64,000 bases of DNA from Escherichia phage vB_EcoM_G37-3. Positions 1-64,000 of the stretch are shown piece after piece. Positions within the stretch are counted from its first letter, which is position 1, and every line of letters starts with the position of its first letter. The stretch lies in the sequence record MK327941.1. One strand, given 5' to 3'. The notes below the pieces were generated by a model. It had not been told where the DNA came from, made no database searches, and worked only from the letters and a program-made list of their open reading frames with translations. A program made the position numbers and the translations under genes.

Positions 1-743
1 CGCATTACCAATTTTGTTTTTAGCATTCCTCTATACTCACCGCCAACAAAATCAACAAATGTATCACCTTTATCAATCGCCTTATCTGTTATTTCCTTTA
101 CTACTTGCTCAGTTGACTTCTTGTTTTTACCTGAACATAGTTTACATCTAGATCCATTAACTAAAAACGAGTGACCGGATGCAGTATATTCATGTCCATT
201 AGGGCATTTAACTAAGATATTTCTTTCATAAAAATCTTTATAATCAGACACATAGTCAATGACTTCGTGGTCTTTTTGGTTATTCCTCATCTCTGTTAGC
301 AACTCTTCGCTATTCCAGCGTTTACCCTTAACGCAGAGACAACCATGACCTTGATAAAGATATATAAATTTCTTAGTAAAGTTTTTGTTGCAATCAGGAC
401 AATGCATTAGTAATTCTGTCATTTGACCTGTATATCCTTTAGGAATATCGATCAATGTGTATTTTCCGCATATTGTCTTTAATGCATCATCTATTCTTTC
501 TTTGGTCCAGCGTAAGCGACCAGTGCATTCATGACATTTTACACCCAGTCTAAGAGTATCTAAACTAAATATAGTTGACGTATGTCCTTTATCACATTTT
601 AACTTAAATCTAGTATCCTTTGCGTTGGTGTATTCTCCGACTAGACCATACCATTCATAACCACATGGGATATGTTCTTTTACCTTCTCTAGATATACAC
701 CGAACGGTCTAGGAACTGAATTAGGTTTTCTTTCTTTAGTCAT
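1..743 (-). CDS. hypothetical Cys/His-rich protein with three tandem zinc-ribbon-like repeats (first 247 codons only; gene runs past window start)
   Basis: Manual reverse translation from ATG at 743..741 (AGGAT SD upstream), open to position 1: MTKERKPNSVPRPFGVY...; repeats CDKGHT..CHEC, CPDCNK..GHGCLC, CPNGHE..CKLCSG. Not in ORF track because truncated. Confidence 0.5.
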   Translation of the reverse strand, partial: MTKERKPNSVPRPFGVYLEKVKEHIPCGYEWYGLVGEYTNAKDTRFKLKCDKGHTSTIFSLDTLRLGVKCHECTGRLRWTKERIDDALKTICGKYTLIDIPKGYTGQMTELLMHCPDCNKNFTKKFIYLYQGHGCLCVKGKRWNSEELLTEMRNNQKDHEVIDYVSDYKDFYERNILVKCPNGHEYTASGHSFLVNGSRCKLCSGKNKKSTEQVVKEITDKAIDKGDTFVDFVGGEYRGMLKTKLVM

Positions 744-766
744 ATTTTTATATCCTGTAAATTAAA

Positions 767-785
767 GCGCCGTCACCAGCGGCGC
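767..785 (-). terminator. GC hairpin gcgccg-N7-cggcgc with flanking U-rich tract, downstream of gene 2
   Basis: Inverted repeat read in sequence, between gene 2 stop and next reverse ORF. Confidence 0.4.
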
Positions 786-799
786 TATTTTTATAATCA

Positions 800-1621
800 T
801 TAAAACAATTTCCACACCTTACGAGCATCATATTTCTTGTCTTTGCTCATAAACTGGTAGGTCGGAAGATACACAACCGTGCTCCAATCTTTTGGTGCGA
901 TCTCAATCAGTTTTGTTTGGATGTGTCCAGGCAAATATGCTTTGATCATGTGGTCTGCGCCTCTCATACCTTTAACATCACTCCATTTAATTTTTAAACG
1001 AGTTTTATTACTAAGAGTAGGTGTACTCGCGTATTGTCGCAACAACGCTTCTAAGAACTGCTGGCGAGCTTTAGGTGGCGCATAGTGCAAGTTCAAACCT
1101 AGCATAATCTCGTTTCCCGCTTTAGATGTACCAAATCCTAGACAGATAATCAAGGGGTATCGGTCAAAGAATGGCAAAGAATCCCGATATTTTGGGTTAT
1201 ACGCATAAGTATAGATCCGTCCCACTTGTGGTTTTACTACCTGATGACCTTTTACACCATCCTTGATGGTCTTCATAAACCACTCCTGTGATTTTTCTTT
1301 AGGACGACTCTTTGATACAGCACGCATAGACGCACGAAAATCATTAATCATCATCATTGCGCGTTGCTGCTTATTGAGACCCTTTGCGCCTTTCCCTTTT
1401 AGTTTTTCAACTTCTATTGCTGTTTTAATTTCGCTGGCATAACGAGACATACTTTTAGTGAAAGTCGCATAGGCTATTCCCTTAGAATCTGCAAATGCTT
1501 TAGCTGTCATTCCTTTGGCTTTTGCTTTCGCAAATTCTACACCCAATTCGACCCACTGTTTAGACTTTCGTTTTTTGGGAGACGGCTTTTCGTCTTCTGT
1601 GATTATTTCAAATACGCTCAT
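800..1621 (-). CDS. 2: DNA end protector protein gp2
   Basis: ORF track 273 aa; length and position next to gene 4 match T4 gp2 (274 aa, from memory). Confidence 0.8.
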   Translation of the reverse strand: MSVFEIITEDEKPSPKKRKSKQWVELGVEFAKAKAKGMTAKAFADSKGIAYATFTKSMSRYASEIKTAIEVEKLKGKGAKGLNKQQRAMMMINDFRASMRAVSKSRPKEKSQEWFMKTIKDGVKGHQVVKPQVGRIYTYAYNPKYRDSLPFFDRYPLIICLGFGTSKAGNEIMLGLNLHYAPPKARQQFLEALLRQYASTPTLSNKTRLKIKWSDVKGMRGADHMIKAYLPGHIQTKLIEIAPKDWSTVVYLPTYQFMSKDKKYDARKVWKLF

Positions 1622-1632
1622 AATATTATCCT

Positions 1633-2106
1633 CTATTTGTTAAGCCCTTTAAAGCCAAACACTTTCTTTAATGCATGTTCGGTGATGATCTTAAACTCCA
1701 TGTTATGCTTTTGGCATAATTTCACGGCAGCTAACCATTTTTCAGTATTTTTTGTGTATGTCCATACTTCATGCATATATCGTTGCTTTGTCTTCGCGGT
1801 CATTCTTTTTGGCTTTTCCGGTGGCCTTGTCTCTTTAGCTGGTTTAACTTCCCATAAATGCTCCTTGCCATCATCAAACTTAACGTAAAAATCCATAAAG
1901 TATCTGTGTCTTTTCCCGTCTGTTGATGACTCATAAGGAATTACTACGGTCTCAGATCCCCATTTTGAAACTCTAGGATTGCGGTCTAGCCACTGCATGA
2001 TCCATCTTTCCCAGCTTGAACGGTATGTGATCTTACGTATATCCCCTTTATACTTTTCCTTATTCTCAGGAACATACTTGCCCTTATAAGTGTTAGATCC
2101 TCCCAT
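1633..2106 (-). CDS. 4: head completion protein gp4
   Basis: ORF track 157 aa; position between gene 2 and divergent gene 53; T4 gp4 is ~150 aa (from memory). Confidence 0.75.
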   Translation of the reverse strand: MGGSNTYKGKYVPENKEKYKGDIRKITYRSSWERWIMQWLDRNPRVSKWGSETVVIPYESSTDGKRHRYFMDFYVKFDDGKEHLWEVKPAKETRPPEKPKRMTAKTKQRYMHEVWTYTKNTEKWLAAVKLCQKHNMEFKIITEHALKKVFGFKGLNK

Positions 2107-2121
2107 TTTAGCACCCTTTAT

Positions 2122-2129
2122 TATAAATA
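2122..2129 (+). promoter_or_regulatory. T4-type late promoter motif TATAAATA upstream of gene 53
   Basis: Exact TATAAATA about 33 nt upstream of ATG 2162. Confidence 0.5.
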
Positions 2130-2161
2130 CATAATACTATTTATCAATTGAGGGTGCTAAA

Positions 2162-2716
2162 ATGCTCTTTTCTTTCTTCCCTGCCATTGAATACAACGGC
2201 AAGATGATTACTGACATTGTGCGCAATTACCGCGCCTATTTCAACGCAATAATTTCTGATTATAACATACAAACATATTACATTCAAGGTAGTCCACGAC
2301 CGGAACAAGTTGCATATGAAGTATACGGAAACCAACAACTTTATTGGATCTTGCTGATGCTTAATGACGTATACGATCCGTTCCATGACTGGATCACCGA
2401 TCAAGAGACAGCATATGAATCAGCCGAACAGCGATATGCAAATGTAGGAGGAAATCAAGTATTATACCACGTTGATATTGACGGAAACAAGTATTGGAAT
2501 CTTACCGAATATCCGAAAGGATCAAGCAATTGGTATGATAAAGGGGATATTCATCATCGTCATTTGCAGTTTCAAGGTGCACTATCGGCAGTAGACACAC
2601 TGGAAGATGCGATCCTCCGTAATGAGGAACGACGCAAGATCAAGATCATAGATCCTACACAAATTAAACAATTTATTAACGCATTCATTCGAGAAATGGA
2701 AAAGGCTGATGTGTAA
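2162..2716 (+). CDS. 53: baseplate wedge protein gp53
   Basis: ORF track 184 aa; first gene of forward baseplate cluster, directly upstream of gene 5. Confidence 0.7.
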   Translation: MLFSFFPAIEYNGKMITDIVRNYRAYFNAIISDYNIQTYYIQGSPRPEQVAYEVYGNQQLYWILLMLNDVYDPFHDWITDQETAYESAEQRYANVGGNQVLYHVDIDGNKYWNLTEYPKGSSNWYDKGDIHHRHLQFQGALSAVDTLEDAILRNEERRKIKIIDPTQIKQFINAFIREMEKADV

Positions 2717-2727
2717 GGTGATTAATT

Positions 2728-4527
2728 ATGCTAATGTTTAATAACTCCGTTAAATGGTTTACCGGAATTGTAGAAAACAGGGAAGACCCATTAATGCTGG
2801 GTCGTGTTCAGGTTAGGATTCATGGTATACATCCCTCGCTATCCGCACACGGTGACATTCAAGGTCTTCCAACCGAAGATCTATTATGGATTACGCCAGT
2901 ACAAGATATTACAAGCGCGGCGATCTCCGGTATAGGTCAAAGCCCTACTGGTATTGTTGAAGGTTCAATGGTATTTGGTTTGGCTTTAGATGAACGTTAT
3001 TTAAACTGCGTTATTCTTGGTACTATTGCCGGACAATATACAGAGAAACCACTCACTACAGAGGGTTTTTGTGACCCTTCTGGTGCATATCCTCGTTATA
3101 TTGGTAATGATGTTAATATTCTTGCTCGTGGCGGTATTAACCCAGAAACCGGACAAACAACAAAACCTGATAGTGTCTATATTCGAGATGAAAACACTGG
3201 AGTTGCAGTAAATCCAGACGACGAGCCATTAGACCAAATTCCGGTTGATGATAATCCTGATTTTACAATAGAAAAAATGCTGCGGGGCGATGAGGGATAT
3301 CGCGAGAAATGGTATCTTGATTCAGAAGGATATCCGACAATAGGCATCGGGCATTTGATCATTTATAAGAAAACCAGTGATCTTGGTATTATCAATAATG
3401 AACTTTCTAAGCTGGTAGGGCGTGAAGTTACAAACGGAAGACTTACCGCCGAAGAAGTTAGTAAAGTATTTGCCGACGATATAGAAAAGACTCGTCGTGA
3501 TATGCGCAAACATCCACGAATTGCACCTGTCTATAATAAATGTAATGCCTCTCGTCGCATGGCATTAGAAAATATGGCGTTTCAAATGGGTGTTGGTGGA
3601 TTGGGTAAATTTAAGAATAGTCTTGCTGCGATGTTAGCGGAAGAATGGAAACAAGCCTATGATGGATTACGTCAATCGGTATGGGCTAACCAAACTCCAG
3701 GACGCTCCAGCCGTGTTTCTAAAATTATTTTAACTGGTAACTTAGAATCATATGGCGTAATTGCTCCAAAGAAAGAGGAATCAATTTCTGATGATCCGCG
3801 AGAACGTTTGAGAAATGCCCGTATTGCTGCCTATAAGACGCAGAGAGCAGAAGAAGACCCAGAAGCACCGTTTACCCCACAAGACACACGAATCATGTTT
3901 AAAGAGCCTAAGAGTTCGTATTCTGCAAGGTATCCATATAACCATGTGTACGAGTCAGAGAGCGGTCATATTATCGAGATTGATGATACTCCTTCTCATG
4001 AGCGATATCATCGTAAACATCCTTCTGGTACATTTGAAGAAACCAGACCGGACGGAACGAGGGTAGAAAAGATTGAAGGCGATGATTATCTGATCGTTAA
4101 ACAAGGCCGGAAAGTAAACGTCAAGGGTAATTTGCAAGTTGTTGTTGAAGGTGACGCGCAAGTTTATTATATGGGTAATGTGATGCAAACCGTTGATGGT
4201 AACGTCACTGAATTTATTCGTGGCAATGTTAATCAGACCGTTGAAGGTACTGCTAACATGCATGTTGTTGGTGATGTTATCGCACAGCTTGACGCTAATT
4301 TGACGGCTAACGTCAAGGGTAATGCTGAATTAATGATCGAGGGTAACACTACCGAAACAATTAAAGGTAACTATGATTTAACCGTTGAGGGTAATTTTAA
4401 TATGACAGTCAATGGCACTAAATCAGATCAGGTTAATGGTGACTGGTCCCGTAATTGTGGTGCAAGCGTTAAAGATATTGCATCTGGTACAGTTAAAATT
4501 GATGGTAGCCGTATTGATCTTGGGTGA
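2728..4527 (+). CDS. 5: baseplate hub subunit and tail lysozyme gp5
   Basis: 599 aa; central lysozyme domain (EGYREKWYLDSEGYPTIGIGHLI resembles T4 lysozyme catalytic region); C-terminal 8-residue beta-helix repeats (VxGxxxxx: VEGDAQVY, VDGNVTEF, VEGTANMH...). Confidence 0.9.
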   Translation: MLMFNNSVKWFTGIVENREDPLMLGRVQVRIHGIHPSLSAHGDIQGLPTEDLLWITPVQDITSAAISGIGQSPTGIVEGSMVFGLALDERYLNCVILGTIAGQYTEKPLTTEGFCDPSGAYPRYIGNDVNILARGGINPETGQTTKPDSVYIRDENTGVAVNPDDEPLDQIPVDDNPDFTIEKMLRGDEGYREKWYLDSEGYPTIGIGHLIIYKKTSDLGIINNELSKLVGREVTNGRLTAEEVSKVFADDIEKTRRDMRKHPRIAPVYNKCNASRRMALENMAFQMGVGGLGKFKNSLAAMLAEEWKQAYDGLRQSVWANQTPGRSSRVSKIILTGNLESYGVIAPKKEESISDDPRERLRNARIAAYKTQRAEEDPEAPFTPQDTRIMFKEPKSSYSARYPYNHVYESESGHIIEIDDTPSHERYHRKHPSGTFEETRPDGTRVEKIEGDDYLIVKQGRKVNVKGNLQVVVEGDAQVYYMGNVMQTVDGNVTEFIRGNVNQTVEGTANMHVVGDVIAQLDANLTANVKGNAELMIEGNTTETIKGNYDLTVEGNFNMTVNGTKSDQVNGDWSRNCGASVKDIASGTVKIDGSRIDLG

Positions 4528-4535
4528 GGTAACTA

Positions 4536-5105
4536 ATGGTTGAAATTCTTCCGATGAGTTCAAAATTGGAGGATATCAGCGAGCGAGAAATCTTTGAGGT
4601 GGTGTTCTCTTATAAAGCAACGCCACCGGATGCAAATACCACATACACGATTAAAGAGTTTAAGATCAGCGAGTATCGCCCTAATAAGGGCGTTACCGTT
4701 GAAGAAACTAAAATATCTGGTGAGTATCGGGATAGTTTTTCGCTTGGCGCGGATTCTCTTAAATATATAACGAAAGATAGAATTAAAAAATCTGCCGGAA
4801 GTTTTGATGATTTACCAGATCCAACTACCGCAGATCTATATTATTTTAACGCTCCTACACGTCTACAGGAGGTTTATACTTATAAAGTAACCCTAACCTA
4901 TATCCAATCTGTTTCAGAGTCTTCTGGTGGTTCTGGTGAAGGAAATAGTGGTGGTTCCAGTAGCCGAGAGGGTGCTGGTGAAACTAATCCGCCTCCGGTA
5001 GTAACCGAGCACACAATAGAGAAAGTTTATACTCAAACCGTTTTTGGAAATTGGGATGTGTGGAGTAAACAGTTAAGAGATTATGTTAGAAGAAGTGAGG
5101 GATAA
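4536..5105 (+). CDS. hypothetical protein at the T4 5.1 position, Gly/Ser-rich segment
   Basis: ORF track 189 aa, SD before ATG, coupled to gene 5; no recognisable motif. Confidence 0.55.
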   Translation: MVEILPMSSKLEDISEREIFEVVFSYKATPPDANTTYTIKEFKISEYRPNKGVTVEETKISGEYRDSFSLGADSLKYITKDRIKKSAGSFDDLPDPTTADLYYFNAPTRLQEVYTYKVTLTYIQSVSESSGGSGEGNSGGSSSREGAGETNPPPVVTEHTIEKVYTQTVFGNWDVWSKQLRDYVRRSEG

Positions 5106-5106
5106 T

Positions 5107-5646
5107 ATGATTGAAGTAATTCATTACACCAAAGAAGATGAAATTTTATATAATAGACTACATGAACTATTTTATGAAGTTGACGGAAAGGTTTATAGAA
5201 GGTTCTCTCGTGGACGTTCTAAAGCCGGAAGTCTAGTTGGTGGATTGAAGATAAATCCATGTGGATATAGATATTGGAGACTTGCTGTTGATGGTAAAGA
5301 GTTTCAGAGGTCTCATGTTGTTTATCATATGCATCACGGACACACTCCAAAAAAACCACTACAAATAGATCATATTAACACAAACTCCCTTGACGACCGA
5401 GTTAGCAATTTAAGACCAGTAACAGTTACTCAACAAATGTACAACCAAAATAAACAATCCGATTGCACATCTTCATATATTGGTGTTAATTGGAATAAAA
5501 ATTCCAAAAAATGGGAAGCTAGAATTAGAGCTAATGGAAAACGAATCCGTTTAGGTCTATTTGATAATGAAATTGACGCTGCGATTGCCTATAACACCGC
5601 TGCATTATCTAGAGATTCAAAAGTTAACAAATTAAACGATGTATGA
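5107..5646 (+). CDS. HNH homing-endonuclease-like protein with C-terminal AP2 DNA-binding domain
   Basis: HNH motif HHGHTPKKPLQIDHINTN..DDRVSNLRPVT; AP2-like YIGVNWNKNSKKWEARIRANGKRIRLGLFDNEIDAAIAYNTAA; start taken at ATG 5107 (GAGGGA SD) rather than track ATG 5083. Confidence 0.75.
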   Translation: MIEVIHYTKEDEILYNRLHELFYEVDGKVYRRFSRGRSKAGSLVGGLKINPCGYRYWRLAVDGKEFQRSHVVYHMHHGHTPKKPLQIDHINTNSLDDRVSNLRPVTVTQQMYNQNKQSDCTSSYIGVNWNKNSKKWEARIRANGKRIRLGLFDNEIDAAIAYNTAALSRDSKVNKLNDV

Positions 5647-5661
5647 GGATGGGGGTGTTTA

Positions 5662-5955
5662 ATGGCTGGATTATCCTACGATAAAGCTAAAACTACAGGG
5701 CACGGAAACTACCCACCTACTGTAATTAATGCAACTCAATCGAAGGTATTTGTTGAGGGTATCCCTGTATTAGTAGAAGGAGACCCAATTACACCACACA
5801 CAAAAACAACAAAGCCTTATGATACACACGGGGGAACTACGGTCGCCAGTACCCCGAAAGTCTTTGTTACCGGAAAGAAAGCAATTCAAATGGCAGATCG
5901 TATTAGCTGTGGCGATACCGTCGCTATGGCATCACCGAAGGTTTATATCAAATGA
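5662..5955 (+). CDS. 5.4: PAAR-repeat tail-spike tip protein gp5.4
   Basis: 97 aa, same length as T4 gp5.4 (from memory); overlaps gene 6 start (ATGA). Confidence 0.8.
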
Positions 5956-7854
5956 CAAAGCAAAAGATTACACAAATTCCTGATATTTTTAATGCTGCTA
6001 CATTCGATGAAATTAAAAGCGCATTAACAGACTGGATGAGAAACCAGGAAGAATTTAAAGATTTTGATTTTAATGGTGCTGGTATTAACGTATTGATGGA
6101 CTTGCTCGCATATAATACCCTTTATATTCAGCAATTCGCCAACGCCGCGCTATATGAATCTTTTATCAGAACGGCAATTAAGCGTAGTTCAGTTGTTCAA
6201 GCCGCGCAAGATTTAGGATATTTGCCAGCAAGTAAAACTAGTGCATCAACTACAATTATGTTGCATGTATCACATCCACGAAATCCGGCAAGTATTCGAA
6301 TCCCACGAGGAACTAAATTTATTGCAAGTGTGGACCGCCAGACGTCTTATCCGTTTGTTACTACAGAAGACGTTGTGAGCGTTTTAGGTTCAAATGGTTT
6401 ATATACTCCTATGCTTAAAGTCGCACAAGGTCGTATTGTTCGTACAGAAATGTTATTTGATCCGAAGAAACAAATTCTGATCCGCGATCCTGATATTGAC
6501 CGCGCTCAGGTTAAATTGTGGGTGGATGGGGCTGAATGGAAAGACTGGACGCGAGAAAGTATTGTTAATGCAACTGGCGCCAGTAATATTTTCTATATGC
6601 GTGAAACCGTAGACGGTCATACAGAAATCTTCTTTGGTGAAGGTGAATCAACTTTATCTGCTGCTGGCGGTGCACTGGAAGCAAATTATATTGGTGGACT
6701 TAAGCCGTCAACTGGTGCTAATATTGTTATTGAATATATTAGCACTAAAGGCGCGGAAGCAAACGGATCTGTCAATTTCACATACGCGGATACCCTTGCA
6801 TCTATCTCTATTGTTAAAATTATTGAGAATCCGACAAATGATCGTGATTATGTCGGTGCAGATGGTGGTGGTGATCCTGAATCAATCGAACGTATTCGTG
6901 AACTTGCTCCGGTAATGCGTGAATCTCAGCGTCGTTGTGTTACTGCTTCCGACTATGAGGCTTTTGTATCTAGCCGTTTTGGTAGTATTGTTCAGGCGGT
7001 ACAATGTTTCACCGATCGAGAAAAACCAGGTTATGCTTTTGTTGCTGTTAAGCCTAAATCTGGTTTGCGATTGACAACTATTCAAAAAGAAGATATGCGG
7101 GATTATCTGGCAAAATATAACCTTGCCCCTATCACACCGAGCATCATTGACCCTAACTATCTGTATATTAAACAGAATATTAAAGTTTCCTATTCAATCA
7201 ATGACTTATCAGAATCAGAGCAGTGGTTGCGCGGTGCGGTTATTGATCAGATTGATGCATATTATACCGACGAAGTGGAAATTTTTAACCAGACCTTTAG
7301 TAAGTCTAAAATGCTTGCGCGTATTGACAAAGCTGATGTATCTGTGATAGGTTCTAGTGCAGAAATAGAGATGGTTCGAGAGATCGACAACTTCTATAAA
7401 GCACCTATGGCGGGAATCAAGTTTTTAAACCAGTATAAGAGCGGAATCAAGTCTAGTTCGTTCAACTTCGAAAAGGACGGTAAACAATACCCGATCCATT
7501 ATGTAAGTACAGAAATGAACAAAGAATCCGGTTTAGCTAAATTGCTGGTTGGACCTTTCCCTGTTGATTCTACAATCGCTTTACCGCACTTCCGGCACTG
7601 ATTTTGATAAAGAGGTTATTGACGGTGCGGACCTATACTTTGAGGTTGGAGAGGTTCAGCATTATGACGACCTTATTTCATGGGATCTGGGTAAACTGAA
7701 TATCAATAGCGATCGCTTTACTGGTTCATATATTGAGTTGACAGCTAAACCGATTGCTGATAACATCTTTACTAAAGACGGTTCTTTGATCGTGTTTGAA
7801 AACGATCTCCGTCCTCAGTACACAACTATTAGTCTGGAGGCAATTGCTCAATGA
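5952..7854 (+). CDS. 6: baseplate wedge protein gp6, interrupted by an apparent +1 frameshift near 7550-7600
   Basis: Track ORF 5952..7601 (549 aa) continues in +1 frame as 7549..7854 (track start is TTG, i.e. not a real start); combined ~635 aa vs T4 gp6 660 aa; 3' end overlaps gene 7 start. Confidence 0.75.
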
Positions 7855-10800
7855 TTAAAGCGCCTAGTGTAACTAGCTTGACAATAGAAAAATTGTCTGC
7901 TAATCAGGCGTATATCACATGGGATGACGTAGGCGAAAACTTCTTTTATTTTGTGGAGTTAGCCGAAACCAGAACACGAGACGGGGAGATCATCCCCGTC
8001 GATGAGTTAAGCTGGGTAAACCTGGGATATACTGCCGAACAAAACTGGTTTGAGGATAAAAACCTTTTTCCAGAATATTATTACAAGTTTCGTGTAGCAG
8101 TAGCCGCAGAAGGATTTGAACAAAGTAAATGGGTTGAGACAGAAGAGTTTCAGACATTTAAAACAAACGCATATAATTTTTCTATGATGCGAGAGTTCAA
8201 CCTTGCAAACGAGTTTATAAAGGAAAAATTTACATACGATAATCGAGAGTATGTCAAGTTTAATACCGACCTTATTCAAGCATCATTGATGAAGGAAGAT
8301 TTTGTCTTTAGTCCTGAATATGCAAACATGACAAATATCTCAAACTACATTGTAGTTGATGAGAACTTTCATGAAATACAGGACCACATAGAAAAAGTTT
8401 GTACTGATATAAACCACACTATGTTAGCGGAAATGAACGGTGTTTTGTACCTTTTCGAACGGTTCCAGCCGATCGTGAAAGTGTCAAATGATAAAGGCCA
8501 ATCATGGAAGGCATACAAGGCTTTTAATGACCGTGTAGGCAATCCGGTTTCCCGTACATGCGTTTATCAGTCTAAAACCACTACTTACGTTTTAGGATAT
8601 GACCGAATCTTTTACGGACGACAAGCGAGCGATACTCGATGGAGCGCGGACGATGTTCGATTTAGTGATGATACGATCACTTTTGCAAAGGTCGGTGACG
8701 AAAACGATTTAGGCTTTGACGTTGAGGTCTTTGGTGTATTTTCCAGATTAACAGGTGATACCACAAAATACGCCGAAGCTATGGCGTGTAGTGATGACTA
8801 TTTGTGGGTTGGTGCTAAAGATGTTATTCGCCGGATTCGTCTTAAGAATACTCCTGTTGATACCGTACAGGGTTCGCCTACGTTTGGAGAAAAAATATTC
8901 GATCCTGATGTTATCCGAGTAACAGGAAATGATAAAGCTGTCATTCAGAAAATGGATGTGGTCGACGGTAAATTGCTTGTATTTGTTACGGGTGAAGTTA
9001 AACAGCGTTATCAAGATCCAACTAAACCAGAAAACGTTGTTCCGTCAGATGATGCGGGTGTATACTTAATAGGGAGTGATGGTCTGTCTTTTCAGAGAGT
9101 ATTTGGCAACACTCCGCAGGAAAGGGAATATATTCAGCATGGGTTCAGTAATATGTCAACCAATGGTGATGAGGTGTTCATAAGCCATTATAATCATCAC
9201 TTCGAAAGCATTTTACCTGATCCAGAAACTGCCGAGAAATATGAATTGGGAGAAGCTGTAAAATATTCTCATGAGCCAACTTATCTAACTGATAAGAAAA
9301 TACATCAAACTACTTTCAGAGCAAGTTATGATGATTTGCGTATTTGGGAGTTAGGACCGCAAGCGTATTATAATGAGGCCGATTATACATGGATGCGTCG
9401 AAACGGTGTCCGTGTGTGGATCACAAATGATAATCGCCCGTTGGTTGTTTATCCAGAGGTTATCTATACTCAAGAAGTTGATACATCTGGCATTCTTGAC
9501 CAAAATAGGATCAACCGAGAAGTTTATGATAAAGGGACCGTGACCTGTTATCTTAACAATGTTAAATTTGAAGGATTCAAACAATATGCATCCGGTGTAA
9601 TGTTCCATAAAAACACAGGAGAGATCATAGGATTCTATCAATTTAATTATCGTGTTCGTGATCAGGTTGGTGTATATTGGAAACCTACAAATGTAGCATT
9701 TGTTGCTGAATTGCAAAATCAGGTTCGAGAGGTTCCCTGGGTTCCGGTTCACTACGATCGAGAGCAAGATCCAGATTTGCGGCCTTTACTGAATAAGATG
9801 ACCCCTGATAGCTTTTTACTTGAGAACGAAAATTTCAGAAAATTCTCTGAATATTATCTGCAATTCTTAAGCGATGGTTCAGGAACATATTATAATAAAC
9901 TAAAAAATCTGATTAAAAACAAATATCCACGCGAGAAAGATGCATATGAGTATCTTTGGTCAGAGATGAACAAACGAAACATCTATGCAGATAAAAACAA
10001 GCGAGATGCGGTAGTAAGATTCTTTGAATCCCGCAAATCAGATTTTTATTCCACTAAGGGCGTGGAGGCTTCTTATAAGTTCTTGTTTAAGTTACTTTAT
10101 AATGAAGATGTGGAAATTGAGGTTGAATCACAAGCCGGACTAGAGTATGATATTGTTGTTAGTTCAACGAACATTGACGAGGATATCGTAGGTCGCACGA
10201 TTTATACTCCAACCGGACGGGCTAACGTGACGTATCTTGAAAGGGAATATGAAGGTGGTCGCCTACGCTGGCGAGTAACCATTCATAACCTGATCGGGCG
10301 GTTCGAAGAAGGTCAAGTGATCAAATCAGAGAAAACAGCGTTTGAAGGGATGATCCTTGTTGGTGTACGTGGTAAAGAGTTGTTGAGTAGTTCAATCGAC
10401 TATATCAACCGCTCACGAAGCCAATACACCATGAAGATTAAAAGTGCATTGCCAGTTTCGCGCTATGCAAATGATGTAATGCGATTCGTTCATCCTGTCG
10501 GCTTTGGGTTTATCGGTGTTACCCTGCTTACGATGTTCATTAACAGCGGGTTGAGCATGAAGCACACCGAGACGATAATTCAATCTCTGAAAAATTATAA
10601 GTTTGACAGCGGATTGCCTAGCGTGTATCCTGATCGGGTGGCAGACCTTGACGTTGACGGAAACATTAAGAAAGACCCGCTTACCGGAAAAGCATTATAT
10701 TTGACTTCACCTTTAATCGGTGATGAATTTCCGGTTCCTCCTGAATATGATCAGGAGAACAGCGAATTGTTCCACGGACTTAAAGCAAGCGAACGAAGAT

Positions 10801-10937
10801 TTGCAATGAGTCCACTGTTTGACCAGTCGGCGGTAACATTCTCTATGTTCCGTGAGCTTGTGGATAAACGGTTGAAGGATAATATAGGGAATCCACGCGA
10901 TCCGAAGAATCCGACACAGAGGAAAATTAATGGCTAA
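7851..10937 (+). CDS. 7: baseplate wedge protein gp7
   Basis: 1028 aa (T4 gp7 1032 aa from memory); position. Confidence 0.8.
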   Translation: MIKAPSVTSLTIEKLSANQAYITWDDVGENFFYFVELAETRTRDGEIIPVDELSWVNLGYTAEQNWFEDKNLFPEYYYKFRVAVAAEGFEQSKWVETEEFQTFKTNAYNFSMMREFNLANEFIKEKFTYDNREYVKFNTDLIQASLMKEDFVFSPEYANMTNISNYIVVDENFHEIQDHIEKVCTDINHTMLAEMNGVLYLFERFQPIVKVSNDKGQSWKAYKAFNDRVGNPVSRTCVYQSKTTTYVLGYDRIFYGRQASDTRWSADDVRFSDDTITFAKVGDENDLGFDVEVFGVFSRLTGDTTKYAEAMACSDDYLWVGAKDVIRRIRLKNTPVDTVQGSPTFGEKIFDPDVIRVTGNDKAVIQKMDVVDGKLLVFVTGEVKQRYQDPTKPENVVPSDDAGVYLIGSDGLSFQRVFGNTPQEREYIQHGFSNMSTNGDEVFISHYNHHFESILPDPETAEKYELGEAVKYSHEPTYLTDKKIHQTTFRASYDDLRIWELGPQAYYNEADYTWMRRNGVRVWITNDNRPLVVYPEVIYTQEVDTSGILDQNRINREVYDKGTVTCYLNNVKFEGFKQYASGVMFHKNTGEIIGFYQFNYRVRDQVGVYWKPTNVAFVAELQNQVREVPWVPVHYDREQDPDLRPLLNKMTPDSFLLENENFRKFSEYYLQFLSDGSGTYYNKLKNLIKNKYPREKDAYEYLWSEMNKRNIYADKNKRDAVVRFFESRKSDFYSTKGVEASYKFLFKLLYNEDVEIEVESQAGLEYDIVVSSTNIDEDIVGRTIYTPTGRANVTYLEREYEGGRLRWRVTIHNLIGRFEEGQVIKSEKTAFEGMILVGVRGKELLSSSIDYINRSRSQYTMKIKSALPVSRYANDVMRFVHPVGFGFIGVTLLTMFINSGLSMKHTETIIQSLKNYKFDSGLPSVYPDRVADLDVDGNIKKDPLTGKALYLTSPLIGDEFPVPPEYDQENSELFHGLKASERRFAMSPLFDQSAVTFSMFRELVDKRLKDNIGNPRDPKNPTQRKING

Positions 10938-11925
10938 TGAAAATAGTGTGATCTATCGCTCAATCATTACTAGTAAATTCAGAACGGAAAAACTTCTGAA
11001 TTTCTATAATTCTGTAGGCGATGGGGCAAATCAAATTACAATTTATGGAACGTTTGGACGTTCGGAGCCGTGGTCAGAAAACGAAAAAGAGGTGGGCTTT
11101 GCCCCACCTTATCCGACCGATTCAACGGCTGGTGTTGTTGACATGTGGACCCATATGATGGGGGCGGTTAAGATTAACAAATCACTTCTTGATGCGGTTA
11201 TCCCTCGTAAAGATTGGGGTGATACCGGACAGGATAACCCGCGCACATTCTTTATCAATGACATTGTTGTTGTCAACTCAGCACCATATAACCGAACTGA
11301 TGTTGGTAGCGGCTGGATGGTGTATCGCGTAACCGATGTTCCTGATCGCGGTTACTGCTCGATTTCAAGCATTGACGCTAAAGTAGAGTGTTTGAAGTTG
11401 GGCGGAAAGTGGACACCCACTCATGAATCAATTGCGCCACCTGTAGGAAAGGGCGATTCTATTGATATGGGTGATGGGTATCGTTGGGAATATCTGTACA
11501 CAATTCCACCTGATGCGGCGATCAACCGTTGCACCAATGAACATATTGTTGTACCGTTCCCCGATGAACTGCGACAAGATCCGGCGCGTTGGGGTTATGA
11601 CAATGTGATCACCTGGTATAATGACTATAATCTGCTTTATCGGCTGAAAGTAGTAACTTTGCGTTTTCAGGCTTATATGGACTCTGCGCAATTCCCAACT
11701 ACCGCGTTAGTGGGTAATACTGGTTTCCGTCAGTTAAGCATTATCCTTAACCCATTGGAAAAGAAAGCACGCCCTAGCGATCCAGACGTTAAAGCGGTTG
11801 AAGATAAGTACCGACCGCAAGACTTAGAGCCACACTCAGGCGAAATGATCTACATGGAAAACCGACAACCTATCGTTCGGTCATTAGATCAAACAGAACT
11901 TGTTTCTGTATTGTTTGAGTTCTAA
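10930..11925 (+). CDS. 8: baseplate wedge protein gp8
   Basis: 331 aa (T4 gp8 334 aa from memory); overlaps gene 7 stop. Confidence 0.8.
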   Translation: MANENSVIYRSIITSKFRTEKLLNFYNSVGDGANQITIYGTFGRSEPWSENEKEVGFAPPYPTDSTAGVVDMWTHMMGAVKINKSLLDAVIPRKDWGDTGQDNPRTFFINDIVVVNSAPYNRTDVGSGWMVYRVTDVPDRGYCSISSIDAKVECLKLGGKWTPTHESIAPPVGKGDSIDMGDGYRWEYLYTIPPDAAINRCTNEHIVVPFPDELRQDPARWGYDNVITWYNDYNLLYRLKVVTLRFQAYMDSAQFPTTALVGNTGFRQLSIILNPLEKKARPSDPDVKAVEDKYRPQDLEPHSGEMIYMENRQPIVRSLDQTELVSVLFEF

Positions 11926-11940
11926 GTGTATGATTTAAAA

Positions 11941-11966
11941 AGCCAATTCTAGAGAGTTGGCTTTTT
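11941..11966 (+). terminator. rho-independent terminator after gene 8
   Basis: agccaa-N10-ttggct hairpin followed by TTTT. Confidence 0.6.
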
Positions 11967-11978
11967 CTATTTTGGGTG

Positions 11979-12006
11979 TTGACAATCTTGTCTGATAAGG
12001 TATAAT
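11979..12006 (+). promoter_or_regulatory. sigma70-type early promoter TTGACA-N16-TATAAT
   Basis: Consensus hexamers read in sequence; about 30 nt upstream of ATG 12036 with GGAGG SD. Confidence 0.6.
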
Positions 12007-12035
12007 GCTCACATCTAAACAACGGAGGATAAATT

Positions 12036-12293
12036 ATGGCACGTCGTAAATTTACAGATAATTGTGAAGCAATTCAGGTATCCCCTTGCGGTTGGGATGT
12101 GATCGCGAACGGTGAAAAGATCGGAGAGATCATCGATCATACTCATTCATCACTAGCCGATTACACCGATGAACTATGGGAGGGTATCAACTTCATGAAT
12201 GACACTAAACGATTCAAGACTATCGACGAAGCTATCTATTTTGTGTATAATCCAACTTTCGGTATGTGGGGAACTAGAAAATGGCACGCGTAA
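12036..12293 (+). CDS. hypothetical protein (85 aa), first gene of inserted early cassette
   Basis: ORF track; strong SD; begins MARRKF; overlaps next ORF. Confidence 0.55.
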   Translation: MARRKFTDNCEAIQVSPCGWDVIANGEKIGEIIDHTHSSLADYTDELWEGINFMNDTKRFKTIDEAIYFVYNPTFGMWGTRKWHA

Positions 12294-12613
12294 ACATTAA
12301 ACTACACTACACAATGGGTAAAGCTAAGTTCCCAATGCAAAAGCATTACTATGGTCTACGTGCACAAGATCCAAAACTCTATGGTACTCATTGGTTTTGT
12401 AAACATGATAACCAATGGCACACATACGAAGAAATGCACGAGATGATGAAACAGGGTATTGAATTGAGTTATTCTAATTATGACCATCGTATAACTTGCA
12501 TTCGAAAATTGAAACGATGGATTCGTAAGAATCCGCAATTTAAAAACTTTGTGTTCTTTATGTCTCATGTTTATTTGGGACATAGCGTTACCGTCACAGC
12601 AAAGGTTAAATAA
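12281..12613 (+). CDS. hypothetical His/Cys/Trp-rich protein (110 aa)
   Basis: ORF track; begins MARVNI; stop overlaps next start (TAATG). Confidence 0.55.
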   Translation: MARVNIKLHYTMGKAKFPMQKHYYGLRAQDPKLYGTHWFCKHDNQWHTYEEMHEMMKQGIELSYSNYDHRITCIRKLKRWIRKNPQFKNFVFFMSHVYLGHSVTVTAKVK

Positions 12614-13452
12614 TGGCACGACTTTCTAAACAAGAACAAAAATTACACGATCGGGTGATGGAGTTGATTAATTCAGATCGCCCATTGACATATGAAGAAA
12701 AAGAATTTTGCTATAATAACTATCATGGCGATGGTCTAGGCGGTTCAGGTGCATTCTTTACCCCAGAAGGGCTTGCATGGGATTTTACCATCGATGCACA
12801 TTGCACAGGAAAAGTATTAGATCTTTGTGCTGGGATCGGTCGCTTATCTTTTTGTATGTTACATCGTTGTAAGCCAGAAAAGATCGTATGCGTCGAACTC
12901 AATCCAGAATTTGCGCGGATTGGCAAGCGACTATTACCGGAGGCAGAATGGATCACCAGCGATGTATTCGAATTTGAGTCAAACGAAAAATTCGATGTGG
13001 TGATCAGCAATCCACCCTTCGGGAAAATCAATACAACCGACACAAAGGATGTATTTGAGTACACTGGTGGCGAATTTGAATTTAAGGTTATGACATTAGG
13101 CCAGAAGTTTGCCGATGTAGGTTATTTTATTGTTCCTTCTGGTTCCGCTGGTTTTGCCTATTCCGGCAGACCTTATTATGACGGGACCATGAAGTCTAAT
13201 AAATATCTAAAATGGAGCAAACAAACTGGTTTGGTGACTTATGCCGGATGTGGGATCGATACATCAATCTATCGTGATGAATGGCATAGTACCAACGTTT
13301 TAACAGAAGTGGTTGAGGTTCGGTATTACGAGAAAGAAGCCGTAGAAGCGCCTAAATCACGTCCTAACGAACAAATAGAAGAAAGTAAGGAGATTACCTT
13401 ACCGAAACAGGAAAGCGAGTCTGGGACGCTCTCAGATTTGTTTGACATTTAA
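12613..13452 (+). CDS. AdoMet-dependent amino-methyltransferase, gamma-class N6-adenine DNA MTase-like
   Basis: 279 aa; motif X-like GAFFTPEG, motif I VLDLCAGIGRLS, motif IV VISNPPFGK in gamma-class order. Confidence 0.7.
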   Translation: MARLSKQEQKLHDRVMELINSDRPLTYEEKEFCYNNYHGDGLGGSGAFFTPEGLAWDFTIDAHCTGKVLDLCAGIGRLSFCMLHRCKPEKIVCVELNPEFARIGKRLLPEAEWITSDVFEFESNEKFDVVISNPPFGKINTTDTKDVFEYTGGEFEFKVMTLGQKFADVGYFIVPSGSAGFAYSGRPYYDGTMKSNKYLKWSKQTGLVTYAGCGIDTSIYRDEWHSTNVLTEVVEVRYYEKEAVEAPKSRPNEQIEESKEITLPKQESESGTLSDLFDI

Positions 13453-13457
13453 TTATA

Positions 13458-13483
13458 AGCCGTCCTTGTGGACGGCTTTTTTG
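13458..13483 (+). terminator. rho-independent terminator after MTase gene
   Basis: agccgtcc-ttgtg-ggacggct followed by TTTTT. Confidence 0.6.
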
Positions 13484-13492
13484 TATGTGTTT

Positions 13493-13500
13493 TATAAATA
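13493..13500 (+). promoter_or_regulatory. late promoter motif TATAAATA upstream of gene 9
   Basis: Exact TATAAATA about 27 nt upstream of ATG 13528. Confidence 0.55.
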
Positions 13501-13527
13501 ATACATCATAACATGAGGAATTAAACA

Positions 13528-14382
13528 ATGGCACAAGTTCCAAAGAAAAGAATAGACACAGGTACTGTCGGCAATCCATCGACTGGCGATATCTTATATG
13601 ATGGCGGTAATAAAATTAACGATAACTTTGATTCAATATATGACGCATTTGCTGATCAACGTCTAAAAGAGATTGATCATGGTGCTGGTCGAATGGTTAT
13701 TCATGCCACGGGATACTATCAGAAACACCCACGACAAAGCTATGCAGGGTCGGCGGTAGAGATTGGTAGCTTACATGATATTGACACAACTCAAGGCGCA
13801 TTAATAGCAATTCTTCCTAAAGCTAAAGTCGGTGAGGGTGTTGTGTTCATAAATAGTAACGGTAGCTTTTCGGCAACAACACCACTAAACATTAGAACTC
13901 AAGCAGGAGATTCTATTAGCGGGTATTCCGGTGACGCGGTAATAACTCAACCTTTCTCAAAAGTCACCGTCTGGTGTACTGCCGTCGAAGGTAGTAGAGT
14001 TACCTGGCGGCTAGGCATCGAAAGTATGTTTACCGACACAACCACACCACTAGATAGGACAGTTAATGTAACTGGAGTTGCAACCAACGTTGCTATTGCA
14101 GCAAAAACAGAATATGTATCAATTAAACTATTAACAACCGCTAGCAATACGACGGGTTCAAAAATGCGCTCAAGCGAAACTCTATTGATGATTGATGCCA
14201 GAGCCGGAAAAGTTTACGCGACAGAATATGCGGTTTTACAGAAAACAGAAGACGAATTATACACGGTTCGTTATTTCATTGGTTCCGGCGATAAAGTATA
14301 TGCAGAGTATAAGGCTACTGGCGAAAATATTCGTTTAGCAGTTAAAGCCACAGACACTATTAAAATCGGGGTTGCTACATGA
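13528..14382 (+). CDS. 9: baseplate wedge / long-tail-fibre socket protein gp9
   Basis: 284 aa; N-terminus PKKRIDTGTVGNPSTGDILYDGGNKIN resembles T4 gp9 (from memory). Confidence 0.8.
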   Translation: MAQVPKKRIDTGTVGNPSTGDILYDGGNKINDNFDSIYDAFADQRLKEIDHGAGRMVIHATGYYQKHPRQSYAGSAVEIGSLHDIDTTQGALIAILPKAKVGEGVVFINSNGSFSATTPLNIRTQAGDSISGYSGDAVITQPFSKVTVWCTAVEGSRVTWRLGIESMFTDTTTPLDRTVNVTGVATNVAIAAKTEYVSIKLLTTASNTTGSKMRSSETLLMIDARAGKVYATEYAVLQKTEDELYTVRYFIGSGDKVYAEYKATGENIRLAVKATDTIKIGVAT

Positions 14383-16181
14383 AACAATTAATTAATATCG
14401 GTAACGTTGTAGATGACGGTACTGGTGATTATCTAAGAAAAGGCGGTCAAAAGATCAACGACAACTTTTCTGAACTTTATACTAAGCTGGGGGATGGAGA
14501 TACCCCCCACGCATCCGGTGCATGGAAAACGCATACAGATCCATTATTAAAGCCTAATTTTGGTGATGCGTGGGCTATCAATACAACAAACAACGCGGTG
14601 TCGGTAGAGCTTCCTAAAGGTGGCGTTGGTGATTATAACAAGACAATTAAACTTCGTGATGTTTGGCGCTCGTGGGCGTCTCATAACGTAACACTTAAGC
14701 CAGCACAAGGTGATACCATTAAGGGATCTCCAATCGACCGTGAGTTGTATAAAGATTTTATGGATGTTGAATTGGTTTATTGTGCGCCTGGACGCTGGGA
14801 ATATATCGAAAATAAGCGAGTTGACACGATCACCACGTCTGACCTAAGCACAGTAGCTAAGGAAGTTTATATTGCCACAGAAGGGCAAACAGATTTCCCT
14901 AATGTATTTGGTTCTAACACATATAACACTCGAAATGTTGAAGTATATTATCGAGGAAACCTTTTATATTATGGCAAGTCTTTTAGTAATGACTCTAACT
15001 ACGGTTCAATCGGTGAGGATGGATCACTTGTTGAACTTGATGGCAAAAGCATAAAACTTCGTTTTCCTTGTTCGGCTGGGGACACCGTTCAAATTATTAC
15101 ATATATGGACGGAATTGCATCATTCCGGTCTAGTTATATCACACACACAATTAGAGTGTATGATACCGGAATGACAGCACTAGAAACTATTCCGGGTGAA
15201 GTGTGGGTAGGTGATTTATCGACGAAAAAAGAATTTACCAATGCTGATTTGGGAGTTAGTAAACGTGATATAATTAACCCAAATTCATTTGAGTTATTAA
15301 TAAATGGTACTCAAATGATTAAAGCTGGTGATGCTGATCTTCCTTCGTTTGTTTGTGAAGGTGCTGACGGAGAAACCGAAGAGAGTTGCGCACTTGCTGG
15401 CGGTCAGTGGGTACAGTCTGGAGAAGATTATTCACTGGTATTTGATGAGAATAGCATTGTAACAGGGATTAAATTAGCTAAAGCGTTGGACAATAGAGAT
15501 ACTATCACAATTCGTTGGTTTAATAACGATATCGGAACTCTATTAGAATGGGATGGTGTCGGCGGAATTAAAGAAAAAGCAGACAAGATTTATCTCAATA
15601 ACGAAGACGAAGTTAATTTAACAAAACAAATTGAATATACCGACTTCCAGAATCCCAGCCAGAAAAACACTCGTCCGGCAGAAGAGTATTCAGGTCGAAT
15701 TATGGATATATATGCACTGTTTGATATTTTCCATCCGATCGGCACGATATACGAAAACGCACATAACCCAGCTAACCCAGCGACCTATATGGGTATTGGT
15801 ATCTGGGTTCGGTATGCGGAAGGAGAATTTCTTGCTGGTTGGTCTTCCGATGCCAGCGACCAGAATTTTGCATTAAACAATAACGATCTTGATATTCATG
15901 GACAACCTACACACACCGCTGGTGGTACTGGTGGTGAAGTTGCCTATCAAATCAAGAAAGATATGATTCCTGAATTACAATCCAGCGATCGTGTTTTGGT
16001 GAAAGACGATACAGGGTCAATTATCATTGGTGGTTGTCAAGTTGATCCCGATGCGGCAGGTCCAGCGTTTACGAAATATAGAGAGGATATCGTAAAAGTT
16101 AATTCTGGAAATGCTGATCCATCAATGATGGGCATTCTTCCTCCATATCGCACCGTTCATCGCTGGTTAAGGGTAGGTTAA
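14379..16181 (+). CDS. 10: baseplate wedge subunit and tail pin gp10
   Basis: 600 aa (T4 602); overlaps gene 9 stop. Confidence 0.8.
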   Translation: MKQLINIGNVVDDGTGDYLRKGGQKINDNFSELYTKLGDGDTPHASGAWKTHTDPLLKPNFGDAWAINTTNNAVSVELPKGGVGDYNKTIKLRDVWRSWASHNVTLKPAQGDTIKGSPIDRELYKDFMDVELVYCAPGRWEYIENKRVDTITTSDLSTVAKEVYIATEGQTDFPNVFGSNTYNTRNVEVYYRGNLLYYGKSFSNDSNYGSIGEDGSLVELDGKSIKLRFPCSAGDTVQIITYMDGIASFRSSYITHTIRVYDTGMTALETIPGEVWVGDLSTKKEFTNADLGVSKRDIINPNSFELLINGTQMIKAGDADLPSFVCEGADGETEESCALAGGQWVQSGEDYSLVFDENSIVTGIKLAKALDNRDTITIRWFNNDIGTLLEWDGVGGIKEKADKIYLNNEDEVNLTKQIEYTDFQNPSQKNTRPAEEYSGRIMDIYALFDIFHPIGTIYENAHNPANPATYMGIGIWVRYAEGEFLAGWSSDASDQNFALNNNDLDIHGQPTHTAGGTGGEVAYQIKKDMIPELQSSDRVLVKDDTGSIIIGGCQVDPDAAGPAFTKYREDIVKVNSGNADPSMMGILPPYRTVHRWLRVG

Positions 16182-16182
16182 T

Positions 16183-16827
16183 ATGATTTCTAAAACACGT
16201 TCTAAAGCAAGCGTATTTTCTAGCGACGCAGCATTCATTTCATACGATCCGGGGTCGAAAGACCCCATTATTGGTGACATTCGCCCAATTGGTGGATTAA
16301 ACGTAGACCAATCTCGCAAAGGTTCTTTTATTAACAACGTACAATCAGCCATTGATGATTTGTATAGCATTTCTATGCTTAATGTCGGTGATGTATTGGT
16401 AACTACAAATTCAACTCCACCGGAAGCGGCTGGACAAATAGAAACTCTTTCTTTCACTGGAACGGTAACAAATAAACACGATCCAGCCGCGACAAAAGTT
16501 GTAATTGAAGTTTTGGGTTATCCATTTGTTGTTAATGTTGGAACATCGAATGTTGCATTATGCGAAATGGTCACAACAAAATTTACTGAATTGAAAGACA
16601 AAAGTATCTTATTCTCTAAAGTTGAGAGGAAAGGTACTGGCAACGATAAAATAGAGATTCAGTATATTGATTCAAACGCACACGAAGCAACGGTCGTAGA
16701 AAAATATGGTATTAGCGTTCGTGGGGAAATAAATTCCCCTGCTCGTTATGGTTATGGTGCATGGTCCAGATTGGGAACGGAAGAAAAATTTGATTCAACA
16801 CTATTTTATTTTAAGCGTATTGCGTAA
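16183..16827 (+). CDS. 11: baseplate wedge subunit and tail pin gp11
   Basis: 214 aa (T4 219); position. Confidence 0.8.
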   Translation: MISKTRSKASVFSSDAAFISYDPGSKDPIIGDIRPIGGLNVDQSRKGSFINNVQSAIDDLYSISMLNVGDVLVTTNSTPPEAAGQIETLSFTGTVTNKHDPAATKVVIEVLGYPFVVNVGTSNVALCEMVTTKFTELKDKSILFSKVERKGTGNDKIEIQYIDSNAHEATVVEKYGISVRGEINSPARYGYGAWSRLGTEEKFDSTLFYFKRIA

Positions 16828-16838
16828 GGTGTAAAATT

Positions 16839-18242
16839 ATGAATAACACTATTAATCACGTAAAAGACGATGCACAGTATGTTAAGTTTGACCCTACCGG
16901 AAATTGGCCTAGCAATATAAAAAACGTACAAGCGGCATTAGCCGCTATTCAGGGATTTGCGATTGCAGGTCTTCCAACGGCAACCGAAGAAACAGCGGGT
17001 ATTGCTGAAATTGCTACTCAACAAGAAGTAGATGATGGGTTGGATGGAACGAAAATTGTTACCCCAAAAACATTGGCTGTTAAGCTGTCAAGACCGGACG
17101 CAACAAAACTTGTCAAAGGGATCACTCGCTATGCTAATAACGATGAAGCTATGGGCGATACTCCAAATATTGCAATTGGTCCTGATACATTAACCCATGT
17201 ATTCGAGAACAAGAAAGCAACGGAAACCGTACAGGGTACAATTAAAATCTGTTCTATGGATGCGGCAAAAATAGGTAGCGATGACACTATGGCAGTAACG
17301 CCTAAAAAGATGCACGCTGCTATTGCTCAGATTGTTCCAGGGTTGATTCCAGAACAAAACACGGCGACCGAGTCCCGTGAGGGTTTAGTTAGACTGGCGA
17401 CAAGCCAACAAACGCTTGCTGGTACTATCAGAGAAGGATTTGCCGTTAGTCCATATGCATTTTCCAACGCAAGAGCCAATGAAAATCAGGCGGGTACTGT
17501 TAAAATTGCCTCATCCCAACAAATGATTGACGGCAATGACAACACAGTAGTAGTATCAGCACAAAAATTTGCGAACACTAAAGCAACCACTGGACAATTC
17601 GGTGTTGTTAAGCTAACAGATAACCCAGGATCAGGCGAGGCAAACACAGCACTGTCGGCAAACGCTCGTGTATTGCCTCTAAGTGGTGGTGTCGTTACTG
17701 GTGATGTGTATCGTCATAGCGGAGGCGACGGAAACCAGTTTATCATTAAAAATGAACTGGATGGTCTTTGTATGCCTATTGGTGGCATCATTCTTACAGC
17801 ATTTAACAGTTTCGACCACGCACAATTCAAAATCTGTAACGGTCAATGGTTAAATAAACACCAATATCCAGTATTATTTTCACGAATCGGTTTCACTTAT
17901 GGCGGAGATGGTGGAGACAACTTTGCTCTACCCGATATGCGAGGGCTTGTTGCTAGAGGATGCGACCACGGTCGAGGACTAGACCCAGGTCGTGGATTTG
18001 GTACTTATCAAGACGACACCATGCAACATATGACAGGTAACTTCCCTGTAGCTAACCGTTGGCGCGGTTGGACTGGTGGTGCATTTGCCATCACAGGCGG
18101 TCAATGGAGCACGAACTATAAAAACGGTGGTGGCGATGATTGGGGTAGTATTGTTAACTTTGACAGCGCAAGACAGGTTAGAACGTCTGGCGAAACTCGC
18201 GTTAAAAGCCTTGCATTAAACTACATGATAAGGGTACAATAA
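16839..18242 (+). CDS. 12: short tail fibre protein gp12
   Basis: 467 aa; repetitive G-T-x-K/AG-x-A-x-IA segments and position after gene 11. Confidence 0.85.
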   Translation: MNNTINHVKDDAQYVKFDPTGNWPSNIKNVQAALAAIQGFAIAGLPTATEETAGIAEIATQQEVDDGLDGTKIVTPKTLAVKLSRPDATKLVKGITRYANNDEAMGDTPNIAIGPDTLTHVFENKKATETVQGTIKICSMDAAKIGSDDTMAVTPKKMHAAIAQIVPGLIPEQNTATESREGLVRLATSQQTLAGTIREGFAVSPYAFSNARANENQAGTVKIASSQQMIDGNDNTVVVSAQKFANTKATTGQFGVVKLTDNPGSGEANTALSANARVLPLSGGVVTGDVYRHSGGDGNQFIIKNELDGLCMPIGGIILTAFNSFDHAQFKICNGQWLNKHQYPVLFSRIGFTYGGDGGDNFALPDMRGLVARGCDHGRGLDPGRGFGTYQDDTMQHMTGNFPVANRWRGWTGGAFAITGGQWSTNYKNGGGDDWGSIVNFDSARQVRTSGETRVKSLALNYMIRVQ

Positions 18243-20011
18243 TGATCGAACAGTTAAACATTCGAAAGATCCCTAACGTCGATGGTGTCCCTGGAGAGGG
18301 ACAGCATTCTATTAGCTGGATTAAAAATGGTGAATGTCTAAGCGCAGCAACCACAGAAACAGGACACGAGGGGACGCTTAACCGCGCCCCTTATGCGATT
18401 CAAGAAAATATTGTTCGTCTGGATGAAAATTCTAAGACAACGGTAACAAAAGTTAACGAAGTTGTTACAGCAGTTAATGATATTAAAACTACTTTAGGCG
18501 CGGTTGCTGATGGTAGTATTATTGATATTGTCAATCAAACTATTGCAAAGGTTGAGTCTGTAGAAGAAAATTTAGGAGAAACTTCAAGGACATTACAAAC
18601 CACAGTAGATGAACTGGCGGAGACAGGAAAGAAAATTGGTGTTCGTCCGGCAGCAGATCCGAGTACACGAACAATATATGATGATATTTCTTTCATCAAA
18701 CAAGAATTGGGCGCTTTCCCTAACTTCAATATCAACGGTTCTCCAGATCCGGGTAGTTCCGGTTCCGGTATCAAATATCGAGTTATCCAGAATACGGAAG
18801 CATTAAACAACCACGGTCAGCGAATCCGCCAACTAGAAAACGACTGGCAAGATTCTGACGTTGGAGAGCTAACAAAACAAGTTAACAAAATGCGAAGCGA
18901 GCTAGGCGATACATCACTAGCAACACAGGACAATGTTTATCTTCGTCTTCGCACAAATACTCGCAATATCGCTAGTATATCAAACGAAGTTCAGGAAGTA
19001 AAGAAAGCGATTCTATTTGAATCAATTCCTGATATCGGGACTAAAGTAACTAAGCTACAATCTGATTATACACAGCTTAATGATGAAGTCAACGGCGTTG
19101 ACGCTGGTATCCGTCCTCGTTTAACTCTTCTGGAAAATAATATTGGCAATCCTCAAGCCGCTGGAAGTATTGATTATCGATTGACTAATCAAGAACGGGA
19201 ATGTGTAGATCTTAAATCTGTTGTCGGTGTTAGTGGTGCTGATGGCCTACGTGGTGAGGTTGCACGAATATCTAACACAGTTGGTACTGATAGTGAGCGT
19301 CATACTATCGCAGGTCGTCTAAAAATTGTAGAAAACACACAGGGACGACTAGAAGCTAGCGTACAGGATATCGAGCAAATGATCGGCGATCGAGATTCCG
19401 GTCTAACCGCCGGGGTTATTAAGCTGTCAAGCGACATGTACGGTAATCCAGAAGGAAGCACGCAGCTTGAACAAGATGGGATCGTGAAAACTGTTAAGGA
19501 ATTGAGCACATCCAATGCAAGTAAGGTAACAGACGTTCCTGATGATGGTTTCCATTATCTACGTAAGCACGGGGAATGGGTTCAGGTCGCATGGGCGGCT
19601 GGTGCATTTAAAAACACCGCTCAGATTGATATTACTCTCGACGGACAAGATCAATACAAAGGAATCCCGCTAAACGATATGACCGAAGAAGTTCCTGCGC
19701 GTGGAATGGTTAAGAGCGAATCTATTGTTACGGTTAACGACAAAGGCTTATTCCGTTGTGTTTTCCGTTGTTCTGTACATGCTGCACATAACGCTACTTT
19801 CGTAGTCGGTATTGCTAAAAATGGTCAGATTGTACATGAGGTACGAAATGGTCAGTATGGAACTGATGATTTAATTAGCTATTCTACCAGTGCTTTCCTA
19901 AATATTGAAAAGGGCGACCGGATCGATATTCGCATTAAGGGCGTATCCGAAGAAACATTAGCGCAACAGCTACAAATTAAAGAGTTCCTCTTTGGAATTT
20001 CTCCGGTATAA
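18242..20011 (+). CDS. wac: fibritin (whisker) with foldon-like segment plus ~120-aa extra C-terminal domain
   Basis: 589 aa; coiled-coil-like repeats; DGFHYLRKHGEWVQV resembles T4 foldon DGQAYVRKDGEWVLL; T4 fibritin (487 aa) ends right after the foldon. Confidence 0.8.
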   Translation: MIEQLNIRKIPNVDGVPGEGQHSISWIKNGECLSAATTETGHEGTLNRAPYAIQENIVRLDENSKTTVTKVNEVVTAVNDIKTTLGAVADGSIIDIVNQTIAKVESVEENLGETSRTLQTTVDELAETGKKIGVRPAADPSTRTIYDDISFIKQELGAFPNFNINGSPDPGSSGSGIKYRVIQNTEALNNHGQRIRQLENDWQDSDVGELTKQVNKMRSELGDTSLATQDNVYLRLRTNTRNIASISNEVQEVKKAILFESIPDIGTKVTKLQSDYTQLNDEVNGVDAGIRPRLTLLENNIGNPQAAGSIDYRLTNQERECVDLKSVVGVSGADGLRGEVARISNTVGTDSERHTIAGRLKIVENTQGRLEASVQDIEQMIGDRDSGLTAGVIKLSSDMYGNPEGSTQLEQDGIVKTVKELSTSNASKVTDVPDDGFHYLRKHGEWVQVAWAAGAFKNTAQIDITLDGQDQYKGIPLNDMTEEVPARGMVKSESIVTVNDKGLFRCVFRCSVHAAHNATFVVGIAKNGQIVHEVRNGQYGTDDLISYSTSAFLNIEKGDRIDIRIKGVSEETLAQQLQIKEFLFGISPV

Positions 20012-20017
20012 GAAATT

Positions 20018-20040
20018 AAAGGGGCGTTAAGCCCCTTTTC
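20018..20040 (+). terminator. rho-independent terminator after wac
   Basis: aggggc-gttaa-gcccct followed by TTTT. Confidence 0.6.
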
Positions 20041-20057
20041 CGTTTATAGGTGATATT

Positions 20058-20990
20058 ATGTCAGGATATGTAACCAATAACCCAAGAGAATTAAAAGACG
20101 CTATTCTGCGTCGTTTAGGCGCACCAGTAATTAACGTAGAAGTCACAGAAGACCAGATTTACGATTGTATTCAGAGAGCACTAGAACTCTATGGGGAATA
20201 TCATTTCGATGGTGTGAATAAAGGATATAAAGTATTTCGTGTTAGTGCAGAGCAAGCGCAACACGGGGTATTTGATTTAAGCGATTCTGGAGTATTCGCA
20301 GTAACTAAAATAATTCGAACAAACGTAGGTAGCGCGGCTACGATGGATGGTACTGCCGTTTATCCGTGGTTTACTGACTTTCTGTTGGGTTTAGCGGGTG
20401 TAAATGGCGGTTTAGGATCTGGCTGTAGTAAATTTTATGGTCCAAATGCAATGGGCGGTGATCTGGGATATTTCGAACAGCTTATGAGCTATCGCGCAAC
20501 TATGCAAAATATGCTCAATCCGCTTCCAGATTATTGGTATAATAGCGCAAACGGACAACTTAAGATTACAGGAAACTTCCGAGAAGGTGATCTCATTGTT
20601 GTTGAATTATATGTTAAAAGCTATATAGACGTTCCTGATATGATCGGTGCGGTTGCTGGTTATGCTCATGCGGGAGGATGTTCTACCGCTGGCGGGATTA
20701 GCGCCGTTTATGATAACCCAACTGCTGGTTTAAGCGGGATTGTTGCTGGCATGGGACCGATCCGTGATAACAAGCAGGGCGCATATAATAACCGTTGGGT
20801 TAAAGACATGGCAACCGCTTTCACTAAGGAGGTGTGGGGGTCCATCATGGCTAAACATCAAGGTCTGCAATTACCCGGAGGTGTCACTGTTGATGGTATC
20901 CGAATCATTGAAGAAGCACGCGCCGACATTGAGAAATTGCGACAAGAACTACTTGACTTAGATCCACCATTTGGTATACTAATGATTTGA
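20058..20990 (+). CDS. 13: neck protein gp13
   Basis: 310 aa (T4 309); position. Confidence 0.8.
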
Positions 20991-21007
20991 TTTATTGGGG
21001 GAGTATT

Positions 21008-21652
21008 ATGAAAAGACGAAACACATTTTTACGATTGTATGTTACCGAATTTTTATCATCCTCCGGCAAAAAGATATATGGAGGGAAACGACACTCTCCA
21101 TATAAAAATTTCGAATCAGACCCGTATGTCGGGTCTGGAGTGATTATAAAACGAGCAATAGAAAAATATGGAAAGGATTGTGTAATTTCCATATCTTGGT
21201 CAAAACCATTTGAAACACCAGAATTATTGAAAGAGGCCGAAGAATTATTAATAGACGAACTCAAAGACAAATATTCCTATTTTTGCGCTAATTTGGTTAA
21301 AGGTGGACAAGGTGGTTCATATTATGACAAAGACAAAAATCCACGCGTAGGAAAAAAGAGAACTAAAGAAAGTCGAAATAAAATGTCAGAGGCAGCAAAA
21401 AATAGAAAATGGACAGAAGAAGGGTTGAAACGTAGAATCGAAGCAACAATTAAAATGAAAAAAACAGCAAAAGTCCCAGATTTTTCTGGCGACAAAAATC
21501 CAGCCGCAAAGAAAATACAGGTAGGAGATCTTATTTTTAATACTGGAAAAGAATGCGCGAAATATTTTAATATATGTCAAGCAACGGTCATAGATAGGTG
21601 CAAAAATCAACGTCCTAAATGGAAAGAATGGAGATATTATGATTCAATATAA
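21008..21652 (+). CDS. putative Seg-like homing endonuclease (degenerate GIY-YIG N-terminus, NUMOD3/HTH-like C-terminus)
   Basis: Start taken at ATG 21008 (GGGGGAG SD; track start 20987 is TTG); LYV..GKKIYGG..YVGSG N-terminal pattern; [15 protein letters not shown] and [24 protein letters not shown]-binding-like motifs; inserted between genes 13 and 14. Confidence 0.5.
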
Positions 21653-22385
21653 TTCTAACTTATTCGCAAGACTAGAAAATGGTAGCGGATATGATAAAAC
21701 ATACGCGACGGAGATTTTAAATCCGTGGGTGAATTTTAATTCACATACAAACACCCAGACGTTAGCCGACGTTATGGTCGCCGAAGCTATTCAGATGCGA
21801 GGTGTAGAATTATATTACATCCCTCGTGAATTTGTCAAACCAGATATGATATTTGGTGAGGATGTTCAAAGCAAATTTACTAAAGCATGGAAATTTGCGG
21901 CTTATATTAACTCATTTGATGGGTATGAAGGAGCGGGTAACTTCTTCTCTAGTTTCGGTTATCAAGCCAATGATGAACTAACTTTTACGGTTAACCCCAA
22001 CCTATTCAAGCATCAAGTAGATGATCAAGAGCCAAAATCAGGTGACTTGATTTATATTCCAATGAGTAATGATTTATTTGAAATCTCATATGTAGAGCCA
22101 TATCAGCCGTTTTTTCAGGCTGGCAAAAATGCCATGCGTAAAATTATTGCAGAGAAATTCGTGTATAGCGGCGAGGAATTGCGACCAGAATTACAACGCA
22201 ATGAGGGAATTAATGTTGATGAGTTTGCGGATCTGGACCTTGCACCGATCACTAATCTGGACGGATTAACAGATATCAACTTAGAACAGTACAAAGAAGA
22301 TAAGCAATTCAGAAGCGAAGGACAAGATTTTATTGACCCGTTTGATCCTATTAATGGCAAGGGTTCACCTTTTGCTAATTTTTGA
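21639..22385 (+). CDS. 14: neck protein gp14
   Basis: 248 aa (T4 256); position. Confidence 0.75.
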
Positions 22386-22411
22386 TAAATACTCATAAAC
22401 AAGGGGGTCAA

Positions 22412-23245
22412 ATGTTCGGTTGGCACTATAATTCGTCAATTAGACGGTATATTGTATTGCTGGGTAATTTATTCTCCGGCGTACAAATTAAAAGGGTGCG
22501 TAGTGACGGTGAGCGTTTTATTAAAGTTCCTATCACCTACGCAAAGAAAGAAAAATTCATGATGAGTCTGGACAAATATAACAATATCTCAAGCGAGGAA
22601 GACGTAGCAAAGGTAGAAACTATTTTACCGCGTATGTGTCTTTCTTTGATTGATATGACATACGCCCAGAACTTTAAAACAAATATTGCAAATAAGACAG
22701 TACCAAAATATACGGCTGATGGAATCAGGAGTGTGACACAATATAATCCTGTACCATATAAGTTTACTTTCGAGTTGGGGATTTATACACGTAACGAAGA
22801 TGATATGTTTCAGATAATTGAACAGATTCTCCCTTACTTCCAGCCTCATTTTAACTGTAAGATTAAAGAACTACACGGCAATGATGTATGGATTGATCGA
22901 GATATTCAGGTCACAATTAGTTCTATTACTCCAGATGAACAGGTAGGCGAAGATAAGTTTTCTCGTCGTCGTCTTGAGTGGACCATCATGTTTGAGTTCA
23001 TCGGGTTTATCTATCCTCCAGCTACCGACGTTAAGGGGGAAATCAGAACGATTTATCTCGATTTTCATGCTAATTCTCGTGAATTAAATCCTAGCGGTAA
23101 TTTTGAATCTGTGGATCATGAGGTCGTTAAACGTGATGTTGAGCAAGAAGAATGGGATGGAACAATCAAAGAATCATATTCTAGTGATATTCCAATACCA
23201 GTTGCACCAACTCCACCGGGTCCACGTATTGTAAGAGAATTTTAA
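22412..23245 (+). CDS. 15: tail sheath stabilizer and completion protein gp15
   Basis: Start at ATG 22412 (AGGGGG SD); MFGWHYNSSIRRYIVLLGNLFSGVQIKR resembles T4 gp15 N-terminus (from memory). Confidence 0.8.
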   Translation: MFGWHYNSSIRRYIVLLGNLFSGVQIKRVRSDGERFIKVPITYAKKEKFMMSLDKYNNISSEEDVAKVETILPRMCLSLIDMTYAQNFKTNIANKTVPKYTADGIRSVTQYNPVPYKFTFELGIYTRNEDDMFQIIEQILPYFQPHFNCKIKELHGNDVWIDRDIQVTISSITPDEQVGEDKFSRRRLEWTIMFEFIGFIYPPATDVKGEIRTIYLDFHANSRELNPSGNFESVDHEVVKRDVEQEEWDGTIKESYSSDIPIPVAPTPPGPRIVREF

Positions 23246-23258
23246 GAGGTAATTTATT

Positions 23259-25579
<2,321 letters not shown>

Positions 25580-25610
25580 CGATAATGCATAAAAAGATGA
25601 GGAAATTCTA

Positions 25611-27608
25611 ATGACTCTATTATCACCGGGTTTCGAAACGAAAGAAACTACTCTCTCCACTACCATTGTGCAATCTGCGACTGGTCGCGCGGCACTGGTG
25701 GGTAAATTCCAATGGGGTCCAGCTTTCCAGATTGTTCAAGTAACTAATGAAGTTGAATTAGTTAATAAATTTGGTCAGCCGGATAATAACACCGCAGACT
25801 ATTTCATGAGCGGGGCTAACTTCCTCCAGTATGGCAATGACCTGCGTGTTGTTCGTGTACTCAATAAAGAAAAAGCAAAAAACGCAACTGTCCTAGCTGG
25901 TAACGTAGAGTTTGAAATCACAAACGAAGGTTCTAACTACAAAGTAGGCGATTCAATTAAAGTAAAATACAATCGTCAGGATGTTGAAACCGCTGGCAAA
26001 GTAACCAAAGTAGATACCGAAGGTAAAATTAAAGGTATTTTCATCCCAACCGGGAAAATCATTTCTCTGGCTAAATCCATTGGTGTTTACCCTAATCTGG
26101 ATGGGTTTACCGTAGAAATCACTTCCGGCACTGGTAACTCAACTGCGGCAATTACCATTTCCAAAATTGTAACCGATTCCGGTCTTCTCTTAACGGATCT
26201 GGAAACTTCCCGTGCCAATATCACAAATCAAACTTTCTTGACTAAACTCAAGAAATATGATATGCCAGCGGTAAGTGCAATCTATGCGGGTGAGATCGGG
26301 GACTCTCTGGAAGTCGAGATCCTAGCACGTAGTGCGTTTAAGAACACCGCACCGGATCTGACAATGTATCCTTACGGCGGTACTCGCACCGCAGCACGCA
26401 ACCTGATTCCATATGCACCGCAGAATGATAATCAATATGCGTTTATTGTTCGTCGTGATGGTGTTGTGGTAGAATCCTATGTACTGTCTACTCTGAAAGG
26501 GGATAAAGACGTATACGGCAATTCTATCTATATGGACGACTTCTTTGCTCGTGGTTCTAGCCAGTACATCTATGCAACCGCTCAGGGCTGGGTAGATGGT
26601 TTCAGTGGTATTATCTCTCTTGCTGGTGGTGTGTCTGCTAACGAAGCAACGATCGGTGGAGTTGGTGCTGATCCGTTCATCGGTGCGATGATGCAAGGTT
26701 GGGATCTGTTTGCTGAACGAGAATCTATTCACGTAAACCTGTTGATTGCTGGTGCATGTGCTGGCGAAGGCGATGCGTTCTCTACCGTACAGAAACATGC
26801 TGTTTCCATCGGTGATGAGCGTCAGGATTGCTTAGTAATGGTTTCTCCGCCGCGTAGCACTGTTGTTAATATTCCGGTGACTACTGCAATTGATAACCTG
26901 ATTGCATGGCGCGAAGGTTCAGGAAACTATAATGAAAACAACATGAACATTAATACCACTTACGCGGTTATTGATGGTAACTACAAATATCAGTATGACA
27001 AATACAACGACGTAAACCGTTGGGTTCCGTTGGCTGCTGATATTGCTGGTTTGTGCGCTCGTACTGATGCTGTATCCCAGCCGTGGATGAGTCCGGCAGG
27101 TTATAACCGTGGTCAGATCATGAACGTGGTTAAACTGGCAATTGAGCCTCGTAAGGCGCACCGCGATCGTCTGTATCAGGCCGCAATTAACCCGGTAATC
27201 GGTGCTGGCGGTGAAGGGTTTATCCTAATGGGTGATAAAACCGCTACGACTGTTCCTAGCCCGTTTGACCGCATTAACGTTCGTCGTCTGTTTAACATGC
27301 TGAAAAAGAATATCGGCGATTCAAGCAAATACAAACTGTTTGAAAACAACGATAACTTTACTCGCGCTTCCTTCCGTATGGAGGTTTCGCAATATCTCAG
27401 CACGATTCGCTCTCTGGGTGGCATTTATGACTTCCGAGTACAATGCGACACCACGAATAACACGCCGGATGTAATTGATCGTAACGAATTTGTTGCTAGT
27501 ATGTTCATCAAACCAGCAAAATCGATCAACTATATCATGCTCAATTTCACTGCTGTTGCAACTGGTTCTGATTTTGACGAAATTATCGGTCCAGCTAACC
27601 AGGCATAA
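25611..27608 (+). CDS. 18: tail sheath protein gp18
   Basis: 665 aa (T4 659); position. Confidence 0.9.
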   Translation: MTLLSPGFETKETTLSTTIVQSATGRAALVGKFQWGPAFQIVQVTNEVELVNKFGQPDNNTADYFMSGANFLQYGNDLRVVRVLNKEKAKNATVLAGNVEFEITNEGSNYKVGDSIKVKYNRQDVETAGKVTKVDTEGKIKGIFIPTGKIISLAKSIGVYPNLDGFTVEITSGTGNSTAAITISKIVTDSGLLLTDLETSRANITNQTFLTKLKKYDMPAVSAIYAGEIGDSLEVEILARSAFKNTAPDLTMYPYGGTRTAARNLIPYAPQNDNQYAFIVRRDGVVVESYVLSTLKGDKDVYGNSIYMDDFFARGSSQYIYATAQGWVDGFSGIISLAGGVSANEATIGGVGADPFIGAMMQGWDLFAERESIHVNLLIAGACAGEGDAFSTVQKHAVSIGDERQDCLVMVSPPRSTVVNIPVTTAIDNLIAWREGSGNYNENNMNINTTYAVIDGNYKYQYDKYNDVNRWVPLAADIAGLCARTDAVSQPWMSPAGYNRGQIMNVVKLAIEPRKAHRDRLYQAAINPVIGAGGEGFILMGDKTATTVPSPFDRINVRRLFNMLKKNIGDSSKYKLFENNDNFTRASFRMEVSQYLSTIRSLGGIYDFRVQCDTTNNTPDVIDRNEFVASMFIKPAKSINYIMLNFTAVATGSDFDEIIGPANQA

Positions 27609-27641
27609 TCAGTAAATTAGCATAGATTAAAAGTTAAATCA

Positions 27642-27662
27642 AGCGGGGAGAAAATCCCCGCT
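27642..27662 (+). terminator. stem-loop gcggggag-aaaa-tccccgc after gene 18 (weak terminator or RNA-stability hairpin)
   Basis: Perfect inverted repeat; no strong U-run. Confidence 0.4.
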
Positions 27663-27681
27663 CTATTAAGGAATATCAATT

Positions 27682-28176
27682 ATGGCACTCGATTTGAATG
27701 ATATTACACGCGGTTTCGAGTCTGGCGATTTTGCTCGTCCTAACCTGTTTGAAGTTGAGATACCGTATCTGGGGCAAAACTTTAAGCTGATGTGTAAGGC
27801 TGCGACTGTCCCGGCTGCTACCGTAGAAAAAATTGCTGTAGGCTATCAAAACCGTAAAATTAACATCGCTGGCGACCGTGTATACGACGACTGGACCATC
27901 ACTGTATTCAACGATGACGCACACAAGATCCGTGATGCTATCGTTGCATGGAGCGATCAGACACACGGCACTGGTTCGGCGATCACTGGTGCAACTCCTG
28001 CACAATATAAGAAACAAGCTATTGTTCGTCAACTTAACCGTAACACCGAATCAACTAGCGAAAAAACATTGTACGGTATTTTCCCAACCAACGTTGGTGA
28101 AGTAACCCTCGATTGGGAACAAAACAACGAAGTTGAAACGTTTGAAGTTACTTTTGCTATCGATTGGGTAGAATAA
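27682..28176 (+). CDS. 19: tail tube protein gp19
   Basis: 164 aa (T4 163); position. Confidence 0.85.
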   Translation: MALDLNDITRGFESGDFARPNLFEVEIPYLGQNFKLMCKAATVPAATVEKIAVGYQNRKINIAGDRVYDDWTITVFNDDAHKIRDAIVAWSDQTHGTGSAITGATPAQYKKQAIVRQLNRNTESTSEKTLYGIFPTNVGEVTLDWEQNNEVETFEVTFAIDWVE

Positions 28177-28188
28177 ATATATTATCAT

Positions 28189-28207
28189 GCGGGGAGAAGT
28201 TCCCCGC
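28189..28207 (+). terminator. stem-loop gcggggag-aag-ttccccgc after gene 19, near-identical to the one at 27642
   Basis: Perfect inverted repeat read in sequence. Confidence 0.4.
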
Positions 28208-28234
28208 CTAATTTCTCCCAATTCGAGGTGAATA

Positions 28235-29800
28235 ATGTTTAGTAGATTAAAAATGCTTGCGCGTTGGGCTGATTTTGACAACGACAAATACGAAGAACAA
28301 ATTAAAGATAAAGCAGAGTCTATCGCCGCACCTAAAAACAATGATGGTGCTACGGAAGTAGAAATTAATGATAATTCACCTGCTAGCTCGTGGAACTCTC
28401 TTACCCAGCAATTTTACAGCACCGACCAGAAAATCAGCACAACTAAGCAATTAGTTAACACATATCGCGGTTTGATGAATAACCATGAAGTCGAAAACGC
28501 TGTACAAAATATCGTTAACGATGCGATTGTATTTGAAGAAGGTCATGAAGTTGTTTCATTAAATCTTGAGGCGACTGGCTTTAGTGAATCTGTAAAAGAG
28601 CGCATTCATGAAGAATTTAAAGATCTTTTAAACACTATCCAGTTTGATAGACGCGGTCAGGATATGTTCCGTCGCTGGTATGTCGATTCTCGTATTTTCT
28701 TCCATAAAATCATCGGCAAAAATCCAAAAGATGGTATCATAGAATTACGCCAGCTTGACCCACGTAATCTTGAATACGTTCGAGAGATCATTACAGAAGA
28801 CACACCGGAAGGTAAAATTTATAAAGCAACGAAAGAATATTTCATTTACACTGTAGGCAATAGCTCTTATTGCGCAGGTGGTCAAGTATTCTCTCCTAAT
28901 AGTCGCGTTAAAATCCCGCGTAGTGCTATTACATACGCTCACAGCGGCTTGATGGATTGCGATGATAAATATATCATTGGTTATTTGCATCGGGCTGTTA
29001 AGCCAGCAAACCAGCTTAAATTGTTGGAAGACGCAATGGTCGTTTATCGTATCACGCGTGCACCGGAACGCCGAGTGTTCTTTATTGATACCGGAAACAT
29101 GAACAACCGCAAGGCTGCACAGCACATGAACTCAGTGGCACAGTCTTTTAAAAACCGCGTTGTTTATGATGCATCGACTGGTAAACTTAAAAACCAGCAA
29201 GCAAATCTATCAATGACAGAGGACTACTGGTTACAGCGTCGAGATGGTAAAGCAATCACCGACGTTACTACTTTACCAGGTGCATCCGGTATGAGTGATA
29301 TCGATGATATTCGCTACTTTAACCGTAAATTGTATGAAGCGTTGCGTGTGCCATTGTCACGTAGCAATCTCTCCGATGCAAATATGGTGATCGGTGGTGA
29401 CGGTTCAGAAATTACTCGCGATGAGTTGGAATTTTCGAAATTCATTAGAACTCTGCAATCACAGTTTTCGGAAGTATTGCGCGATCCGCTTAAATATAAT
29501 CTGATTCTCAAAAATGTAATTACGGAAGACGATTGGGATCGTGAAATAAATAATATCAAGGTGGTTTTCCATCGGGACTCTTACTATACAGAAGTTAAAG
29601 ACGCGGAAATTTTAGAGCGTCGAATCGGTCTAATCGAACGTATTACACCTTACATTGGTAAATATTTCTCTAACCAGACAGTGATGCGTGACATTCTGAA
29701 ATATACCGATGACCAGATGGACACCGAGAAGAAACAGATCGAAGAAGAAGCGAACGATCCGCGCTTTAAACAAACTCCCGATGAAATAGAGGATTTTTAA
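28235..29800 (+). CDS. 20: portal vertex protein gp20
   Basis: 521 aa (T4 524); position. Confidence 0.9.
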   Translation: MFSRLKMLARWADFDNDKYEEQIKDKAESIAAPKNNDGATEVEINDNSPASSWNSLTQQFYSTDQKISTTKQLVNTYRGLMNNHEVENAVQNIVNDAIVFEEGHEVVSLNLEATGFSESVKERIHEEFKDLLNTIQFDRRGQDMFRRWYVDSRIFFHKIIGKNPKDGIIELRQLDPRNLEYVREIITEDTPEGKIYKATKEYFIYTVGNSSYCAGGQVFSPNSRVKIPRSAITYAHSGLMDCDDKYIIGYLHRAVKPANQLKLLEDAMVVYRITRAPERRVFFIDTGNMNNRKAAQHMNSVAQSFKNRVVYDASTGKLKNQQANLSMTEDYWLQRRDGKAITDVTTLPGASGMSDIDDIRYFNRKLYEALRVPLSRSNLSDANMVIGGDGSEITRDELEFSKFIRTLQSQFSEVLRDPLKYNLILKNVITEDDWDREINNIKVVFHRDSYYTEVKDAEILERRIGLIERITPYIGKYFSNQTVMRDILKYTDDQMDTEKKQIEEEANDPRFKQTPDEIEDF

Positions 29801-30043
29801 ATGAAACAATTTATCGAAGCAATTGAAACTCGCGATCTAACGCTGATCGAAAAAGAATTTGATAAGATCATGGAGGCTAAAAAAGCCCAGATCATCGAAT
29901 CCCAGCGTGTCGAAATCGCATCCAGTATCATGATCGAAGGTGAAGAAGAAAAAGACCGCGATGATGAAAAAGATATGGATGATGAGGACGACGAAGACGA
30001 AGATCGCAAAGACGATAAAAAAGACAAAGAAGACGACGAATAA
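29801..30043 (+). CDS. 67: prohead core protein gp67
   Basis: 80 aa with poly-acidic C-terminus (DDEDDEDEDRKDDKKDKEDDE); same length as T4 gp67. Confidence 0.75.
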   Translation: MKQFIEAIETRDLTLIEKEFDKIMEAKKAQIIESQRVEIASSIMIEGEEEKDRDDEKDMDDEDDEDEDRKDDKKDKEDDE

Positions 30044-30055
30044 TAGGAAGCCAAC

Positions 30056-30463
30056 ATGATTAAAGATTTTACTCCTAAAGCTGACTTAGAAACTTTTCTG
30101 CCGGAAGCACAGGAAAAATTGGACATGTTGGCTATGTTTGAGTCAGAAGAACTATTGAAAATCGTTGAAGGTATCTCCGAGGATGAGCCGGAACTGGCGG
30201 TAGCAATGCTGTCTATCATCGACGGAATTACTGTAAATGAAGCAATGGTTAAACATGTAAACGCACGCGGGGAAGTTGCACGTAAGAAAGATCGCAAAAC
30301 CCGTGAGCGTAATGCTTACATGACTACTGGCCTAAGCAAAGCTAAACGCCGTCAAATTGCCCGTCGTGCTGCAAAAACCAAACGCGCAAATCCATCTATC
30401 GAACGTCATGCGGAACGTAAGCGCAAAAAAGCAATGCGTAAACGTAAGGCGTTAGGATTATAA
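30056..30463 (+). CDS. 68: prohead core protein gp68
   Basis: 135 aa, basic C-terminus; position between 67 and 21. Confidence 0.7.
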   Translation: MIKDFTPKADLETFLPEAQEKLDMLAMFESEELLKIVEGISEDEPELAVAMLSIIDGITVNEAMVKHVNARGEVARKKDRKTRERNAYMTTGLSKAKRRQIARRAAKTKRANPSIERHAERKRKKAMRKRKALGL

Positions 30464-30474
30464 CAGGAAACAAC

Positions 30475-31170
30475 ATGGAAAAGAACGAATTACTGATCGA
30501 ACAATGGGGCGTTCCTGGTGCTCGCGGTAGTTCGTCATTGCTTGAATCATTTGATGATAAGGCTACAGGAAATCTCTATATTCAAGGGATTTTCCTGCAA
30601 GCCGAAACGGTAAACCGCAATAAACGCTGGTATCCTCGCAGTGTTCTAGAAAATGCGGTTACTAAATACATACATGAACAAGTTGAGACACATCAAGCTC
30701 TAGGCGAACTTAATCACCCAGCAAGAGCAATGCCAGATCCATCTAATGCTTGCATCATAATTGAAAAATTATGGTGGGAAGGTAATAACGTGATGGGTAA
30801 AGCCCGTGTTATTGAAGGGGATAAAGGCGCAGGTGATAAACTTGCGGCACTGATTCGCGCTGGCTGGATTCCTGGCGTTTCCTCCCGTGGGTTGGGTCGG
30901 TTGAAAGACTCTGGTCGCGGATACAATATTGTACAGGAAGGTTTTGTGTTGACGGTTGGTGTTGATGTTGTATGGGGTCCGAGCGCACCAGATGCGTGGG
31001 TAACTCCGGTGGTTGAGTCAACGGATAGCGATTCTAGCGCGTCAGACGCACCAGAAATCGATAAAACCGAAAAAGTGACTAACCCTACAGCCTCACAACA
31101 AAACATCGTAGAATTGAATAATAGCGCGTTTATGGCGCTCGCAGAAGCGTTATCTAAACGCTATAAATAA
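30475..31170 (+). CDS. 21: prohead core scaffold protein and protease gp21
   Basis: 231 aa; GELNHPA and GVSSRGLG segments consistent with T4 gp21 serine protease. Confidence 0.85.
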   Translation: MEKNELLIEQWGVPGARGSSSLLESFDDKATGNLYIQGIFLQAETVNRNKRWYPRSVLENAVTKYIHEQVETHQALGELNHPARAMPDPSNACIIIEKLWWEGNNVMGKARVIEGDKGAGDKLAALIRAGWIPGVSSRGLGRLKDSGRGYNIVQEGFVLTVGVDVVWGPSAPDAWVTPVVESTDSDSSASDAPEIDKTEKVTNPTASQQNIVELNNSAFMALAEALSKRYK

Positions 31171-31201
31171 TAACGTCGTTATCAACAAGAAGGTTATAAC
31201 C

Positions 31202-31996
31202 ATGCTTAAAGAAATGCTGCTCGAAGAAGCAAAACAGATCACCGTAGACGTTGCTCTCGATGACCTGTTTGAATCCGTCGAACTGTCGCCGGAAGTAAAA
31301 GAAAATTTTGGTACTATCTACGCTCAGGCGGTAAAAGCTAATGCTGTTGCTCTGGCAGAAAGCCACATTGAAAAAATCGCCGCTAAAGCCGATGAACTGG
31401 TAGAATCAAAGGTCGAAGAAGCACGCACCGAGATTGAAACCAAACTGTACGAAGATGCAGATAAATTCCTGAATCACTTAGGCGCTAAATGGCTGGCAGA
31501 AAATAAAGAAGCCGTTACCCGTAATATTAAAGCGGATCTGTGCGAATCCCTGATTGGTTCTCTGAAAGATGTTTTCGTTACTCACAATGTTGTAGTACCG
31601 GAAGAATCTGTAGACGTTGTTGCTGAACTTGACGAAGCACTCAAAGAAGAAAAAGAAAAAACCTCTGAACTCTTTGATGCCAAACTGCAACTTGAAAGCG
31701 AAATTCGTGGCATGAAGCGCGAACAAGCGATCAATGAAAGCACTCGTGATCTTTCCGATACTCAGAAAGAAAAAGTAACCGCGCTGATTGAAGGTCTGGA
31801 ATATAGCGAAACTTTCGATAAGAAATTAACTGCAATTGTCGAAATGGTTGCTAAGAAAGAAGACAAACCAGCGAAGATTGAAGAATCACTAAATACTGAT
31901 GCCGACAAGCTGAATGTTATTGCAGAAGCTGTCGAAGAATCAGAGAAAAAGGCAACTGTAGATTCCGGCGTATCCCGCTACCTGAATTTCATCTAA
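31202..31996 (+). CDS. 22: prohead core scaffold protein gp22
   Basis: 264 aa, acidic, helical; position. Confidence 0.8.
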   Translation: MLKEMLLEEAKQITVDVALDDLFESVELSPEVKENFGTIYAQAVKANAVALAESHIEKIAAKADELVESKVEEARTEIETKLYEDADKFLNHLGAKWLAENKEAVTRNIKADLCESLIGSLKDVFVTHNVVVPEESVDVVAELDEALKEEKEKTSELFDAKLQLESEIRGMKREQAINESTRDLSDTQKEKVTALIEGLEYSETFDKKLTAIVEMVAKKEDKPAKIEESLNTDADKLNVIAEAVEESEKKATVDSGVSRYLNFI

Positions 31997-32014
31997 TGTA
32001 ATTCAAATCTACTT

Positions 32015-32022
32015 TATAAATA
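32015..32022 (+). promoter_or_regulatory. late promoter motif TATAAATA upstream of gene 23
   Basis: Exact motif about 34 nt upstream of ATG 32056. Confidence 0.55.
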
Positions 32023-32055
32023 CTTTAGGTTAACAACAAACAAGGTTTAAAGAAC

Positions 32056-33642
32056 ATGAAAACTACCAAAGAACTGATGGAAAAATGGTCCCCGCTGCTG
32101 GAGAACGAAAAACTGCCGGAAATCGCAACTGCGTCTAAGCAGAAACTGGTTGCTAAAATTCTGGAATCTCAGGAAGCGGATTTTGCTGTAGACCCGATCT
32201 ATAAGGATGAAAAAGTTGTTGAAGCATTCGGTGGCTTTATCGCAGAAGCCGAAGTTGCTGGCGACCACGGTTATGACGCATCTAATATCGCGGCTGGTCA
32301 GACTACCGGTGCAATCACCAACGTAGGTCCGGCTGTTATCGGTATGGTTCGCCGTGCTATCCCTAACCTGATCGCATTTGATATTTGTGGTGTTCAGCCG
32401 ATGAGCACTCCGACTAGCCAGATCTTTGCAATCCGTTCTGTATACGGTGGCGATCCGCTGAAATCTGGTGCTCGCGAAGCATTCCACCCGATGTATGCAC
32501 CTGATGCGTTCCATAGCTCTCTTGCTGCTAAAGGTGCAACCGTAGGTTCACCAACTGGTACTGCATTCGCTAAACTAACTCTTTCCCAGGCTATCGCTGC
32601 TGGTGATATCGTATATCACACCTTCGCAGAAACTGGTATTGCGTATCTGCAAAACGTAACTGGTGATTCTGTAACCCCTACCAAAGCAGGTCAAGAAACC
32701 GAAGACGAAACTGTTATGAAACTGATCGAAGAAGGTAAATTGGCTGAAATCGCTTATGGTATGGCTACTTCCATTGCCGAAATTCAGGAAGGCTTTAACG
32801 GTTCCAGCAATAACCCGTGGGCTGAAATGTCAATGCGTATTGACAAACAGGTTGTTGAAGCGAAATCTCGCCAACTGAAAGCCCGTTACTCTATCGAAGT
32901 TGCGCAGGATCTGCGTGCTGTACACGGTATGGATGCTGACGCTGAACTGAATGCTATCCTGGCTAACGAAGTTCTGCTGGAAATCAACCGTGAAATCGTT
33001 GACGTCATCAACTTTACCGCTCAGGTTGGTAAGACTGGTATGACTCAGACCGTTGGTTCTAAAGCTGGTGTATTTGACCTGCAAGACCCGATCGATACTC
33101 GCGGTGCTCGTTGGGCTGGTGAATCCTTCAAATCTCTGATCTACCAGATCGACAAAGAAGCTGCTGAAATCGCTCGTCAGACTGGTCGCGGTGCGGGTAA
33201 CTTTGTTATCGCTTCCCGTAACGTTGTAAACATCCTGGCTTCTGCTGATCAGGGTATCAGTCTTGCTATGCAGGGTGCTGCAAAAGGTCTGAATACCGAC
33301 ACCACTAAAGCTGTTTTCGCTGGTGTTCTGGCTGGTAAGTACAAAGTGTTCATCGACCAGTATGCTCGTCAGGACTACTTCACTGTAGGTTACAAAGGCG
33401 ACAACGAAATGGATGCTGGTATCTACTATGCTCCGTATGTTGCTCTGACTCCGCTGCGTGCAACTGACCCGCAGTCTTTCCACCCGGTTCTGGGCTTCAA
33501 GACTCGCTATGGCATCGGTATTAACCCGTTTGCAGACAGCAAATCCCAGGCACCGTCCGCTCGCATCACCTCCGGTATGTTGAGCAAAGACAGCGTAGGT
33601 AAAAACGCATACTTCCGTCGTGTATGGGTTAAAGGTTGCTAA
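32056..33642 (+). CDS. 23: major capsid protein gp23
   Basis: 528 aa (T4 521); position and size. Confidence 0.95.
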   Translation: MKTTKELMEKWSPLLENEKLPEIATASKQKLVAKILESQEADFAVDPIYKDEKVVEAFGGFIAEAEVAGDHGYDASNIAAGQTTGAITNVGPAVIGMVRRAIPNLIAFDICGVQPMSTPTSQIFAIRSVYGGDPLKSGAREAFHPMYAPDAFHSSLAAKGATVGSPTGTAFAKLTLSQAIAAGDIVYHTFAETGIAYLQNVTGDSVTPTKAGQETEDETVMKLIEEGKLAEIAYGMATSIAEIQEGFNGSSNNPWAEMSMRIDKQVVEAKSRQLKARYSIEVAQDLRAVHGMDADAELNAILANEVLLEINREIVDVINFTAQVGKTGMTQTVGSKAGVFDLQDPIDTRGARWAGESFKSLIYQIDKEAAEIARQTGRGAGNFVIASRNVVNILASADQGISLAMQGAAKGLNTDTTKAVFAGVLAGKYKVFIDQYARQDYFTVGYKGDNEMDAGIYYAPYVALTPLRATDPQSFHPVLGFKTRYGIGINPFADSKSQAPSARITSGMLSKDSVGKNAYFRRVWVKGC

Positions 33643-33727
33643 TATAAGCCATTCCTGAAAAACTTCGGTCGGGTGCAATACCCGACTTATCATAAACCTT
33701 ATGACAGTGTAAAGTGTTAATTCCAAA

Positions 33728-33755
33728 GGGAAGACTCGAAAGGGTCTTCCCTTTT
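33728..33755 (+). terminator. rho-independent terminator after gene 23
   Basis: gggaagac-N8-gtcttccc followed by TTTT; a second hairpin gtcgggt-gcaat-acccgac lies at 33668-33686. Confidence 0.6.
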
Positions 33756-33771
33756 GCGTATTATATCCCGT

Positions 33772-33779
33772 TATAAATA
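33772..33779 (+). promoter_or_regulatory. late promoter motif TATAAATA in the 23-24 spacer
   Basis: Exact motif; no ORF immediately downstream. Confidence 0.4.
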
Positions 33780-34142
33780 AGGTTGCAAGCCTATATTCTA
33801 TTTGGAGCGAAAATAGATACACACAACAAAGACAGGAAGATGCAGAACATCGGTGGGTTGCGATCCTAAATCCGGTGGCTATGATATGTGATTGATTTTG
33901 ATGCGGGATTTATTAAAACACAACAAACAATTCCACCAATTTTCGTAGTAACTGCATGGCAAAGGACCAATGAATGAGATGAGCGTTCATGCTGTGATAT
34001 TGGGTCGGATAGATTTGGTAGATATACAGATCTGGTGTATGCCGACCTTGTTATGACATTCCAGCGTGACGCTAGCGGTAATTTTTTGGTTTTGGTACGC
34101 TGTTCCCTGAATTAACCCAAAATTCTCCATAAGGAGGAATGC

Positions 34143-34295
34143 ATGAGTAAGAAAGAAAACAGCTATGTTATGACTCGTAAGGAATACAACGAATTGATGT
34201 TAGCATTAGCTTATGCAATTATTCGTTCTGATCATGCAATTAATCTGGTAAACAAAGTTAACCGTAGCGTTGATAATGTTTCTAGGAAGAAGTAA
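34143..34295 (+). CDS. hypothetical small protein (50 aa)
   Basis: AAGGAGG SD 6 nt upstream of ATG; MSKKENSYVMTRKEYNELML...; below the ORF-track length cutoff. Confidence 0.5.
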   Translation: MSKKENSYVMTRKEYNELMLALAYAIIRSDHAINLVNKVNRSVDNVSRKK

Positions 34296-34334
34296 GTTTA
34301 TTTTTGGAATCCTTTGGATTCCTTTTTCTTTTTG

Positions 34335-34342
34335 TATAAATA
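34335..34342 (+). promoter_or_regulatory. late promoter motif TATAAATA upstream of gene 24
   Basis: Exact motif about 38 nt upstream of ATG 34380; preceded by hairpin ggaatcc-ttt-ggattcc. Confidence 0.55.
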
Positions 34343-34379
34343 TGATATATCCATTAAGGCAAATACAGGATTCATAAAC

Positions 34380-35621
34380 ATGACTCATATTTTTACTGAA
34401 CTGTTGCGGGAATCTACTTCCTCAGTAGCTAACCAGACAGCGCGACCGCAACTATTATCATTAACTCGCGCGGTAAACAACCTGATTTTCTCTGATCTGG
34501 TAGCAATCCAGCCAACGGATCAACCAGTATCTGCATTGTACGGCCTACGTTATCTTAATCATGATGGTCAGATGACTTTCCGAACTGCTGCAACCTACGG
34601 TGGCGCGGTTGGTGATCGCACAGAGATTGAAGAGTTTTCAAAAGAAAAATCTTATGACGAAGGCGCACTATTCAAATCAGGCGATGTTGTATACGAAGTT
34701 GTGACCGCTGGTACAGTCGGTGAAGATGCCGAAACTCCAGAAGCTGCGATCTTTAAAGGCGTAATGACAAACAAAATTCGTTTCTATAGCGATTGTGCAT
34801 CGGTAGAATACTTTGAAGATAAAAACACCGAAATTGCGTCTACCTCTATGCAGTTTGACAAGTGGCAAGTTAATGTAGGTTCTCGTAAACTGAAAACCTC
34901 GTTCACCACTGAATTAATGCAGGATCTTGAGGCAAGCCAAATCAACTCTGAAAACTCTGTAATTGATCTTCTGGCTACTGTTGCTTCCGAAGAGATCAAC
35001 AAAGATATTATTCAGAAGTTGATCACTGTATCATCTCGCTATAAAATTAAAGGGATCACCCCTGATGGCGTACTTTCTCTCGTTAGCGTTCAGGATGCAC
35101 CAACACAAGCGCGTGAACTTTACCGCTATGCTTGCGAGATGAGCAATCAAATGTTGCGGACTTCCTCCTTTGCTGGTACATACGTTTTGGCGTCTTCTCG
35201 CGTGGTTGGCCTCCTGCAATCATCCGGTTGGATGGAAGAAACCGACAATGCTCTAAGCGAAGGTCGTCTGCGTTGCGGTCTGGAAGTGTACGCAGACACG
35301 ACAACACCTTTCGATTATATGCTCGTTGGTTGTAAGCACATGATCGGTGATATGGAGAGTGTAGGTTCTCTGTTCTACTCCCCATATACAGAAGCCGACG
35401 GCGCTGGCGCGTATAAGAGCGTAATTGACCCTAATAGCTTCCAGCATCATGTAGCTATTATGAATCGTTATTCACTCTCTGTCAACCCATACACATCAAA
35501 AGTTGATCAGGAAGAACACCAGGTCATCAAGGGTGACGATTGGGGTAAAATGGCTGGGCGTTCAGAAATGTCCTACATTTTAGGAATCGAACTGCCACCG
35601 CTTGAGATTGACAACGCTTAA
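34380..35621 (+). CDS. 24: capsid vertex protein gp24
   Basis: Start at ATG 34380 (MTHIFTELLRESTSS..), which resembles T4 gp24 N-terminus; track start 34314 lies upstream of the late promoter. Confidence 0.85.
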   Translation: MTHIFTELLRESTSSVANQTARPQLLSLTRAVNNLIFSDLVAIQPTDQPVSALYGLRYLNHDGQMTFRTAATYGGAVGDRTEIEEFSKEKSYDEGALFKSGDVVYEVVTAGTVGEDAETPEAAIFKGVMTNKIRFYSDCASVEYFEDKNTEIASTSMQFDKWQVNVGSRKLKTSFTTELMQDLEASQINSENSVIDLLATVASEEINKDIIQKLITVSSRYKIKGITPDGVLSLVSVQDAPTQARELYRYACEMSNQMLRTSSFAGTYVLASSRVVGLLQSSGWMEETDNALSEGRLRCGLEVYADTTTPFDYMLVGCKHMIGDMESVGSLFYSPYTEADGAGAYKSVIDPNSFQHHVAIMNRYSLSVNPYTSKVDQEEHQVIKGDDWGKMAGRSEMSYILGIELPPLEIDNA

Positions 35622-36209
35622 CTAAATATCTAACCAAGACAAGTCAGATCCGCCAAAGATTTTTTCGACGGCGGATCTATTTTCTTGATGATATAAGTTA
35701 AAACATGGTATCCCATGTCTACGGGCAACATAAACAGCAATTCGAGTTCCTCCCGAAACGATTCCATTAACTTCTTTCGCCCAGAATATCACACAATCTA
35801 CAGGGTCATCAAGTGTCTCACCTAAGACTTGAGCGACATTTCTAGAAAACAGATTTTGCATGTATAACGGTATAGAACGAGGATTATCATAAACGTGTTC
35901 TAATTCATCCATCGCCAGATTTTTTTGTTCTAAGGTTTGCCATGCAATCACATCATGACCGTTATGCTTGTGGTCATAAAACTTCCAATTTGGAATGAAA
36001 ATTTTTCTATAATCTGGATCGTAATACTTCATGAAAGCATTGTCCATACCGTAAGCCCCTCCAGAATGCGCTACAACGCGATTTTCTGACAATACCCTCC
36101 CAATGGTACTAGCCATTATCAAAATGTCGCTAGGCGCTTTTCTAGAGCCGATTAAAGCACATCTACGAAGTGGTTTTACTCCAAATAGATCTTGTAACTG
36201 GTCAAACAT
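35622..36209 (-). CDS. DprA/Smf-like Rossmann-fold (SLOG) protein
   Basis: 195 aa; LIGSRKAPSD..VVAHSGGAYGMDNA and GIVSGGTRIAVYVARRHGIPCFNL resemble DprA core; GGAGGA SD; convergent with gene 24. Confidence 0.5.
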   Translation of the reverse strand: MFDQLQDLFGVKPLRRCALIGSRKAPSDILIMASTIGRVLSENRVVAHSGGAYGMDNAFMKYYDPDYRKIFIPNWKFYDHKHNGHDVIAWQTLEQKNLAMDELEHVYDNPRSIPLYMQNLFSRNVAQVLGETLDDPVDCVIFWAKEVNGIVSGGTRIAVYVARRHGIPCFNLYHQENRSAVEKIFGGSDLSWLDI

Positions 36210-36361
36210 AATATTTCCTCCATAGAAAGCAATATCATACTACAAGTTAATAACAAATACAAGTATCCGCGTAGCGGAAGCGAGCACAGCGAGCAATAAA
36301 ACACTTCCAGTAATTGATTAATAAATGTTCGAAACAAATTTTTATTATTCTATAAGATAAG

Positions 36362-36387
36362 TCTTCGTTTTGATCATAATTTAATCA
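36362..36387. repeat. 26-bp direct repeat copy 1 (tcttcgttttgatcataatttaatca)
   Basis: Exact match to copy at 36511-36536. Confidence 0.7.
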
Positions 36388-36510
36388 TACATGTAAAAAC
36401 TACACAAAAGGATATCGCTTCGCGAACTCCTACGGAGTATAACATTTGTGTTACAATATGTAGTGATTAATAATTAACCAAAGATACATTTTCTATGTTC
36501 TAAAGATCTT

Positions 36511-36536
36511 TCTTCGTTTTGATCATAATTTAATCA
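36511..36536. repeat. 26-bp direct repeat copy 2
   Basis: Exact match to copy at 36362-36387; both within an ORF-free AT-rich spacer. Confidence 0.7.
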
Positions 36537-36588
36537 AACAGTATTAATATTGTGCACATGTAAACTAAAATTATGTTAATAACAGATA

Positions 36589-36616
36589 CAAAAAAGCCGC
36601 CCCGAAGGACGGCTAA
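36589..36616 (-). terminator. rho-independent terminator after reverse gene 36623..37060
   Basis: Reverse strand agccgtcc-ttcg-gggcggct then U-run. Confidence 0.6.
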
Positions 36617-36622
36617 TGTTAA

Positions 36623-37060
36623 TTATTTGTTGATAACGATCTGATTTCGGCGAATGGTAACATTACTCTTAGAGATGATCAGATCATCCGGCACTACGTT
36701 AGTTTTGTATGGTTGGAAGCGAACAAGCATCTGATTGCGTTTAGACCCTTCCTTAATCTTGATTTCCATCTGAATATTGTTGCCTACGTGAGCAACCGCA
36801 ATTTCACCTTTATTCTCATAGACCCACTTGCTGGTAACGTCTCCAGCAAAAGCCTTAATAACTTGCAATGCTTCGTCGTATGCGGTAGAGCTGTGAACTT
36901 TCAGAAGGCCAGCCGTAGCAAGACGGGAGCAGGTGATCGCCGGAGATTGCCAAACATCAACATTAATTTGCTCAATCAGAGTAACACCGCCCTGGTCAAC
37001 TGCTTTGAATGCTTCAAACATTGTCTTTTTCATTGCTACGTGGTTTTTACGGAATTTCAT
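36623..37060 (-). CDS. hypothetical protein (145 aa)
   Basis: ORF track; GAGGTG SD upstream of ATG 37060. Confidence 0.6.
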   Translation of the reverse strand: MKFRKNHVAMKKTMFEAFKAVDQGGVTLIEQINVDVWQSPAITCSRLATAGLLKVHSSTAYDEALQVIKAFAGDVTSKWVYENKGEIAVAHVGNNIQMEIKIKEGSKRNQMLVRFQPYKTNVVPDDLIISKSNVTIRRNQIVINK

Positions 37061-37106
37061 AATTAGTCACCTCTATTGATTAGTTATTCAGAATATTAAT
37101 TACAAA

Positions 37107-37382
37107 TCAGGACATTGCCCGTTTGAATGCGTCCATTATAACAGTGTTATTTGGCTTGTCAACACGTTTTTGAACTTTATTTTTAAATTTTTTGTTGATG
37201 TGGTGTTTACGATAAACAACCTTTTCACGGTTGGCGTAAGCCTCTCGTGCATCTTTTACCATCAACCATGCCTTAGCCGCATCTTGTCCGCTGATCCCGC
37301 CAATCTTCTTAGCAATATCAACAAAATTAAGACCGTGGTCTTCGCGTAGCATGTAAACCATTAACGCTGTTTTCTTGTCCAT
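37107..37382 (-). CDS. hypothetical protein with HTH-like segment (91 aa from internal Met)
   Basis: Track ORF 37107..37490; start preferred at ATG 37382 (MDKKTALMV..) to avoid a 108-nt overlap with the upstream ORF; LNFVDIAKKIGGISGQDAAKAW is HTH-like. Confidence 0.5.
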   Translation of the reverse strand: MDKKTALMVYMLREDHGLNFVDIAKKIGGISGQDAAKAWLMVKDAREAYANREKVVYRKHHINKKFKNKVQKRVDKPNNTVIMDAFKRAMS

Positions 37383-37579
37383 CACTTCGCCCCATTGACG
37401 ATTAACAGGATAGTGATCAGCACCGGAAACTGGATCATGATAGTGCCAATAAACCGGATAAATGCATTTTCTGACTTCCACACATGACATGCGACTAGCT
37501 GATAGACCATTGTTGAAACCAGAACTAGGATATAAACCGAAAGCGGTGTAACTTCGATTAGTCGGGAAATCTCATTCAT
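37382..37579 (-). CDS. small hydrophobic (membrane) protein, 65 aa
   Basis: ORF track; GAGGTG SD; two hydrophobic stretches. Confidence 0.45.
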   Translation of the reverse strand: MNEISRLIEVTPLSVYILVLVSTMVYQLVACHVWKSENAFIRFIGTIMIQFPVLITILLIVNGAK

Positions 37580-37706
37580 ACTTCACCTCATACATTCATA
37601 AACACAACAACGAATAATACAGTAACAGTTATCAACGCCATTTTCAACCCCATATTCATAATATTTTCTTCGCCTCACTATGGACAGTAGCAGGTCGATG
37701 CGTGCC

Positions 37707-37734
37707 ATTATAGGCATCTAAATCGCTCTGTCAA
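37707..37734 (-). promoter_or_regulatory. sigma70-type promoter (reverse strand) TTGACA-N16-TATAAT
   Basis: Reverse complement of tgtcaa (37729-37734) and attata (37707-37712). Confidence 0.5.
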
Positions 37735-37744
37735 GCACAAAAAC

Positions 37745-37768
37745 AAAAAGCCACCCCGAAGGATGGCT
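37745..37768 (-). terminator. rho-independent terminator after hoc
   Basis: Reverse strand agccatcc-ttcg-gggtggct followed by U-run. Confidence 0.55.
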
Positions 37769-37779
37769 GATAGATTTCA

Positions 37780-38990
37780 TTAAGCAGGATGCGTTTCACG
37801 AATGCGTAGAACTCGCTCTAACGTCGCTCGGTCCAGCTTATGTAACTCTTTGGAATGATACATGAAACCATTGCGAGATTCCATGCAAGTGCAATCACTA
37901 TATTTTTCTTCCGCTGCCGCGATCGTCTCCAGATCTTTGGCGTACTTGCTGGTTGAATAAACTTCTCGATCACGCCACTCTAACCCAGCCTCATTGAATT
38001 TAACAATCTCGTCAAATACCCACCATCCAATGTAGATAAATGAAGTTTTGCGCCACGGGATCGGGTGTACGTAACGAAACATTTTAACAACTTCCATTGA
38101 ACATTTTCGGCTTGTACTTGCTGCAACTTCTACTGTTTCATCTTCGATCTGTTGATATAGTTTAGCAACACACCAGAATTTGGCTGTGTCATCGTAAGTA
38201 GCACTCTCTTTGAACAGATGACCGTCTGGCATGATAGAAAATCCTTCCAGTGCTTCGCCGACCTCACTACCGATTAGAGTCGGTGACGGTTGCCCTTCGC
38301 GCTGCAAATACCAGTTATATTTGATCGTCAATTAGGCATACCGCTAGAATCGCCTACAATGTCCTCTGACACAACATAATTAAGTGATATCTCATTACCT
38401 AGTGCCACGGTCTTTGATTCCACCACATCCTGATCTACGTTCATTGTTGCCAGCATGATTTTAGTCGATGCGCTAGCGGCTGAATCTTCCGACTCGCCCC
38501 ACTTTTACAGTATACACGCCGTTTTTATCTGCTGTAAATTCTTGGATCGTAATATCCTTTTTTGTGTCTATAACGTCATCGCCCTTACTCCAACTATAAT
38601 GTAGTTCATAGTTGTCTGCTGGAGTCTTCCCACCAGAAAAATTGACTGTTGCATGTAATTCTACGTCTGTTTGTGATGATACGTAGAATGCTGCGGTTCG
38701 GTGATATTTACGATTAATGCAGCTTCTTCCATGAGGAAAACTTCAGATTCTACTGATGTCATCGTATCGGTATCTTGTACCGTTACTTTATAGCTACCCG
38801 CATTTTCACTTGTTGCGTCTGCTACAGTTAGCGTAGCTGTGCTATTTTCATGCGGTTGGTCGTCTTTTGTCCATGTATATGTCAAATTGCTGGGTAATGG
38901 TTCGTCACCCGCTACAGTCGCCGTTAAGGTGAAACCATCTCCAGCAAGAAAACATCTTTTGTTAGATTGTATTGATACTGTGAAAGCCAT
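37780..38990 (-). pseudogene. hoc: hoc (outer capsid decoration protein) split over four reading-frame segments
   Basis: Track ORFs 38661..38990 (Ig-like: LTYTWTKDDQ..SYKVTV) and 37780..38331 (FRYVHPIPWRKTSFIYIGWWVFDEI..ESRNGF resembles T4 Hoc C-terminal capsid-binding domain); the 330-bp gap translates as further Ig-like segments in two other frames. Confidence 0.7.
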
Positions 38991-39085
38991 ATAAAGCCAC
39001 TCCCATCGAAAATCCGAATTTAATTAATTGAAATAGTTGATTGTCATCAACCAGATAACCATTGCGAGATTCCAATACATGAGTA

Positions 39086-39250
39086 TTAGAATAGTGATGC
39101 AACGAGGCCGAAATAGTATCGATCTCGTCTGGGTATTTGTTCTGCTATAAAGTCTGCTGTACTAACAACAATCTTTAACAGAAGTGGATGACCAACGGAG
39201 CCATAAACCGGATCTTCTGTTTGATGTAATACATTGATTTTGTTAGACAT
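39086..39250 (-). CDS. hypothetical small protein (54 aa from internal ATG)
   Basis: Track ORF 39086..39274; GGGAG SD before ATG 39250. Confidence 0.4.
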   Translation of the reverse strand: MSNKINVLHQTEDPVYGSVGHPLLLKIVVSTADFIAEQIPRRDRYYFGLVASLF

Positions 39251-39330
39251 GTAGTTCTCCCTTTTTAATTGCATAACGGAACTACAATTAAAATTATAAC
39301 AAATATTTCACAACTTTTATCACCCAAAAA

Positions 39331-40056
39331 TTACTTGAGTGTGTGGAATTGGCTATGTTTAGTCTCTCGCACCTTGACAGACCCATCGCGTTTGATATAA
39401 TAGATCAGTGACTTGAGGGTGTCGTGTACATACGCGTGTGGGAAACGCTCTGGATACTTCTTCCAATCTGGAGTATTAACGATCCAGTCGAAAATCCACC
39501 ACGGGCAGGAGTAGTAACCACGACCGCCACCGATCAAACAAATGGTTGGACGGAAACCAGTAAGATCGCAAAATGAATCAGTGTCATGTGCAGGAGAACG
39601 ATGTTCGGCTTCGTCAGAGAAAATGTTTGCTACCGGAGATTTCACTTTAACTTCCGGTGCTTCTTCAACATCTGACTTAACTTCTTCGACCACTGGTTCA
39701 ACTGCTGGAGATTCTTCTTTTGTTTCTTCAATGACGATCTCAGGTTCTTTCATTGCTTCAACCAGAGACGGATCAACTTCGTCGAATACTACTTTATCAT
39801 CTGCGGTGTCTGCTGCCAGAATAAGATCGTTAATACTGGTTCCTTCTGCCGGAGTTTCTTCTTCCATTTCGGAAGCCAGTTTAGTTAATTCGGTTTCTAC
39901 GAACTCGATCATGTTCTCTAGTGAGAACGTCTTTTTGACCTTAATATCAAATTGTTTTGCGTAGTCCGCTAATTCTGTTTTAGCGGTTTTCTGTGCTTCT
40001 TTGTCGTCGGACGCCGCAATAGCGCGGAGTTCTTCGAAATATTCTTTATCAAACAT
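39331..40056 (-). CDS. acidic protein at the T4 inh position (possible inhibitor of prohead protease)
   Basis: 241 aa; Glu-rich middle; position upstream of hoc as inh in T4 (from memory); identity not verified. Confidence 0.4.
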   Translation of the reverse strand: MFDKEYFEELRAIAASDDKEAQKTAKTELADYAKQFDIKVKKTFSLENMIEFVETELTKLASEMEEETPAEGTSINDLILAADTADDKVVFDEVDPSLVEAMKEPEIVIEETKEESPAVEPVVEEVKSDVEEAPEVKVKSPVANIFSDEAEHRSPAHDTDSFCDLTGFRPTICLIGGGRGYYSCPWWIFDWIVNTPDWKKYPERFPHAYVHDTLKSLIYYIKRDGSVKVRETKHSQFHTLK

Positions 40057-40082
40057 GTTATTCTCCTGATTGGGGGTGTTTG

Positions 40083-40090
40083 TATAAATA
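40083..40090 (+). promoter_or_regulatory. late promoter motif TATAAATA upstream of uvsW
   Basis: Exact motif about 37 nt upstream of ATG 40127. Confidence 0.5.
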
Positions 40091-40126
40091 TTTGTATACT
40101 GTATTTATTGAGTGAGGCTATTCGCT

Positions 40127-41814
40127 ATGCAAGATATTAAATTCACTTTCTGAACTACTCCCATGTTCAAATTGAATGTAGCGATTCAATTTTATTAGAA
40201 ATGCGAGATTATTTTAGTTTTGAAGTCGAGGGAGCGCGGTTTCAAAAAAGATTTAAGTATGGTGGATGGGATGGGCGTATTCGTCTTTTAGATTACAACG
40301 GAAAGCTGCCAATCGGTCTAACTAAAACCGTGGGAATCTTCGCTAAAAATATGGGCTATAGCGTATGGGTAGATCCTCGCTTATTCGAAAAAGAACAAGT
40401 TACAGAAGAAGAAATTACAAAATGGTGTAATAACTTAGAATTATATTCCGGTGCTAACAGGATCACCCCTCATTGGTATCAATCAAAGGCCGTCTTTGAA
40501 GGTATTTCATCATAAACGCCGTATGTTAGTTTTGCCTACGTCCGCTGGTAAATCTGCGATTGCTTGTATGTTGTCTCGTTGGTACTTAGAGAATTACGAA
40601 GGGAAAGTGTTGATCATCGTTCCTACCACGTCGCTAGTGCTGCAAATGCGTGATGACTTTGTTGATTATCGCCAGTTTCCTTATGAAGCAATTCATACTA
40701 TCATGAGCGGTACTAGTAAACACGTAGGTGATCGCCTGATCGTTGTTAGTACGTGGCAATCTGCATGTAAACAACCTAGTGAGTGGTTCCAACAATTCGG
40801 GATGGTTATTGTTGACGAATGTCACAAGGCCACTGCTAAAACCTGCTAAACATCGTTACTGATATGGATCATTGTCAATTTAAGATCGGCATGACTGGTT
40901 CCCCTCGTGACGGGAAAGCTAACATGATGCAGTATGTCGGGCTTTTCGGTGATATTTCTAAGATCGTGAGTATTGACCGCCTGATGGAAGAAGGGCAGGT
41001 GACAAAACTGAAAATTAACTGTCTTTTCCTTCGTTATACCGATGAGGAATAGCGCGGTTAAGGGGCGAGAATATGCGGAAGAGATCAAGTACATTACATC
41101 TAACCCACGACGAAATAAGTTTGCTTGTAATTTGGCGCTAAAACTCGCTAAGAAGGGCGAAAACGTATTCCTGATGTTCCGCAACACTAAGCACTGAAAA
41201 TTAACTGTCTTTTCCTTCGTTATACCGATGAGGAATGTAGCGCGGTTAAGGGGCGAGAATATGCGGAAGAGATCAAGTACATTACATCTAACCCACGACG
41301 AAATAAGTTTGCTTGTAATTTGGCGCTAAAACTCGCTAAGAAGGGCGAAAACGTATTCCTGATGTTCCGCAACACTAAGCACGGAAAACTTATGTATGAT
41401 GCGTTACAGAAGGTACACGACAAGGTTTATTATATTGACGGTGGAGTTAAGACAGAAGAACGTGATGAATTTAAGAAATTAGCGGAAGGGGAAACCGGGA
41501 TCATTTGCGTTGCATCCTATGGTGTGTTCTCTACTGGTGTTTCCATCAAGAATTTGCATCATGTTATTTTCGGTCATCCAGTGAAGGAATCAACTATCGT
41601 TCGTCAGAGTATCGGTCGTGCATTGCGTAAACATGGTTCTAAGGATATTGCAACGGTCTGGGATCTTATAGATCATCTGGCGGTGAAGACAAAGAGCAAT
41701 AATGCTAAGAAACAGTTTAGCCACCTTAATTATGCTCTTAAACATGCGCTTGAAAGAATAAAAATTTACAACACCGATCGATTCGAATATGTCACGAAAA
41801 CAATCGAGATTTAA
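40127..41814 (+). pseudogene. uvsW: uvsW (RNA-DNA/DNA-DNA helicase) disrupted by at least three frameshifts and an internal tandem duplication
   Basis: Pieces MQDIK (40127), frame A to 40515, frame B to 40849, frame C 40840..41052, frame C 41191..41814; each aligns to consecutive segments of T4 UvsW as recalled (FSFE..RF..RFKYGGWDGRIRLLDYN, LPTSAGKS, DECH, SPRDGKANMMQYVG, HGSKDIATVWDLID). Confidence 0.75.
41007..41380 (+). repeat. perfect tandem duplication inside uvsW (copy 1 41007-41192, 186 bp; copy 2 41193-41380, 188 bp)
   Basis: Copies identical except a 2-bp (gt) deletion in copy 1 that creates TAG at 41050-41052. Confidence 0.85.
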
Positions 41815-41818
41815 TAAA

Positions 41819-41842
41819 TAGGGGCTTTAATGCCCCTTTATT
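41819..41842 (+). terminator. rho-independent terminator after uvsW
   Basis: aggggc-tttaat-gcccct followed by T-rich tract. Confidence 0.55.
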
Positions 41843-41857
41843 CTACGGAGATTAAAA

Positions 41858-42094
41858 ATGATTAGCTTTAAACGTTTTTTGGTTGAGGCCGCTATTGACG
41901 GTTTCATGCGTAAGATTTATTCTTGTAATACTATCGAGGGATTAAATGAACTTGAGGCATATTATGAGAAGCGCAAGAAAGAAACAGAATTGAAACCTGC
42001 TGATGATATTTCGATCCGTGATGCCATCGCTGGACGCCGTAAGCAATTGGAAGCGGACAACGAGCCAGAAGAGGAGCCGGAAGAGGATTTTTAA
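41858..42094 (+). CDS. hypothetical acidic protein at the uvsW.1 position
   Basis: 78 aa ORF track; GGAG SD; position matches T4 uvsW.1. Confidence 0.5.
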   Translation: MISFKRFLVEAAIDGFMRKIYSCNTIEGLNELEAYYEKRKKETELKPADDISIRDAIAGRRKQLEADNEPEEEPEEDF

Positions 42095-42100
42095 GATATA

Positions 42101-42130
42101 AAAAAGCCCCATCAATGATGGGGCAAAATA
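42101..42130. terminator. bidirectional terminator hairpin gcccc-atcaatgat-ggggc flanked by A/T runs
   Basis: Lies between convergent forward and reverse genes. Confidence 0.55.
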
Positions 42131-42157
42131 AACCAATTAAAATCGGTTATCAACAAA

Positions 42158-42334
42158 TTACATTAACAGCATTGTTTGCTCTACGAGTTGTTCTTGTTCT
42201 TCGCCGTTCGCATCTTCACTAATCGAACGTTCTGTTACTAGCTGTAAGCAGTAGCCAGTGTGAACAACGCCGTTTTCTGTCTGGACGGATAACGCATCCT
42301 CGACAGGTTGTTTACAACAAATACAGATTTTCAT
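42158..42334 (-). CDS. hypothetical small Cys-rich protein (58 aa), downstream of uvsY
   Basis: GGAGGA SD before ATG 42334; MKICICCKQPVEDALSVQ...; below track cutoff. Confidence 0.45.
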   Translation of the reverse strand: MKICICCKQPVEDALSVQTENGVVHTGYCLQLVTERSISEDANGEEQEQLVEQTMLLM

Positions 42335-42355
42335 AAAAATTCCTCCTGCATGTAT

Positions 42356-42763
42356 TTAGCGACCAGATTCCAGCATACGCAATTCTATAGCATTCTTGAT
42401 CGCAAAGCCACGAGATTTAACGATATCAAGTGCGCGACCAGCGAAATCCATTACCATCTGGTAATATGCAATTTTCGTATCAAGCGGTAAGATCTCGTCG
42501 TCTGCTGCCATGACAACTTTCAATTCTGATTTCTCATATTCAGCACGACACCAGTCATCACTACGGTTAGTGTAAAAGTCAAGACGATTTTTCATAGCCT
42601 TTTTCTTTTTAGCCTCAAGAGCAATCGTCTCTCTTTTCGCCTCGCTGTAAATCCTTAACCACTTTGAGTATACTACCGGATTATTCAGCGCCTCCCATTG
42701 CAACTTAGTCGCATCGATCTTCATGTCAGATTCTAATTGTTCTTTCAAATCGTTTAGGTCCAT
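42356..42763 (-). CDS. uvsY: recombination mediator protein UvsY
   Basis: 135 aa; ATKLQWEALNNPVVYSKWL and KSRGFAIKNAIELRMLESG resemble T4 UvsY. Confidence 0.9.
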   Translation of the reverse strand: MDLNDLKEQLESDMKIDATKLQWEALNNPVVYSKWLRIYSEAKRETIALEAKKKKAMKNRLDFYTNRSDDWCRAEYEKSELKVVMAADDEILPLDTKIAYYQMVMDFAGRALDIVKSRGFAIKNAIELRMLESGR

Positions 42764-42810
42764 AATATCCCCTTATTCACACTAAGACCTATATCATATC
42801 ACACACAAAA

Positions 42811-43197
42811 TCACTTTGCAAGTCTTATGCGTAGTTGTTCAAGATCATCTGGGTTATCTATTACTGAAAAGTAGATTGATACTATGATTGAGTTATCGTC
42901 GTACTGCGGAGTTACTTCTACTGTCAGGTTTCGGACCCGTGGTTCATAGTTTCGGATCGCCTCATTGATGTTTTTTGATAAGGTATCCACCGTCAGTGGG
43001 TTCATGTTCTCAAACAGTGATTTATTGAGATCGCATCCAAACAGTGGATCAAATGGACGAGATCCCTTGCGAGTAGTCACGATCAGTAGAATAGAATCTT
43101 TAACCGCTTTAATCCCTATGTTCTTTTTAACGTCGTTATTCCACGATCTGGATATATTGAGATCCAAATCAGTATACATCTGATTAATAGTTGCCAT
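42811..43197 (-). CDS. 25: baseplate wedge protein gp25
   Basis: Start at ATG 43197 (track start 43209 is TTG); TTRKGSRPFDP.FGCDL and FSVIDNPDD resemble T4 gp25. Confidence 0.85.
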   Translation of the reverse strand: MATINQMYTDLDLNISRSWNNDVKKNIGIKAVKDSILLIVTTRKGSRPFDPLFGCDLNKSLFENMNPLTVDTLSKNINEAIRNYEPRVRNLTVEVTPQYDDNSIIVSIYFSVIDNPDDLEQLRIRLAK

Positions 43198-43205
43198 GTT
43201 ATACC

Positions 43206-43835
43206 TCAAAGAATTTTAAGGAAACTGGATAGACCTGATAATGAATATACACCAGATTCCCCGCATTCGCACTTGATCGGTACTGCCAGCGTGATTTGAT
43301 TTCTTGTTAGCTCGTCGATCACTTCTTCCACTTTATCCGTGGTAAGCATATCCAGCACGCGGTCAAAGTCCTGTGCGTTCAGGTCGTCTATATTGAATTG
43401 CTGATCGCCGATCACGATATATTCGATACATGCAATTACCATCTGCATAATATCAACATCTTCTGTAAACTTAGGTTGACGAAATTTGATTTTTACTTGC
43501 CCTAAGTCCAGAATATACGGTTCAACTTCTGGTATCTGTGTGCGTGAAACATCAAGAGAGTATACTTTCTCTTTATTGCATACACCACACACCCAAGTAG
43601 CATCAATTTTCATCTTATTGAGGCTGTGACACCATAAGAGAAGAAAAATATATTCTGCTTCGCATTTCTCTAGCTCTAATGCATTGATCCCCGTACATTC
43701 ATGTATGATCTCTATAACAACCTCTGACAGCTTGCCAGTCTCTTTTGCTGCTACCAGTTTTTGAAATTCGCCGAAGGTGAAAGCACGGGCGTGTATCAAC
43801 TTTTCGCCTAATTGGATCTTGAAAAAGTATTGCAT
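43206..43835 (-). CDS. 26: baseplate hub subunit gp26
   Basis: 209 aa (T4 208); position. Confidence 0.75.
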   Translation of the reverse strand: MQYFFKIQLGEKLIHARAFTFGEFQKLVAAKETGKLSEVVIEIIHECTGINALELEKCEAEYIFLLLWCHSLNKMKIDATWVCGVCNKEKVYSLDVSRTQIPEVEPYILDLGQVKIKFRQPKFTEDVDIMQMVIACIEYIVIGDQQFNIDDLNAQDFDRVLDMLTTDKVEEVIDELTRNQITLAVPIKCECGESGVYSLSGLSSFLKIL

Positions 43836-43877
43836 AATAAAACACCCTTTATAAACACATAGAATTATTTAGTATTT

Positions 43878-43885
43878 TATAAATA
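43878..43885 (+). promoter_or_regulatory. late promoter motif TATAAATA upstream of gene 51
   Basis: Exact motif about 21 nt upstream of ATG 43906 in the divergent 26/51 spacer. Confidence 0.5.
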
Positions 43886-43905
43886 CCCGAAAGGGGGATT
43901 ATACC

Positions 43906-44676
43906 ATGAATATTATCCGAATAAAACTACCGGAAGGTGTGCAGAGATTTAAACCATTCACGGTAAAAGATTATAGAGATTTCCTTCTGGTGTCAACTGA
44001 AATTAAGATGAATCCAGAAGAAGAACAAACGATTCTTGATGAGCTATTAGAAGAAATATATCCAGACGTAGATCCGGCATTTCGTGAATATATTTTCCTG
44101 AATGTCTTTACTAGTTCAATTGGTAAAACTAAGATACCGCTTTGTTTTACTTGCCCGACTTGCAACAAAGAAAGAAGAATGTTGCTTAACTTACAGGTTG
44201 AAGCACTAAAACCAATCGTTCTAGAGGCCGCAGGGCTTAAAATAACTTTCCGGTATGTTAAACCATCAACCGACTATGCAAAAACGTTTCTGGATGCGAT
44301 AGAGCGTGTATCTGATGGTATTAATGACTATCTATGGACTGAATTGCCGGAAGAAGTTAGAGAACAGGTTATCGATTCAATCTCATTTTCTGAATTTGAA
44401 GAAGTTGTTAAGCAGATGCACACAATCAAGATCGAACAAAAGATATCTTGTTGTGAGAGTCATGACCTGAAATACATAGGTCTTCTTCCATTATTCAAAT
44501 TGTTGTTGAATCCAGATGAGTTATTCATCTTTTATCGAATAAACCATCTATTGGCAAAATCAAATTATTCTATCAGTGATCTTATGGACATGTTACCCGT
44601 CGAGAGAAACATTGCACTGACACTGGTCGAGAAAGACGTAAAAGAGGCAAACAATGCAAAGAACGGGGTTTCCTAA
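43906..44676 (+). CDS. 51: baseplate hub assembly protein gp51
   Basis: 256 aa (T4 249); position. Confidence 0.7.
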   Translation: MNIIRIKLPEGVQRFKPFTVKDYRDFLLVSTEIKMNPEEEQTILDELLEEIYPDVDPAFREYIFLNVFTSSIGKTKIPLCFTCPTCNKERRMLLNLQVEALKPIVLEAAGLKITFRYVKPSTDYAKTFLDAIERVSDGINDYLWTELPEEVREQVIDSISFSEFEEVVKQMHTIKIEQKISCCESHDLKYIGLLPLFKLLLNPDELFIFYRINHLLAKSNYSISDLMDMLPVERNIALTLVEKDVKEANNAKNGVS

Positions 44677-45763
44677 TGTCTCAATAAAACTTTATCAGGA
44701 TTATGAGGCATTTCTAAATCATCGCTTTATAGAATTGGGTGCTACCTTTGTTACAATGACTCTGCGTGATTCGATTCGTGGGGTGAACGAAGGATTGTTG
44801 CAATTCTATGATAATAAGGCGATGCATACAAAATTAAACGGGAGAGAGATCATTCAGATTTCGCTATCCACTGCTAATACAGATGAAGTGTTTAACCGAA
44901 TCTATGGGATCTCTCATAGTAATGTAACAATTGACCAAAAATCCGACAACATTTTAACATTCCAGTTAAAGAGCTATCACGAATCATTAAACCTTAAATT
45001 TTCTCGCTCATTGACAAATAACGCGGTTAATAACGTAACTAGCATGATTGATGCCATCTATAAGGAAGTTCCTTTATGGAAACCTACTATAAAGGGTGAT
45101 AACGTTGTTATTCCTCGTTGTCCGTGGGTTAGTACCATAAATGACTATATGGATTTTGTGAGGGCATACGGGCAAAGCGTAGAAACCGAGTCTTTCGTGT
45201 ATTGCTGGGAAGATTTTGATGGTATAACGATCGCTGGACACGATACAATATTAAAAAATGAGCCAATACCAGCTATAATCTGTGAGCCTAGACTCATGGG
45301 GCAGTTTATTGATATGTCGCCTAATCTGATGGTTTTTAATTTCGAGTGGCAGACTAAGAGCAATGCTAAAGTTAAAAATTCATTTAGCAATGTGACATAC
45401 ACAACTATTGATTTTGTTACTAAGCAGTATAATAAAATTATTGTTGGTAATGGGGATAACATTGCACACTTTGCTCATGGTGGCGCTTATGGCGATTTAA
45501 CTTATAAGAATGCGTTTTTGGAAGGTTCTAAACTTGCCACAATAGAACAATATGATTCATATGCTACCGCCGTGTGTCACGGTAATTTTTCGTTGCGCCC
45601 CGGTATGGTTATTCGATTCTTTGATGAGAAGCAACAAGCACGCAATGATTTTATTGTTGACGAAGTTGTGCATGAAATTAGCCGAGAGCAATCATTAACT
45701 CACCTGTATATGATCGGTAACAGCGAAGAATTACAGGAAGTCAAATTTGAAGGTAAGATATAA
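44654..45763 (+). CDS. 27: baseplate hub subunit gp27
   Basis: 369 aa; MQRTGFPNVSIKLYQDYEAF.NHRFIELGAT..TMTLRDS resembles T4 gp27 N-terminus. Confidence 0.8.
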   Translation: MQRTGFPNVSIKLYQDYEAFLNHRFIELGATFVTMTLRDSIRGVNEGLLQFYDNKAMHTKLNGREIIQISLSTANTDEVFNRIYGISHSNVTIDQKSDNILTFQLKSYHESLNLKFSRSLTNNAVNNVTSMIDAIYKEVPLWKPTIKGDNVVIPRCPWVSTINDYMDFVRAYGQSVETESFVYCWEDFDGITIAGHDTILKNEPIPAIICEPRLMGQFIDMSPNLMVFNFEWQTKSNAKVKNSFSNVTYTTIDFVTKQYNKIIVGNGDNIAHFAHGGAYGDLTYKNAFLEGSKLATIEQYDSYATAVCHGNFSLRPGMVIRFFDEKQQARNDFIVDEVVHEISREQSLTHLYMIGNSEELQEVKFEGKI

Positions 45764-46281
45764 TGACAGAAACTAAACCTATGTTAAAATTTGTTGTTCC
45801 TGTAAAAAAATTAGAGATAAACGGGAAACATATCAAGATCCCAAAAATGGGGATTAAGCAACATCGATTATTAAAAGATGTTCGTAGCTGTGATGAAACA
45901 TTAAAGATTCTTCTTGATTCAATCTGTCCTGGGTTAAACGCTGCCGAGTCTGAATTGGTTATGCTTAACCTTTGTGCGTTTAATGGTAAGTGTCTGGAAG
46001 AAAAAGATGGTCTTAAGCTGTCTGATGTGTATATTTGTACAGAGACTGAATTTACTTTAAATGGTAAAGTCTTTAAATTTAAAAATCCAATGTATACTTC
46101 TGACCCCATTATCGATGACGCTGATTTCTTGAGTCATCATTATCACGATCCTAGTGTAGACTTCCATGATTTCCCAGCTTTTATTATGGATTGGGCTACA
46201 GGATTAAGAAAAACTATTGCACTGGATACACCGGAAGGTACTATCTATGGTGGAATTAACATATTGGATCGCCTATCATGA
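45763..46281 (+). CDS. 28: baseplate hub distal subunit gp28
   Basis: 172 aa (T4 177); position. Confidence 0.7.
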   Translation: MTETKPMLKFVVPVKKLEINGKHIKIPKMGIKQHRLLKDVRSCDETLKILLDSICPGLNAAESELVMLNLCAFNGKCLEEKDGLKLSDVYICTETEFTLNGKVFKFKNPMYTSDPIIDDADFLSHHYHDPSVDFHDFPAFIMDWATGLRKTIALDTPEGTIYGGINILDRLS

Positions 46282-46305
46282 ATGACGCATTAACATCATT
46301 TCGGG

Positions 46306-48009
46306 ATGCGCAAGGAAGCGGAAGAAAACCCGATTGATAAACTTAACAAATTAGATAAACTTGATTCTATTGATAATTTGCAAGCCGCTACCGAATTGGT
46401 GGCGGAGACAGTGGAACAAAAATCTAATGAAGTTGTTGGTGCGGTAGAGGATAACACCGCAGCCAATGAATTGACGGCAGAAAATACACAATCTACCGCT
46501 GGCAATACCCAAAAAACTTATGAAGAATTGCAAAAACTCAATAATTTCTCTTCTCAGATGAATGAGAAATTACGTGGTTTTGGTGTTATGATGGAACGTA
46601 GATTTGGTGTTGTCAGTAAAATGGCTAGCGGTATTGGTGCGATTGAAGAAGCATTGAAAAAACCGGAACAACCGCAAACAATGCCATCACCTCAGCCAGT
46701 TTTGCCTACTGTGCCGGAACAGCCTAATAATGACAACTATCAAGGTCTTCCAAAGAAAAAACCAGATGTTGAGGAACGGAAGAAAAAGAACGCCACAGAT
46801 AAGCGTAATGCAGATTCTATGGAAAATCTTCTTAAAGTTGTTCGTGGAGGATTTAAAGAAACCATAGGTATCTCTAATAAGGTCTTAGGGATGTTATTTA
46901 AGATCACTTTGACCGCTATGGCAGAAGCCGCAAAATGGGGTGCTATTTTGATGGGTATTGTTTTTGTCATTGATACCCTGATGGTTCATTTCAGATATTG
47001 GAGCGATTTATTCGAGACAAAGTTCAGTGAATTTATGGATAAGGCCGGAGAATGGGCTGGTCCTATTAGCGATATTTTAACTACTGTTCGTCAGGTTCGA
47101 GATTATTGGTCTAAAGGCGAATATGGGGAGTTAATTAAATCTCTTGTTATGGGTATTGGTGATGCATTCTATAAAACCTTTATCCAACTTGATCGAATTA
47201 TCACTACTGGTATTGCTAAAATTCTTCGCATGATCCCTGGTATGGGTGATTATGCCGATAAGTTAGAATATGGTGCTTTAAAATCTGCTGTCGCTCAAGG
47301 CTATACGCCAAATGAAAGAGAACTCGAATTAATGGATAAGATCGAGTCTGAACACGAAGAAGACAAATATGGAGAGCGCACAGGATGGACAGGAAAAGCC
47401 CGTGATATTGGCGAAGCTATTGGGGATTCTATTAAGGATAAAGTTAACGAAGGTCTTGTTAGTCTGGGCTGGAGAGATCAAAAGGATGTTGACGCAGAGA
47501 AACGACAAGAAGAATTAAAACGCGGGGAATATAAGTCTGTTTCTGCTGAACAACGATCTGCTAGTCGTAAACTTAGAATTAAAAGCGAGGGCGCGATCAA
47601 TAATATTAATGAAGTTATGGAGAATTTGAGCGGTGACTATGACAAAGAAAGAATGGGAGAGTTGAAAAAGGATATTGATGTTTACCGTGAGCAAGTTCAA
47701 GATCCTACATTAGTTGAAAGTGATCGTTCTCAGTTAGAGCGTCTTATTGAAAAATTTGATGAGATGTATGCTGATAAAACTAAGGGTGTGGTTCCAACTA
47801 ATCCTGTTCCTGCAACTGAAACGGAAACAGCAAAACAAGCGGAACGTACTGAACAAATGCAGAAACAAGCTGCAATCCAGCAACAAACGACAAATCAGAC
47901 CTCAAACGTAAATAATACACAAATTGTAACAAACAATAGAACTATTAAACAGGGTGCACCAACAACTAGAATTGATGCTCCCGGTACAATTAATATGGGG
48001 AACTTTTAA
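46306..48009 (+). CDS. 29: baseplate hub / tail length determinator gp29
   Basis: 567 aa (T4 590); hydrophobic segment and position. Confidence 0.7.
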   Translation: MRKEAEENPIDKLNKLDKLDSIDNLQAATELVAETVEQKSNEVVGAVEDNTAANELTAENTQSTAGNTQKTYEELQKLNNFSSQMNEKLRGFGVMMERRFGVVSKMASGIGAIEEALKKPEQPQTMPSPQPVLPTVPEQPNNDNYQGLPKKKPDVEERKKKNATDKRNADSMENLLKVVRGGFKETIGISNKVLGMLFKITLTAMAEAAKWGAILMGIVFVIDTLMVHFRYWSDLFETKFSEFMDKAGEWAGPISDILTTVRQVRDYWSKGEYGELIKSLVMGIGDAFYKTFIQLDRIITTGIAKILRMIPGMGDYADKLEYGALKSAVAQGYTPNERELELMDKIESEHEEDKYGERTGWTGKARDIGEAIGDSIKDKVNEGLVSLGWRDQKDVDAEKRQEELKRGEYKSVSAEQRSASRKLRIKSEGAINNINEVMENLSGDYDKERMGELKKDIDVYREQVQDPTLVESDRSQLERLIEKFDEMYADKTKGVVPTNPVPATETETAKQAERTEQMQKQAAIQQQTTNQTSNVNNTQIVTNNRTIKQGAPTTRIDAPGTINMGNF

Positions 48010-49067
48010 TGAAAATTAGTGTTATCAATGATGCCGTTGATAGCTTTAAAGCGGGGGTTAAAACCTCCGCTGGTTTTACCTCAAAAAATAAAGGGAAAAC
48101 ATTAACCGCTCAATTCCCCGCTGAACGTGCTAGCGGTAATGATGCTAGCGGTTATTATATCAACGACTTATATAATAATGGTCTGTTATTCACTGCATAC
48201 GATTATACATCTCGTACTACTGGTTCGTTGCGTGATTTCAGGAAAAAGAAAAATGTTGCTAGCGGTTTTGGCGGTAGCGTTAATATCGCTGGTTTTGATT
48301 TAAATTTGGGTGGGAGAAATGCTGCATTTGACCGAGAGGCAATTGCTAATATTCTTCTTCCTCGTAGTCAATCTGACGTTGACGCTGCTAGCCATAAGTT
48401 TAATGATGTTGGTGAATCTGTTATTTCTCGCGGTGGTGGTACTTTAGGCGGTGCTCTTTCTAATATGGCATCTACTGCCGTTTTTGGCGGTATCGAAAGT
48501 ATTACTGGTGGATACCTTGCCGATCACGGTGAGCAGATTTATAATACTGCGCGAAGTATGTATGCTGGTGCTGACGCACGAACTAAAAACTACGTATGGC
48601 ATCTAACCCCACGTAGTATTGAAGACCTTCGCAATATTCTGATCATATACGAAACGTTTTTAGAATTGTCTTATGGTTCTAGTGGTATTTCCAGCACCGC
48701 AAAAGAATTAAAAGCGGAAGTTGATGCGTGGTATAAAAATACACTATTGAGAAAATCCACCCCAGAGGAAGCGAAGAGAAATGATACTCTGTTTGAAGGG
48801 ATCACCGATTTTCTATCAAACGTAATTACTGTATCTAACCCGACAATATGGATGATCTCTAACTTCGGCAAGCGTACATCGTTTGAAGGGCGTAGCGATG
48901 CATTTGGTCCCGCTCAGATCTCAAGTGTACGTCTGGACAAGTCGCCTGATGGTAAGTTTAATGGCCTTGCTATTTCTCCTAACTTGCCGAGTACCTTTGT
49001 TCTGGAAGTATCATTTAGAGAGATCTTGACACTTTCCCGTGGTACTATATTTGGGAGTGCGGCATAA
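48009..49067 (+). CDS. 48: baseplate tail tube cap gp48
   Basis: 352 aa (T4 364); position. Confidence 0.75.
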   Translation: MKISVINDAVDSFKAGVKTSAGFTSKNKGKTLTAQFPAERASGNDASGYYINDLYNNGLLFTAYDYTSRTTGSLRDFRKKKNVASGFGGSVNIAGFDLNLGGRNAAFDREAIANILLPRSQSDVDAASHKFNDVGESVISRGGGTLGGALSNMASTAVFGGIESITGGYLADHGEQIYNTARSMYAGADARTKNYVWHLTPRSIEDLRNILIIYETFLELSYGSSGISSTAKELKAEVDAWYKNTLLRKSTPEEAKRNDTLFEGITDFLSNVITVSNPTIWMISNFGKRTSFEGRSDAFGPAQISSVRLDKSPDGKFNGLAISPNLPSTFVLEVSFREILTLSRGTIFGSAA

Positions 49068-49999
49068 TGTTTGATTTAAATGATTTTAACGAACAAGCCG
49101 CTAACCTTGACTTTCAGCGATCTAACTTATTCAGCGTGGCATTTGCCACCACTCCAAGTAATAAGACACAAGCGATCCTAGAAAGTATGGGTGGTGCGGT
49201 ATATGATATTATACCAAATGCATTAAATGACTATTTCGGGATTACTCGTGGTGATTATACTGACGCATTAACAAATCTTGCTGTACAGGGTGTTAGGCGT
49301 GCTGTTGATTCATCTGGTGTCAAAAAGTATCTTTTAGGTGCAATGTCATCCCGCGTAGTTCAATCTCTTCTGGGGCAATTTGATGTTGGTACATATGCGC
49401 TTGACTGGTTCAATATGGCATATAAGACAAGCGGTCTTCTGGTGTATGCTGTTAAGGTTCCAGAAAACAGATTGAATTATGAAATGGACCGTAACCACAA
49501 TGCGCCAAACATTCGAATTACCGGACGTGATTTTGATCCGCTTGTATTGAGCTTTAGAATGGACTCTAGCGCATCAAACTATAGAGCAATGCAGGATTGG
49601 GTTAACTCAGTAGAAGACCCCGTTACAGGGCTTCGTGCGCTTCCTGTTGACGTTGAAGCAGATATTCAGGTTAACTTACATAACCGAATGGGAGTTCCTC
49701 ACACGATCATGATGTTTAATGGTTGTGTTCCTGTTGGTGTGAGTGCACCGGAATTAACCTATGAAAATAACAACGAAATTACAACATTCGATGTTACTTT
49801 TGCGTATAGGACTATGCAAACTGGTGCTGTAGGAGAGCAAGCCGCGCGAGAATGGATTGAGGATAAGGCAATAAACGCAATAACAAACACTTTCGGTAAT
49901 AATTTACTTGATAGTGGGTTATCTGCTGCTGGTAATGCTTTATCGCGTCTAAATGGCGTTGGTGGGCGTGTGGTGAATACTGTCACTAACTGGTTCTGA
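49067..49999 (+). CDS. 54: baseplate tail tube initiator gp54
   Basis: 310 aa (T4 320); position. Confidence 0.75.
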   Translation: MFDLNDFNEQAANLDFQRSNLFSVAFATTPSNKTQAILESMGGAVYDIIPNALNDYFGITRGDYTDALTNLAVQGVRRAVDSSGVKKYLLGAMSSRVVQSLLGQFDVGTYALDWFNMAYKTSGLLVYAVKVPENRLNYEMDRNHNAPNIRITGRDFDPLVLSFRMDSSASNYRAMQDWVNSVEDPVTGLRALPVDVEADIQVNLHNRMGVPHTIMMFNGCVPVGVSAPELTYENNNEITTFDVTFAYRTMQTGAVGEQAAREWIEDKAINAITNTFGNNLLDSGLSAAGNALSRLNGVGGRVVNTVTNWF

Positions 50000-50007
50000 T
50001 AAACGAA

Positions 50008-50033
50008 AGGCGGGGATTATCCCCGCCTTTTTA
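50008..50033. terminator. bidirectional terminator aggcgggga-tta-tccccgcct with flanking T/A runs
   Basis: Between convergent gene 54 and reverse lipoprotein gene. Confidence 0.65.
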
Positions 50034-50543
50034 TTTGATTAAATCATCACATTGTTTGCGTAGTTTATAGCGATACTGTTTTGATTGTAGCAATTGAAGT
50101 TTTTCATAATCCCCTTCCTCATATGCAGCCGAAAGATCATCTTGATATGCTGCTTCCGTCCCGATTACACATACTCCAAATTTTCTACGACGGTCGGCAT
50201 CTTCCATTGCTTTGCGATTCATTTCTTCAATTGAATTTTCATGACCATAATAATATTCGTAAATGCGTTTCTTCTCTGCTTCTTTATCTGCCTTAATCTT
50301 TGCGATCTGTTCTGCTGATTCCGGTTGACGACCTAAACGCTGTAATGAGGCGTCTTTCTTTTCAAGGTAGTCAATCACGCAATCTTCAACGCTATTAAAT
50401 GGAAAACGTGACTCTTTCTGCCATCGTTCACATGACCGTACAAACTCGTGTGTATTCTTAGATGCAAGTGCCAGATCATGCACAGCGCACCCATTAAGCA
50501 TAGCCACTAAAGCCGCAAGACCAATCAGTTTAATCATTTTCAT
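50031..50543 (-). CDS. predicted lipoprotein
   Basis: 170 aa; signal peptide MKMIKLIGLAALVAMLNGC with lipobox L-N-G-C. Confidence 0.6.
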   Translation of the reverse strand: MKMIKLIGLAALVAMLNGCAVHDLALASKNTHEFVRSCERWQKESRFPFNSVEDCVIDYLEKKDASLQRLGRQPESAEQIAKIKADKEAEKKRIYEYYYGHENSIEEMNRKAMEDADRRRKFGVCVIGTEAAYQDDLSAAYEEGDYEKLQLLQSKQYRYKLRKQCDDLIK

Positions 50544-51364
50544 TTAGTCACCTCACCGAAAATTGTAAATTGTCTACGATTCTCATCGCCGAAAGATTCT
50601 ACTACGTCGTTTACCTTGACGCAAGTCCCGCGCGGTAAAATTACTTCACATTCGCAAGGGTTCCATGCAATTGACCCAACAACAAAACCTTTATGATCTT
50701 TTACGTCAATTACCCATGATACATTACAAGAATGTTGCATCTTTCCGGTCATTGATTCATATCGATTCTCACAATAAAGGCTAGTGCTGTTTGATAGCCA
50801 TCCTCCAAAGATGATTGGTGTCATGCTGGTAGATACAAAGTTTTTAAAGGTAAACTCCTTATCTTCAATGATACGCTCTATTGTCTGAATGTCAAGATGT
50901 TGACCGCGATAAAGAGTACCGTTTAACTTTTCGGTTTTATCCATGACGCAATCCATCAAATCGACAATCTCTGATATCTCATCGGTCATGTCTTCTTCCC
51001 CTAAGAGAGCACCATTTACCCATTCGTATTGTTCAGACACATAATCACAGATTGCATTATATTCTGCTGGGGTTATGTTGTTATGTTTGTAATGTTTGAA
51101 TACATTATCTCCAAAGTCTTCGGAGTGTACTTCATACATCACATTAATGATTTTCTTGACAAATCCATAATCTTGTGTCTCACGCTCAAGGAAGCGGATA
51201 ACCTTCACATAATCATCAAAGTTAATCTGATCGCTAATCATCTCAGTGATCATGTAACCATTAATCCCCTCAATGTCATATGTTTCAATATAATTGTCCA
51301 TACGTTCCATCATTGATTCGCGTGATTCTTCCGAAAGACGAAAATCCTGTAATTTCTTGAACAT
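50540..51364 (-). CDS. mono-ADP-ribosyltransferase, Alt/Mod-family paralogue
   Basis: 274 aa; R-S-E triad motifs LYRGQ, FVSTSMTP, CECEVILPRG. Confidence 0.65.
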   Translation of the reverse strand: MFKKLQDFRLSEESRESMMERMDNYIETYDIEGINGYMITEMISDQINFDDYVKVIRFLERETQDYGFVKKIINVMYEVHSEDFGDNVFKHYKHNNITPAEYNAICDYVSEQYEWVNGALLGEEDMTDEISEIVDLMDCVMDKTEKLNGTLYRGQHLDIQTIERIIEDKEFTFKNFVSTSMTPIIFGGWLSNSTSLYCENRYESMTGKMQHSCNVSWVIDVKDHKGFVVGSIAWNPCECEVILPRGTCVKVNDVVESFGDENRRQFTIFGEVTK

Positions 51365-51442
51365 TTTAAACCTCCCATATAACAGAAAACGGGGCTAGTA
51401 TAAAACTAGTCCCCGTTTGAGTCAACCATTATTTCTTAAAAA

Positions 51443-53494
51443 TTACATTTTAAATTTATCTGGCATTGCGTCTACAGATACCAGATCAGCGATAAGCTGA
51501 CGTAGAGTTGCCTTATCTGCTTTCTTACGTTCGGTTTTAGCTTCGCTAATGAAGCTGGAGAAAGACAGGTCAGAAGCAGGTTTAACAACACCTTCACGGA
51601 TGAATGCATCGCCGTCCGCGATCATCTCGCCAGATTCTTGTAATGCTGCCAGTTCATTTTTGTTCATAATATGTGCCTCAATGTAATAAGTTTCTTGTGA
51701 ATCCGTCGATGCCGTAGCACGAGTTACCGTATCAAAGGATAACACAACACCGCGAGGAAGTAAAATCTCGCATTCTTTGTAAGCAAATGCTTTGTTACCT
51801 ACTGGCAAGACAGGGATGTTTTCCGCGCCAGCAATGGAGAAAGCAACATTAGCGCCACCTTCACCGCGAGAGCCAGCCATAGAATCAACACCAGCAACGG
51901 CACTAGCCACGTTTGCATTCCAGCCGCCAAAAATGTTAGGTGCAAGGGAAGTGCTCACATAGTTTTTAAAGTAAAACGCTTTTTGCTTACGTGCAGTTTC
52001 CCACATTTGCGACCGGAAGTCCATACCACGATACAGAATAGTACCAGGATCAAGTTTAACGCCATAGTTAGAGAAGGCATTATCCAGTGCATCGCACATC
52101 TTGACCAATTCTTCTGGATCTGCGATTCCCTCAAACTCTTCCAGCTTACGGTCGGTTAGGAAGTTGTTCATATTGATGTATGCTGCATCGGCATATTCGC
52201 TCAACACAAAACCTTCCGCGCCTGGTAGATCAAGATCAATATCTGCCATCATTTCACCCATGTTGCTAGCAATTGCTTCAAACATACCGGAAGCAACATT
52301 ACGTAGGGCATCGGTTTTAATCTGGGTGATATGACTACGCAGCATTTCAGCTTTTACATCTGCTGGCATAGACTGGTCTACTCGATCCATTGCCAGGGCG
52401 GTGATCTTGTTTTCGAATACTTCCTCGCTCATGATTTCTTTTAAGCGTTTGATTGATGCTGCGATAACTTCCGCAGACAATGGATCATATTGATCCTGAA
52501 CTTTTACCAGTTCGCTTACTGCGTATTTTGCATCGGCTTCGCTTTCAAAAATAGTACGCATGAAACCATAGCGAGTGATAATATCACTTGTCCAGTCATT
52601 CAGAGAACGGGCGGTTGAACGTTCTAAGGCTTGACGATCAATCAGAGTATTAAACTGTTTCTTAGGTTCGGCTTCGGTGATATCTTCTTCCGGTTTAAGA
52701 TTAATTTTTTCTGGATGATTCACATAGTCGCTGTTATAGGTCGCTTGAGTTTTCAGCATTTCTTCTTTAGTCAAACGAGATTTAGCCGCTACGCGTTGTT
52801 CCGCTTCCGCGTTTCGTTCTTCTTCTGACACCAGACTAGCCGCATACGCCTCATCTTTAGTCAGAGATTCACCAGTAGCCTTAGATACCCAGCGATCACC
52901 TAAATCACTTTCTACTTTAGTGAACAAGGAATCATCAAGTTTAATCCCTTTAATCTTATCAATCGCCATACCGCGACGCTTGACAACAACTAAAGCGATC
53001 TTTTTGCTGGTCATTACTTCCTGCTGGAATACTTCAAACTTCGGTGTACGACGCACCAAACGCTCTATAACGCGCTTAACCAGTTCGGTCTTACCTTTCA
53101 TGCGGGATACGTTAAAACGGAACATAACAGCGTCTAATTGCGCTTTACGGGCTGTTTCCATAACCACATCAAAAGCACTTGCCATAACTGCAATCGGGTT
53201 ATCGCCTAGACCATTTTTAAGCTGTACAATACGACCGCTTTTGTTCATTTCGCACAGTACAACATGCGCTGTCTTGTCACCCATACGAATGATTTTAGGT
53301 GTTTTGTTGGTGAAGTTACAAAGACGGACAATCACATCTTTATCGCGTGTCTGTACTGCAAAAAGCTGTTTAGGATTCTGCTTAGGCTTTAAGCACTGTA
53401 CCGGAGCAATACTACCAAAGTTTTCTTCCTCTTCCGTCAACAGCCATTTCTCGAAAGATTCAATCATTAGGTCGTCGATTTCTAAGTTAAACAT
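51443..53494 (-). CDS. alt: ADP-ribosyltransferase Alt
   Basis: 683 aa (T4 Alt 682); LYRGMDF, YVSTSLAPNIFGGW, ECEILLPRG. Confidence 0.8.
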   Translation of the reverse strand: MFNLEIDDLMIESFEKWLLTEEEENFGSIAPVQCLKPKQNPKQLFAVQTRDKDVIVRLCNFTNKTPKIIRMGDKTAHVVLCEMNKSGRIVQLKNGLGDNPIAVMASAFDVVMETARKAQLDAVMFRFNVSRMKGKTELVKRVIERLVRRTPKFEVFQQEVMTSKKIALVVVKRRGMAIDKIKGIKLDDSLFTKVESDLGDRWVSKATGESLTKDEAYAASLVSEEERNAEAEQRVAAKSRLTKEEMLKTQATYNSDYVNHPEKINLKPEEDITEAEPKKQFNTLIDRQALERSTARSLNDWTSDIITRYGFMRTIFESEADAKYAVSELVKVQDQYDPLSAEVIAASIKRLKEIMSEEVFENKITALAMDRVDQSMPADVKAEMLRSHITQIKTDALRNVASGMFEAIASNMGEMMADIDLDLPGAEGFVLSEYADAAYINMNNFLTDRKLEEFEGIADPEELVKMCDALDNAFSNYGVKLDPGTILYRGMDFRSQMWETARKQKAFYFKNYVSTSLAPNIFGGWNANVASAVAGVDSMAGSRGEGGANVAFSIAGAENIPVLPVGNKAFAYKECEILLPRGVVLSFDTVTRATASTDSQETYYIEAHIMNKNELAALQESGEMIADGDAFIREGVVKPASDLSFSSFISEAKTERKKADKATLRQLIADLVSVDAMPDKFKM

Positions 53495-53562
53495 TTTATA
53501 TCCTCTAGTTGATAACCTATAAACCTATATTTATGAAAACGGGGCTTAACGCCCCCTTTTTA

Positions 53563-53775
53563 TTATAATGCACCATCGAGCAATTGCTCTAAGGTGTATC
53601 CTGAATAGTCTTTTTCAATCAGGATATATTTTCCTACTCGTTTAATACAACCGCGCATTTCAACATATTCTGCGTAGTTGATGGTGCGAGTTGTTCCATC
53701 TTCTAGCAAAGCAGTACCGATTTCGTTAATGCGGTCATAAGTTACGTAGGTAATGATGATTTCGATGTTAGCCAT
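53563..53775 (-). CDS. hypothetical protein (70 aa from ATG 53775)
   Basis: Track ORF 53563..53841; start moved to internal ATG with AAGGAG SD because the upstream codons overlap the promoter element. Confidence 0.5.
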   Translation of the reverse strand: MANIEIIITYVTYDRINEIGTALLEDGTTRTINYAEYVEMRGCIKRVGKYILIEKDYSGYTLEQLLDGAL

Positions 53776-53809
53776 TTGATACTCCTTAGTAGTTCGTTTC
53801 GGTATGTGT

Positions 53810-53838
53810 ATTATAGGGGATCGATGATCCCCTGTCAA
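53810..53838 (-). promoter_or_regulatory. PeSL-like early promoter cassette: TTGACA, 17-nt palindromic spacer (ggggatc..gatcccc), TATAAT, conserved leader
   Basis: Reverse complement gives TTGACAggggatcatcgatccccTATAAT; A-tract upstream. Confidence 0.6.
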
Positions 53839-53846
53839 CAACTTTT

Positions 53847-54365
53847 TTAGTTATTTTTTAATTGCTCATCTTGCAATAGGGCAATCACATGCTGGCGATG
53901 TTCTTCCGATTGAGGCACACCGAAAAAGTTTGTTTTGTAGAAATACTCTAATCGGTCTTCTCGTGTGCTCTCTTCCATCATGATCGCGGGTAGTCCGAGA
54001 TTTCGGAAACGTCGCTTTTCTGCTGGCGTAAAATCACTGTAATACAACATAGAATCATCATTACCAGCAATGCTAAACTCATCTTTCATAAAGGAGAATA
54101 TTGCGTTTAAACGCTGTTTACCGTCCACGATTTCGATCTCATAGCGAGAGCCATCATCAATCTTAGCCATTGCGATAGCACCAACCGGAAAATCATTAAT
54201 CAGGTTTTCGATAAACATACGTTTGTTTTCGGTGTCCCATACCAAAGGACGCTGATAATCTGGGTTCATGTTGATATATCCATCTTCTAACCACGCCTCA
54301 TAAACAGAGATGACAAAGTTTTTAGTATTGGTATAGTAACGGCGTTTAGGCGTTAAACGGTTCAT
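53847..54365 (-). CDS. DUF262 / ParB-like nucleotide-binding domain protein
   Basis: Start at ATG 54365 (AGGAG SD); DYQRPLVWD..FIENL and VDGKQRLNAI match DUF262 hallmarks (QR, DGQQR-like). Confidence 0.55.
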   Translation of the reverse strand: MNRLTPKRRYYTNTKNFVISVYEAWLEDGYINMNPDYQRPLVWDTENKRMFIENLINDFPVGAIAMAKIDDGSRYEIEIVDGKQRLNAIFSFMKDEFSIAGNDDSMLYYSDFTPAEKRRFRNLGLPAIMMEESTREDRLEYFYKTNFFGVPQSEEHRQHVIALLQDEQLKNN

Positions 54366-54366
54366 G

Positions 54367-54699
54367 TTATAGTCTCCTGAATGGATCATCACGTAAATCA
54401 ATATCTTTTAAGAACTCATCCCATGAATGGCGGATATTGTTCTTAATTCTCCAGATAAGCGCAGGGATTGAACGCTCTCCCATCTGGAAGTATGGATCAT
54501 ATGATCCGTATGCCCAATATGCTACTACAATTCCACAATCAGAGCAATAGTATTCTATTTCACTTGCTGGCGACCAAAGTCCATCAATATGATCGGTGAT
54601 CTTGCTTTCGATGTTATGGCTATGACAATCAGGGCAACGGATGCAATGACCTTGTTTATCGTAATTTGACGTTAGCGAATACTTAAACAATCTCATCAT
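54367..54699 (-). CDS. hypothetical zinc-ribbon protein
   Basis: 110 aa; CIRCPDC..H and CSDCG Cys pairs; coupled to flanking genes. Confidence 0.55.
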   Translation of the reverse strand: MMRLFKYSLTSNYDKQGHCIRCPDCHSHNIESKITDHIDGLWSPASEIEYYCSDCGIVVAYWAYGSYDPYFQMGERSIPALIWRIKNNIRHSWDEFLKDIDLRDDPFRRL

Positions 54700-55412
54700 A
54701 GATCCTTATTGGCTTCAAATACTGCCTTTGCGAATCCTCGCGGGGTAAGTGACCTTATAGTCTTTGTTTTCGTTCCTTTCCCGCCTAGCTTAGAATGCTG
54801 TTTACTGTACCCTTTATTAATCTGCAAAGGTTTCTTTTCTGGCATCATAAAGCCTTGTCCGGTCCATAAGCAAGTCTTTTTCGGGTACATATCACGGGCG
54901 GCAATATACTCAGGAAACGTAGGATGCTTATCATCTTCCGGCAAATAACCGCCATATTCCCACGGATGAAACATATAATCAGGCTTACGCCACATGCTAG
55001 AGATAACGCTTACAGGATTCTCTATCATGTAGGGAACTCCTAGCCATTCACCCAAATAAGCGGTTATTTTAGCTGCCCGTACATCATGAACTTGAATCAA
55101 TGGTCCTTGTTCTCGTTTCTTTCGTTCAAAGTGCGCAGCGCCACTAACAGCTAAATTGGTGCACGGTGGGAATGCAAAGATAATATCCGGTTTCCCCCAT
55201 TCAAGGTCCATTGCTCTTTCCAGCCAGTTCAAATCAATCCATGTGTTTACATAGGTAATGTTTGGATGTTCAAATCTGGTATTATACTTTTTGTATGTGC
55301 CGTGGTCGCCATCATCAGCATTAAAGCAGATCACCTTATGACCTGCTTTAGCCCATTCTAGCCCCATTATCCCCGATCCGTCAAAGTTACAGAATATTAA
55401 TTTTTGTTTCAT
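54696..55412 (-). CDS. compact DNA (cytosine-5)-methyltransferase-like protein
   Basis: 238 aa; motif I-like FDGSGIMG, PC motif FAFPPCTNLAVSG, ENV-like YMIENPV, C-terminal RSLTPRGFAKAV. Confidence 0.55.
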   Translation of the reverse strand: MKQKLIFCNFDGSGIMGLEWAKAGHKVICFNADDGDHGTYKKYNTRFEHPNITYVNTWIDLNWLERAMDLEWGKPDIIFAFPPCTNLAVSGAAHFERKKREQGPLIQVHDVRAAKITAYLGEWLGVPYMIENPVSVISSMWRKPDYMFHPWEYGGYLPEDDKHPTFPEYIAARDMYPKKTCLWTGQGFMMPEKKPLQINKGYSKQHSKLGGKGTKTKTIRSLTPRGFAKAVFEANKDL

Positions 55413-55654
55413 ATACGCCCCTTTAATCCAACACAGATTTTAGAAGGTTCTTTGCCGTGCCACATTAAGTAAAGTCCGTTAATGCGGCCTTGTTTTGTAT
55501 ATGATTCTTTTCTGATCTTCTTATAGTGTCGTGTTTCCTCAGCCGATTGTTTAGAATACCAATCATAAAGGAAGATGAACAAAGGCCACCCATTAGCGGC
55601 CTTAATGCAGTTATTCAAAAATTCCTTATTGCGTTTAATTAATTTTCTTTTCAC
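55409..55654 (-). CDS. hypothetical protein (81 aa)
   Basis: ORF track; coupled overlaps. Confidence 0.5.
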   Translation of the reverse strand: MKRKLIKRNKEFLNNCIKAANGWPLFIFLYDWYSKQSAEETRHYKKIRKESYTKQGRINGLYLMWHGKEPSKICVGLKGRI

Positions 55655-55902
55655 GCTGCCCCCATTGGTTTGATAGTAACAGAATCTAAAAGACCTTTGT
55701 TAGCCAGTTCGCGGCAAGTTTTCAGATCCGCAACTTCCCAACCAGCCGCAATCAGGTTATCAATCAGGCTGTTAGCAACTTCTTCGCTCATGAAAGAGCA
55801 CTGTTTGCCGATGGTGTAGCGTACACGCTGTAATTTCAGTTTACGGAAGCCTTTAACGTTCAGGTCTTTAGCGATTTTCTTTGCGGTTTCGATGTTAGCC
55901 AT
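55651..55902 (-). CDS. hypothetical protein (83 aa)
   Basis: ORF track; GGAG SD; first gene after promoter cassette. Confidence 0.55.
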   Translation of the reverse strand: MANIETAKKIAKDLNVKGFRKLKLQRVRYTIGKQCSFMSEEVANSLIDNLIAAGWEVADLKTCRELANKGLLDSVTIKPMGAA

Positions 55903-55942
55903 TGTTTGATTCTCCTAAGTGGTATCTCGTCTTGATGGTTGT

Positions 55943-55971
55943 ATTGTAGGGGAGTTATCCTCCCCTGTCAA
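55943..55971 (-). promoter_or_regulatory. PeSL-like early promoter cassette (TTGACA, ggggag..ctcccc spacer, TACAAT)
   Basis: Read in sequence. Confidence 0.55.
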
Positions 55972-55985
55972 CACTTTTTATAAAA

Positions 55986-56153
55986 TTATTTGTTAATTTC
56001 TGGTGCGTTGCTAGGATAGTAACCTTCTTTAACACCCAGATATTTTGCAACCATCCCTACAATCTTCTGTGCTACTACAATGTCAAATTTCAGATAATCT
56101 TCGCCGTGGGTTTCAATGATATATGCTTCACATGCTGCTTTAGTCTCGAACAT
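55986..56153 (-). CDS. hypothetical small protein (55 aa), copy 1 of a duplicated gene
   Basis: MFETKAACEAYIIETHGEDYLKFDIVVAQKIVGMVAKYLGVKEGYYPSNAPEINK; about 89% identical to 59246..59413. Confidence 0.55.
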   Translation of the reverse strand: MFETKAACEAYIIETHGEDYLKFDIVVAQKIVGMVAKYLGVKEGYYPSNAPEINK

Positions 56154-56186
56154 TTTGATTCTCCTATTTCGTTTCGTTATGTGTGT

Positions 56187-56215
56187 ATTATAGGGGATCT
56201 CCCGATCCCCGTCAA
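56187..56215 (-). promoter_or_regulatory. PeSL-like early promoter cassette (TTGACG, ggggatc..gatcccc spacer, TATAAT)
   Basis: Read in sequence. Confidence 0.55.
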
Positions 56216-56229
56216 CAACTTTTTTAAAA

Positions 56230-56511
56230 TTATTCGTGATTAGTTTCGATGTTGTGCATTTTGCACCAGTTCAGCCAATCACCCAGATCCTGATAGTTAA
56301 TGCTTTTATCTGCTGCCATCGTTTTTGTCTTGATACCCATATGTGCGTTATGAGTAAGCATTTTTACAGTGAACTCAATTTTATCACCTTTAGCTTTAAC
56401 ATCAACCAGTTTGGTCCACTGGCTACCAGCGCCGCGAATGTTCATACCAACGATGTTTCCGATGTATGCTTCTTTGTTTTTCAGGATTTCGGTTGCTTTG
56501 ATGAATTTCAT
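56230..56511 (-). CDS. hypothetical protein (93 aa)
   Basis: ORF track; SD. Confidence 0.55.
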   Translation of the reverse strand: MKFIKATEILKNKEAYIGNIVGMNIRGAGSQWTKLVDVKAKGDKIEFTVKMLTHNAHMGIKTKTMAADKSINYQDLGDWLNWCKMHNIETNHE

Positions 56512-56544
56512 TTTTGATTCTCCAGTTCGTTTCGGTATGTGTGT

Positions 56545-56573
56545 ATTATGCTATGTTCTTACTTTGGTGTCAA
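56545..56573 (-). promoter_or_regulatory. early promoter cassette without palindrome (TTGACA-N17-CATAAT)
   Basis: Read in sequence; same leader as the PeSL-like elements. Confidence 0.5.
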
Positions 56574-56581
56574 CAACTTTT

Positions 56582-56851
56582 TTAGATATTTTCAGAAATA
56601 AATTTTAAAACTTGACGTAAATGTTTCTCATCTTTGATAGTCGCCGGAAGTTCTTCTTTTACTTCCTGTGCAAGATAGATATTTCCGTTCCAAGTGAAAG
56701 ATCCGTCTTCGTTTACGCGATAGCTGAACATCCACTCGCAATCATTTTCGATTTCATATACACACAGAAGGGTGTAATCGTTAAAGCTATTGATTTCAAG
56801 GTCGAAGCCGTGACGTTTTGCAAAGTTGGTAGTGGTTTTAGTCAGAGCCAT
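56582..56851 (-). CDS. hypothetical protein (89 aa)
   Basis: ORF track; SD. Confidence 0.55.
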   Translation of the reverse strand: MALTKTTTNFAKRHGFDLEINSFNDYTLLCVYEIENDCEWMFSYRVNEDGSFTWNGNIYLAQEVKEELPATIKDEKHLRQVLKFISENI

Positions 56852-56891
56852 TGTTTGATTCTCCTAAATGGTATCTCGTTTCGATGTGTGT

Positions 56892-56920
56892 ATTATGCTA
56901 TAGGCCGGATCTGGTGTCAA
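56892..56920 (-). promoter_or_regulatory. early promoter cassette (TTGACA-N17-CATAAT)
   Basis: Read in sequence. Confidence 0.5.
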
Positions 56921-56935
56921 TGCCTTTTTTAAAAA

Positions 56936-56955
56936 AGCCGACACTAAGGTCGGCT
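56936..56955 (-). terminator. rho-independent terminator after reverse gene 56963..57271
   Basis: agccgac-ctta-gtcggct followed by U-run on reverse strand. Confidence 0.55.
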
Positions 56956-56962
56956 AATAAAA

Positions 56963-57271
56963 TCATTTAGACAAGTAATCATTCTGTGCAATACGGTCGG
57001 CGTATGCTGGTGTTATGTCAATCGCCAGCACTTTAACGCGTGCTTTCTTGCGACCTGGGTTTTCTCGTAACCAGTGCTCATGACCGTGAACATTTTTATA
57101 CTTTGATGCTTCTTCAAATGTACGGATCGGACCTGGGTAATCAGCGTAAAGGATCTCTAGGTCTTCGGTGATGTAAAAATATACATCGTAATTACTGTTC
57201 TCTAGTTTAAGCAGAGAGTTGCGAAATTGTGGTAAATTCTCGCGGGTAAATTCAACTACAAGATTTTTCAT
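56963..57271 (-). CDS. hypothetical protein, paralogue family A (YxYITED..HGHEHW..VLAIDI)
   Basis: 102 aa ORF track; shared motifs with six other ORFs. Confidence 0.55.
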   Translation of the reverse strand: MKNLVVEFTRENLPQFRNSLLKLENSNYDVYFYITEDLEILYADYPGPIRTFEEASKYKNVHGHEHWLRENPGRKKARVKVLAIDITPAYADRIAQNDYLSK

Positions 57272-57296
57272 AGTGATATCCTCATTCAGATAGATT

Positions 57297-57316
57297 AAAA
57301 GGGGGCTTAACGCCCC
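57297..57316 (-). terminator. hairpin plus U-run after reverse gene 57322..57609
   Basis: Reverse strand ggggcg-ttaa-gccccc then TTTT. Confidence 0.45.
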
Positions 57317-57321
57317 GTATA

Positions 57322-57609
57322 TTAAAACAGTCCTTCCTGTACACCGTAGTAGAGTTCATCGCTGATAATTTCATTAATGCGACGGTGTGCATATTCCTGA
57401 TTTGCGAAGTTATCAGCAAGTTCTACTTTAGTTTCGCCGTCATGAGTCCATTTAGTGATAACTTTACCATCTGCAAATTTGAAGTTGAACTCTTTAGCTA
57501 CTGCATCGCGTACCAGACGTGCGAACTTGTTGTTACGGATTGCATTATCGGTTTCGTGTGCAGCGTGAGCGAATTTGTTAACTTTCAGAGTGATAGTAAT
57601 GTATGCCAT
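57322..57609 (-). CDS. hypothetical protein, paralogue family B
   Basis: 95 aa; shares N..A.R..V.KA.AKEFN.K with 60851..61162. Confidence 0.55.
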   Translation of the reverse strand: MAYITITLKVNKFAHAAHETDNAIRNNKFARLVRDAVAKEFNFKFADGKVITKWTHDGETKVELADNFANQEYAHRRINEIISDELYYGVQEGLF

Positions 57610-57655
57610 AATTTGATTCTCCTAGTTAGAAAGTGTATCTCGTTTCGATGGGGAT

Positions 57656-57684
57656 ATTATGCTATATCCCCGATCCGGTGTCAA
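57656..57684 (-). promoter_or_regulatory. PeSL-like early promoter cassette
   Basis: TTGACA, 17-nt spacer, CATAAT on reverse strand. Confidence 0.5.
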
Positions 57685-57690
57685 CACTTT

Positions 57691-57969
57691 TTATAAAATA
57701 ATTTTTTGATATTTTTCTATGATGTTCGTGTAAGTCACATCAACCGCTAGCACCGTTGCTTCGAATCCACCGTTTAGCCAATGGCTATGATCATGATCGT
57801 GAAAGAAACCTAGACCAGTACGAAGACCTTCTTTATATTCTGCGCGTACATTCAGTTTGTCGTCGATAAACAGATAAAACCATGAATTTTTACTAGGATT
57901 GATGATACAACCTTTCAGATTAGGGAGAATATCACGACTAAGAATAAACTTATCACCTACTTTGAGCAT
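57691..57969 (-). CDS. hypothetical protein, paralogue family A
   Basis: Start at internal ATG 57969 (GAGGAAA SD); FYLFIDDKLNV..HDHDHSHW..VLAVDV. Confidence 0.5.
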   Translation of the reverse strand: MLKVGDKFILSRDILPNLKGCIINPSKNSWFYLFIDDKLNVRAEYKEGLRTGLGFFHDHDHSHWLNGGFEATVLAVDVTYTNIIEKYQKIIL

Positions 57970-57983
57970 AATATTTTCCTCAC

Positions 57984-58291
57984 TTATAAAGTTTGACCGT
58001 TGTTTTTCGCGTAATGCTGAATGCGTGCTTGATCTGCTTCCGCTGGTGATAGATTCCATGCGATCACTACAACTTCTGACGCATCATGATCATTATCACT
58101 TACCCAATGATTATGATTCATACAATTGTTTGCTATCGCGTGAGCAAATGATCTCATTACCGGAGACGTATAATCATAGTAACGGATTTTCAGATTTTCA
58201 TCAACGTACAAGTAGATCGTATACGGCTTATATTCAGTAACCAGTAACAGACAGTTACGCAATTCTGGGAAAATCTTTTTAGTTAATTTCA
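57984..58291 (-). CDS. hypothetical protein, paralogue family A
   Basis: Start at internal ATG 58291 (GAGGAT SD); YLYVDENLKI..NHNHW..VVIAWNL. Confidence 0.5.
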
Positions 58292-58293
58292 TT

Positions 58294-58512
58294 TTATAAT
58301 CCTCGGTCGCGGCTATAGTACACGGTACGCCATACAATTTCATGTTTCGTGTCGCTCCAGCACACGATCTCATTTACTCTTAAATCTTTGTTATCAACAA
58401 AAGATGAACATTGTGACGCTTCTTTCATCATTTTATCTGCTGTTTTCTCATCAAATACAGCACAGATTTCTTTATACACTCGATAATCTTTGAATTGACT
58501 CTGGATACTCAT
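58294..58512 (-). CDS. hypothetical protein, paralogue family C
   Basis: Start at ATG 58512; FKDYRVYKEI..ADKMMKEASQCSSF. Confidence 0.45.
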   Translation of the reverse strand: MSIQSQFKDYRVYKEICAVFDEKTADKMMKEASQCSSFVDNKDLRVNEIVCWSDTKHEIVWRTVYYSRDRGL

Positions 58513-58514
58513 AA

Positions 58515-58730
58515 TTAACACCAATCAAGAGTTTTTGAGAAAACCTCTATCCATTGTTGAGTATATGCGGTTTCTTTCCATGATACAATACCAGTAGAAT
58601 AATGGTTTTTGTTTCCAGAAAAGGACGGGCATTTTGATGCATCTTCCATCATCTTTTCGGCGAACTCTGGTTCGTATACCCGCAAAATCTGTTGATATGC
58701 TTTGTATTCTTTAAATTTGCTCATAATCAT
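58515..58730 (-). CDS. hypothetical protein, paralogue family C
   Basis: ORF track 71 aa; FKEYKAYQQI..AEKMMEDASKCPSF. Confidence 0.5.
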   Translation of the reverse strand: MIMSKFKEYKAYQQILRVYEPEFAEKMMEDASKCPSFSGNKNHYSTGIVSWKETAYTQQWIEVFSKTLDWC

Positions 58731-58989
58731 TCACTACCTTATCAGCTTCTTTTGTTGTTTTTACATCAACTGCGATAACCCGTAAAGGTTCGTCATGGTT
58801 CCACCAATGATCGTGAATATCGGCTTGTGATTTATCACCAAAGGAATCACGAATATCATTTTTACATTTATAGCTAATGTGACCGTCATAGTCAACATAA
58901 AGGTAATTATCGAAAATCGGCGTTTTTAAGATCATACCGAAAAATCTTTCTTTGTGTGTCTTATCCAGTGTTGCAGTAATTCGCATCAT
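58711..58989 (-). CDS. hypothetical protein, paralogue family A
   Basis: 92 aa; NYLYVDYDG..DIHDHWW..RVIAVDV. Confidence 0.55.
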   Translation of the reverse strand: MMRITATLDKTHKERFFGMILKTPIFDNYLYVDYDGHISYKCKNDIRDSFGDKSQADIHDHWWNHDEPLRVIAVDVKTTKEADKVVNDYEQI

Positions 58990-59001
58990 AATATATTCCT
59001 C

Positions 59002-59181
59002 TTAGAAAGGGATGGTCATTTCTTGAGCTTGTACATTCTCGTTAGGATTAAACTTCATCCAACCGATATTGTCTACCAGCATATGTACATTTTTATCATA
59101 TCCTACGTGAGTAGTCAACACTAAATGTGCTTTACCTTCAACGATGATTTCCATGTACTTCTGAACTTCGATAGCTTTCAT
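59002..59181 (-). CDS. hypothetical small protein (59 aa)
   Basis: GGAGAATC SD before ATG 59181; MKAIEVQKYMEIIVEGKAHLVL...; below track cutoff. Confidence 0.45.
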   Translation of the reverse strand: MKAIEVQKYMEIIVEGKAHLVLTTHVGYDKNVHMLVDNIGWMKFNPNENVQAQEMTIPF

Positions 59182-59213
59182 TTTGATTCTCCGTTTGTTG
59201 TCTTGATGGGAGT

Positions 59214-59242
59214 ATCTTACTACTCCCTTTAATCATTGTCAA
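59214..59242 (-). promoter_or_regulatory. PeSL-like early promoter cassette (TTGACA, gggagta..tactccc spacer, TAAGAT)
   Basis: Read in sequence. Confidence 0.5.
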
Positions 59243-59245
59243 CGA

Positions 59246-59413
59246 TTATTTGTTAATTTCCGGTGCGTTGCTTGGATAGTAGCCTTCTTTAACACCCAGA
59301 TATTTTGCAACCATTCCGGTGATCTTCTGTGCTACTACGATATCGAATTTCAGGTAGTCTTCACCGTGGTTTGCTACAATGTATGCTTCGCATTCTGCTT
59401 TAGTCTGGAACAT
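59246..59413 (-). CDS. hypothetical small protein (55 aa), copy 2 of duplicated gene
   Basis: MFQTKAECEAYIVANHGEDYLKFDIVVAQKITGMVAKYLGVKEGYYPSNAPEINK. Confidence 0.55.
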   Translation of the reverse strand: MFQTKAECEAYIVANHGEDYLKFDIVVAQKITGMVAKYLGVKEGYYPSNAPEINK

Positions 59414-59447
59414 TTTTGATTCTCCTATATCTCGTTGGTATGTGTGT

Positions 59448-59476
59448 AGTATAGGGGATCACCGATCCCCTGTCAA
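59448..59476 (-). promoter_or_regulatory. PeSL-like early promoter cassette (TTGACA, ggggatc..gatcccc spacer, TATACT)
   Basis: Read in sequence. Confidence 0.55.
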
Positions 59477-59484
59477 CAACTTTT

Positions 59485-59775
59485 TTATTCTTTATACGCA
59501 TATTTCATAAATTTGTCTGCTACTTCATCGGCATGTTCCGATTCTACGCCGGATTCGAGAACAATAGCAAGGTCGGTTTCGTCGTGACCTTCGTACCAGT
59601 GATTATGTGTGTCGTTTGAATCAATATAGAATTTATCACCTTCGTAAGTTCGAGCAAATACATCTAAATTCTCGTCGATGTAAAAGATCCAATCTTCATA
59701 AAGAATAACCGTATTAGCAAGGTTCTTATTACCTTCAACGAAAGGTTCGGCTACAAACAAATCAGTACGTTCCAT
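59485..59775 (-). CDS. hypothetical protein, paralogue family A
   Basis: 96 aa; WIFYIDENLDV..THNHWYEGHDE. Confidence 0.55.
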   Translation of the reverse strand: MERTDLFVAEPFVEGNKNLANTVILYEDWIFYIDENLDVFARTYEGDKFYIDSNDTHNHWYEGHDETDLAIVLESGVESEHADEVADKFMKYAYKE

Positions 59776-59790
59776 AGTATTTTCCTCAAA

Positions 59791-59952
59791 TTAAGAAAAA
59801 GCGTTGAAAACACCCGCCAACACAACTACGTTAGCGATAAGGCTTAAAAAGCATTTCTTGATACTTTCAGTGCAGATACCAATACTGGCAGGAATTACAC
59901 CGATCACGATAGCATAAAGAATAACTGCGATTTCTTGAAATACACCGTTCAT
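59791..59952 (-). CDS. hypothetical small membrane protein (53 aa)
   Basis: GAGGATAAT SD before ATG 59952; hydrophobic MNGVFQEIAVILYAIVIGVIPASIGI... Confidence 0.4.
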   Translation of the reverse strand: MNGVFQEIAVILYAIVIGVIPASIGICTESIKKCFLSLIANVVVLAGVFNAFS

Positions 59953-60000
59953 AATATTATCCTCAATTTGTGGGAGAGTATTACCCTCCCGATTATTGTT

Positions 60001-60029
60001 ATACTACATTACGCAAAATGGCGTGTCAA
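60001..60029 (-). promoter_or_regulatory. early promoter TTGACA-N17-TAGTAT overlapping the 3' end of the upstream ORF
   Basis: Read in sequence; followed by hairpin gggag..ctccc in leader. Confidence 0.45.
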
Positions 60030-60311
60030 TACTTCTTTTGCTGTTCCGCTAAGATTCTCGATCTCTCCTGGCATAACATCAACCGCCAGAACTTCTACAA
60101 CATCCTCTGATCCTAACCAGTGAGTATGACCTTTGTAGAACTTGATATCCCATTTATCGCTATCGCTAGCCCACCACACATCACCGTCTATAAAGTTGAT
60201 GTAAAGCACACTACGACACATTGAATTAGTTACTTTCAATACTGCGCCTTTCATCTCTTCCACGGTATGGTCTTCCATTTTGAAGACCTCGCCTACCTTA
60301 ACTTTTGCCAT
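60009..60311 (-). CDS. hypothetical protein, paralogue family A
   Basis: Start at ATG 60311 (MAKVKVGEVF..); YINFIDGDVWW..GHTHW..VLAVDV. Confidence 0.5.
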   Translation of the reverse strand: MAKVKVGEVFKMEDHTVEEMKGAVLKVTNSMCRSVLYINFIDGDVWWASDSDKWDIKFYKGHTHWLGSEDVVEVLAVDVMPGEIENLSGTAKEVLTRHFA

Positions 60312-60312
60312 G

Positions 60313-60579
60313 TTACATGCTCCGAATATGTTTAGATGCATCTTCCAGTTCGTCGATAGTGACACTGTGAGCCAGTAAGTGTACTGGTTGTGGTTCTTCA
60401 CCTTCCATAGTATTGATCAGATGACCGTTTCCTGGGTGGAATGTATCGTTGCCGTTCCAAATAGCATACACATCATCTTCTGTTACGTAGATAATAAGTC
60501 CAATCGGTGATTCTGGTAATTGAAAAATTTTACCCACTGCATCTTTGCGATTGTTTACGATATCTTTTACTGTCTTCAT
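60313..60579 (-). CDS. hypothetical protein, distant family A member
   Basis: 88 aa ORF track; LIIYVTEDDVYAIW. Confidence 0.5.
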   Translation of the reverse strand: MKTVKDIVNNRKDAVGKIFQLPESPIGLIIYVTEDDVYAIWNGNDTFHPGNGHLINTMEGEEPQPVHLLAHSVTIDELEDASKHIRSM

Positions 60580-60598
60580 TTAGTTACCTCTCGTTAAA

Positions 60599-60778
60599 TT
60601 ACATCACAATCACGCCAGCCGTTGAAAGTTGATGTTTCAACTGAGCATTTTCTGCTACTGTCAAATCAATGATTTCTTGTGACGCTGCAATCATATAGCC
60701 ATTGGTGATATTGTTTTGCATCAGTTCAATGGTTTCTTCGTTGTAGCGGATTTTAGCGATGATTTCGTTGAAGTTCAT
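60599..60778 (-). CDS. hypothetical small protein (59 aa)
   Basis: GGAGAATCAAAC leader-SD before ATG 60778; MNFNEIIAKIRYNEETIELMQ...; below track cutoff. Confidence 0.45.
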   Translation of the reverse strand: MNFNEIIAKIRYNEETIELMQNNITNGYMIAASQEIIDLTVAENAQLKHQLSTAGVIVM

Positions 60779-60812
60779 GTTTGATTCTCCTAGTTCGTTT
60801 CGGTATGTGTGT

Positions 60813-60842
60813 ATTATAGGGGAGTTTAACCTCCCTTGTCAA
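60813..60842 (-). promoter_or_regulatory. PeSL-like early promoter cassette (TTGACA, ggggag..ctccc spacer, TATAAT)
   Basis: Read in sequence. Confidence 0.55.
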
Positions 60843-60850
60843 CAACTTTT

Positions 60851-61162
60851 TTAAAGTTTTTCCATGATAACGGTCATAATTACATCTTCTGCGCGGGCGG
60901 TCAGATTATCAGCGTCAGCATGTGGGCGGTTGGTTGTTACAGAGATAACACCGTTGCGCACTGGTTTGATATTGATATCAAGATGATCCGCGAAACGTTC
61001 GCCAGTTACAGAATGAATTTTGGTGTTAAATTCTTTTGCCAGTGCCTTGCGAACTTCACGAATCAGGATAGCGTTTTTCAGTTGGTTCTCCGCGCTCATG
61101 GTCTTCTGGGTGTTCATGGTTCCGTCGAAGTCAATCATTGGCAGCGTTACGATGTATTTCAT
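60851..61162 (-). CDS. hypothetical protein, paralogue family B
   Basis: 103 aa ORF track. Confidence 0.55.
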   Translation of the reverse strand: MKYIVTLPMIDFDGTMNTQKTMSAENQLKNAILIREVRKALAKEFNTKIHSVTGERFADHLDINIKPVRNGVISVTTNRPHADADNLTARAEDVIMTVIMEKL

Positions 61163-61207
61163 TTTTGATTCTCCGTTTAAGAAAGTGTGTTTCGTTTTGA
61201 TGTGTGT

Positions 61208-61236
61208 AGTATAGGGGATACGTGATCCCCTGTCAA
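61208..61236 (-). promoter_or_regulatory. PeSL-like early promoter cassette (TTGACA, ggggata..gatcccc spacer, TATACT)
   Basis: Read in sequence. Confidence 0.55.
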
Positions 61237-61249
61237 CAACTTTTTTGAA

Positions 61250-61594
61250 TTATTTTTTCATGAGCTTAATGGCTTCTTCCATAGCCAGCACATTTCGATA
61301 GTTAGGGTATCGTGTTAGATCGTCATACATTCGCTTAAGGGTGGAAACTTCCTCAAACTCTGGGTTTTCTAGATACAGTTGAACAAATTGTTTCTCTACC
61401 ATCTCGGCTTTTAGCTTGTCTGCTTGTTCCTGTTCATATGATTTCGTTGGACCCAACACCAACAAAATGATAAAGGTGATCAACGGGCTAATGATCAATG
61501 ATAGGATAACATAACCGATAACGCTACGGTTTAAACGGCTTGCGTACATGCCTACCAGGAAAACAAAAAGGATATAGATAAACAGAAAGAACAT
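61250..61594 (-). CDS. hypothetical membrane protein (two predicted TM helices)
   Basis: 114 aa; hydrophobic N-terminal half; AAGGAG SD. Confidence 0.55.
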   Translation of the reverse strand: MFFLFIYILFVFLVGMYASRLNRSVIGYVILSLIISPLITFIILLVLGPTKSYEQEQADKLKAEMVEKQFVQLYLENPEFEEVSTLKRMYDDLTRYPNYRNVLAMEEAIKLMKK

Positions 61595-61601
61595 ATAATG
61601 G

Positions 61602-62075
61602 TTACTCCTTATTTTCGCGCTCGTACTTTTCGAAATAAAATTCTACTGGCTGGTCATGAATTGACAGCAAGCCAAAGCGTTTAGCCGCTCGCAATCCCAT
61701 ATTGCGCTGAATGTACTTCTGGAAGTTCTCGCGTATACACTTACGCCAGTATTCTAAGCCCATACAGCTTTTATAAAGATTGCATTGCACACACGCCGGA
61801 TTCATGTTATCAAGTATATCATGTTCCGGTTTATGCATTCCTACAACCTTATACTTCCACGATCCATCATCATTACGGGCAATTCGTCCATTTTCATCAT
61901 AGACTACCTTTGAGCGTCGCAATACTGGTTTGATGTGGTCTGCGTGCCAGCGATCCCCTAGTTCCTCGCCACAATAGGCACAACGTCCACCATATTTCAT
62001 TTTCAGGATCTGGCGTTGCTCTTTCTTTGACAATTTTTTAGGTTTAGGGGCTTTCGCCCCTTCATTATCACACAT
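61602..62075 (-). CDS. HNH endonuclease-domain protein
   Basis: 157 aa; CAYCGEELGDRWHADHIKP ... NMNPACVQCN zinc-HNH motif; start overlaps DNA ligase stop by 8 nt. Confidence 0.65.
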   Translation of the reverse strand: MCDNEGAKAPKPKKLSKKEQRQILKMKYGGRCAYCGEELGDRWHADHIKPVLRRSKVVYDENGRIARNDDGSWKYKVVGMHKPEHDILDNMNPACVQCNLYKSCMGLEYWRKCIRENFQKYIQRNMGLRAAKRFGLLSIHDQPVEFYFEKYERENKE

Positions 62076-63570
62076 CGAATACCTCTTTTACTGTATTTGC
62101 AGTGGTCTTGTCGTAGCGAATACGTTTGATGATCGGGAGAAATAAAGAGAACTCCGGTTCATCTTCTTTACGTGATTTGCTGCGGATATACCCGTTGCAT
62201 GTCATCTCAATGACTTTTCCAATCAGGTTATGACGGTCAGCCCATAACATTTCTCGGTCGAGTTCATTTCGACGATCGAACGGAATTACACGTTCAATAC
62301 CATCATCACCTTTTTCGGTTGTAGTGTCGGTTAATCCCGATCCGGTGTTAGTCATCATTCGTCCGCACGCACTACGGACAGTAAAACCGCCTACCTTATT
62401 GGGGTCTTTACTATGCGGATATACATCAACAATTTCCGCGTCGAAGTCAATCACTTCTTTAAATTTAACCTGATCTTTACTACGGCGATCTTCAAATACA
62501 CCATGTAAATTTTTAAGGATAATACCTTCTAAGCCCATGTTTACATAGCGATGATATACTTCGCGAGCTTCATCTATATTGTTAACTACAGTGTTTTCGA
62601 TTATCTGAACACGAGGATCGTTAAGTTCTTCAACAATCTGTTTTAGTTCTTCGAATCGATCTTTATATTGCTTCGTTGCTTTCTCGTTTCCGTAATACAC
62701 ATCACGGTCGATAACATCCCAGACAGTATAAACAATACATTGGGCTTCTTCTTTTGGAATAGTTCCTTTAAGTGATTTGTTGAGGATACCATTTCCGGTC
62801 TGACGGTCTGCAACAACGGATTCTTTTACTGCTTCCGCTACTGGCGTTAATGGCATTTCCTCTTCTTCAAATATCCATGACAGAGTACCATCATAAACGC
62901 TTTCAACGAAGTTCTGCGCTGGTGTTTGCGAAAGGGTAGGCATATATACCAATTCGCCATCTAGAACAATTCCACGGCCTCGTAGACGCTCTAAAACCGC
63001 AAACAAATCATCAAGTCCCTGATAGGTATTACCTGAACGGGTATAGATTGCTAATGTTTCCCCGTCAATATCAGCCATACCACGAGCACCATCGCTTTTA
63101 AGTTGTGCATACGCCGGATACTTGATATTAGCAATAGCCTTATCAGAATATGACGATGCAAGGTGACACGGTTGCTGGGGGATCAGTTTCTTCCATACCT
63201 TGTTTGCAGTGGTAGCGGAACAACCACATTCCAGATCACGATTCAGGACCATCATTGCAACTTTAGCATCATCTTCTGACAAGCAAGTCAGAGTATCGGT
63301 AACTAGCTGTAATGCTGCGTTACCAGTTACTTGACGCGTGGCAAGTTTATTTTTAAAGACCTGTAATGCACCGGATAAAGACAATACAGACGAATAACGC
63401 GATGGTTTATCGTATTTCTTTACGCCAAACGTAACCTGTTTGCAATATGCCAGATAAAAGCATTCTTTCAGTGTTTCATTGCTTGCAGATTCTTTCAGGA
63501 TCTTTTCTTTCAGCGATGTTTTGTCTGTTGCTGCAAGCTGGTTAATGATATTAAGAATTGACATTTTCAC
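62068..63570 (-). CDS. 30: ATP-dependent DNA ligase gp30
   Basis: 500 aa; QLKSDGARGMADI (adenylation Lys motif), NKSLKGTIPKEEAQC, EGIILKNL resemble T4 DNA ligase. Confidence 0.9.
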   Translation of the reverse strand: MKMSILNIINQLAATDKTSLKEKILKESASNETLKECFYLAYCKQVTFGVKKYDKPSRYSSVLSLSGALQVFKNKLATRQVTGNAALQLVTDTLTCLSEDDAKVAMMVLNRDLECGCSATTANKVWKKLIPQQPCHLASSYSDKAIANIKYPAYAQLKSDGARGMADIDGETLAIYTRSGNTYQGLDDLFAVLERLRGRGIVLDGELVYMPTLSQTPAQNFVESVYDGTLSWIFEEEEMPLTPVAEAVKESVVADRQTGNGILNKSLKGTIPKEEAQCIVYTVWDVIDRDVYYGNEKATKQYKDRFEELKQIVEELNDPRVQIIENTVVNNIDEAREVYHRYVNMGLEGIILKNLHGVFEDRRSKDQVKFKEVIDFDAEIVDVYPHSKDPNKVGGFTVRSACGRMMTNTGSGLTDTTTEKGDDGIERVIPFDRRNELDREMLWADRHNLIGKVIEMTCNGYIRSKSRKEDEPEFSLFLPIIKRIRYDKTTANTVKEVFDV

Positions 63571-64000
63571 CTCGTTTTGTTAAACGTTCACGAATATCAT
63601 TGAGGATACTACAAAATTCCGATTCAGTCAATATAGTCTTTAACGGATCAGTTCCACCTATGCTATGACGTAATTTCTTATTTCCTGTAGCGAGTAATGC
63701 TTTACAAAATTCTGGGTTATTCCGTGCCATCGTAACAAATGCCAGATGTACCAGTCTGTAATAATGCTCACTCATTCGATGAATCGGGCGACCCTGAAAA
63801 TATAACATGTGATTCTCAATCTTTTCAGTTCTTCCGGTTCTTTTTGCTTTGCCACCGTGCATCAAAAAGATTTCTCTTTGTCTCTGAGGGTTCTTAAATC
63901 TTAGCCCCTGTAAAAATCCTTCTGTGCTGTTAATATCGCAACCAAATAGACGGAATGGTCTTTTATTGAAATTACTCAATTCACCAGATGGATAAGGTCC
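63551..64000 (-). CDS. NADAR (YbiA-like) domain protein, 3' part only (gene starts beyond window end)
   Basis: Reading frame open through position 64000 (track start 63979 is TTG); C-terminal NPEFCKALLATGNKKLRHSIGGTDP matches NADAR family hallmarks. Confidence 0.45.
   Translation of the reverse strand, partial: GPYPSGELSNFNKRPFRLFGCDINSTEGFLQGLRFKNPQRQREIFLMHGGKAKRTGRTEKIENHMLYFQGRPIHRMSEHYYRLVHLAFVTMARNNPEFCKALLATGNKKLRHSIGGTDPLKTILTESEFCSILNDIRERLTKRGENVNS

Follow-up and report, generated by a model that had tools for sequence, protein, structure and literature searches.

The window analysed here is the whole 64,000-nucleotide stretch of Escherichia phage vB_EcoM_G37-3 (record MK327941.1), a Krischvirus, that is, a T4-like coliphage of the RB49/Phi1 type. 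For bases 34000-38500 there are 58 matching phage records, every one a Krischvirus, with Phi1 as the best at 99.2% identity. Within this region a reverse ORF occupies positions 35622-36209 on the minus strand, from the ATG at 36207-36209 to the TAA at 35622-35624, and encodes a protein of 195 amino acids. It converges with capsid gene 24, their stop codons being directly adjacent at 35621/35622. Phage vB_EcoM_G5211 has a hypothetical protein of the same sequence (100% identity), and there is one amino-acid difference from Phi1 ORF164, which RefSeq labels "DprA-like DNA recombination-mediator protein"; among Krischvirus phages (Phi1/RB49) the identity to ORF164 is 99-100%. Used alone as query, the protein finds 58 phage records at an identity of at least 95%. 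It also belongs to PHROG 768, catalogued under the same name, with a full-length match (E=3e-60, 204 bits; residues 15-186 against profile positions 4-180 of 191). Since the gene is already annotated in RefSeq and its family already catalogued in PHROG, the novelty of the locus is low. The gene and the signals around it are as follows.

35622..36209, minus strand: coding sequence of a minimal DprA-like (SLOG-superfamily) protein, the Phi1 ORF164 (phi1p164) of PHROG 768
36217..36221, minus strand: Shine-Dalgarno sequence GGAGG, with 7 nt between it and the ATG, as seen in the letters themselves
36234..36262, minus strand: weak candidate promoter of the sigma-70 type (TTGTAT, 17 nt, TATGAT), picked out by eye and below the scan threshold
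36595..36614, minus strand: strong hairpin resembling an intrinsic terminator, 8 pairs (6 G-C) and a T-run, at the end of the ORF165 unit upstream

An earlier note on this DNA, made from the letters alone, had placed a gene at these coordinates, and the ribosome-binding site, the PHROG 768 match and purifying selection establish that the gene is real. Measured against a homologue of 86% identity, which comes from a contig of a viral metagenome, dN/dS is ~0.11, with 61 synonymous and 38 non-synonymous differences. The three peptides that the note had quoted, LIGSRKAPSD, AHSGGAYGMDNA and GGTRIAVYVARRHGIPCF, were all found in the translation. We saw no sign of a recent horizontal acquisition, the GC content of the gene (39.1%) being near that of the window (40.6%), and Rfam gave nothing significant within 33000-39000.

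The hairpin at 36595-36614 marks the end of the ORF165 unit, and a promoter belonging to the DprA-like gene itself is therefore implied within 36222-36594. We were unable to identify a consensus sigma-70 site in that interval, which holds the weak candidate listed above, and the exact late promoter TATAAATA does not occur on the minus strand anywhere in the window. Since the gene lies on the strand opposite to the capsid genes, with a terminator upstream and no late promoter before it, we infer that a promoter of its own probably drives its expression ahead of late transcription.

Relation of the protein to DprA

The sole Pfam match of the protein is to PF02481, at 22.2 bits against a cut-off of 29.6 and over residues 15-60, the N-terminal third, so that it falls short of the PF02481 gathering score; with TIGR00732 it scores 14.3 bits against a cut-off of 191. 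Among 130 diverse members of the family scanned singly, 90 match PF02481, the best at E 8.3e-7 (the members' bit scores are not listed), 18 match the SLOG "LDcluster4" family and none matches LOG or YpsA. Run against the PDB, the family profile matches DprA chains of H. pylori and R. palustris, with E from 3e-4 to 0.02, and DprA chains only at E<=0.02; LOG comes next, at E 0.15.

As DprA reference we took five solved Rossmann domains, rebuilt from the PDB-match alignments to E. coli Smf. The profile of the 130 members aligned to these five domains with a probability of 94.6% (hhalign, E 6.8e-8), over 146 columns running from the first strand through the last, the whole Rossmann domain. The probability was 4.7% against the single E. 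coli Smf sequence, a template without diversity. An AlphaFold2 model built with 32 homologues (pLDDT 94, pTM 0.89) predicts a single Rossmann domain, with its first strand from residue 16 and its last strand at 169, followed by two short helices only. The top nine Foldseek matches of this model are H. pylori DprA chains, with the structural scores of the sister SLOG families close behind. Homology to the DprA Rossmann domain thus spans the whole domain, in profile-profile comparison as in structure. We found neither the SAM nor the winged-helix (DML1-like) domain of full-length DprA/Smf, no further Pfam match, and no greater proximity to YpsA-like or ThsA-type SLOG proteins than to other SLOG clades.

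Wang et al. proposed two motifs that mark ssDNA-binding DprA domains and separate DprA from LOG (PMC3950713). Motif 1, G-S/T/A-R, lies in the loop after the first core strand (G50-R52 in H. pylori DprA, HpDprA), and motif 2, with the pattern F/L/Y-x-x-R-N/D, belongs to the helix of the pocket (HpDprA F140-N144); LOG carries PGGxGTxxE in place of the DprA motifs (PMC3950713). The HpDprA substitutions R52E and R143E lowered ssDNA affinity ~315-fold and ~173-fold, respectively (PMC3950713). With the HpDprA residue numbers mapped through the 4LJK chain alignment, the corresponding elements in the window are these.

36141..36149, minus strand: DprA motif 1, G21-S22-R23, as defined in PMC3950713
36042..36065, minus strand: glycine-rich loop S49-G-G-A-Y-G-M-D56, equivalent to SGxAxGxD of DprA
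35838..35852, minus strand: DprA motif 2, L120-F-S-R123-N124, in helix 115-129 (PMC3950713)
35745..35753, minus strand: loop G153-G154-T155, invariant in 130 members

Both signature motifs are present and are conserved among the 130 members. In motif 1, G21 does not vary and R23 is kept in at least 90% of them. In motif 2, whose HpDprA counterpart F140-R143-N144 guides the base into the pocket, R123 is invariant and N124 at least 90% conserved, and the first position is L in most members and R, A or M in some. Residues S49, G50, A52, G54 and D56 of the glycine-rich loop are invariant or nearly so across the family, and the GGT loop aligns to the S-G-S loop of DprA, which in HpDprA touches the inserted base through G164. 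Opposite the third DprA arginine (HpDprA R170) the phage protein has Y160, so that this arginine is not conserved. Most of the family is basic (median pI 8.5 among 160 members); the protein of the window is slightly acidic (pI 6.4).

The earlier note had called the protein DprA-like, and the alignment to the five solved DprA domains and the two signature motifs bear it out. It had also named a LOG-type nucleotide hydrolase as an assignment that would overturn this view. The LOG motif PGGxGTxxE is absent from the protein: the sequence S152-G-G-T-R-I-A-V-Y160 has neither the proline nor the glutamate, and the GGT loop is not the LOG motif because no glutamate follows it. As PF03641 is found in 0 of the 130 members and LOG structures score below DprA, we rejected a LOG-type hydrolase, and the DprA likeness stands. 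DprA ranks first for this protein in every comparison, whether of sequences and profiles or of the predicted model. The most fitting description of the protein is that of a minimal sister family to DprA, inside the SLOG superfamily. It is not a canonical DprA: it fails the curated thresholds, is without the SAM and winged-helix domains, and does not conserve the third basic residue.

Distribution, neighbours and fusions of the family

By tblastn, relatives occur in 1330 phage records from many unrelated groups (T4-like, Pakpunavirus, Vequintavirinae and others), with hosts that include Klebsiella, Pseudomonas, Escherichia, Aeromonas, Acinetobacter and Vibrio. When 1.8 billion representative proteins were searched with the profile, 4319 clusters matched at E<=1e-3, nearly all of them stand-alone proteins of ~160-210 amino acids. 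The family is also found on 23 plasmids, 12 of which are conjugative, and a scan of bacterial genomes, made with narrow patterns only, gave 3 loci, two of them on contigs of metagenome-assembled genomes.

In T4, gene 24 converges on rnlB, which is followed by 24.2, 24.3, hoc and inh; the earlier note had placed RNA ligase 2 next to T4 gene 24. The note's description of the DprA-like gene as standing where T4 has rnlB is right about the position and incomplete as an account of the locus, since many T4-like phages carry rnlB and a DprA-like gene in tandem. Citrobacter phage Moon, Proteus phage PM2 and Aeromonas phage Ah1 have the order 24.3, (small ORFs), rnlB and DprA-like gene, converging on 24, and the same order is seen in several T4-like contigs of IMG/VR. 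T4 has no DprA-like gene at the gene 24 locus, and no T4-type phage was among the sampled tblastn matches. In Krischvirus the slot between 24.3 and the DprA-like gene is filled by ORF165, a genus-specific gene (phrog_15652), and a tblastn search with two RnlB proteins of the whole Phi1 genome and the window found no RnlB (best E 0.59). T4 has lost one member of the tandem and Krischvirus the other, and the two genes can work without each other. We could thus reject an obligatory partnership with RNA ligase 2 for the Krischvirus genome, given the tblastn result in Phi1 and the window.

We surveyed the context of 87 loci, which form 58 groups at 70% identity of the target, and sought rnlB within 8 kb. 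In 10 of the 58 groups rnlB precedes the DprA-like gene on its strand, among them 8 of the 13 capsid-adjacent T4-like groups, and it usually abuts or overlaps the start of that gene; the remaining 48 have no rnlB within 8 kb. The pair of RB16 overlaps by 11 nt and is located elsewhere in the genome, beside srd, with a Nampt gene four genes away. Phi1 carries rnlA, pseT, modB, the macro-domain gene tk.4 and the NADAR gene 30.3, and no Nampt was found in its genome.

The DprA-like domain also occurs in larger proteins. NADAR is the partner in four cases (P0069, P0148, P0040, P0042), DUF4326 in P0160 and L080, and a full RecJ exonuclease is another partner; on plasmids, two copies carry a macro domain. 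The sizes of the giant IMG/VR proteins with the DprA-like domain range over 1269-3405 amino acids, one of them with an AlkB-like 2OG-Fe(II) oxygenase domain that scores 28.5 bits, below the Pfam cut-off of 31.2, and another with DUF7831 and DUF4326. As to neighbours, the gene of Pakpunavirus PaSzW-1 follows PRPP-synthetase-like, Nampt-like and macro genes, and that of a conjugative Novosphingobium plasmid lies three genes from an SOS-response-associated (SRAP) peptidase; a PTH2-like protein, a GapR-like DNA-binding protein, DUF932 and an SF1 helicase also recur nearby. NADAR enzymes remove ADP-ribose from DNA bases, according to two reports (PMC11543638, PMC11125620), and T4 gp30.3/AdfN is a NADAR enzyme that does so and counters DarTG1 (PMC11825919). 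The fusions to NADAR, macro, DUF4326, RecJ and AlkB-like domains are hints of a role in repair or counter-defence.

Possible functions

The analysis shows the gene itself, purifying selection on it, the fold and motifs of its product, and the distribution and gene contexts of the family; ligand, timing, partners and biological role are inferred from these. The gene encodes a lone Rossmann domain of the DprA type (SLOG superfamily), to which no other domain is attached. H. pylori DprA inserts one base of a single strand into a small basic pocket, and the residues of this pocket are kept here: the switch arginine of GSR, the loops SGGAxGxD and GGT, and the helix with LxxRN. We tentatively propose, with a probability of roughly 0.45, that the protein binds single-stranded nucleic acid non-catalytically through a DprA base-insertion pocket, most plausibly phage ssDNA intermediates, as an accessory protein. 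The likely ligand would be phage ssDNA at replication, recombination or repair intermediates, and the protein would probably shield this ssDNA or bring other enzymes to it. Binding of the ssDNA type is proposed because the conserved residues are those whose mutation cuts ssDNA binding in HpDprA. Nucleic acid as the ligand is favoured because DprA is nearest by sequence, profile and structure, because the family is mostly basic, and because the partner domains (RecJ, AlkB-like, NADAR, macro, Rnl2, helicase) act on single strands. Several points weigh against it. The PF02481 match is below the gathering threshold and limited to the N-terminal third; the SAM and winged-helix domains are absent, and DprA and ShosA need dimerisation for function; the protein of the window is acidic and has Y160 in place of HpDprA R170; the homologous pocket of sister SLOG families binds free nucleotides; and an action on small molecules related to ADP-ribose would explain the contexts with NADAR, macro, DUF4326 and Nampt just as well (PMC9503650). 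Our literature search found no experimental paper on the phage family.

Such a small-molecule role is what Iyer et al. 2022 predicted for viral SLOG domains, which would process or sense soluble ADP-ribose derivatives, and these authors noted the macro, NADAR and DUF4326 fusions (PMC9503650). The pocket would then bind NAD+-derived signals or toxins (cADPR isomers, ADPr derivatives) or cleave their N-glycosidic bond, and the protein would serve in counter-defence, weakening NAD-based defences such as Thoeris-like systems in the manner of a sponge or a hydrolase. The fusions to NADAR, DUF4326 and, on plasmids, macro domains are consistent with this, as are the Nampt-like, PRPP-synthetase-like and macro genes of PaSzW-1 and the Nampt gene of RB16. 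However, the nearest relatives by every measure are DprA and not the YpsA/ThsA-like or LOG clades, the LOG catalytic motif is missing, contexts linked to NAD or ADPr make up only about 8 of the 58 locus groups, and Phi1 is without Nampt. Moreover, NADAR and macro domains also act on ADP-ribosylated ssDNA, so that the fusions do not discriminate. We therefore regard a small-molecule role as possible but doubtful, be it binding and cleavage or the blunting of NAD-based defences.

A broader version of the ssDNA-binding proposal can be imagined, which we offer as a speculation that is rather unlikely to be right. The short DprA-like family of phages and plasmids might be a portable 'reader' of single strands, whose base-insertion pocket holds ssDNA, the held base being perhaps damaged or ADP-ribosylated, and delivers it to repair or counter-defence enzymes. 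If true, this would account for the NADAR, macro, DUF4326, RecJ and AlkB-like fusions, for the presence of the domain in giant injected polyvalent proteins and on conjugative plasmids, and for the conserved RNA ligase 2 pairing of T4-like phages. In Krischvirus, where NADAR (gp30.3/AdfN) and macro (Tk.4) are separate proteins, it would cooperate with them in trans, and the target would be DNA ADP-ribosylation of the DarT type or similar ssDNA-directed defences.

The pairing with rnlB could also mean that the protein is an RNA-repair accessory of RNA ligase 2, which would bind broken single-stranded RNA, such as cleaved tRNA loops, and present it to Rnl2. Besides the frequency and closeness of the pairing, especially at capsid-adjacent loci, the RB16 pair supports this idea, since its place at another locus next to srd implies that both genes moved together. 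Tight or overlapping gene spacing is common in the early clusters of T4-type phages, however, and is weak evidence of coupling to rnlB. Krischvirus has the DprA-like gene without rnlB, T4 has rnlB without the DprA-like gene, and most locus groups, 48 of the 58, have no rnlB nearby, all of which argues against a function tied to the ligase; we consider it improbable. We found no paper joining DprA, bacteriophage and RNA ligase 2.

By analogy with T4 Dmd and with the NADAR antitoxin mimic AdfN, the protein might instead be an orphan antitoxin mimic, replacing the labile ShosA or PsyrA after host shut-off and so neutralising abortive infection by ShosTA or PsyrTA. The antitoxin activity of ShosA needs ssDNA binding through the same arginines (PMC12961424), and a T4-like phage is already known to counter a defence with an orphan protein of the antitoxin kind (PMC11825919). 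The similarity, however, is confined to the shared N-terminal Rossmann motifs, and ShosA needs its SAM domain (for stability), dimerisation and RecA contact (PMC12961424), none of which is demonstrably present here. As the family is also far more widely spread than the known ShosTA/PsyrTA hosts suggest, we think this highly improbable.

The earlier note had suggested a re-wired recombination toolkit, on the grounds that uvsW appears inactivated. The premise is correct. Compared with Phi1, uvsW of the window has indels of 1-2 nt at 40138, 40505, 40837, 41049 and about 41200, together with a tandem duplication of ~190 bp, and splits into ORFs of 104, 132 and 164 amino acids. The 3.4 kb at 34301-37744, with gene 24 and the DprA-like gene, have no indel at all relative to Phi1. 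The hoc gene is also broken, by three indels. The conclusion, on the other hand, is not supported. All 58 Krischvirus records match the uvsW stretch, and the same 58 match the 4.5-kb stretch with the DprA-like gene; the 15 uvsW matches listed are all in two pieces, as expected without the duplication of the window, and 14 of these 15 records annotate helicase genes at uvsW, the other being without annotation. The DprA-like gene and the disrupted uvsW are therefore unrelated, and we rejected a compensation for the loss of uvsW. A recombination mediator, besides, would not substitute for a branch-migration helicase. In favour of a mediator that loads RecA or UvsX are the DprA-like fold and motifs, the disrupted uvsW and the suggestion of Iyer et al. 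2021 that phage copies of DprA/Smf are possible extra ssDNA-binding proteins (PMC7824862), but uvsX and uvsY are present in Phi1, the family occurs in many unrelated phage groups, and the RecA-interaction surface and accessory domains of DprA are not demonstrably present, so that we give it next to no credence.

The finding is ordinary in itself. Its value is as a pointer to a widespread family, with the rnlB pairing and the fusions to repair enzymes as leads. To our knowledge, the biological role of T4 RNA ligase 2 is unsettled, and a conserved partner gene would therefore be a useful lead.

Comparison with known systems

Bacterial DprA/Smf (PF02481; H. pylori 4LJK/4LJR, R. palustris 3MAJ, S. 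pneumoniae 3UQZ) has the same Rossmann (SLOG) fold and provides the best structural and profile matches, and it shares with the phage protein both signature motifs and the SGxAxGxD and SG[ST] loops. The phage protein, in contrast, is one Rossmann domain only, without SAM or winged-helix/DML1 domains (195 amino acids against 374 in E. coli Smf), its Pfam and TIGRFAM scores are far under the cut-offs, and HpDprA R170 is not conserved. Unlike bacterial DprA/Smf, the minimal family is borne by phages and plasmids. From LOG, the 'lysine decarboxylase-like' cytokinin riboside 5'-monophosphate phosphoribohydrolases (PF03641), the phage protein is set apart by the absence of PGGxGTxxE and by the DprA-specific RN helix motif, in keeping with the 0 of 130 members that match PF03641.

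ShosA and PsyrA, the antitoxins of ShosTA and PsyrTA (PDB 8ZVA, 9VZO), resemble the phage protein in having a DprA-type Rossmann domain, with ssDNA-binding arginines that are needed for function; ShosA also needs dimerisation and RecA contact (PMC12961424, PMC11961720). ShosA has a SAM domain, a C-terminal degron and an adjacent PRTase toxin gene, and it binds RecA; the phage protein has neither a SAM domain nor a toxin partner. In PADLOC the phage protein matches PsyrA and ShosA weakly and over the N-terminal part only, and its neighbours are gene 24 and ORF165 (phrog_15652), with no PRTase toxin gene beside it.

Iyer, Burroughs, Anantharaman and Aravind surveyed viral SLOG domains (Viruses 2022) and noted DprA/Smf copies in jumbo phages (Viruses 2021), all of which belong to the same superfamily. 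Like the family described here, the surveyed SLOG domains are fused to NADAR, macro and DUF4326, and tailed phages of medium and large size have them as small proteins of their own. We found no mention of a linkage to rnlB in the 2022 survey (PMC9503650). Most viral SLOG domains were placed as YpsA-like (PMC9503650), whereas the present family scores as DprA-like and not as YpsA-like. A one-domain relative of DprA is carried by more than 1300 sequenced phages, including therapy phages against Klebsiella, Pseudomonas, Acinetobacter and E. coli, and two published predictions for it disagree: an extra ssDNA-binding protein in recombination, as the Aravind group suggested for phage DprA/Smf copies (PMC7824862), or a processor of ADP-ribose signals (PMC9503650). 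Between these two, our motif analysis of the sequences favours a nucleic-acid pocket of the DprA type.

A conserved tandem and the Krischvirus ORF in its rnlB slot

T4-like phages of several genera share a conserved tandem in which the DprA-like gene comes after rnlB (RNA ligase 2), a linkage for which we found no description in the literature searched. The loci among those compared with the window are these:

L002:3000-4543 (Citrobacter phage Moon), L003:2938-4555, L004:2532-4546, L013-L020 and L038

In RB16 the two genes overlap by 11 nt and the pair lies at a different locus, adjoining srd. In the window, the slot held by rnlB in the related phages is filled by ORF165 (36623-37060, minus strand; 145 aa; phrog_15652), a gene of unknown function that, among the sampled loci, was found in the Krischvirus group only.

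Flanks of the DprA-like gene

The stop codons of gene 24 (plus strand) and the DprA-like gene (minus strand) abut at 35621/35622, with no terminator between the two genes. In phage Moon, a bidirectional terminator is annotated at the corresponding junction (L002:4548-4571). The two convergent transcripts would each read through, antisense, into the other gene. On the 5' side, the DprA-like gene is preceded by a 413-nt intergenic region (36210-36622, minus strand), in which no consensus promoter was found and which holds direct repeats and a strong terminator:

36354-36391 and 36503-36540, direct repeat of 38 nt, 89% identical, 149 nt apart
36246-36262 and 36575-36591, direct repeat of 17 nt, 94% identical
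36595-36614, minus strand, strong terminator

Downstream of gene 23, the intergenic stretch before the small ORFs that precede gene 24 has gained about 20 nt in total compared with Phi1, by insertion at 33857-33883.

Disruption of hoc and uvsW

Comparison with Phi1 showed that two genes of the window are broken by indels:

37779-38993, minus strand, hoc; indels at 38329, 38499 and 38686
40131-41815, plus strand, uvsW; 1-2-nt indels at 40138, 40505, 40837, 41049 and about 41200

The hoc product, 404 aa in Phi1, is reduced to ORFs of 183, 42 and 109 aa, and uvsW is split into ORFs of 104, 132 and 164 aa. About 190 bp of uvsW are also duplicated in tandem, the Phi1 segment L001:13013-13208 being present twice, and the uvsW stretch was matched as two pieces in all 15 Krischvirus records among the matches listed (58 records match in total). 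The uvsW disruption may represent a true mutant or an assembly error. Since both hoc and uvsW are broken by indels, two dispensable genes have decayed; by contrast, the 3.4 kb from 34301 to 37744 contain no indel.

DprA-like homologues in other contexts

In Pseudomonas phage PaSzW-1 (L007:1-4564), PRPP-synthetase-like, Nampt-like and macro-domain genes lie directly upstream of the DprA-like homologue, a set that resembles an NAD+ reconstitution cluster. The DprA-like domain is also present in giant viral ORFs:

L043:414-10631, 3405 aa
L080:3051-12221, 3056 aa, also with DUF7831 and DUF4326
L077:5643-9983, 1446 aa, also with an AlkB-like 2OG-Fe(II) oxygenase domain that scores under the Pfam cut-off
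L030:5319-9128, 1269 aa

These four giant ORFs resemble the injected 'polyvalent' proteins.

Follow-up and report, generated by a model that had tools for sequence, protein, structure and literature searches.

The hoc gene, as it stands in the record of Escherichia phage vB_EcoM_G37-3 (MK327941.1), is broken into pieces, which raises the question of whether this phage has lost the Hoc protein or whether the fault lies in the record. The window analysed here, a stretch of 64,000 nucleotides, comes from a Krischvirus, that is, an RB49-like T4-type coliphage. The whole window was aligned to ECD7, RB49 and Phi1, and all ECD7 proteins were compared with it in translation.

The hoc Gene as Written in the Record

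According to the ORF listing and to a direct reading of the letters, the minus strand at positions 37780-38990 carries a hoc orthologue in four collinear pieces, and all the hoc features described here lie on that strand. The first piece belongs to an ORF at 38661..38990, encoding 109 amino acids with the N-terminus MAFTVSIQ, in which codons 1-101 (38990..38688) correspond to Ig-like domain 1 and are followed by eight out-of-frame codons and a stop. Lesion 1, a one-base deletion at 38687..38688, falls in codon 102 (CATTTC to CATTC, leaving TT where all relatives have TTT). The second piece (38501..38687, codons 102-164, Ig-like domain 2) proceeds in a frame shifted by -1 up to lesion 2, a two-base deletion at 38497..38502 affecting codon 164, where the window reads GTGGGG and all relatives read GTGTGGGG. 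The third piece (38330..38500, codons 165-220) is again in the frame of the first, and it is ended by a TGA created by lesion 3, a one-base deletion at 38330..38331 in codon 221 (AATTTG to AATTG, TT versus TTT in all relatives). The fourth piece (37780..38331, codons 221-404) is found as an ORF of 183 amino acids containing FRYVHPIPWRK...IGWWVFDEI.

When the window was aligned with the hoc of ECD7 and RB49, which is intact and 1215 nt long in both, exactly these three lesions emerged. An earlier reading of the same DNA, made from the sequence only, had placed the N- and C-terminal ORFs in different frames, and this was confirmed, every peptide that it quoted being found. Its description of hoc as four segments was right as to the number of pieces, but not as to the "two other frames" assigned to the middle ones: only two frames are used, in the order 0, 2, 0, 2, because the shifts are of -1, -2 and -1. 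It had also located one shift at a GGGG run near 38490-38500. However, the relatives have four G there as well, and the missing bases come from the adjacent GTGTG (AAAGTGTGGGG to AAAGTGGGG, at about 38500). Since one GT/TG unit has been lost beside the GGGG run (GTGTG to GTG), lesion 2 is not a homopolymer event.

Restoring the four orthologous bases yields a single ORF of 404 codons, and, because this ORF matches RB49 Hoc, the pattern of breaks is not a product of chance. As written, hoc is not one continuous ORF, being frameshifted at codons 102, 164 and 221, and its longest product with the start codon of the gene is the 109-residue protein, which is devoid of the capsid-binding domain and has no exact match on record. 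Even out of frame, the pieces retain 98% identity to ECD7 Hoc in the translated comparison. A terminator-like hairpin (37749..37768, minus strand) lies just 3' of the hoc stop, its T-tract showing a private one-base deletion at about 37744, and a scan of the hoc strand 5' of the gene showed no consensus T4 late promoter (TATAAATA).

Identity of the Repaired Hoc

At the level of the sequence, the identification of the gene as hoc is secure, every defining feature being present except the continuity of the ORF. The repaired protein aligns along residues 1-304 with RB49 Hoc (PDB 3SHS; E = 2e-194), from which it differs at only 8 of 304 residues, and its residues 297-384 align to residues 282-367 of T4 Hoc (PDB 5VF3; E = 4e-15), that is, to the capsid-binding domain. 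The Ig-like N-terminal string is present, with Pfam matches to PKD, Ig_3, I-set and V-set, and the protein matches PHROG 1149 ("Hoc-like head decoration") with E = 3e-83. These matches bear out the initial proposal of a hoc gene with an Ig-like N-terminus and a capsid-binding C-terminus. By its predicted domains, the gene is an ordinary Krischvirus hoc, made of three Ig-like domains and a C-terminal capsid-binding domain, and in itself nothing new.

T4 Hoc (PDB 5VF3 and others) is a highly immunogenic outer capsid protein, present as one molecule per gp23 hexamer. It shares with the window Hoc the architecture of three Ig domains plus a C-terminal domain, although the Ig domains are only distantly similar in sequence. 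The hoc genes of RB49 (with three N-terminal Ig-like domains in PDB 3SHS), ECD7, GEC-3S and Phi1 have the same length of 404 codons, and the RB49/ECD7-type gene occupies the same place, between the gene 24 cluster and inh/uvsW, with the same downstream terminator. What sets the window copy apart from them is its three frameshifting deletions, which none of the 56 related records shares. The repaired protein also contains CMESRNGF, which includes the ESRNG sequence described as the capsid-contact loop of Hoc (PMC10385173). Hoc is dispensable in the laboratory, and the known T4 hoc-minus stocks, with the Hoc(-) deletion-mutant capsids that have been used, are laboratory mutants (PMC10385173); they differ from the present case in that they are not multiply frameshifted natural alleles.

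Comparison with Related Phages

Positions 37600-39200 of the window match 58 phage records with up to 98.6% identity (ECD7, GEC-3S, Phi1, RB49 and others), none of them identical, and the gene order (gene 24 cluster, hoc, small ORF, inh, uvsW) is the same in ECD7 and RB49. The stretch that includes the three hoc sites measures 419 nt in the window, and each of the 56 matching phage records has four bases more across it (423 nt for the full query). Recurrence of the lesions in independent sequences of the lineage, as might be looked for in a pseudogene, was thus not observed, the hoc deletions being present in none of these 56 records. In the relatives inspected, the annotated hoc is intact, with 1215 nt in ECD7, RB49, GEC-3S, FL37, phiS and Phi1, and 1227 nt in JK32.

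A scan of contig collections covering the junction of the two-base hoc deletion gave no exact-string match among viral, metagenome or genome contigs, an exact look-up of the Inh product returned no match, and the literature, searched for reports of a frameshifted hoc among RB49-like phages, yielded nothing relevant. FL37, phiS and JK32 were considered as further carriers of a split hoc and rejected, each having an intact gene of the size given above; the multiple annotations under the hoc match correspond to small flanking ORFs or, in JK32, to a second hoc gene.

The Neighboring uvsW Gene

The uvsW helicase gene (40127..41814, plus strand) is also multiply hit. It carries four small indels, at 40139 (-1, falling at codon 4-5), 40505 (+1), 40838 (-1) and 41050 (-2), all of them private to the window within a panel of seven phages. 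In addition, a tandem duplication spans 41007..41380 on the plus strand, with a first copy of 186 nt (41007-41192) and a second of 188 nt (41193-41380), identical save for the two-base deletion in copy 1. Its junction (AAGCAC/TGAAAA, compared with the native AAGCACGGAAAA and AAAACTGAAAA) displays an imperfect microhomology (AC-GAAAA), and no exact-string match to it was found in viral contigs. Judging from the bases at the junction, a genuine duplication by slippage or template switching would leave such microhomology, which is not expected from a simple concatenation of contig ends.

A megablast search against complete E. coli genomes and plasmids returned only a prophage uvsW homologue with about 85% identity, and no plasmid matches. 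This chromosomal DEAD/DEAH helicase gene, approximately 85% identical at the nucleotide level to uvsW (window positions ~40306-41679), is present in 32 of 5426 complete E. coli genomes. In strain CFSAN061761 (positions 7821-9311 of locus L013) it is placed beside a recombinase and phage tail and baseplate genes, inserted in ycdX, and it is therefore part of a prophage, which means that a uvsW-type gene is common to a temperate phage and the lytic Krischvirus group.

Lesions in Baseplate Genes 6 and 29

Private two-base deletions are found outside hoc and uvsW as well. In gene 6, which encodes the baseplate wedge protein, the deletion lies at 7590..7593 (plus strand; CACTATTCC to CACTTCC) and leaves the last ~87 codons out of frame, so that a C-terminus conserved as far as T4 gp6 is lost. 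The corresponding stretch measures 601 nt in the window and 603 nt in 58 of 58 related records; phage G5211 is 99.7% identical over it, and two gap columns make up the whole difference. In gene 29, the deletion is found at 46300..46305 (plus strand; TTCGCGGG to TTCGGG), at about codon 9, and the extra bases are present in all full-length matches (57/57). In this case an in-frame ATG at 46306 follows just past the deletion, and gp29 might therefore still be expressed.

In T4, both of these baseplate genes are essential. A plaque-forming phage carrying the gp6 and gp29 lesions as written is unlikely. The frameshifts are thus not confined to dispensable genes, as they would be under simple pseudogene formation.

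Indels and Substitutions across the Window

Throughout the window, 18 private indel events occur in a well-conserved context, and nine of them are gathered within 3.45 kb (37744-41192), a cluster to which a Monte-Carlo scan assigns P of about 1e-5. In conserved coding sequence there are nine small private indels, each of 1 or 2 nt and none a multiple of three, whereas the indels of 3n length found in the window sit in the naturally divergent gp12/wac module. The density of private substitutions at 38-42 kb is 0.4-0.75%, as compared with 0.1-1.25% in the other conserved bins, and shows no enrichment. In the seven-phage panel, hoc has three private substitutions versus three private indel events in 1211 nt (small counts), uvsW has five versus five (the four small indels plus the duplication), and inh, located between both genes, has three private substitutions and no private indel. 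An excess of substitutions beside the indels, which would be a mark of a pseudogene, is consequently not seen in hoc, with the caution that the counts are small.

Sequencing Error or Loss of Function

The presence of private indels of one or two bases in uvsW and in the essential gp6 and gp29, in addition to hoc, makes a sequencing or assembly error, and not gene decay, the most likely explanation. We infer a technical cause for the lesions, and the probability that the three hoc deletions are errors of this kind, with hoc being one intact 404-codon ORF in the real phage, can be put at roughly 0.7. The "split" of hoc is, then, most likely no biological feature. The sequence-only reading had mentioned homopolymer sequencing error as one possibility; error is indeed the favored reading, but lesions 1 and 3 are the only ones in hoc to which the word "homopolymer" applies. 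Considered as a pattern in the letters, a process that is restricted to indels, is locally concentrated and also strikes essential genes looks like a poor-quality stretch of the record, and unlike evolutionary decay.

Indel errors and uncollapsed overlaps are a known class of artefact in draft or long-read assemblies. The present case resembles that class in its private, non-triplet indels of 1-2 nt in short runs or repeats, in the hits on essential genes, in the local clustering at a normal level of substitution and in the near-identical tandem duplicate differing by one indel. It departs from it in that two-base deletions outside homopolymers, together with a microhomology junction, are no single platform's textbook signature. 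The most likely course of events would be as follows. Quality appears to be low over ~3.5-4 kb of the record (roughly 37.7-41.9 kb), a stretch in which an indel-prone process would have added or dropped one or two bases and an uncollapsed or spurious overlap or repeat of 186 nt would have been left in uvsW. Coverage may have been poor or limited to a single read, a long read may have been left unpolished, or a gap may have been closed by a join, and the lesions in gp6 and gp29 would represent isolated errors of this type outside the stretch.

A counterpoint to this explanation is that T4 uvsW mutants are viable and Hoc is dispensable, so that both multiply hit genes are just of the kind that a phage could do without. 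Their lesions might accordingly be real, the result of a recent inactivation, in the course of propagation, of two genes dispensable in the laboratory, after which further indels would have been neutral, giving a phage that is both Hoc-minus and UvsW-minus. This is considered unlikely, although it deserves to be weighed. It agrees with the non-essential nature of Hoc under laboratory conditions (PMC10385173), with the fact that all the lesions are placed at sites of the type at which replication slips (short runs, dinucleotide repeats or microhomologies), and with the microhomology at the uvsW duplication junction. However, real loss through multiple neutral hits needs time, and private substitutions are as few as indel events in both genes, in a region where substitution density is normal. 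Moreover, no private frameshift is seen in inh, in alt or in some 7 kb of the window's small accessory ORFs, while the essential gp6 and gp29 bear a private two-base deletion of the same type, and neither the hoc two-base junction nor the uvsW duplication junction appears in any other record or contig tested. The idea of decay on the grounds that Hoc is dispensable, also raised in the sequence-only reading, leaves unexplained both the hits in essential genes and the approximately 1:1 ratio of indels to substitutions.

Frameshift-rich synthesis has been described for break-induced replication, and something akin to it could be imagined here, in the form of one error-prone event of repair or recombination-dependent replication whose tract would run across hoc, inh and uvsW, with clustered frameshifts and a template-switch duplication. 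Such a tract would match the strong spatial clustering of indels without an excess of substitutions, as well as the presence of a microhomology-flanked tandem duplication inside the cluster. Still, the isolated two-base deletions at a distance of 30 kb (gp6) and 5 kb (gp29) would be left unexplained, the lesions occur in no independent sequence, and a low-quality read accounts for the same pattern more simply; this origin is regarded as very improbable. Just as little credit can be given to its more specific version, in which seven small coding frameshifts and a microhomology-mediated duplication of 188 nt would have knocked out Hoc and the UvsW helicase in a natural Krischvirus. Finally, programmed recoding, by which ribosomes would shift -1, +1 and -1 and so translate the split gene into full-length Hoc, is consistent with the collinearity of the pieces and nothing more, and it was rejected as having practically no chance of being right: the sites are not conserved shift signals, because all 56 relatives (56/56) encode an uninterrupted ORF there, direct reading reveals no X XXY YYZ slippery heptamer at CAT TCT ACG, AAA GTG GGG or AAT TGA CGA, and one gene would need three different shifts.

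If the lesions are artefacts, as favored here, they are a matter of quality control: annotations drawn from the record would wrongly present hoc, uvsW, gp6 and gp29 as pseudogenes or fragments, and the record would be unfit for citing as an example of a natural Hoc-less phage. Should they be real, we would have a Krischvirus that is Hoc-minus and UvsW-minus in nature, a case of modest interest for ideas on Hoc-mediated adhesion or dispersal and for phage therapy stocks.

Other Differences from Related Phages

The spacer between hoc and inh (39031-39250, minus strand) contains a relic of a second hoc gene, whose counterpart in Shigella phage JK32 encodes a protein of 846 amino acids. The 5' part of the relic comprises 34 codons from the start of the gene (MSNKINVLHQTEDPVYGSVGHPLLLKIVVSTADF), which share 76% identity with residues 1-34 of the JK32 second Hoc, and the 3' part comprises 37 codons from its end (NKYPDEIDTISASLHHYSNTHVLESRNGYLVDDNQLF), which share 86% identity with residues 810-846 and contain an ESRNG loop. 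Both parts are joined out of frame, an arrangement that, from the alignment, implies a putative internal deletion of about 2.3 kb. ECD7 has the same relic, part of which is annotated there as a hypothetical protein of 54 amino acids. This shows that real decay in the lineage takes the form of a large ancestral deletion shared with relatives, and the private point indels of hoc are unlike it.

Around positions 14000-20000, the module formed by gp10, gp11, gp12 and wac has diverged much further from ECD7, RB49 and Phi1 than has the remainder of the window, with private substitutions of 16-27%, as against under 1.3% in most bins, and many 3n indels. From its divergence, it looks like a swapped or fast-evolving adsorption module. 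Three further differences from ECD7 concern mobile elements: an ORF of 221 amino acids between genes 13 and 14 (20987-21652), only 29% identical to ECD7 SegC; an extra ORF of 187 amino acids between 5.1 and 5.4 (5083-5646), which does not align to ECD7; and an insert of about 327 amino acids in ECD7 gp17 (positions 23475-26291 of locus L003), absent from the window. Lastly, gp67 is represented in ECD7 by two short ORFs (positions 30519-30760 of the same locus), while the window (29801-30043), Phi1 and RB49 have one ORF of 80 amino acids. The difference between ECD7 and the window amounts to one base in a run (CCC versus CC, at window position 29886), and at this gene it is the reference ECD7, and not the window, that looks frameshifted.

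Follow-up and report, generated by a model that had tools for sequence, protein, structure and literature searches.

Organization of the uvsW locus

The window analyzed here is a 64-kb stretch of the genome of Escherichia phage vB_EcoM_G37-3 (MK327941.1), an RB49-like coliphage of the T4 type (Krischvirus), and all coordinates given below are positions in this window. The locus under study comprises uvsW, the gene for the T4-type SF2 helicase, and its neighbors inh and uvsW.1, with the following features:

39331-40056, minus strand: inh (prohead protease inhibitor), flanked by the broken genes hoc and uvsW but itself intact
40127-41814, plus strand: uvsW, broken into at least six pieces as written
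40135-40141 (~40139), plus strand: private 1-nt deletion in uvsW, codon 4-5, A4 to A3 (ATATTAAAATT to ATATTAAATT)
40503-40507 (~40505), plus strand: private 1-nt insertion in uvsW, T2 to T3 (GGTATTCAT to GGTATTTCAT)
40834-40841 (~40838), plus strand: private 1-nt deletion in uvsW, A5 to A4 (GCTAAAAACC to GCTAAAACC)
41007-41192, plus strand: copy 1 of a tandem duplication, 186 nt, without the GT/TG present in copy 2 and in all relatives
41050-41052, plus strand: TAG in copy 1 that results from the 2-nt deletion (GAG GAA TGT AGC to GAG GAA TAG C)
41193-41380, plus strand: copy 2 of the tandem duplication, 188 nt, with the length and register of the single copy of the relatives
41381-41388, plus strand: ACGGAAAA, the right-flank partner of ACTGAAAA; Tandem Repeats Finder extends the repeat to 41388
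41858-42094, plus strand: uvsW.1, intact, downstream of uvsW

As written, uvsW has no uninterrupted frame of ~500 codons in the window. The ORF list divides it into pieces at 40127-40153, 40201-40515, 40451-40849, 40864-41052, 41042-41197 and 41320-41814. A preliminary description of this DNA had held that copy 1 ends an upstream fragment of the gene; that fragment is already in four pieces, because three more private frameshifts lie upstream, namely the 1-nt indels listed above, which were found by three-way alignment with GoldenSnicker and RB49. The other half of the statement stood, as copy 2 does continue into an undamaged 3' part.

The gene was repaired in silico by removing copy 1 and reversing the three 1-nt indels. 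The repaired gene encodes a clean 500-aa protein with the domains UvsW_N (PF21241; 2.8e-42), ResIII/DEAD (PF04851; 2e-21) and Helicase_C (PF00271; 1.8e-11), and residues 3-499 of this protein align with residues 2-501 of the T4 UvsW crystal structure 2OCA (E = 2.2e-196). This end-to-end match confirmed the initial naming of the gene as uvsW. The gene order inh - uvsW - uvsW.1 - uvsY.-2 - uvsY is conserved, as judged from tblastn searches with RB49 proteins and from the annotations of RB49, Phi1, ECD7 and W115. By its domains, colinearity and synteny, the gene belongs to the UvsW family.

Structure of the tandem duplication

Positions 41007-41192 and 41193-41380 are head-to-tail direct copies without any spacer or filler, as found both with a repeat finder and by direct alignment. 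In a global alignment, their sole difference is a 2-nt gap in copy 1 (GAGGAA--TAGCG versus GAGGAATGTAGCG), and the resulting TAG sits in the local uvsW frame. Tandem Repeats Finder described the duplication as a repeat with a period of 188, 2.0 copies, 98% matches and a score of 739. It is the only large tandem repeat within the 64 kb, which excludes chance as its source. The coordinates of the copies, the missing GT as their only difference and the position of the stop codon had all been given correctly in the preliminary description.

The duplicated segment corresponds to nt 882-1069 of the uvsW gene (residues ~295-356), a stretch in which the ResIII/SWI2_SNF2 match ends and the Helicase_C match begins. 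The part of UvsW that matches the T4 protein had been assigned to copy 2, which does encode it, but the same residues are encoded by copy 1. Copy 1 continues the damaged 5' part of uvsW, and copy 2 leads into the clean 3' part. Window-specific SNPs are the only differences between copy 2 and the single copy of the relatives, and those at 41280/41092 and 41373/41185 are common to both copies.

Each copy opens with ACTGAAAA (41007-41014 and 41193-41200). The repeat cannot be extended leftward, and to the right it continues with AC, a mismatch and GAAAA. The AC noted earlier at the junction was thus correct by direct alignment, and it extends to an imperfect 8-mer. The ancestral boundaries of the duplication are ACTGAAAA on the left and ACGGAAAA on the right, an imperfect microhomology of 7/8, in which perfect homology is confined to AC; of the two versions, the junction keeps the left-hand one alone. 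Among position pairs in the window, a 7/8 match in a fixed register occurs with an empirical frequency of 6.5e-4.

Such a boundary microhomology is what T4-type recombination leaves, and for this reason we retain, tentatively and as the less likely alternative, the reading that the sequence records a real and very recent tandem duplication of 188 nt. It would have arisen between ACTGAAAA (nt 882) and ACGGAAAA (nt 1070), either by slipped mispairing or by minihomology recombination of the UvsX type, and the resulting +2 frame shift would have abolished UvsW function in the stock that was sequenced. The small indels would then either be neutral changes that struck the already dead gene later, or sequencing errors unrelated to the duplication. 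The 7/8 microhomology has the junction polarity that slipped mispairing predicts during bottom-strand extension, and the presence of the strain's own SNPs in both copies also speaks for a real event. So does the dispensability of the gene: hoc and uvsW are non-essential in T4, and T4 forms plaques without uvsW. In T4-type phages, tandem amplifications and deletions arise readily at homologies of 3-10 nt (PMC9391042, PMC8262927). The boundaries of T4 tandem amplifications are microhomologies of 6-10 bp, one copy of which is retained between the repeats (Srikant et al. 2022, PMC9391042), and end joining in T4 uses homologies of 3-7 nt (Wu et al. 2021, PMC8262927).

The duplication would appear to have the form of a T4 microhomology duplication. 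It shares with the products of T4 minihomology recombination (PMC9391042, PMC8262927) the head-to-tail arrangement of the copies and the phage family, and perhaps also the short flanking homology with a single copy of it at the junction. It differs from them in that this homology is imperfect (2 nt perfect, 7/8 overall), and in being intragenic and destructive, whereas the T4 cases are adaptive gene amplifications.

Reading frame across the duplication

The preliminary description remarked that the 2-nt deletion restores the register between the copies, since 186 nt are 62 codons. The arithmetic is right, and the start of copy 1, all of copy 2 and the 3' part of uvsW do share one frame, but no functional meaning attaches to this. 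If the 2-nt deletion compensated for the 188-nt insertion, the product would be a UvsW with a 62-residue internal repeat or else a split helicase, a reading to which we give practically no weight, even though the length of 186 is divisible by three. The frame that the deletion would restore contains six stops, the TAG at 41050 and five more before 41193. The three upstream frameshifts, moreover, end translation early, so that the first uvsW fragment has 8 codons, and the only start of the 3' fragment in a mechanical ORF list is a TTG at 41320. A compensatory frameshift pair implies an open frame between and beyond the two changes; none is present between and beyond the deletion and the duplication. 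With stops in the restored frame and early termination upstream, neither a repeat-containing nor a split UvsW can be made, and functional frame restoration was rejected on account of the six stops.

The uvsW gene in related sequences

The region 40100-42100 matches 56 phage records in INPHARED, and the query is spanned by 55 of the 56. Among the full-length matches listed, the matching stretch is 1815-1817 nt long in the record versus 2001 nt in the window, which indicates that the relatives hold a single copy. In RB49, GoldenSnicker, ECD7, Phi1, W115, MIZ4 and G5211, uvsW is uninterrupted and 1503 nt long, and it has inh to one side and uvsW.1, uvsY.-2 and uvsY to the other. The duplication was found in none of ~70 related sequences (the 55 spanning phage records, four contigs with a 500-aa UvsW and 11 IMG/VR contigs), and uvsW is intact in all ~70, which argues against a real duplication in the present phage.

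The sequence of the duplication junction had no match in IMG/VR, JGI metagenome or GTDB contigs. The undeleted 28-mer, used as a wild-type control, is present once in each of 11 IMG/VR contigs, whereas lesion-bearing k-mers were not found in IMG/VR; on these grounds, the possibility that the lesions are shared polymorphisms was rejected. A literature search for a Krischvirus with a split uvsW found none.

A separate observation concerns uvsW-like genes in bacteria. In 32 of 5426 complete E. coli genomes there is a chromosomal gene annotated as 'DEAD/DEAH box helicase' that is 80-88% identical at the nucleotide level to Krischvirus uvsW (window 40306-41679), an example being NZ_CP042903.1 2918694-2920184. 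In CFSAN061761, the gene lies within a prophage-like insertion that disrupts ycdX, adjoins a recombinase-family gene and has genes with the annotations phage tail tip and baseplate hub protein in its vicinity. This suggests that uvsW was recently exchanged between lytic T4-type phages and an integrated phage. Several IMG/VR contigs of 33-45 kb with the same 28-mer may represent the same E. coli element.

Private indels in hoc, gp6 and gp29

Indels were surveyed by comparing the whole window with RB49 and G5211, and the part between 36 and 48.5 kb with six relatives. Frameshifts were surveyed by tblastn of 90 RB49 proteins against the window. Among these 90 proteins, only gp6, hoc, uvsW and gp29 are frameshifted, and the other RB49 proteins with a counterpart in the window, including capsid, portal, terminase, sheath, ligase, alt and ~30 small unknown ORFs, lie in a single frame. 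The affected genes besides uvsW are:

5952-7854, plus strand: gp6, baseplate wedge gene, private 2-nt deletion at 7590
37780-38990, minus strand: hoc, head decoration gene, private deletions at ~38330 (-1), 38500 (-2, CACAC to CAC) and 38687 (-1)
46278-48009, plus strand: gp29 (baseplate hub / tape measure), private 2-nt deletion at 46302 (CGCG to CG), codon 9

When its three deletions are filled, hoc becomes a full ORF of 404 aa. The deletion in gp6 throws the last 87 aa out of frame; the equivalent part of the T4 protein, residues 573-660, is a conserved C-terminal domain and is part of the solved baseplate structures. In gp29, an in-frame ATG at 46306, 4 nt after the deletion, leaves an ORF of 567 aa (577 aa in relatives).

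Altogether, the small coding indels comprise eight deletions and one insertion, all of 1-2 nt and mostly in short A/T runs or in CA/CG dinucleotide repeats. Seven of the nine lie within 38330-41050, in the 2.9 kb to the left of the duplication junction, and 200,000 simulations with uniform placement did not once reach this concentration. The last indel of the cluster lies 142 nt short of the junction; beyond the junction, no private indel occurs until 46302, 5.1 kb to the right. Genome-wide random error as a complete explanation was rejected on this strong clustering. Inspection by eye of the surroundings of the indels and private SNPs for a shared motif, such as Dam/Dcm sites or NGG PAMs, revealed nothing consistent.

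Substitutions tell a different story from indels in uvsW. Compared with 11 relatives, the repaired gene has five private SNPs, all of them transitions and four of them synonymous; five disruptive length changes stand against at most two missense changes. Three more uvsW SNPs that are private with respect to the first six relatives are common to G5211 and are therefore natural variants. Had the gene drifted for the time needed to accumulate four small indels and a duplication, its substitutions should be far more numerous and predominantly non-synonymous. Long-term pseudogene decay was rejected on the ratio of indels to substitutions and on the mostly synonymous private SNPs.

The same figures weigh on the real-duplication reading. 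Were the small indels real as well, seven indels against few, mostly synonymous SNPs would make an implausible spectrum, and the truncation of gp6 would lie inside a 27-kb block that is otherwise identical to G5211. The duplication would have to be located at the exact edge of an indel-rich patch by coincidence. Moreover, ~30 other dispensable small ORFs and alt stay intact. The loss-of-function uvsW (dar) mutants of T4 offer a comparison, since the lesion described here, if real, would abolish the same SF2 helicase. Those mutants carry single point or amber lesions and arose in a laboratory strain, whereas here five lesions fall in one gene of what is presumably a wild isolate and come without matching substitutions.

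Small indels relative to the relatives compared were also seen in intergenic sequence, at 33751 (-1), 33993 (+2) and 34082 (+1) in the gp23-gp24 spacer (region 33640-34380), and several near 53557-53843 (region 53550-53850). The relatives, too, differ from one another by indels in the gp23-gp24 spacer, and the intergenic indels may be natural, though they could share the same error class.

Comparison with G5211

Positions ~5000-31900 of the window are 100.000% identical to vB_EcoM_G5211 (MK327947; manure, Germany), with zero substitutions over ~27 kb and the gp6 deletion at 7590 as the sole difference, and the flanks of this block diverge by 1-25%. The block is the product of a very recent mosaic recombination with a G5211-like phage. 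Two endonuclease genes that are extra with respect to RB49 are common to the window and G5211 (5105-5644 and 21008-21652): one of the HNH type, lying between 5.1 and 5.4/PAAR, and one of the GIY-YIG type, lying between gp13 and gp14.

At the uvsW locus, G5211 differs from the window (G5211 103653-105891 compared with window 40057-41200). It has an ORF for a GIY-YIG homing endonuclease exactly between inh and uvsW, a gene that the window lacks, and the first ~1 kb of its uvsW is recoded, with 73.5% nucleotide identity versus 430 of 501 identical protein positions (stop included). Divergence of the flanking sequence is often seen beside homing endonuclease genes. The recoded tract ends near gene nt 1000, inside the duplicated segment; the chance that such a boundary falls within the 188 nt is 12.5% and is not significant.

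These observations raised the possibility that the cluster at 38.3-41.2 kb is the scar of repeated double-strand-break or gap repair at the inh-uvsW site, the endonuclease site in G5211, where error-prone, template-switching synthesis would have produced frameshifts to either side and, where the tract ends, a microhomology duplication. The location of the G5211 endonuclease ORF, the end of the recoded tract within the duplicated segment, the very recent recombination with a G5211-like phage (27 kb at 100%) and the extension of the lesion cluster from ~1.8 kb left to ~1.1 kb right of the inh-uvsW site are in its favor. We nevertheless regard it as very unlikely. Seven indels in 2.9 kb would imply an error rate that is orders of magnitude too high, and we know of no documented error rate of T4 repair synthesis near that figure. 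The deletions in gp6 and gp29 would be left unexplained, the coincidence of the boundary with the segment is not significant, as stated, and the patch contains zero G5211-type bases. This last finding also led to the rejection of a chimeric consensus with the G5211 allele, no base of the G5211 type being found in the damaged part. It is correspondingly improbable that all of the lesions are real, in which case indels arising in a local burst, centered on the inh-uvsW site and capped by a microhomology duplication, would have cost a natural Krischvirus both UvsW and Hoc.

Dispersed repeats and a variable ORF elsewhere in the window

Besides the features above, the right-hand part of the window contains a family of intergenic repeats of ~70 nt (GTATGTGTGTATTATAGGGGATC...GATCCCCTGTCAACAACTTTTTTA, with an internal stem-loop), located between small leftward ORFs:

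53776-53852: ~70-nt intergenic repeat
55917-55985: ~70-nt intergenic repeat
56153-56226: ~70-nt intergenic repeat
56511-56584: ~70-nt intergenic repeat
56866-56934: ~70-nt intergenic repeat
57630-57698: ~70-nt intergenic repeat
59414-59487: ~70-nt intergenic repeat
60779-60852: ~70-nt intergenic repeat
61174-61250: ~70-nt intergenic repeat

Presumably these resemble the promoter-plus-stem-loop cassettes (PeSLs) of RB49-type phages. A dispersed direct repeat of 172 nt with 87% identity (55985-56156 and 59245-59416) covers two paralogous ORFs of 55 aa, homologues of RB49 p191 and p205. At the position of RB49 p182 there is an ORF of 170 aa (50031-50543, minus strand) that is 33% identical to RB49 p182. 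An identical 170-aa protein is encoded by phage PHB13 and by several metagenome and Logan contigs, which points to a swappable cassette beside gp54.

Origin of the duplication

The two alternatives named at the outset for two copies of such similarity, a very recent event or an assembly artefact, still stand. The finding of private 1-2 nt deletions in hoc, and in gp6 and gp29, which are essential genes, replaces the picture of a curious mutation by that of a record that is locally rich in errors. The lesions lie at the positions given, are private to this sequence and overlie a clean coding sequence. That they are errors, joined in the manner set out below, is the most likely explanation, and we assign a probability of roughly 0.6 to the duplication being a sequencing or assembly artefact, that is, a patch of low-quality consensus ending in an unmerged overlap.

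According to this model, ~2.9 kb of low-quality consensus (38.3-41.2 kb) would end in copy 1, and a high-quality stretch starting with copy 2 would have been abutted to it. The 188-nt overlap would have been concatenated instead of merged, so that the two copies would be two reads of one locus. A bad patch that ends in copy 1 and a clean stretch that opens with copy 2 are what leads to the view that the same locus was read twice. The overlap may have come about when overlapping linear-contig ends of a circularly permuted genome were left untrimmed and the sequence was then rotated to the RB49 start; alternatively, a few aberrant long reads may have dominated a low-coverage spot. The GT missing from copy 1 would be one more consensus error of the type seen in the patch, where the local density of ~1 indel per 400 nt predicts ~0.5 in 186 nt. 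The indel-only, deletion-biased spectrum would be the typical residue of a long-read consensus. As for gp6, a consensus error explains the deletion far better than a fixed mutation does, since a presumably lethal change would otherwise be all that separates the window from G5211 over 27 kb. In the phage itself, uvsW would then be single-copy and intact, and hoc, gp6 and gp29 would be intact too.

The duplication matches an assembly artefact in every feature that could be tested at the level of sequence. Unmerged terminal overlaps and unpolished ends of circular or circularly permuted phage assemblies yield two adjacent near-identical copies, as here. The likeness extends to one copy lying on an indel-rich stretch and the other on a clean one, to a 2-nt difference of the error type and to the restriction of the arrangement to one record.

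Several points stand against the artefact. In silico concatenation gives no reason for, and does not predict, a 7/8 microhomology at the boundary (chance 6.5e-4) with its left-hand version kept, although this argument is weaker than the raw p-value, because the perfect part is only 2 nt long. The length of 186/188 nt differs from the usual de Bruijn terminal overlaps, which follow the common k-mer sizes (55, 77, 99, 127). All lesions sit where tolerance is possible, in hoc and uvsW and, in the case of gp29, 4 nt before an in-frame ATG, and inh, located between the two broken genes, is untouched.

Implications

Under either explanation, the duplication is no new kind of feature: if real, it is a loss-of-function duplication of an ordinary sort. 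Should it be an artefact, the record would be unfit for claiming the loss of uvsW or hoc, or the existence of gp6 and gp29 variants, and its annotations of uvsW, hoc, gp6 and gp29 would need correction. If all lesions were real, they would mark where attack by a homing endonuclease had provoked mutagenic repair of a double-strand gap. If the duplication itself is real, the phage would be a natural uvsW-null strain, expected by analogy with T4 to be sensitive to UV and hydroxyurea and to be altered in late replication. It would represent an ordinary T4-type microhomology knockout of a helicase kept by every other sequenced Krischvirus examined; rather than a new kind of system, it would be a case that bears mildly on how dispensable UvsW is in nature.

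Follow-up and report, generated by a model that had tools for sequence, protein, structure and literature searches.

The UvsW protein of phage T4 is an SF2 helicase that unwinds R-loops and migrates branched DNA. Its gene is non-essential in T4, as is hoc; genes 6, 15 and 29 are essential there, and T4 gene 60 is the precedent for translational bypassing. Structures of T4 UvsW are available (PDB 2OCA and 1RIF), and in the genus Krischvirus orthologues are present in RB49, Phi1 and GoldenSnicker, among others. Frameshifted uvsW is described for T4 mutants that escape Retron-Eco11: each of them has two deletions in uvsW that shift its frame (PMC12746101). They are verified products of laboratory selection and are described without lesions in T4-essential genes. 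Another described phenomenon belongs to genome assembly: when HGAP assembles a circular molecule, the contig ends overlap, are nearly identical and are of low quality, and small indels persist unless the sequence is re-polished after circularisation (Circlator, PMC4699355).

Escherichia phage vB_EcoM_G37-3 (here G37-3; MK327941; Korf et al., 2019; DSMZ stock DSM 103248) was isolated from pig manure, and its source paper gives a genome of 167,832 bp at 456x coverage, isolation and propagation as a plaque-forming phage, and T4-like morphology with normal head and tail dimensions (PMC6563267). According to the same paper, the genomes of that study were obtained either by PacBio RSII (HGAP3, with 7–8 barcoded libraries per SMRT cell) or by Illumina (SPAdes --careful, k=55), and the authors re-arranged the assembled contigs of permuted T4-like genomes (PMC6563267), so that former contig ends are now internal to the records. 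In gene 15 of a sister genome, G2494 (MK327935), a stretch of exactly 55 nt stands twice, head to tail and without a mismatch, which shifts the frame of the gene. Since 55 is the stated SPAdes k, the G2494 gene 15 repeat is an untrimmed circular overlap.

We analysed a window of 64,000 nt of the G37-3 record, one strand, which covers the structural genes from gene 2 to gene 30.3 of a T4-type Krischvirus similar to RB49 and Phi1. The disrupted uvsW locus was placed at 40127–41814 on the plus strand, by tblastn of Phi1 UvsW and by the repaired ORF, and spans 1688 nt, against 1503 nt in relatives. It is preceded by inh (39331–40056, minus strand) and followed by uvsW.1 (41858–42094, plus strand), which is intact, encodes a protein 100% identical to that of Phi1 and is found in many public contigs; the window has the gene order inh - uvsW - uvsW.1 - uvsY.-2 - uvsY in common with Phi1, GoldenSnicker and all further relatives examined. 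When Phi1 UvsW was searched against the window by tblastn, the matches were three collinear stretches in frames 1, 2 and 1, the short MQDIK start being in frame 2. The repaired protein scores for the Pfam domains UvsW_N (2.8e-42), ResIII (2e-21), DEAD (1.3e-12) and Helicase_C (1.8e-11), matching domains are also present in the separate fragments, and the translation shows PTSAGKS (motif I, GKS/T) and DECH (motif II, DExH). Against chain A of the T4 UvsW structure (PDB 2OCA) the repaired protein gave E=2.2e-196, with query residues 3–499 aligned to chain residues 2–501. By its domains, its end-to-end T4 homology and its genomic position the locus is a UvsW-type SF2 helicase gene; the first-pass annotation had recognised it as uvsW from fragments that each continue the T4 UvsW alignment, and the collinear pieces and the match to 2OCA agree. 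With four minimal repairs it encodes 500 aa with the domains of the T4 protein, and in sequence and gene order it is otherwise an ordinary Krischvirus uvsW.

The difference from uvsW of T4 and Krischvirus lies in the reading frame: as written, there is not one ORF of ~500 codons but six pieces, cut by indels of −1, +1, −1 and −2 nt and by a repeat of 186 nt. Positions 40050–42150 were aligned with GoldenSnicker (OR896832) and Phi1 (EF437941); alignments with 12 relatives and with three still closer contigs were made as well. The alignments with GoldenSnicker and Phi1 contain exactly three single-base length differences within uvsW. Three single-nucleotide frameshifts had been called in the first-pass annotation; all are present, at or a few bases from where they had been placed, and all are private. 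The −1 change reported in an A-run near 40140–40145 is A3 at 40139–40141 where all relatives have A4, so that the ATG at 40127 reads MQDIKFTF and then a stop. The +1 change reported near 40513 exists as an inserted T (T3 at 40505–40507, T2 in all relatives); 40513 itself is the start of the resulting stop, the reading frame ending ...EGISS and then TAA at 40513–40515. The remaining −1 change lies in the A-run 40838–40841 just as had been reported, A4 where all relatives have A5, and there the frame runs ...DECHKATAKTC and then TAA at 40847–40849. All three are on the plus strand. Taken together, the single-base events shift the frame by −1, which leaves uvsW unreadable as one protein, as had likewise been claimed. 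A comparison with the closest relatives had also been proposed, and none of those examined has any of the uvsW changes.

The repeat search found a head-to-tail duplication further downstream in uvsW, the sole tandem duplication in the 64 kb. Copy 1 (186 nt, 41007–41192, plus strand) is absent from all relatives aligned, and copy 2 (188 nt, 41193–41380, plus strand) is collinear with them. In an alignment of copy 1, copy 2 and GoldenSnicker, copy 1 has lost two nucleotides (GT) between 41050 and 41051 on the plus strand, making a TAG at 41050–41052. This deletion and the tandem duplication are two changes beyond the range that the first-pass annotation had covered. The junction, between 41192 and 41193, sits within an imperfect 8-nt repeat (ACTGAAAA / ACGGAAAA) with a 7/8 match, for which the background is ~7e-4 per register, or roughly 0.5–1% with neighbouring registers allowed. 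At 41092 and 41185 copy 1 has a C that is the strain's own and that recurs in copy 2 (41280 and 41373), GoldenSnicker and nearly all relatives having T; because both copies carry the strain's own variants, the duplication derives from this genome. Repair of the locus, by adding an A, dropping a T, adding an A and removing copy 1, yields exactly 1503 nt with an uninterrupted reading frame of 500 codons, which differs from GoldenSnicker at 19 of 1503 nt and in only 2 aa.

All uvsW lesions are private when set against more than 20 Krischvirus relatives. A single UvsW of 500 aa is annotated, or was obtained by gene calling, in GoldenSnicker, Phi1, G5211, G2494, G2248 and 18 loci from ENA, Logan and NCBI. 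All 55 full-length matches in the phage database (55/55) have an interval of 1915–1917 bp, which leaves no space for the duplication there. Exact-pattern scans of viral contigs gave no match for the duplication junction or for the three shifted sites, and two matches for a wild-type control pattern; the junction pattern likewise had no match in the metagenome and genome collections, nor had the site 3 pattern in the metagenome collection. No contig encoding the fragment products was found in the collections searched, and this phage region was absent from the E. coli genomes and plasmids searched. Together these results show that the lesions are common to no other public sequence among the collections searched.

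We screened the rest of the window for frame breaks by tblastn with 90 Phi1 proteins, and found further lesions. The hoc gene (head outer capsid protein; 37780–38990, minus strand) is broken by −1 changes in two A-runs, 38330–38331 and 38687–38688, and by the loss of CA (−2) between 38499 and 38500; the repaired ORF has 404 aa. Gene 6 (baseplate wedge, plus strand) has an isolated −2 change (AT) at 7590–7591, leaving a product of 549 of 634 aa; this deletion is the sole indel in ~31.7 kb relative to G5211 (MK327947), and between 5 and 32 kb of the window it and a single SNP are all that separates the two sequences. Such identity rules out a generally noisy assembly. Gene 29 (tail tape measure/hub, plus strand) has an isolated −2 change (CG) at 46301–46302, in codons 9–10, and its annotated product of 567 aa starts from Met11. 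A small hypothetical gene between genes 23 and 24, ORF161.1 (33992–34082, plus strand), is disrupted by private changes of +2 (33992–33994) and +1 (34082, in a T-run). Four disrupted genes were tested by minimal repair, uvsW, hoc, gene 6 and gene 29, and each became full-length again. Other dispensable genes are intact, namely inh, alt, wac, the homing endonucleases and most of ~30 small ORFs, ORF161.1 being the exception. The lesions are not confined to dispensable genes, as they should be in pseudogenes, since the genes for gp6 and gp29 also have 2-nt deletions. Selection has not filtered them: both products, essential in T4, are truncated in a viable phage.

The distribution of the changes is markedly uneven. 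The 64-kb window has 11 private small indels, 7 of them packed into 2.86 kb directly upstream of the junction (38330–41192; binomial P ~1e-7) and none in the 5.1 kb downstream (P ~8e-4); the downstream 5.1 kb equals Logan contig ERR3531442_95, save for one SNP, until the gene 29 deletion. An indel-free gap of 1.45 kb over inh is compatible with chance (roughly P=0.1, an estimate). Single-base events all lie in homopolymer runs; 2-nt events make up 5 of the 11, and two of these lie in dinucleotide repeats. Substitutions behave differently from indels. Between 37.7 and 43.3 kb there are 17 private ones, 13 of them genic (8 synonymous and 5 non-synonymous), and the three in inh are all synonymous. 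The private substitutions of uvsW number only 5 (3 synonymous; 2 non-synonymous, D103N and K463N), which is too few for dN/dS and no excess over neighbouring intact genes. The private substitutions look like ordinary, selection-filtered strain divergence, and only the indels are in excess; a dead gene decaying neutrally should have gained additional substitutions too. Recombination or mosaic breakpoints were also considered as the origin of the lesions: the block identical to a Logan contig does extend from the junction as far as the gp29 deletion, but the gp6 lesion lies deep within a perfect block, and this candidate was set aside.

By exact sequence look-up, the Inh and Alt proteins of the window are listed from G37-3 only, and Wac, gp24 and ORF164 have G37-3 accessions too. 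The same lesions can be followed into the GenBank proteins of G37-3, which include gp6 at 549 aa (QBO64735.1), gp29 at 567 aa (QBO64779.1, G37_3_00183) and a 109-aa N-terminal fragment of Hoc (QBO64768.1); the lesions thus belong to the public record MK327941, and the idea that they had been planted or introduced later was rejected. From inh (locus 00170, QBO64770) to gene 29 (locus 00183, QBO64779) there are four locus tags without a protein, as expected if no product was entered for four fragments of uvsW. In G2494 the same authors likewise gave the terminase gene no product, annotating it as "misc_feature similar to large terminase protein".

We judge, at a probability of roughly 0.7, that the uvsW lesions are artefacts of assembly or consensus calling. 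Several observations favour this reading: the excess is of indels only, they cluster on one side of the junction, gp6 and gp29 have lesions in a viable phage, contigs were re-arranged in the source study, and G2494 has a duplication of its own. The raw contig of the circularly permuted genome, probably a PacBio RSII/HGAP product, would have had both its ends within uvsW. When it was re-arranged to match published relatives, the ends would have been joined between 41192 and 41193 with their terminal overlap incompletely removed, giving the 188-nt repeat, and the poorly supported 3′ contig end (~38330–41192) would have been retained and not re-polished. Copy 1 of the duplication would then be the tail of this low-quality end, and indel errors in the consensus of the 3′ end would account for three changes in hoc, the three single-base changes in uvsW and the loss of 2 nt from the overlap copy that was kept. 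The actual phage would have an intact UvsW of 500 aa and an intact Hoc. We infer both that G37-3 is a PacBio-type case and that the junction marks former contig ends.

What the artefact reading leads one to look for is seen at the locus: a tandem duplication at a possible join, sequence rich in errors on one side of it and clean on the other, and a parallel in a genome from the same pipeline. Both G2494 gene 15 and G37-3 uvsW have a head-to-tail duplication that shifts the frame of a conserved gene, in a permuted T4-like genome that went through the same pipeline. They differ in that the repeat in G2494 is perfect and has the length of the SPAdes k, whereas that of G37-3 is imperfect (188/186 nt) and is flanked by indels on one side, as for HGAP ends and unlike a de Bruijn overlap, the platform of G37-3 being itself deduced. 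An imperfect repeat of this kind with a one-sided, indel-rich flank matches the described anatomy of HGAP contig ends. Of the phenomena compared, the closest is a circularisation join left un-repolished in a database record, with G2494 gene 15 as its direct parallel. The first-pass annotation had left a choice between pseudogenisation of a non-essential helicase and a locally error-prone sequence; the latter is better supported, by the indel-only excess, the one-sided clustering, the hits in gp6 and gp29 and the sister-genome duplication, and pseudogenisation is less so.

That uvsW was truly lost, perhaps in escaping a retron that senses UvsW, is unlikely, though it is the likeliest of the alternatives. 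Spelled out, it is that uvsW and hoc were truly inactivated, by a microhomology-mediated duplication of 188 bp or by one frameshift, and that slippage mutations then followed in the dead genes, a course of events that we think unlikely; selection might have acted because UvsW activity triggers abortive infection of the host, e.g. through a type III-A3 retron. The lesions do stand in a published record, that of a real isolate sequenced at 456x mean coverage; given this coverage and the 27 kb of identity to G5211, neither platform should produce isolated errors like those in gp6 and gp29. The 7/8 microhomology at the junction suggests a real microhomology-mediated duplication, unlike an arbitrary contig cut; indels in homopolymer runs and dinucleotide repeats are also the pattern of polymerase slippage, five 2-nt events among 11 would be an unusual spectrum for sequencing error, and 2 of the 5 private substitutions in uvsW are non-synonymous (D103N, K463N, as above). 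If G37-3 was one of the Illumina/SPAdes genomes, its reads must contain both the junction and the indels. The dispensability of uvsW and hoc in T4 argues in the same direction, as does a known defence that selects uvsW frameshift mutants; the gp29 lesion, lying just upstream of the in-frame Met11, might be tolerated. Nevertheless the resemblance of G37-3 to the T4 mutants that escape Retron-Eco11 (PMC12746101) is limited to a frameshifted uvsW, and exposure of G37-3 to such a defence is hypothetical. One lesion suffices to inactivate a gene, and 5 indels in uvsW and 3 in hoc, against 5 and 4 private substitutions, are far too indel-rich for neutral decay. Genuine inactivation also leaves the intactness of the other dispensable genes (ORF161.1 apart) and the abrupt end of the lesions at the duplication junction to be explained, the T4-essential gp6 and gp29 bear like lesions in a phage that is viable, and the sister genome proves that the pipeline leaves junction duplications within genes. 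That every lesion is real, making G37-3 a wild, viable Krischvirus without UvsW and Hoc, in which UvsW was lost by a retron-type escape and a gp6 shortened at its C terminus and a gp29 shortened at its N terminus are tolerated, seems to us quite improbable.

Intermediate cases were weighed as well. The duplication or another lesion may be real in all or part of the population, the assembler having broken the contig there and the other indels being contig-end errors; the junction microhomology favours a real template switch, the one-sided indel clustering points to a contig end there, and both copies bear the strain's own variants. This mixture requires two independent causes at one site, however, and its 188-nt unit is out of frame and by itself inactivates uvsW, so that it merges into genuine inactivation; we hold it to be very doubtful. 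Expression of uvsW despite the shifts, by programmed ribosomal frameshifting, bypassing or transcriptional slippage, has T4 gene 60 as a precedent and no support in this analysis. Recoding would have to correct three shifts that differ in sign, read past an in-frame TAG and deal with a 62-codon repeat, the runs are only 3–4 nt long, and all relatives examined have plain, unshifted sequence at the sites; on this anatomy and the unshifted relatives recoding was rejected, its chance being practically nil.

If the artefact reading is true, MK327941 misreports uvsW, hoc and the genes for gp6 and gp29 as broken, and MK327935 misreports gene 15. Records of this kind enter the pangenome, pseudogene and "accessory gene loss" statistics of T4-like phages, where they can be mistaken for natural loss of a helicase. 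A short tandem repeat with indels clustered on one side of it, inside otherwise perfect sequence, would be a practical signature of an un-repolished join. If instead the lesions are real, a wild phage genotype would be linked to escape from a helicase-sensing defence; it would be the first wild example of a retron-escape genotype so far confined to the laboratory, and would hint at a local indel-prone repair tract.

A wider indel cluster seemed to extend over 33.6–37.7 kb. Set against 13 relatives, most of the intergenic homopolymer differences in it are shared natural variation, only the changes at 33992 and 34082 being private, and the wider cluster was discarded. The A-run with a change at 37745 is variable among relatives too.

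Three deletions private to the window sequence (-1, -2 and -1) break hoc (window 37780-38990, - strand); repaired, the gene encodes a 404-aa Hoc resembling that of relatives. Some Krischvirus relatives (comparison loci L027, L028, L030, L032, L033 and L042) have a second Ig-domain gene, of 846 aa, in the inh-hoc interval; in L042, phage G2248, it lies at 39646-42186. The window lacks this second gene. A private replacement of several nucleotides at 39256-39260, where the + strand reads TCTCCC in place of ATCCTC, affects the ribosome-binding region of ORF168.1; the Shine-Dalgarno sequence becomes GGGAGA instead of GAGGA, and the length is unchanged.

Genes 6 and 29 encode baseplate/tail proteins and are essential in T4; each carries an isolated 2-nt deletion in sequence otherwise the same as that of relatives. 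The first (window 7590-7591) cuts gp6 to 549 of its 634 aa (QBO64735.1), and the second (46301-46302) leaves a gp29 of 567 aa that restarts at Met11 (QBO64779.1); GenBank lists both shortened proteins under phage vB_EcoM_G37-3.

We also found disrupted genes in a sister genome from the same study and pipeline, that of phage vB_EcoM_G2494 (MK327935). Gene 15, essential in T4, contains an exact head-to-tail duplication of 55 nt (two copies, 22835-22944) that shifts its frame; the repeat is exactly as long as the k that the authors set in SPAdes, so it is an untrimmed circular-contig overlap. In the large terminase gene (23905-27016), codons 255 and 256 are separated by an insertion of 1282 nt with intein-like boundaries, by their look (…DEC/VSGLT… and …SHN/CAF…). 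Since 1282 is not a multiple of 3, the two terminase halves lie in different frames; the sole annotation of this gene in MK327935 is 'similar to large terminase'.

The mosaicism of the window is extreme. A 27-kb block (5000-32000) has a single substitution relative to phage G5211, a Krischvirus of the same study, and another of 5.1 kb (41193-46301) is identical except for one SNP to Logan contig ERR3531442_95. The segments adjoining these blocks diverge by 1-12%. Relative to the Krischvirus Phi1, the window has additional endonuclease ORFs at 5083-5646 and 20987-21652. The former lies between genes 5.1 and 5.4, encodes an HNH endonuclease and is shared with G5211 and not with Phi1; the latter, flanked by genes 13 and 14, encodes a GIY-YIG/seg-like endonuclease with only 29% identity to Phi1 SegC.

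A DEAD/DEAH helicase gene with ~85% nucleotide identity to Krischvirus uvsW was found in an E. coli prophage at ycdX, where its neighbors are a recombinase-family gene and tail genes. Of 5426 complete E. coli genomes, 17 carry it, namely NZ_CP042903.1 (2918694-2920184) and 16 other chromosomes. This suggests that uvsW was exchanged recently between lytic T4-type and temperate phages.

Finally, an intergenic element of ~70 nt (…GTGTGTATTATAGGGGATC…GATCCCCTGTCAACAACTTTTTTA) occurs in 5-6 copies between small early ORFs at window 53776-61250; these are candidate promoter-early stem-loop cassettes, resembling those described in RB49-type phages.

Follow-up and report, generated by a model that had tools for sequence, protein, structure and literature searches.

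An array of PeSL-type units between alt and the DNA ligase gene of Escherichia phage vB_EcoM_G37-3

Organisation of the region

A window of 64,000 nucleotides from Escherichia phage vB_EcoM_G37-3 (MK327941.1) was analysed. An array of 11 minus-strand units was found in the interval from alt to ORF212/DNA ligase, each measuring 80-96 bp from A-tract to ATG (Table 1). The order within the unit is A-tract, TTGACA, a spacer of 17-18 nt, -10 box and leader; the stop codon of the upstream ORF sits inside the A-tract and the Shine-Dalgarno sequence (SD) inside the leader. All eleven recurring units of the original prediction were thereby located and their coordinates fixed. The length of about 70 bp given for them fits the stretch from -35 to ATG rather than the whole unit.

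Table 1. Features of the array and its surroundings (-35, first base; promoter, -35 hexamer-spacer length-(-10) hexamer)
Feature	Position	Strand	-35	ATG	Promoter	Hairpin	Remarks
PeSL unit upstream of ORF210 homologue	61160..61252	-	61236	61162	TTGACA-17-TATACT	61213-61231, spacer	leader GGAGAATCAAA
PeSL unit driving ORF209, ORF208.1, ORF208	60776..60858	-	60842	60778	TTGACA-18-TATAAT	60820-60835, spacer	
Diverged PeSL unit driving 53-aa hydrophobic ORF and ORF206	59950..60045	-	60029	59952	TTGACA-17-TAGTAT	59972-59990, downstream of -10	differing leader TGAGGATAATATT; profile E 5e-8
PeSL unit upstream of ORF205	59411..59492	-	59476	59413	TTGACA-17-TATACT	59453-59471, spacer	
PeSL unit driving ORF204 to ORF199 (6 genes)	59179..59258	-	59242	59181	TTGACA-17-TAAGAT	59208-59227, overlaps -10	
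PeSL unit driving ORF198 and ORF197	57607..57700	-	57684	57609	TTGACA-17-CATAAT	57650-57671, overlaps -10	
PeSL unit upstream of ORF194	56849..56955	-	56920	56851	TTGACA-17-CATAAT	56936-56955, just upstream of -35	canonical terminator hairpin (terminator scan)
PeSL-type promoter and leader upstream of ORF193	56509..56589	-	56573	56511			
PeSL unit upstream of ORF191	56151..56231	-	56215	56153	TTGACG-17-TATAAT	56193-56210	
PeSL unit driving ORF190, ORF189.1, ORF189, ORF188, ORF187	55900..55987	-	55971	55902	TTGACA-17-TACAAT	55948-55966, spacer	
Chimeric PeSL unit upstream of ORF185	53773..53854	-	53838	53775		53815-53833, spacer	
Twelfth, more diverged PeSL-like unit just downstream of alt	51362..51440	-			TTGACT-17-TATACT	51391-51414, overlaps -10, then GTTTTCTGTT	leader GGGAGGTTTAAAATG; beyond reported range
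24 small ORFs (53-238 aa) in 11 transcription units behind 11 promoters	53563..61162	-					
PeSL+ORF191 cassette	55985..56226	-					paralogous copy of PeSL+ORF205 cassette at 59245-59487
Stand-alone terminator-like hairpin after ORF198	57302..57316	-				GGGGCGTTAAGCCCC, then T-run	

A profile built from the units, the consensus that had been proposed as a check, strongly recovered only these 11 in the 64-kb window (E 5e-8 to 5e-19). When sigma-70-like sites were ranked over 13 kb (51-64 kb), the top 11 were the 11 units, all on the coding strand. Near-consensus promoters (at least 11/12 hexamer matches) numbered 19 in the window versus 2.3 in shuffles, and 9 of them fall in the 7.5-kb array. 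The leader end before the ATG, GGAGAATCAAA, is exact in 9 units and has one mismatch in another. With at most one mismatch it was found as 10 minus-strand copies in the array, the window total being 11 versus 1.9 expected. The distance from this 11-mer to the ATG varies by 0-2 extra nt.

Between one and six ORFs follow each promoter, where one or a few small ORFs had been predicted directly behind each unit. The product of ORF189 is a DNA methyltransferase. In a Pfam scan no match was obtained for 22 of the 26 region ORFs, and in PHROGs, against which ten ORFs (ORF185-ORF197) were scanned, nine belong to families of unknown function, which leaves the suggested hotspot of host-takeover or anti-defence genes unsupported. 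The ORF191 and ORF205 cassettes share about 85% nucleotide and 89% amino acid identity, and their homology begins at the A-tract and ends exactly at the stop codon.

A G/C hairpin was detected in 10 of the 11 units. Nine are perfect, versus 0.13 expected (P~6e-17), and the tenth, GGGAGGGTAATACTCTCCC in unit 59950..60045, contains one G.T pair. The GGGG...CCCC stems are kept and the loops are free to vary. Six hairpins occupy the spacer, two overlap the -10 box, one lies downstream of it and hence in the 5'UTR, and one is the upstream canonical terminator. A hairpin was sought in unit 56509..56589 and none was found (dG -4.2, z +1.9), making it the sole hairpin-less unit among the 11. The palindrome described as usual in a 17-nt spacer therefore applies to six of the 11 units, one of which spans 18 nt. 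Its predicted lack held at 56545, but the units at 56892 and 60001 carry hairpins outside the spacer. Such variation had been taken for decay; it matches instead the published PeSL subclasses, four of five of which are represented in the window.

Canonical intrinsic-terminator criteria apply to just one unit hairpin (56936-56955). Spacer hairpins are followed 3' by UAUAAU or UAUACU instead of a U-run, so that the actual effect may be attenuation or protection of RNA 3' ends rather than termination. A hairpin identical to the stand-alone one after ORF198 is present at 53541-53555, after ORF185.

Correspondence with the elements of RB49 and phi1

The window comes from a Krischvirus, its match to genomes of that genus being 93-97%. 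The region runs collinearly with phi1 and RB49 from ORF185 to ORF212; this is HPR3, the locus on which the PeSL work of PMC2839356 was done. Identity between the window units and the RB49/phi1 elements was 88-100%: unit 61160..61252 is identical to RB49 PeSL211/210 at 93/93 positions, unit 57607..57700 is 100% identical to its RB49 counterpart, and unit 59411..59492 shares 96-97% with PeSL206/205. The PeSL211/210 hairpin was terminator-tested and blocks transcription, and the PeSL206/205 promoter is strong, at about 13,000 Miller units (PMC2839356). In the GenBank record of GEC-3S these promoters are already annotated, and the site orthologous to the twelfth unit is annotated as a promoter too. 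The PeSL identity proposed in the original prediction is supported by these matches; the units are orthologues of the published RB49/phi1 elements and very probably PeSLs (promoter-early stem-loops), regulatory cassettes of composite build from RB49-type (Krischvirus) phages. These were originally described in RB49 and phi1 by Arbiol, Comeau, Kutateladze, Adamia and Krisch (2010, Genome Biol Evol 2:140; PMC2839356) and the work was extended by Comeau et al. 2014 (PMC4122927). The array is a correct but already known finding, in the same alt-ligase variable region as the first PeSL description; it is ordinary because the repeats are published PeSLs in the locus where these were described and tested.

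Genus, locus (HPR3, ORF185-212, alt to gene 30), composite anatomy, hairpin subclasses, cassette-indel association and crossover zone are all shared with the RB49/phi1 PeSLs. The differences are at strain level only: this phage is without the ORF186, ORF192 and ORF195/196 cassettes, it carries ORF191, ORF208.1, ORF210 and ORF211, and a small hydrophobic ORF replaces phi1 ORF207. The closest database genome, FL15 (96.7% identity), differs by the ORF186 cassette.

Assembly artefacts, named beforehand as what would refute the array, and sequencing artefacts were rejected as its source. Orthologous units occupy the same positions in 58-63 independently sequenced genomes, the cassette itself being present in 58 such Krischvirus records. 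The divergence of the units (mean pairwise identity 63%) and the intact ORF adjoining each also oppose this reading.

Cassette gain and loss

The proposed search for one cassette beside different ORFs in relatives was positive. Comparison with 11 relatives revealed 11 structural differences. In five (ORF186, ORF191, ORF195/196, ORF210 and a 1.67-kb deletion in phiS) both ends lie in PeSLs, which share 40-106 bp of overlap homology with each other; three further differences have one end at a PeSL edge, and in three (ORF189.1, ORF208.1 and the JSE swap at 57726-58509) PeSLs play no part. The 5' edge of unit 56151..56231 is the place that holds ORF192 in RB49 and G2494 and a different ORF in JSE. 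The unit 53773..53854 is a clean chimera: its 5' half is the same as in phi1 PeSL187/186, its 3' half the same as in phi1 PeSL186/185, and the ORF186 cassette is deleted. The crossover took place between the -10 box and the SD, the zone in which the published mini-circle junctions also fall (PMC2839356).

The units could be just strong early promoters, kept alike by selection for promoter and translation-initiation strength, with indels at units reflecting only the viability of intergenic breakpoints. In favour of this, PeSLs fill 11 of about 26 gene junctions, events with at least one end in a PeSL are not significantly in excess over a gene-junction null (P=0.47), and the three PeSL-free events fit as well. 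Nevertheless, both-ended events are enriched over random gene-junction breakpoints (P=0.03, or 0.007 when ORF192 is also counted), and the likeness between units reaches well beyond the hexamers, to GTTG of the A-tract, the discriminator ACACACAT and the leader. Together with the five homologous junctions, the chimera and the PeSL-junction mini-circles sequenced in RB49 and phi1 (PMC2839356), this makes a plain promoter role without any special part in recombination quite improbable. It is even harder to credit that the G4-loop-C4 hairpin serves as the site of a dedicated site- or structure-specific recombinase, integron/attC-like, with movement targeted by the enzyme and not driven by homology. 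That possibility was raised by the authors of PMC2839356, one RB49 crossover lies inside the hairpin loop, and the conserved stems with variable loops would suit it. Against it, crossover zones vary among the leader (-10 to SD), the A/T-rich 5' edge (56223-56234, 61257) and the hairpin loop; the hairpin position differs between units, one of which has none; and none of the 26 region ORFs bears an integrase or recombinase domain, those found being only an HNH and a GmrSD_N domain. Homology-driven recombination between units is the reading that we infer.

Proposed working and relation to known systems

With its A-rich upstream part, each unit would act as a very strong early promoter for host sigma-70 and be active immediately after infection. 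The hairpin, transcribed from the upstream cassette, would attenuate or terminate read-through, and each cassette would thus be insulated. The first ORF would receive a short, unstructured, conserved leader with an SD. Since copies of the same stretch of about 80-95 bp follow one another at intervals of a few hundred bases, all in one orientation, they may also offer portable homology for phage general recombination. Exchange between units would delete, insert, duplicate or swap whole PeSL-plus-ORF cassettes, leaving neighbouring genes unharmed, which would explain the differing gene content of the region among close relatives. The strength of the promoters, the blocking of transcription by the hairpin and the formation of mini-circles come from the literature on identical or near-identical elements (PMC2839356), and these activities presumably hold in this phage too.

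Besides these functions, the leader 11-mer, GGAGAAUCAAA, might be a target of the phage RegB endoribonuclease and ribosomal protein S1, which is possible but rather doubtful. This likeness of the invariant 11-mer would be the sole addition to the published PeSL picture. In T4 the site for RegB with S1 reads GGAGRAYARAA; it lies in early intergenic RNA that is unstructured and is usually the SD (PMC1702504). The candidate matches 10 of its 11 positions and likewise lies, predicted unpaired, at the SD of immediate-early first cistrons; it is invariant in nine units although the distance to the ATG varies, internal cistrons have other SDs, and the 11-mer also stands at the head of cassettes in a further variable region of RB49. 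RB49 encodes regB, whose own leader reads GGAUAAUAAAA; the SD there was reported to be cleaved in vivo (PMC3014915). However, the lone mismatch is a C at position 8, among the most A-biased positions, and the RNA of T4 gene 1, where positions 8 and 10 are both C, is almost resistant (PMC1702504). The demonstrated RB49 site in the regB leader also differs from the candidate. Conservation of the 11-mer could simply stem from shared ancestry of the repeat copies or from gene conversion among them, and regB lies outside the window, its presence in this phage being expected from relatives only. If real, such a site would provide each cassette with a built-in switch, by which the mRNA of the first cistron is inactivated shortly after infection.

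T4 early promoters with the PeSL-like elements of the T-even internal-protein (IP) loci, and the PeSLs of PST/T4 and nt-1/KVP40, likewise combine an early promoter with a hairpin, border small variable genes and mark the sites of indels. They are analogues and not homologues: they share no sequence with the Krischvirus units, the -35 is TTTACW or TTGYVH and the stems are weaker and A/T-rich in the T4/T-even, PST/T4 and nt-1/KVP40 elements, and the PeSL sequence family of the window was found in Krischvirus only. Integron (attC) cassettes and lambdoid 'morons' are similarly self-contained, promoter-equipped single-gene cassettes gained and lost in a variable region, with circular intermediates reported. 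Unlike integrons, the array has no integrase, no attC/attI architecture and variable crossover points, so that exchange looks homology-driven. Unlike in morons, the flanking regulatory sequence of PeSLs stays conserved, and exchange is carried by this very sequence.

Anatomy of the repeated units

The region 53500-61600 was read and every TTGAC in it was indexed. All eleven units of the promoter-early stem-loop (PeSL) array set out in the original prediction were present, on the minus strand, with one order of parts: an A-rich tract, TTGACA, a spacer, the -10 hexamer, a C/A-rich leader and GGAGAATCAAA, followed after 0-2 nt by the ATG of an ORF. The units are 80-96 bp long from A-tract to ATG, and their pairwise identity averages 63% (range 43%-83%). 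A TAAAAAAGTTG-type tract lies directly 5' of TTGACA in nine units, and the preceding ORF has its stop codon embedded in it. The spacer is 17 nt in all units but one (18 nt), and the -10 hexamer is TATAAT, TATACT, CATAAT, TACAAT, TAAGAT or TAGTAT. All eleven promoters score 10-12 out of 12 at the hexamers, and the best eleven sigma-70-type matches in 51-64 kb are these same units, all on the coding strand. Window-wide, 19 near-consensus promoters were counted against 2.3 in shuffles, 9 of the 19 being inside the 7.5-kb array. A profile HMM built from the units recovered only those eleven in the 64-kb window (E 5e-8 to 5e-19). The junction of GGAGAATCAAA, 0-2 nt and ATG is exact in nine units and has one mismatch in another, while the Shine-Dalgarno (SD) sequence of unit 59950-60045 differs from GGAGAATCAAA; at one mismatch or fewer, ten minus-strand occurrences of GGAGAATCAAA were found in the array region. 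An assembly or sequencing artefact was ruled out, the cassette being present in 58-63 independent genomes.

A hairpin made of a G-run, a loop and a C-run was detected in 10 of the 11 units. Nine are perfect (5-8 bp, at least 4 G:C pairs), compared with 0.13 expected from dinucleotide shuffles (P about 6e-17), and the tenth, in unit 59950-60045, includes a single G.T pair in its 8-bp stem. Most lie in the spacer. The hairpin of the unit with its -35 at 60029 falls in the 5'UTR since it is downstream of the -10. Three units had been described as lacking the palindrome; this held for one, with its -35 at 56573, whereas the other two carry hairpins elsewhere in the unit. In a canonical terminator scan, the upstream hairpin in the A/T-rich region was the only one among the eleven units followed by a T-run. 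The spacer and -10 hairpins lead into TATAAT or TATACT, not into a U-run, and so do not have the form of canonical intrinsic terminators. Two stand-alone terminators passed the scan; they are promoterless and consist of an identical 15-nt hairpin, GGGGCGTTAAGCCCC, and a T-run.

Among the hairpin variants of 12 genomes the stems are kept and the loops vary freely, with one compensated stem pair, T:A to G:C (GGGGAT/ATCCCC vs GGGGAG/CTCCCC). The internal non-Watson-Crick stem pairs of these genomes comprised about three independent G.T and zero A.C pairs, tallied by eye because extension into the flanks had distorted the automated tally. This bias is suggestive of a structure acting at the level of the sense-strand RNA, the events being too few to claim it.

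Outside the range originally reported there is a twelfth PeSL-like unit, more diverged than the others, which the unit profile did not recover. Its hairpin, GGGGACTAG...CTAGCCCC, overlaps the -10, and the T-rich run GTTTTCTGTT comes after it; the leader of the unit deviates (GGGAGGTTTAAAATG). Sigma-70 promoters with a 12/12 consensus were also observed at four sites beyond the array. A role as Dam sites was considered for the GATC present in many spacer palindromes and was rejected, as the units are not enriched (9 vs 5.5 expected, P=0.11). Across the window there was no depletion of GATC (374 observed, 353 expected). Scanning the complete window against Rfam with gathering thresholds gave no matches.

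Cassette exchange among relatives

The window was compared with 11 relatives (phi1, FL15, GEC-3S, RB49, PHB13, Brandy, SFHK24, JK32, G2494, phiS and JSE) by chained blastn HSPs, one region being sampled. Eleven distinct structural differences were found, eight of which touch a PeSL. Five are PeSL-bounded at both ends, with an HSP overlap of 40-106 bp, which is the signature of an exchange between homologous units leaving one behind. The check for the same cassette beside different ORFs in relatives was positive. The ORF192 site is occupied differently in JSE. At the ORF207 site the window has a strongly hydrophobic 53-aa ORF unrelated to ORF207 of phi1 and RB49, and the swap is bounded by the PeSL leader ATG and the ribosome-binding site of the next gene. 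ORF208.1 and ORF189.1 are present in some relatives and absent from others; since their junctions fall precisely at gene boundaries and are without a PeSL, a second, non-PeSL route of gain and loss operates in the array region.

In a three-way alignment, unit 53773-53854 proved to be a chimera. Its 5' part (the end of ORF187, A-tract, -35 and palindromic spacer) is that of phi1 PeSL187/186, and its 3' part (leader and ORF185) is that of phi1 PeSL186/185. The crossover lies between the -10 and the SD, in sequence common to both elements, the same zone in which a crossover was reported for the mini-circle 192H. The PeSL+ORF191 and PeSL+ORF205 cassettes are paralogous and their 55-aa ORFs share 89% amino acid identity. 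Homology between them begins at the A-tract and ends precisely with the stop codon, the pattern that copying of an entire cassette would leave.

Breakpoint statistics call for caution, since a breakpoint has to be intergenic in any case to be viable. Under a null model in which breakpoints fall at random among the gene junctions (a PeSL lies at 11 of the 26), differences with one or both ends in a PeSL were not enriched (P=0.47), and those with both ends in PeSLs were (P=0.03, or 0.007 when ORF192, PeSL-flanked in RB49, is counted). The junction homology, together with the chimera, is stronger evidence than these statistics. Homology at the PeSL junctions also argues against the view that the units are conserved promoters only and play no part in recombination, which is disfavoured. 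An integron-like, site-specific cassette system is disfavoured too, because the crossovers occur at varying points (leader, A/T edge and hairpin loop) instead of a fixed one, the hairpin varies in position and is missing from one unit, and Pfam gave no recombinase domain in the 26 ORFs.

The published PeSL account is the best-supported account of the units in the window. According to it, a PeSL would act as an early promoter with an insulating hairpin and would provide portable homology for the general recombination machinery of the phage. A portable promoter and insulator that doubles as a recombination linker would allow single accessory genes to be gained, lost or duplicated with their neighbours intact, and PeSLs would represent a concrete mechanism for the modular evolution of large lytic phage genomes.

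Features of the array, of related sites and of the structural differences among relatives (window positions unless stated)
Feature	Position	Strand	Remarks
Spacer hairpin, 6 units	-35 at 61236, 60842, 59476, 56215, 55971, 53838	-	
Hairpin over -10, 2 units	-35 at 59242, 57684	-	
Hairpin 3' of -10, 1 unit	-35 at 60029	-	
Upstream hairpin in A/T-rich region, 1 unit	56936-56955	-	
Sole unit without hairpin	56509-56589	-	-35 at 56573
Twelfth, more diverged PeSL-like unit	51362-51440	-	TTGACT-17-TATACT; downstream of alt, upstream of ORF183 homologue
Hairpin of twelfth unit	51391-51414	-	
Stand-alone terminator	57302-57316	-	after ORF198
Stand-alone terminator	53541-53555	-	after ORF185
12/12 consensus promoters	11979, 39374	+	
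12/12 consensus promoters	37734, 37162	-	
ORF186 cassette, PeSL at both ends			absent in window
ORF191 cassette, PeSL at both ends			absent in Brandy and JK32
ORF195/196 block, PeSL at both ends			present in RB49, Brandy and JK32
ORF210 cassette, PeSL at both ends			absent in Brandy, JK32 and SFHK24
1.67-kb phiS deletion, PeSL at both ends			joins units 59411-59492 and 61160-61252
ORF192 site, one end at PeSL edge	56223-56234		ORF192 in RB49, G2494; different ORF in JSE
ORF207 swap, one end at PeSL edge			ends at ATG of unit 59950-60045
ORF207 replacement	59791-59952	-	
ORF211, one end at PeSL edge	61257		
ORF208.1, no PeSL involved	60313-60579	-	
ORF189.1, no PeSL involved	55409-55654	-	
JSE replacement, no PeSL involved	57726-58509		
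PeSL+ORF191 cassette	55985-56226	-	
PeSL+ORF205 cassette	59245-59487	-	
Operon with methyltransferase	53847-55412	-	
Paralogous ~90-100-aa family	56963-57271, 57691-57969, 57984-58292, 58711-58989, 60009-60311, possibly 59485-59775	-	
ORF201	58294-58512	-	
ORF202	58515-58724	-	
Tandem duplication	41007-41388	+ coordinates	
GGAGAATCAAA 11-mer copies	7663, 8614, 10171, 10616 within RB49 50000-75000	-	

A candidate RegB site in the leader

The invariant leader sequence GGAGAAUCAAA was considered as a possible RB49-type cleavage site for RegB, the phage endoribonuclease that acts with ribosomal protein S1. The PeSL would thus be a three-function and not a two-function element, a tentative reading that is held to be rather unlikely. 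In T4, the RegB/S1 target has the sequence GGAGRAYARAA; it is found between genes, in early RNA that is unstructured, and in most cases coincides with the SD. A target was defined as GGA(G/U) plus the A-rich heptamer RAYARAA, single-stranded and in an intergenic part of an early RNA. GGAGAAUCAAA agrees with the consensus at 10 of 11 positions and has a C at the remaining one, position 8, where A is strongly favoured. Most predicted folds leave the SD region unpaired, and GGAGAAUCAAA is kept as a block despite its varying distance to the ATG. Against a RegB site stand this mismatch and the gene 1 RNA of T4, which has C at positions 8 and 10 and is nearly resistant.

The GGAGAATCAAA leader is specific to first cistrons because the internal cistrons use other, GAGG-type ribosome-binding sites. 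The same 11-mer heads ORF113, 117, 124 and 125 in another variable region of RB49. The regB gene is annotated in RB49, in a part of the genome whose counterpart is outside the window, and its own leader is GGAUAAUAAAA, also given as GGATAATAAAATG. RB49 RegB was reported to be active and the SD of the regB leader to be cleaved in vivo. RegB is not mentioned in the PeSL papers. Separately, the leader of the promoter at 11979, GGAGGATAAATTATG, was seen to resemble the RegB/S1 consensus. If the leader were a RegB site, every shuffled ORFan would automatically gain immediate-early expression and then RegB shut-off of its first cistron. This would be a modest refinement and not a new kind of element.

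Gene content and comparison with published PeSLs

Behind the eleven promoters lie 24 small ORFs (53-238 aa), in groups of 1, 3, 2, 1, 6, 2, 1, 1, 1, 5 and 1 genes. Pfam gave no match for 22 of the 26 ORFs; the matches were ORF187 (GmrSD_N/DUF262 domain only, 4e-20), ORF188 (weak zinc ribbon), ORF212 (HNH) and one below threshold. PHROGs, covering ORF185-ORF197 only, assigned ORF189 to DNA methyltransferases and 9 of 10 ORFs to families of unknown function. Nothing specific was found in the literature on the function of the array ORFs or on an anti-defence role in RB49. The hotspot of host-takeover or anti-defence genes suggested in the original prediction was neither supported nor contradicted by these results.

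Several features of gene content were observed along the way. One operon of three genes encodes a 172-aa protein that consists solely of the N-terminal (DUF262/ParB-like) domain of GmrSD-type restriction enzymes, a small protein with a zinc ribbon, and a DNA methyltransferase, which has PPC and ENP motifs and is annotated Dcm in relatives. In a phage, such a truncated GmrSD domain might serve as a decoy or have a regulatory role. ORF197, 199, 200, 203, 208 and perhaps 206 form a paralogous family without a Pfam family, characterized by H-x-H-W and then a short hydrophobic strand, V-L-A-[VI]-D-[VI]. The adjacent ORF201 and ORF202 are paralogues as well (39% identity over 61 aa). In another small-ORF region there is a nearly perfect tandem duplication with a period of about 186-188 bp (151 nt at 99% and 44 nt at 100% identity).

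The array region matched 63 phage records, all RB49-like (Krischvirus), with FL15 as the best (96.7% over 100% of the query). A blastn search of the phage collection with 11-base words found the cassette in 58 Krischvirus records only and not outside this group. The array is collinear with ORF185-ORF212 of phi1 and RB49, that is, with their hyperplastic region HPR3, and is flanked by alt and by ORF212 and the gene 30 DNA ligase. In the GEC-3S record, the orthologous sites already bear promoter annotations with -35 and -10 signals. In annotation, the intergenic repeats should be labelled as early promoters/PeSLs, with the cassette boundaries marking accessory-gene starts and stops.

PeSLs were defined from phi1 and RB49 as composites that combine an A/T-rich region with the upstream stop, a sigma-70 promoter of consensus type, a poly-G/poly-C stem-loop that can take any of five positions, and the SD with the start codon (Arbiol et al. 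2010; PMC2839356). Each genome has about 50 of them, clustered upstream of ORFans in its hyperplastic regions. The experiments of that study used the HPR3 locus itself: promoter activity was tested on PeSL193/192 and PeSL206/205 and is reported for the latter, a transcription block by the hairpin in vivo was reported for PeSL211/210, and inverse PCR in RB49 and phi1 yielded mini-circles of the cassettes of ORF192 and ORF210. The RB49-type signature was later given as TTGACA-N17-TATAAT with a GN-loop-CN stem (Comeau et al. 2014). The element is already known, down to its locus, and the value of the present analysis is confirmatory; no new question is opened, because publications of 2010 and 2014 already covered element, locus and behaviour. 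The window adds one more clean example, in which one unit is chimeric, one cassette is duplicated, one site holds alternative ORFs and a twelfth unit has diverged.

All units lie on the coding strand, directly upstream of ORFans in the hyperplastic region, and the ORF210 cassette is present with both flanking units. Judged by sequence, the units in the window have every feature of a PeSL, and their wet-lab activities are presumed from the elements in the literature. The identification as PeSLs was borne out by the shared locus, the anatomy and an identity of 88-100% to the positional orthologues in RB49 and phi1. Unit 59411-59492 is 96-97% identical to PeSL206/205, and unit 61160-61252 is identical to RB49 PeSL211/210 at 93 of 93 positions.
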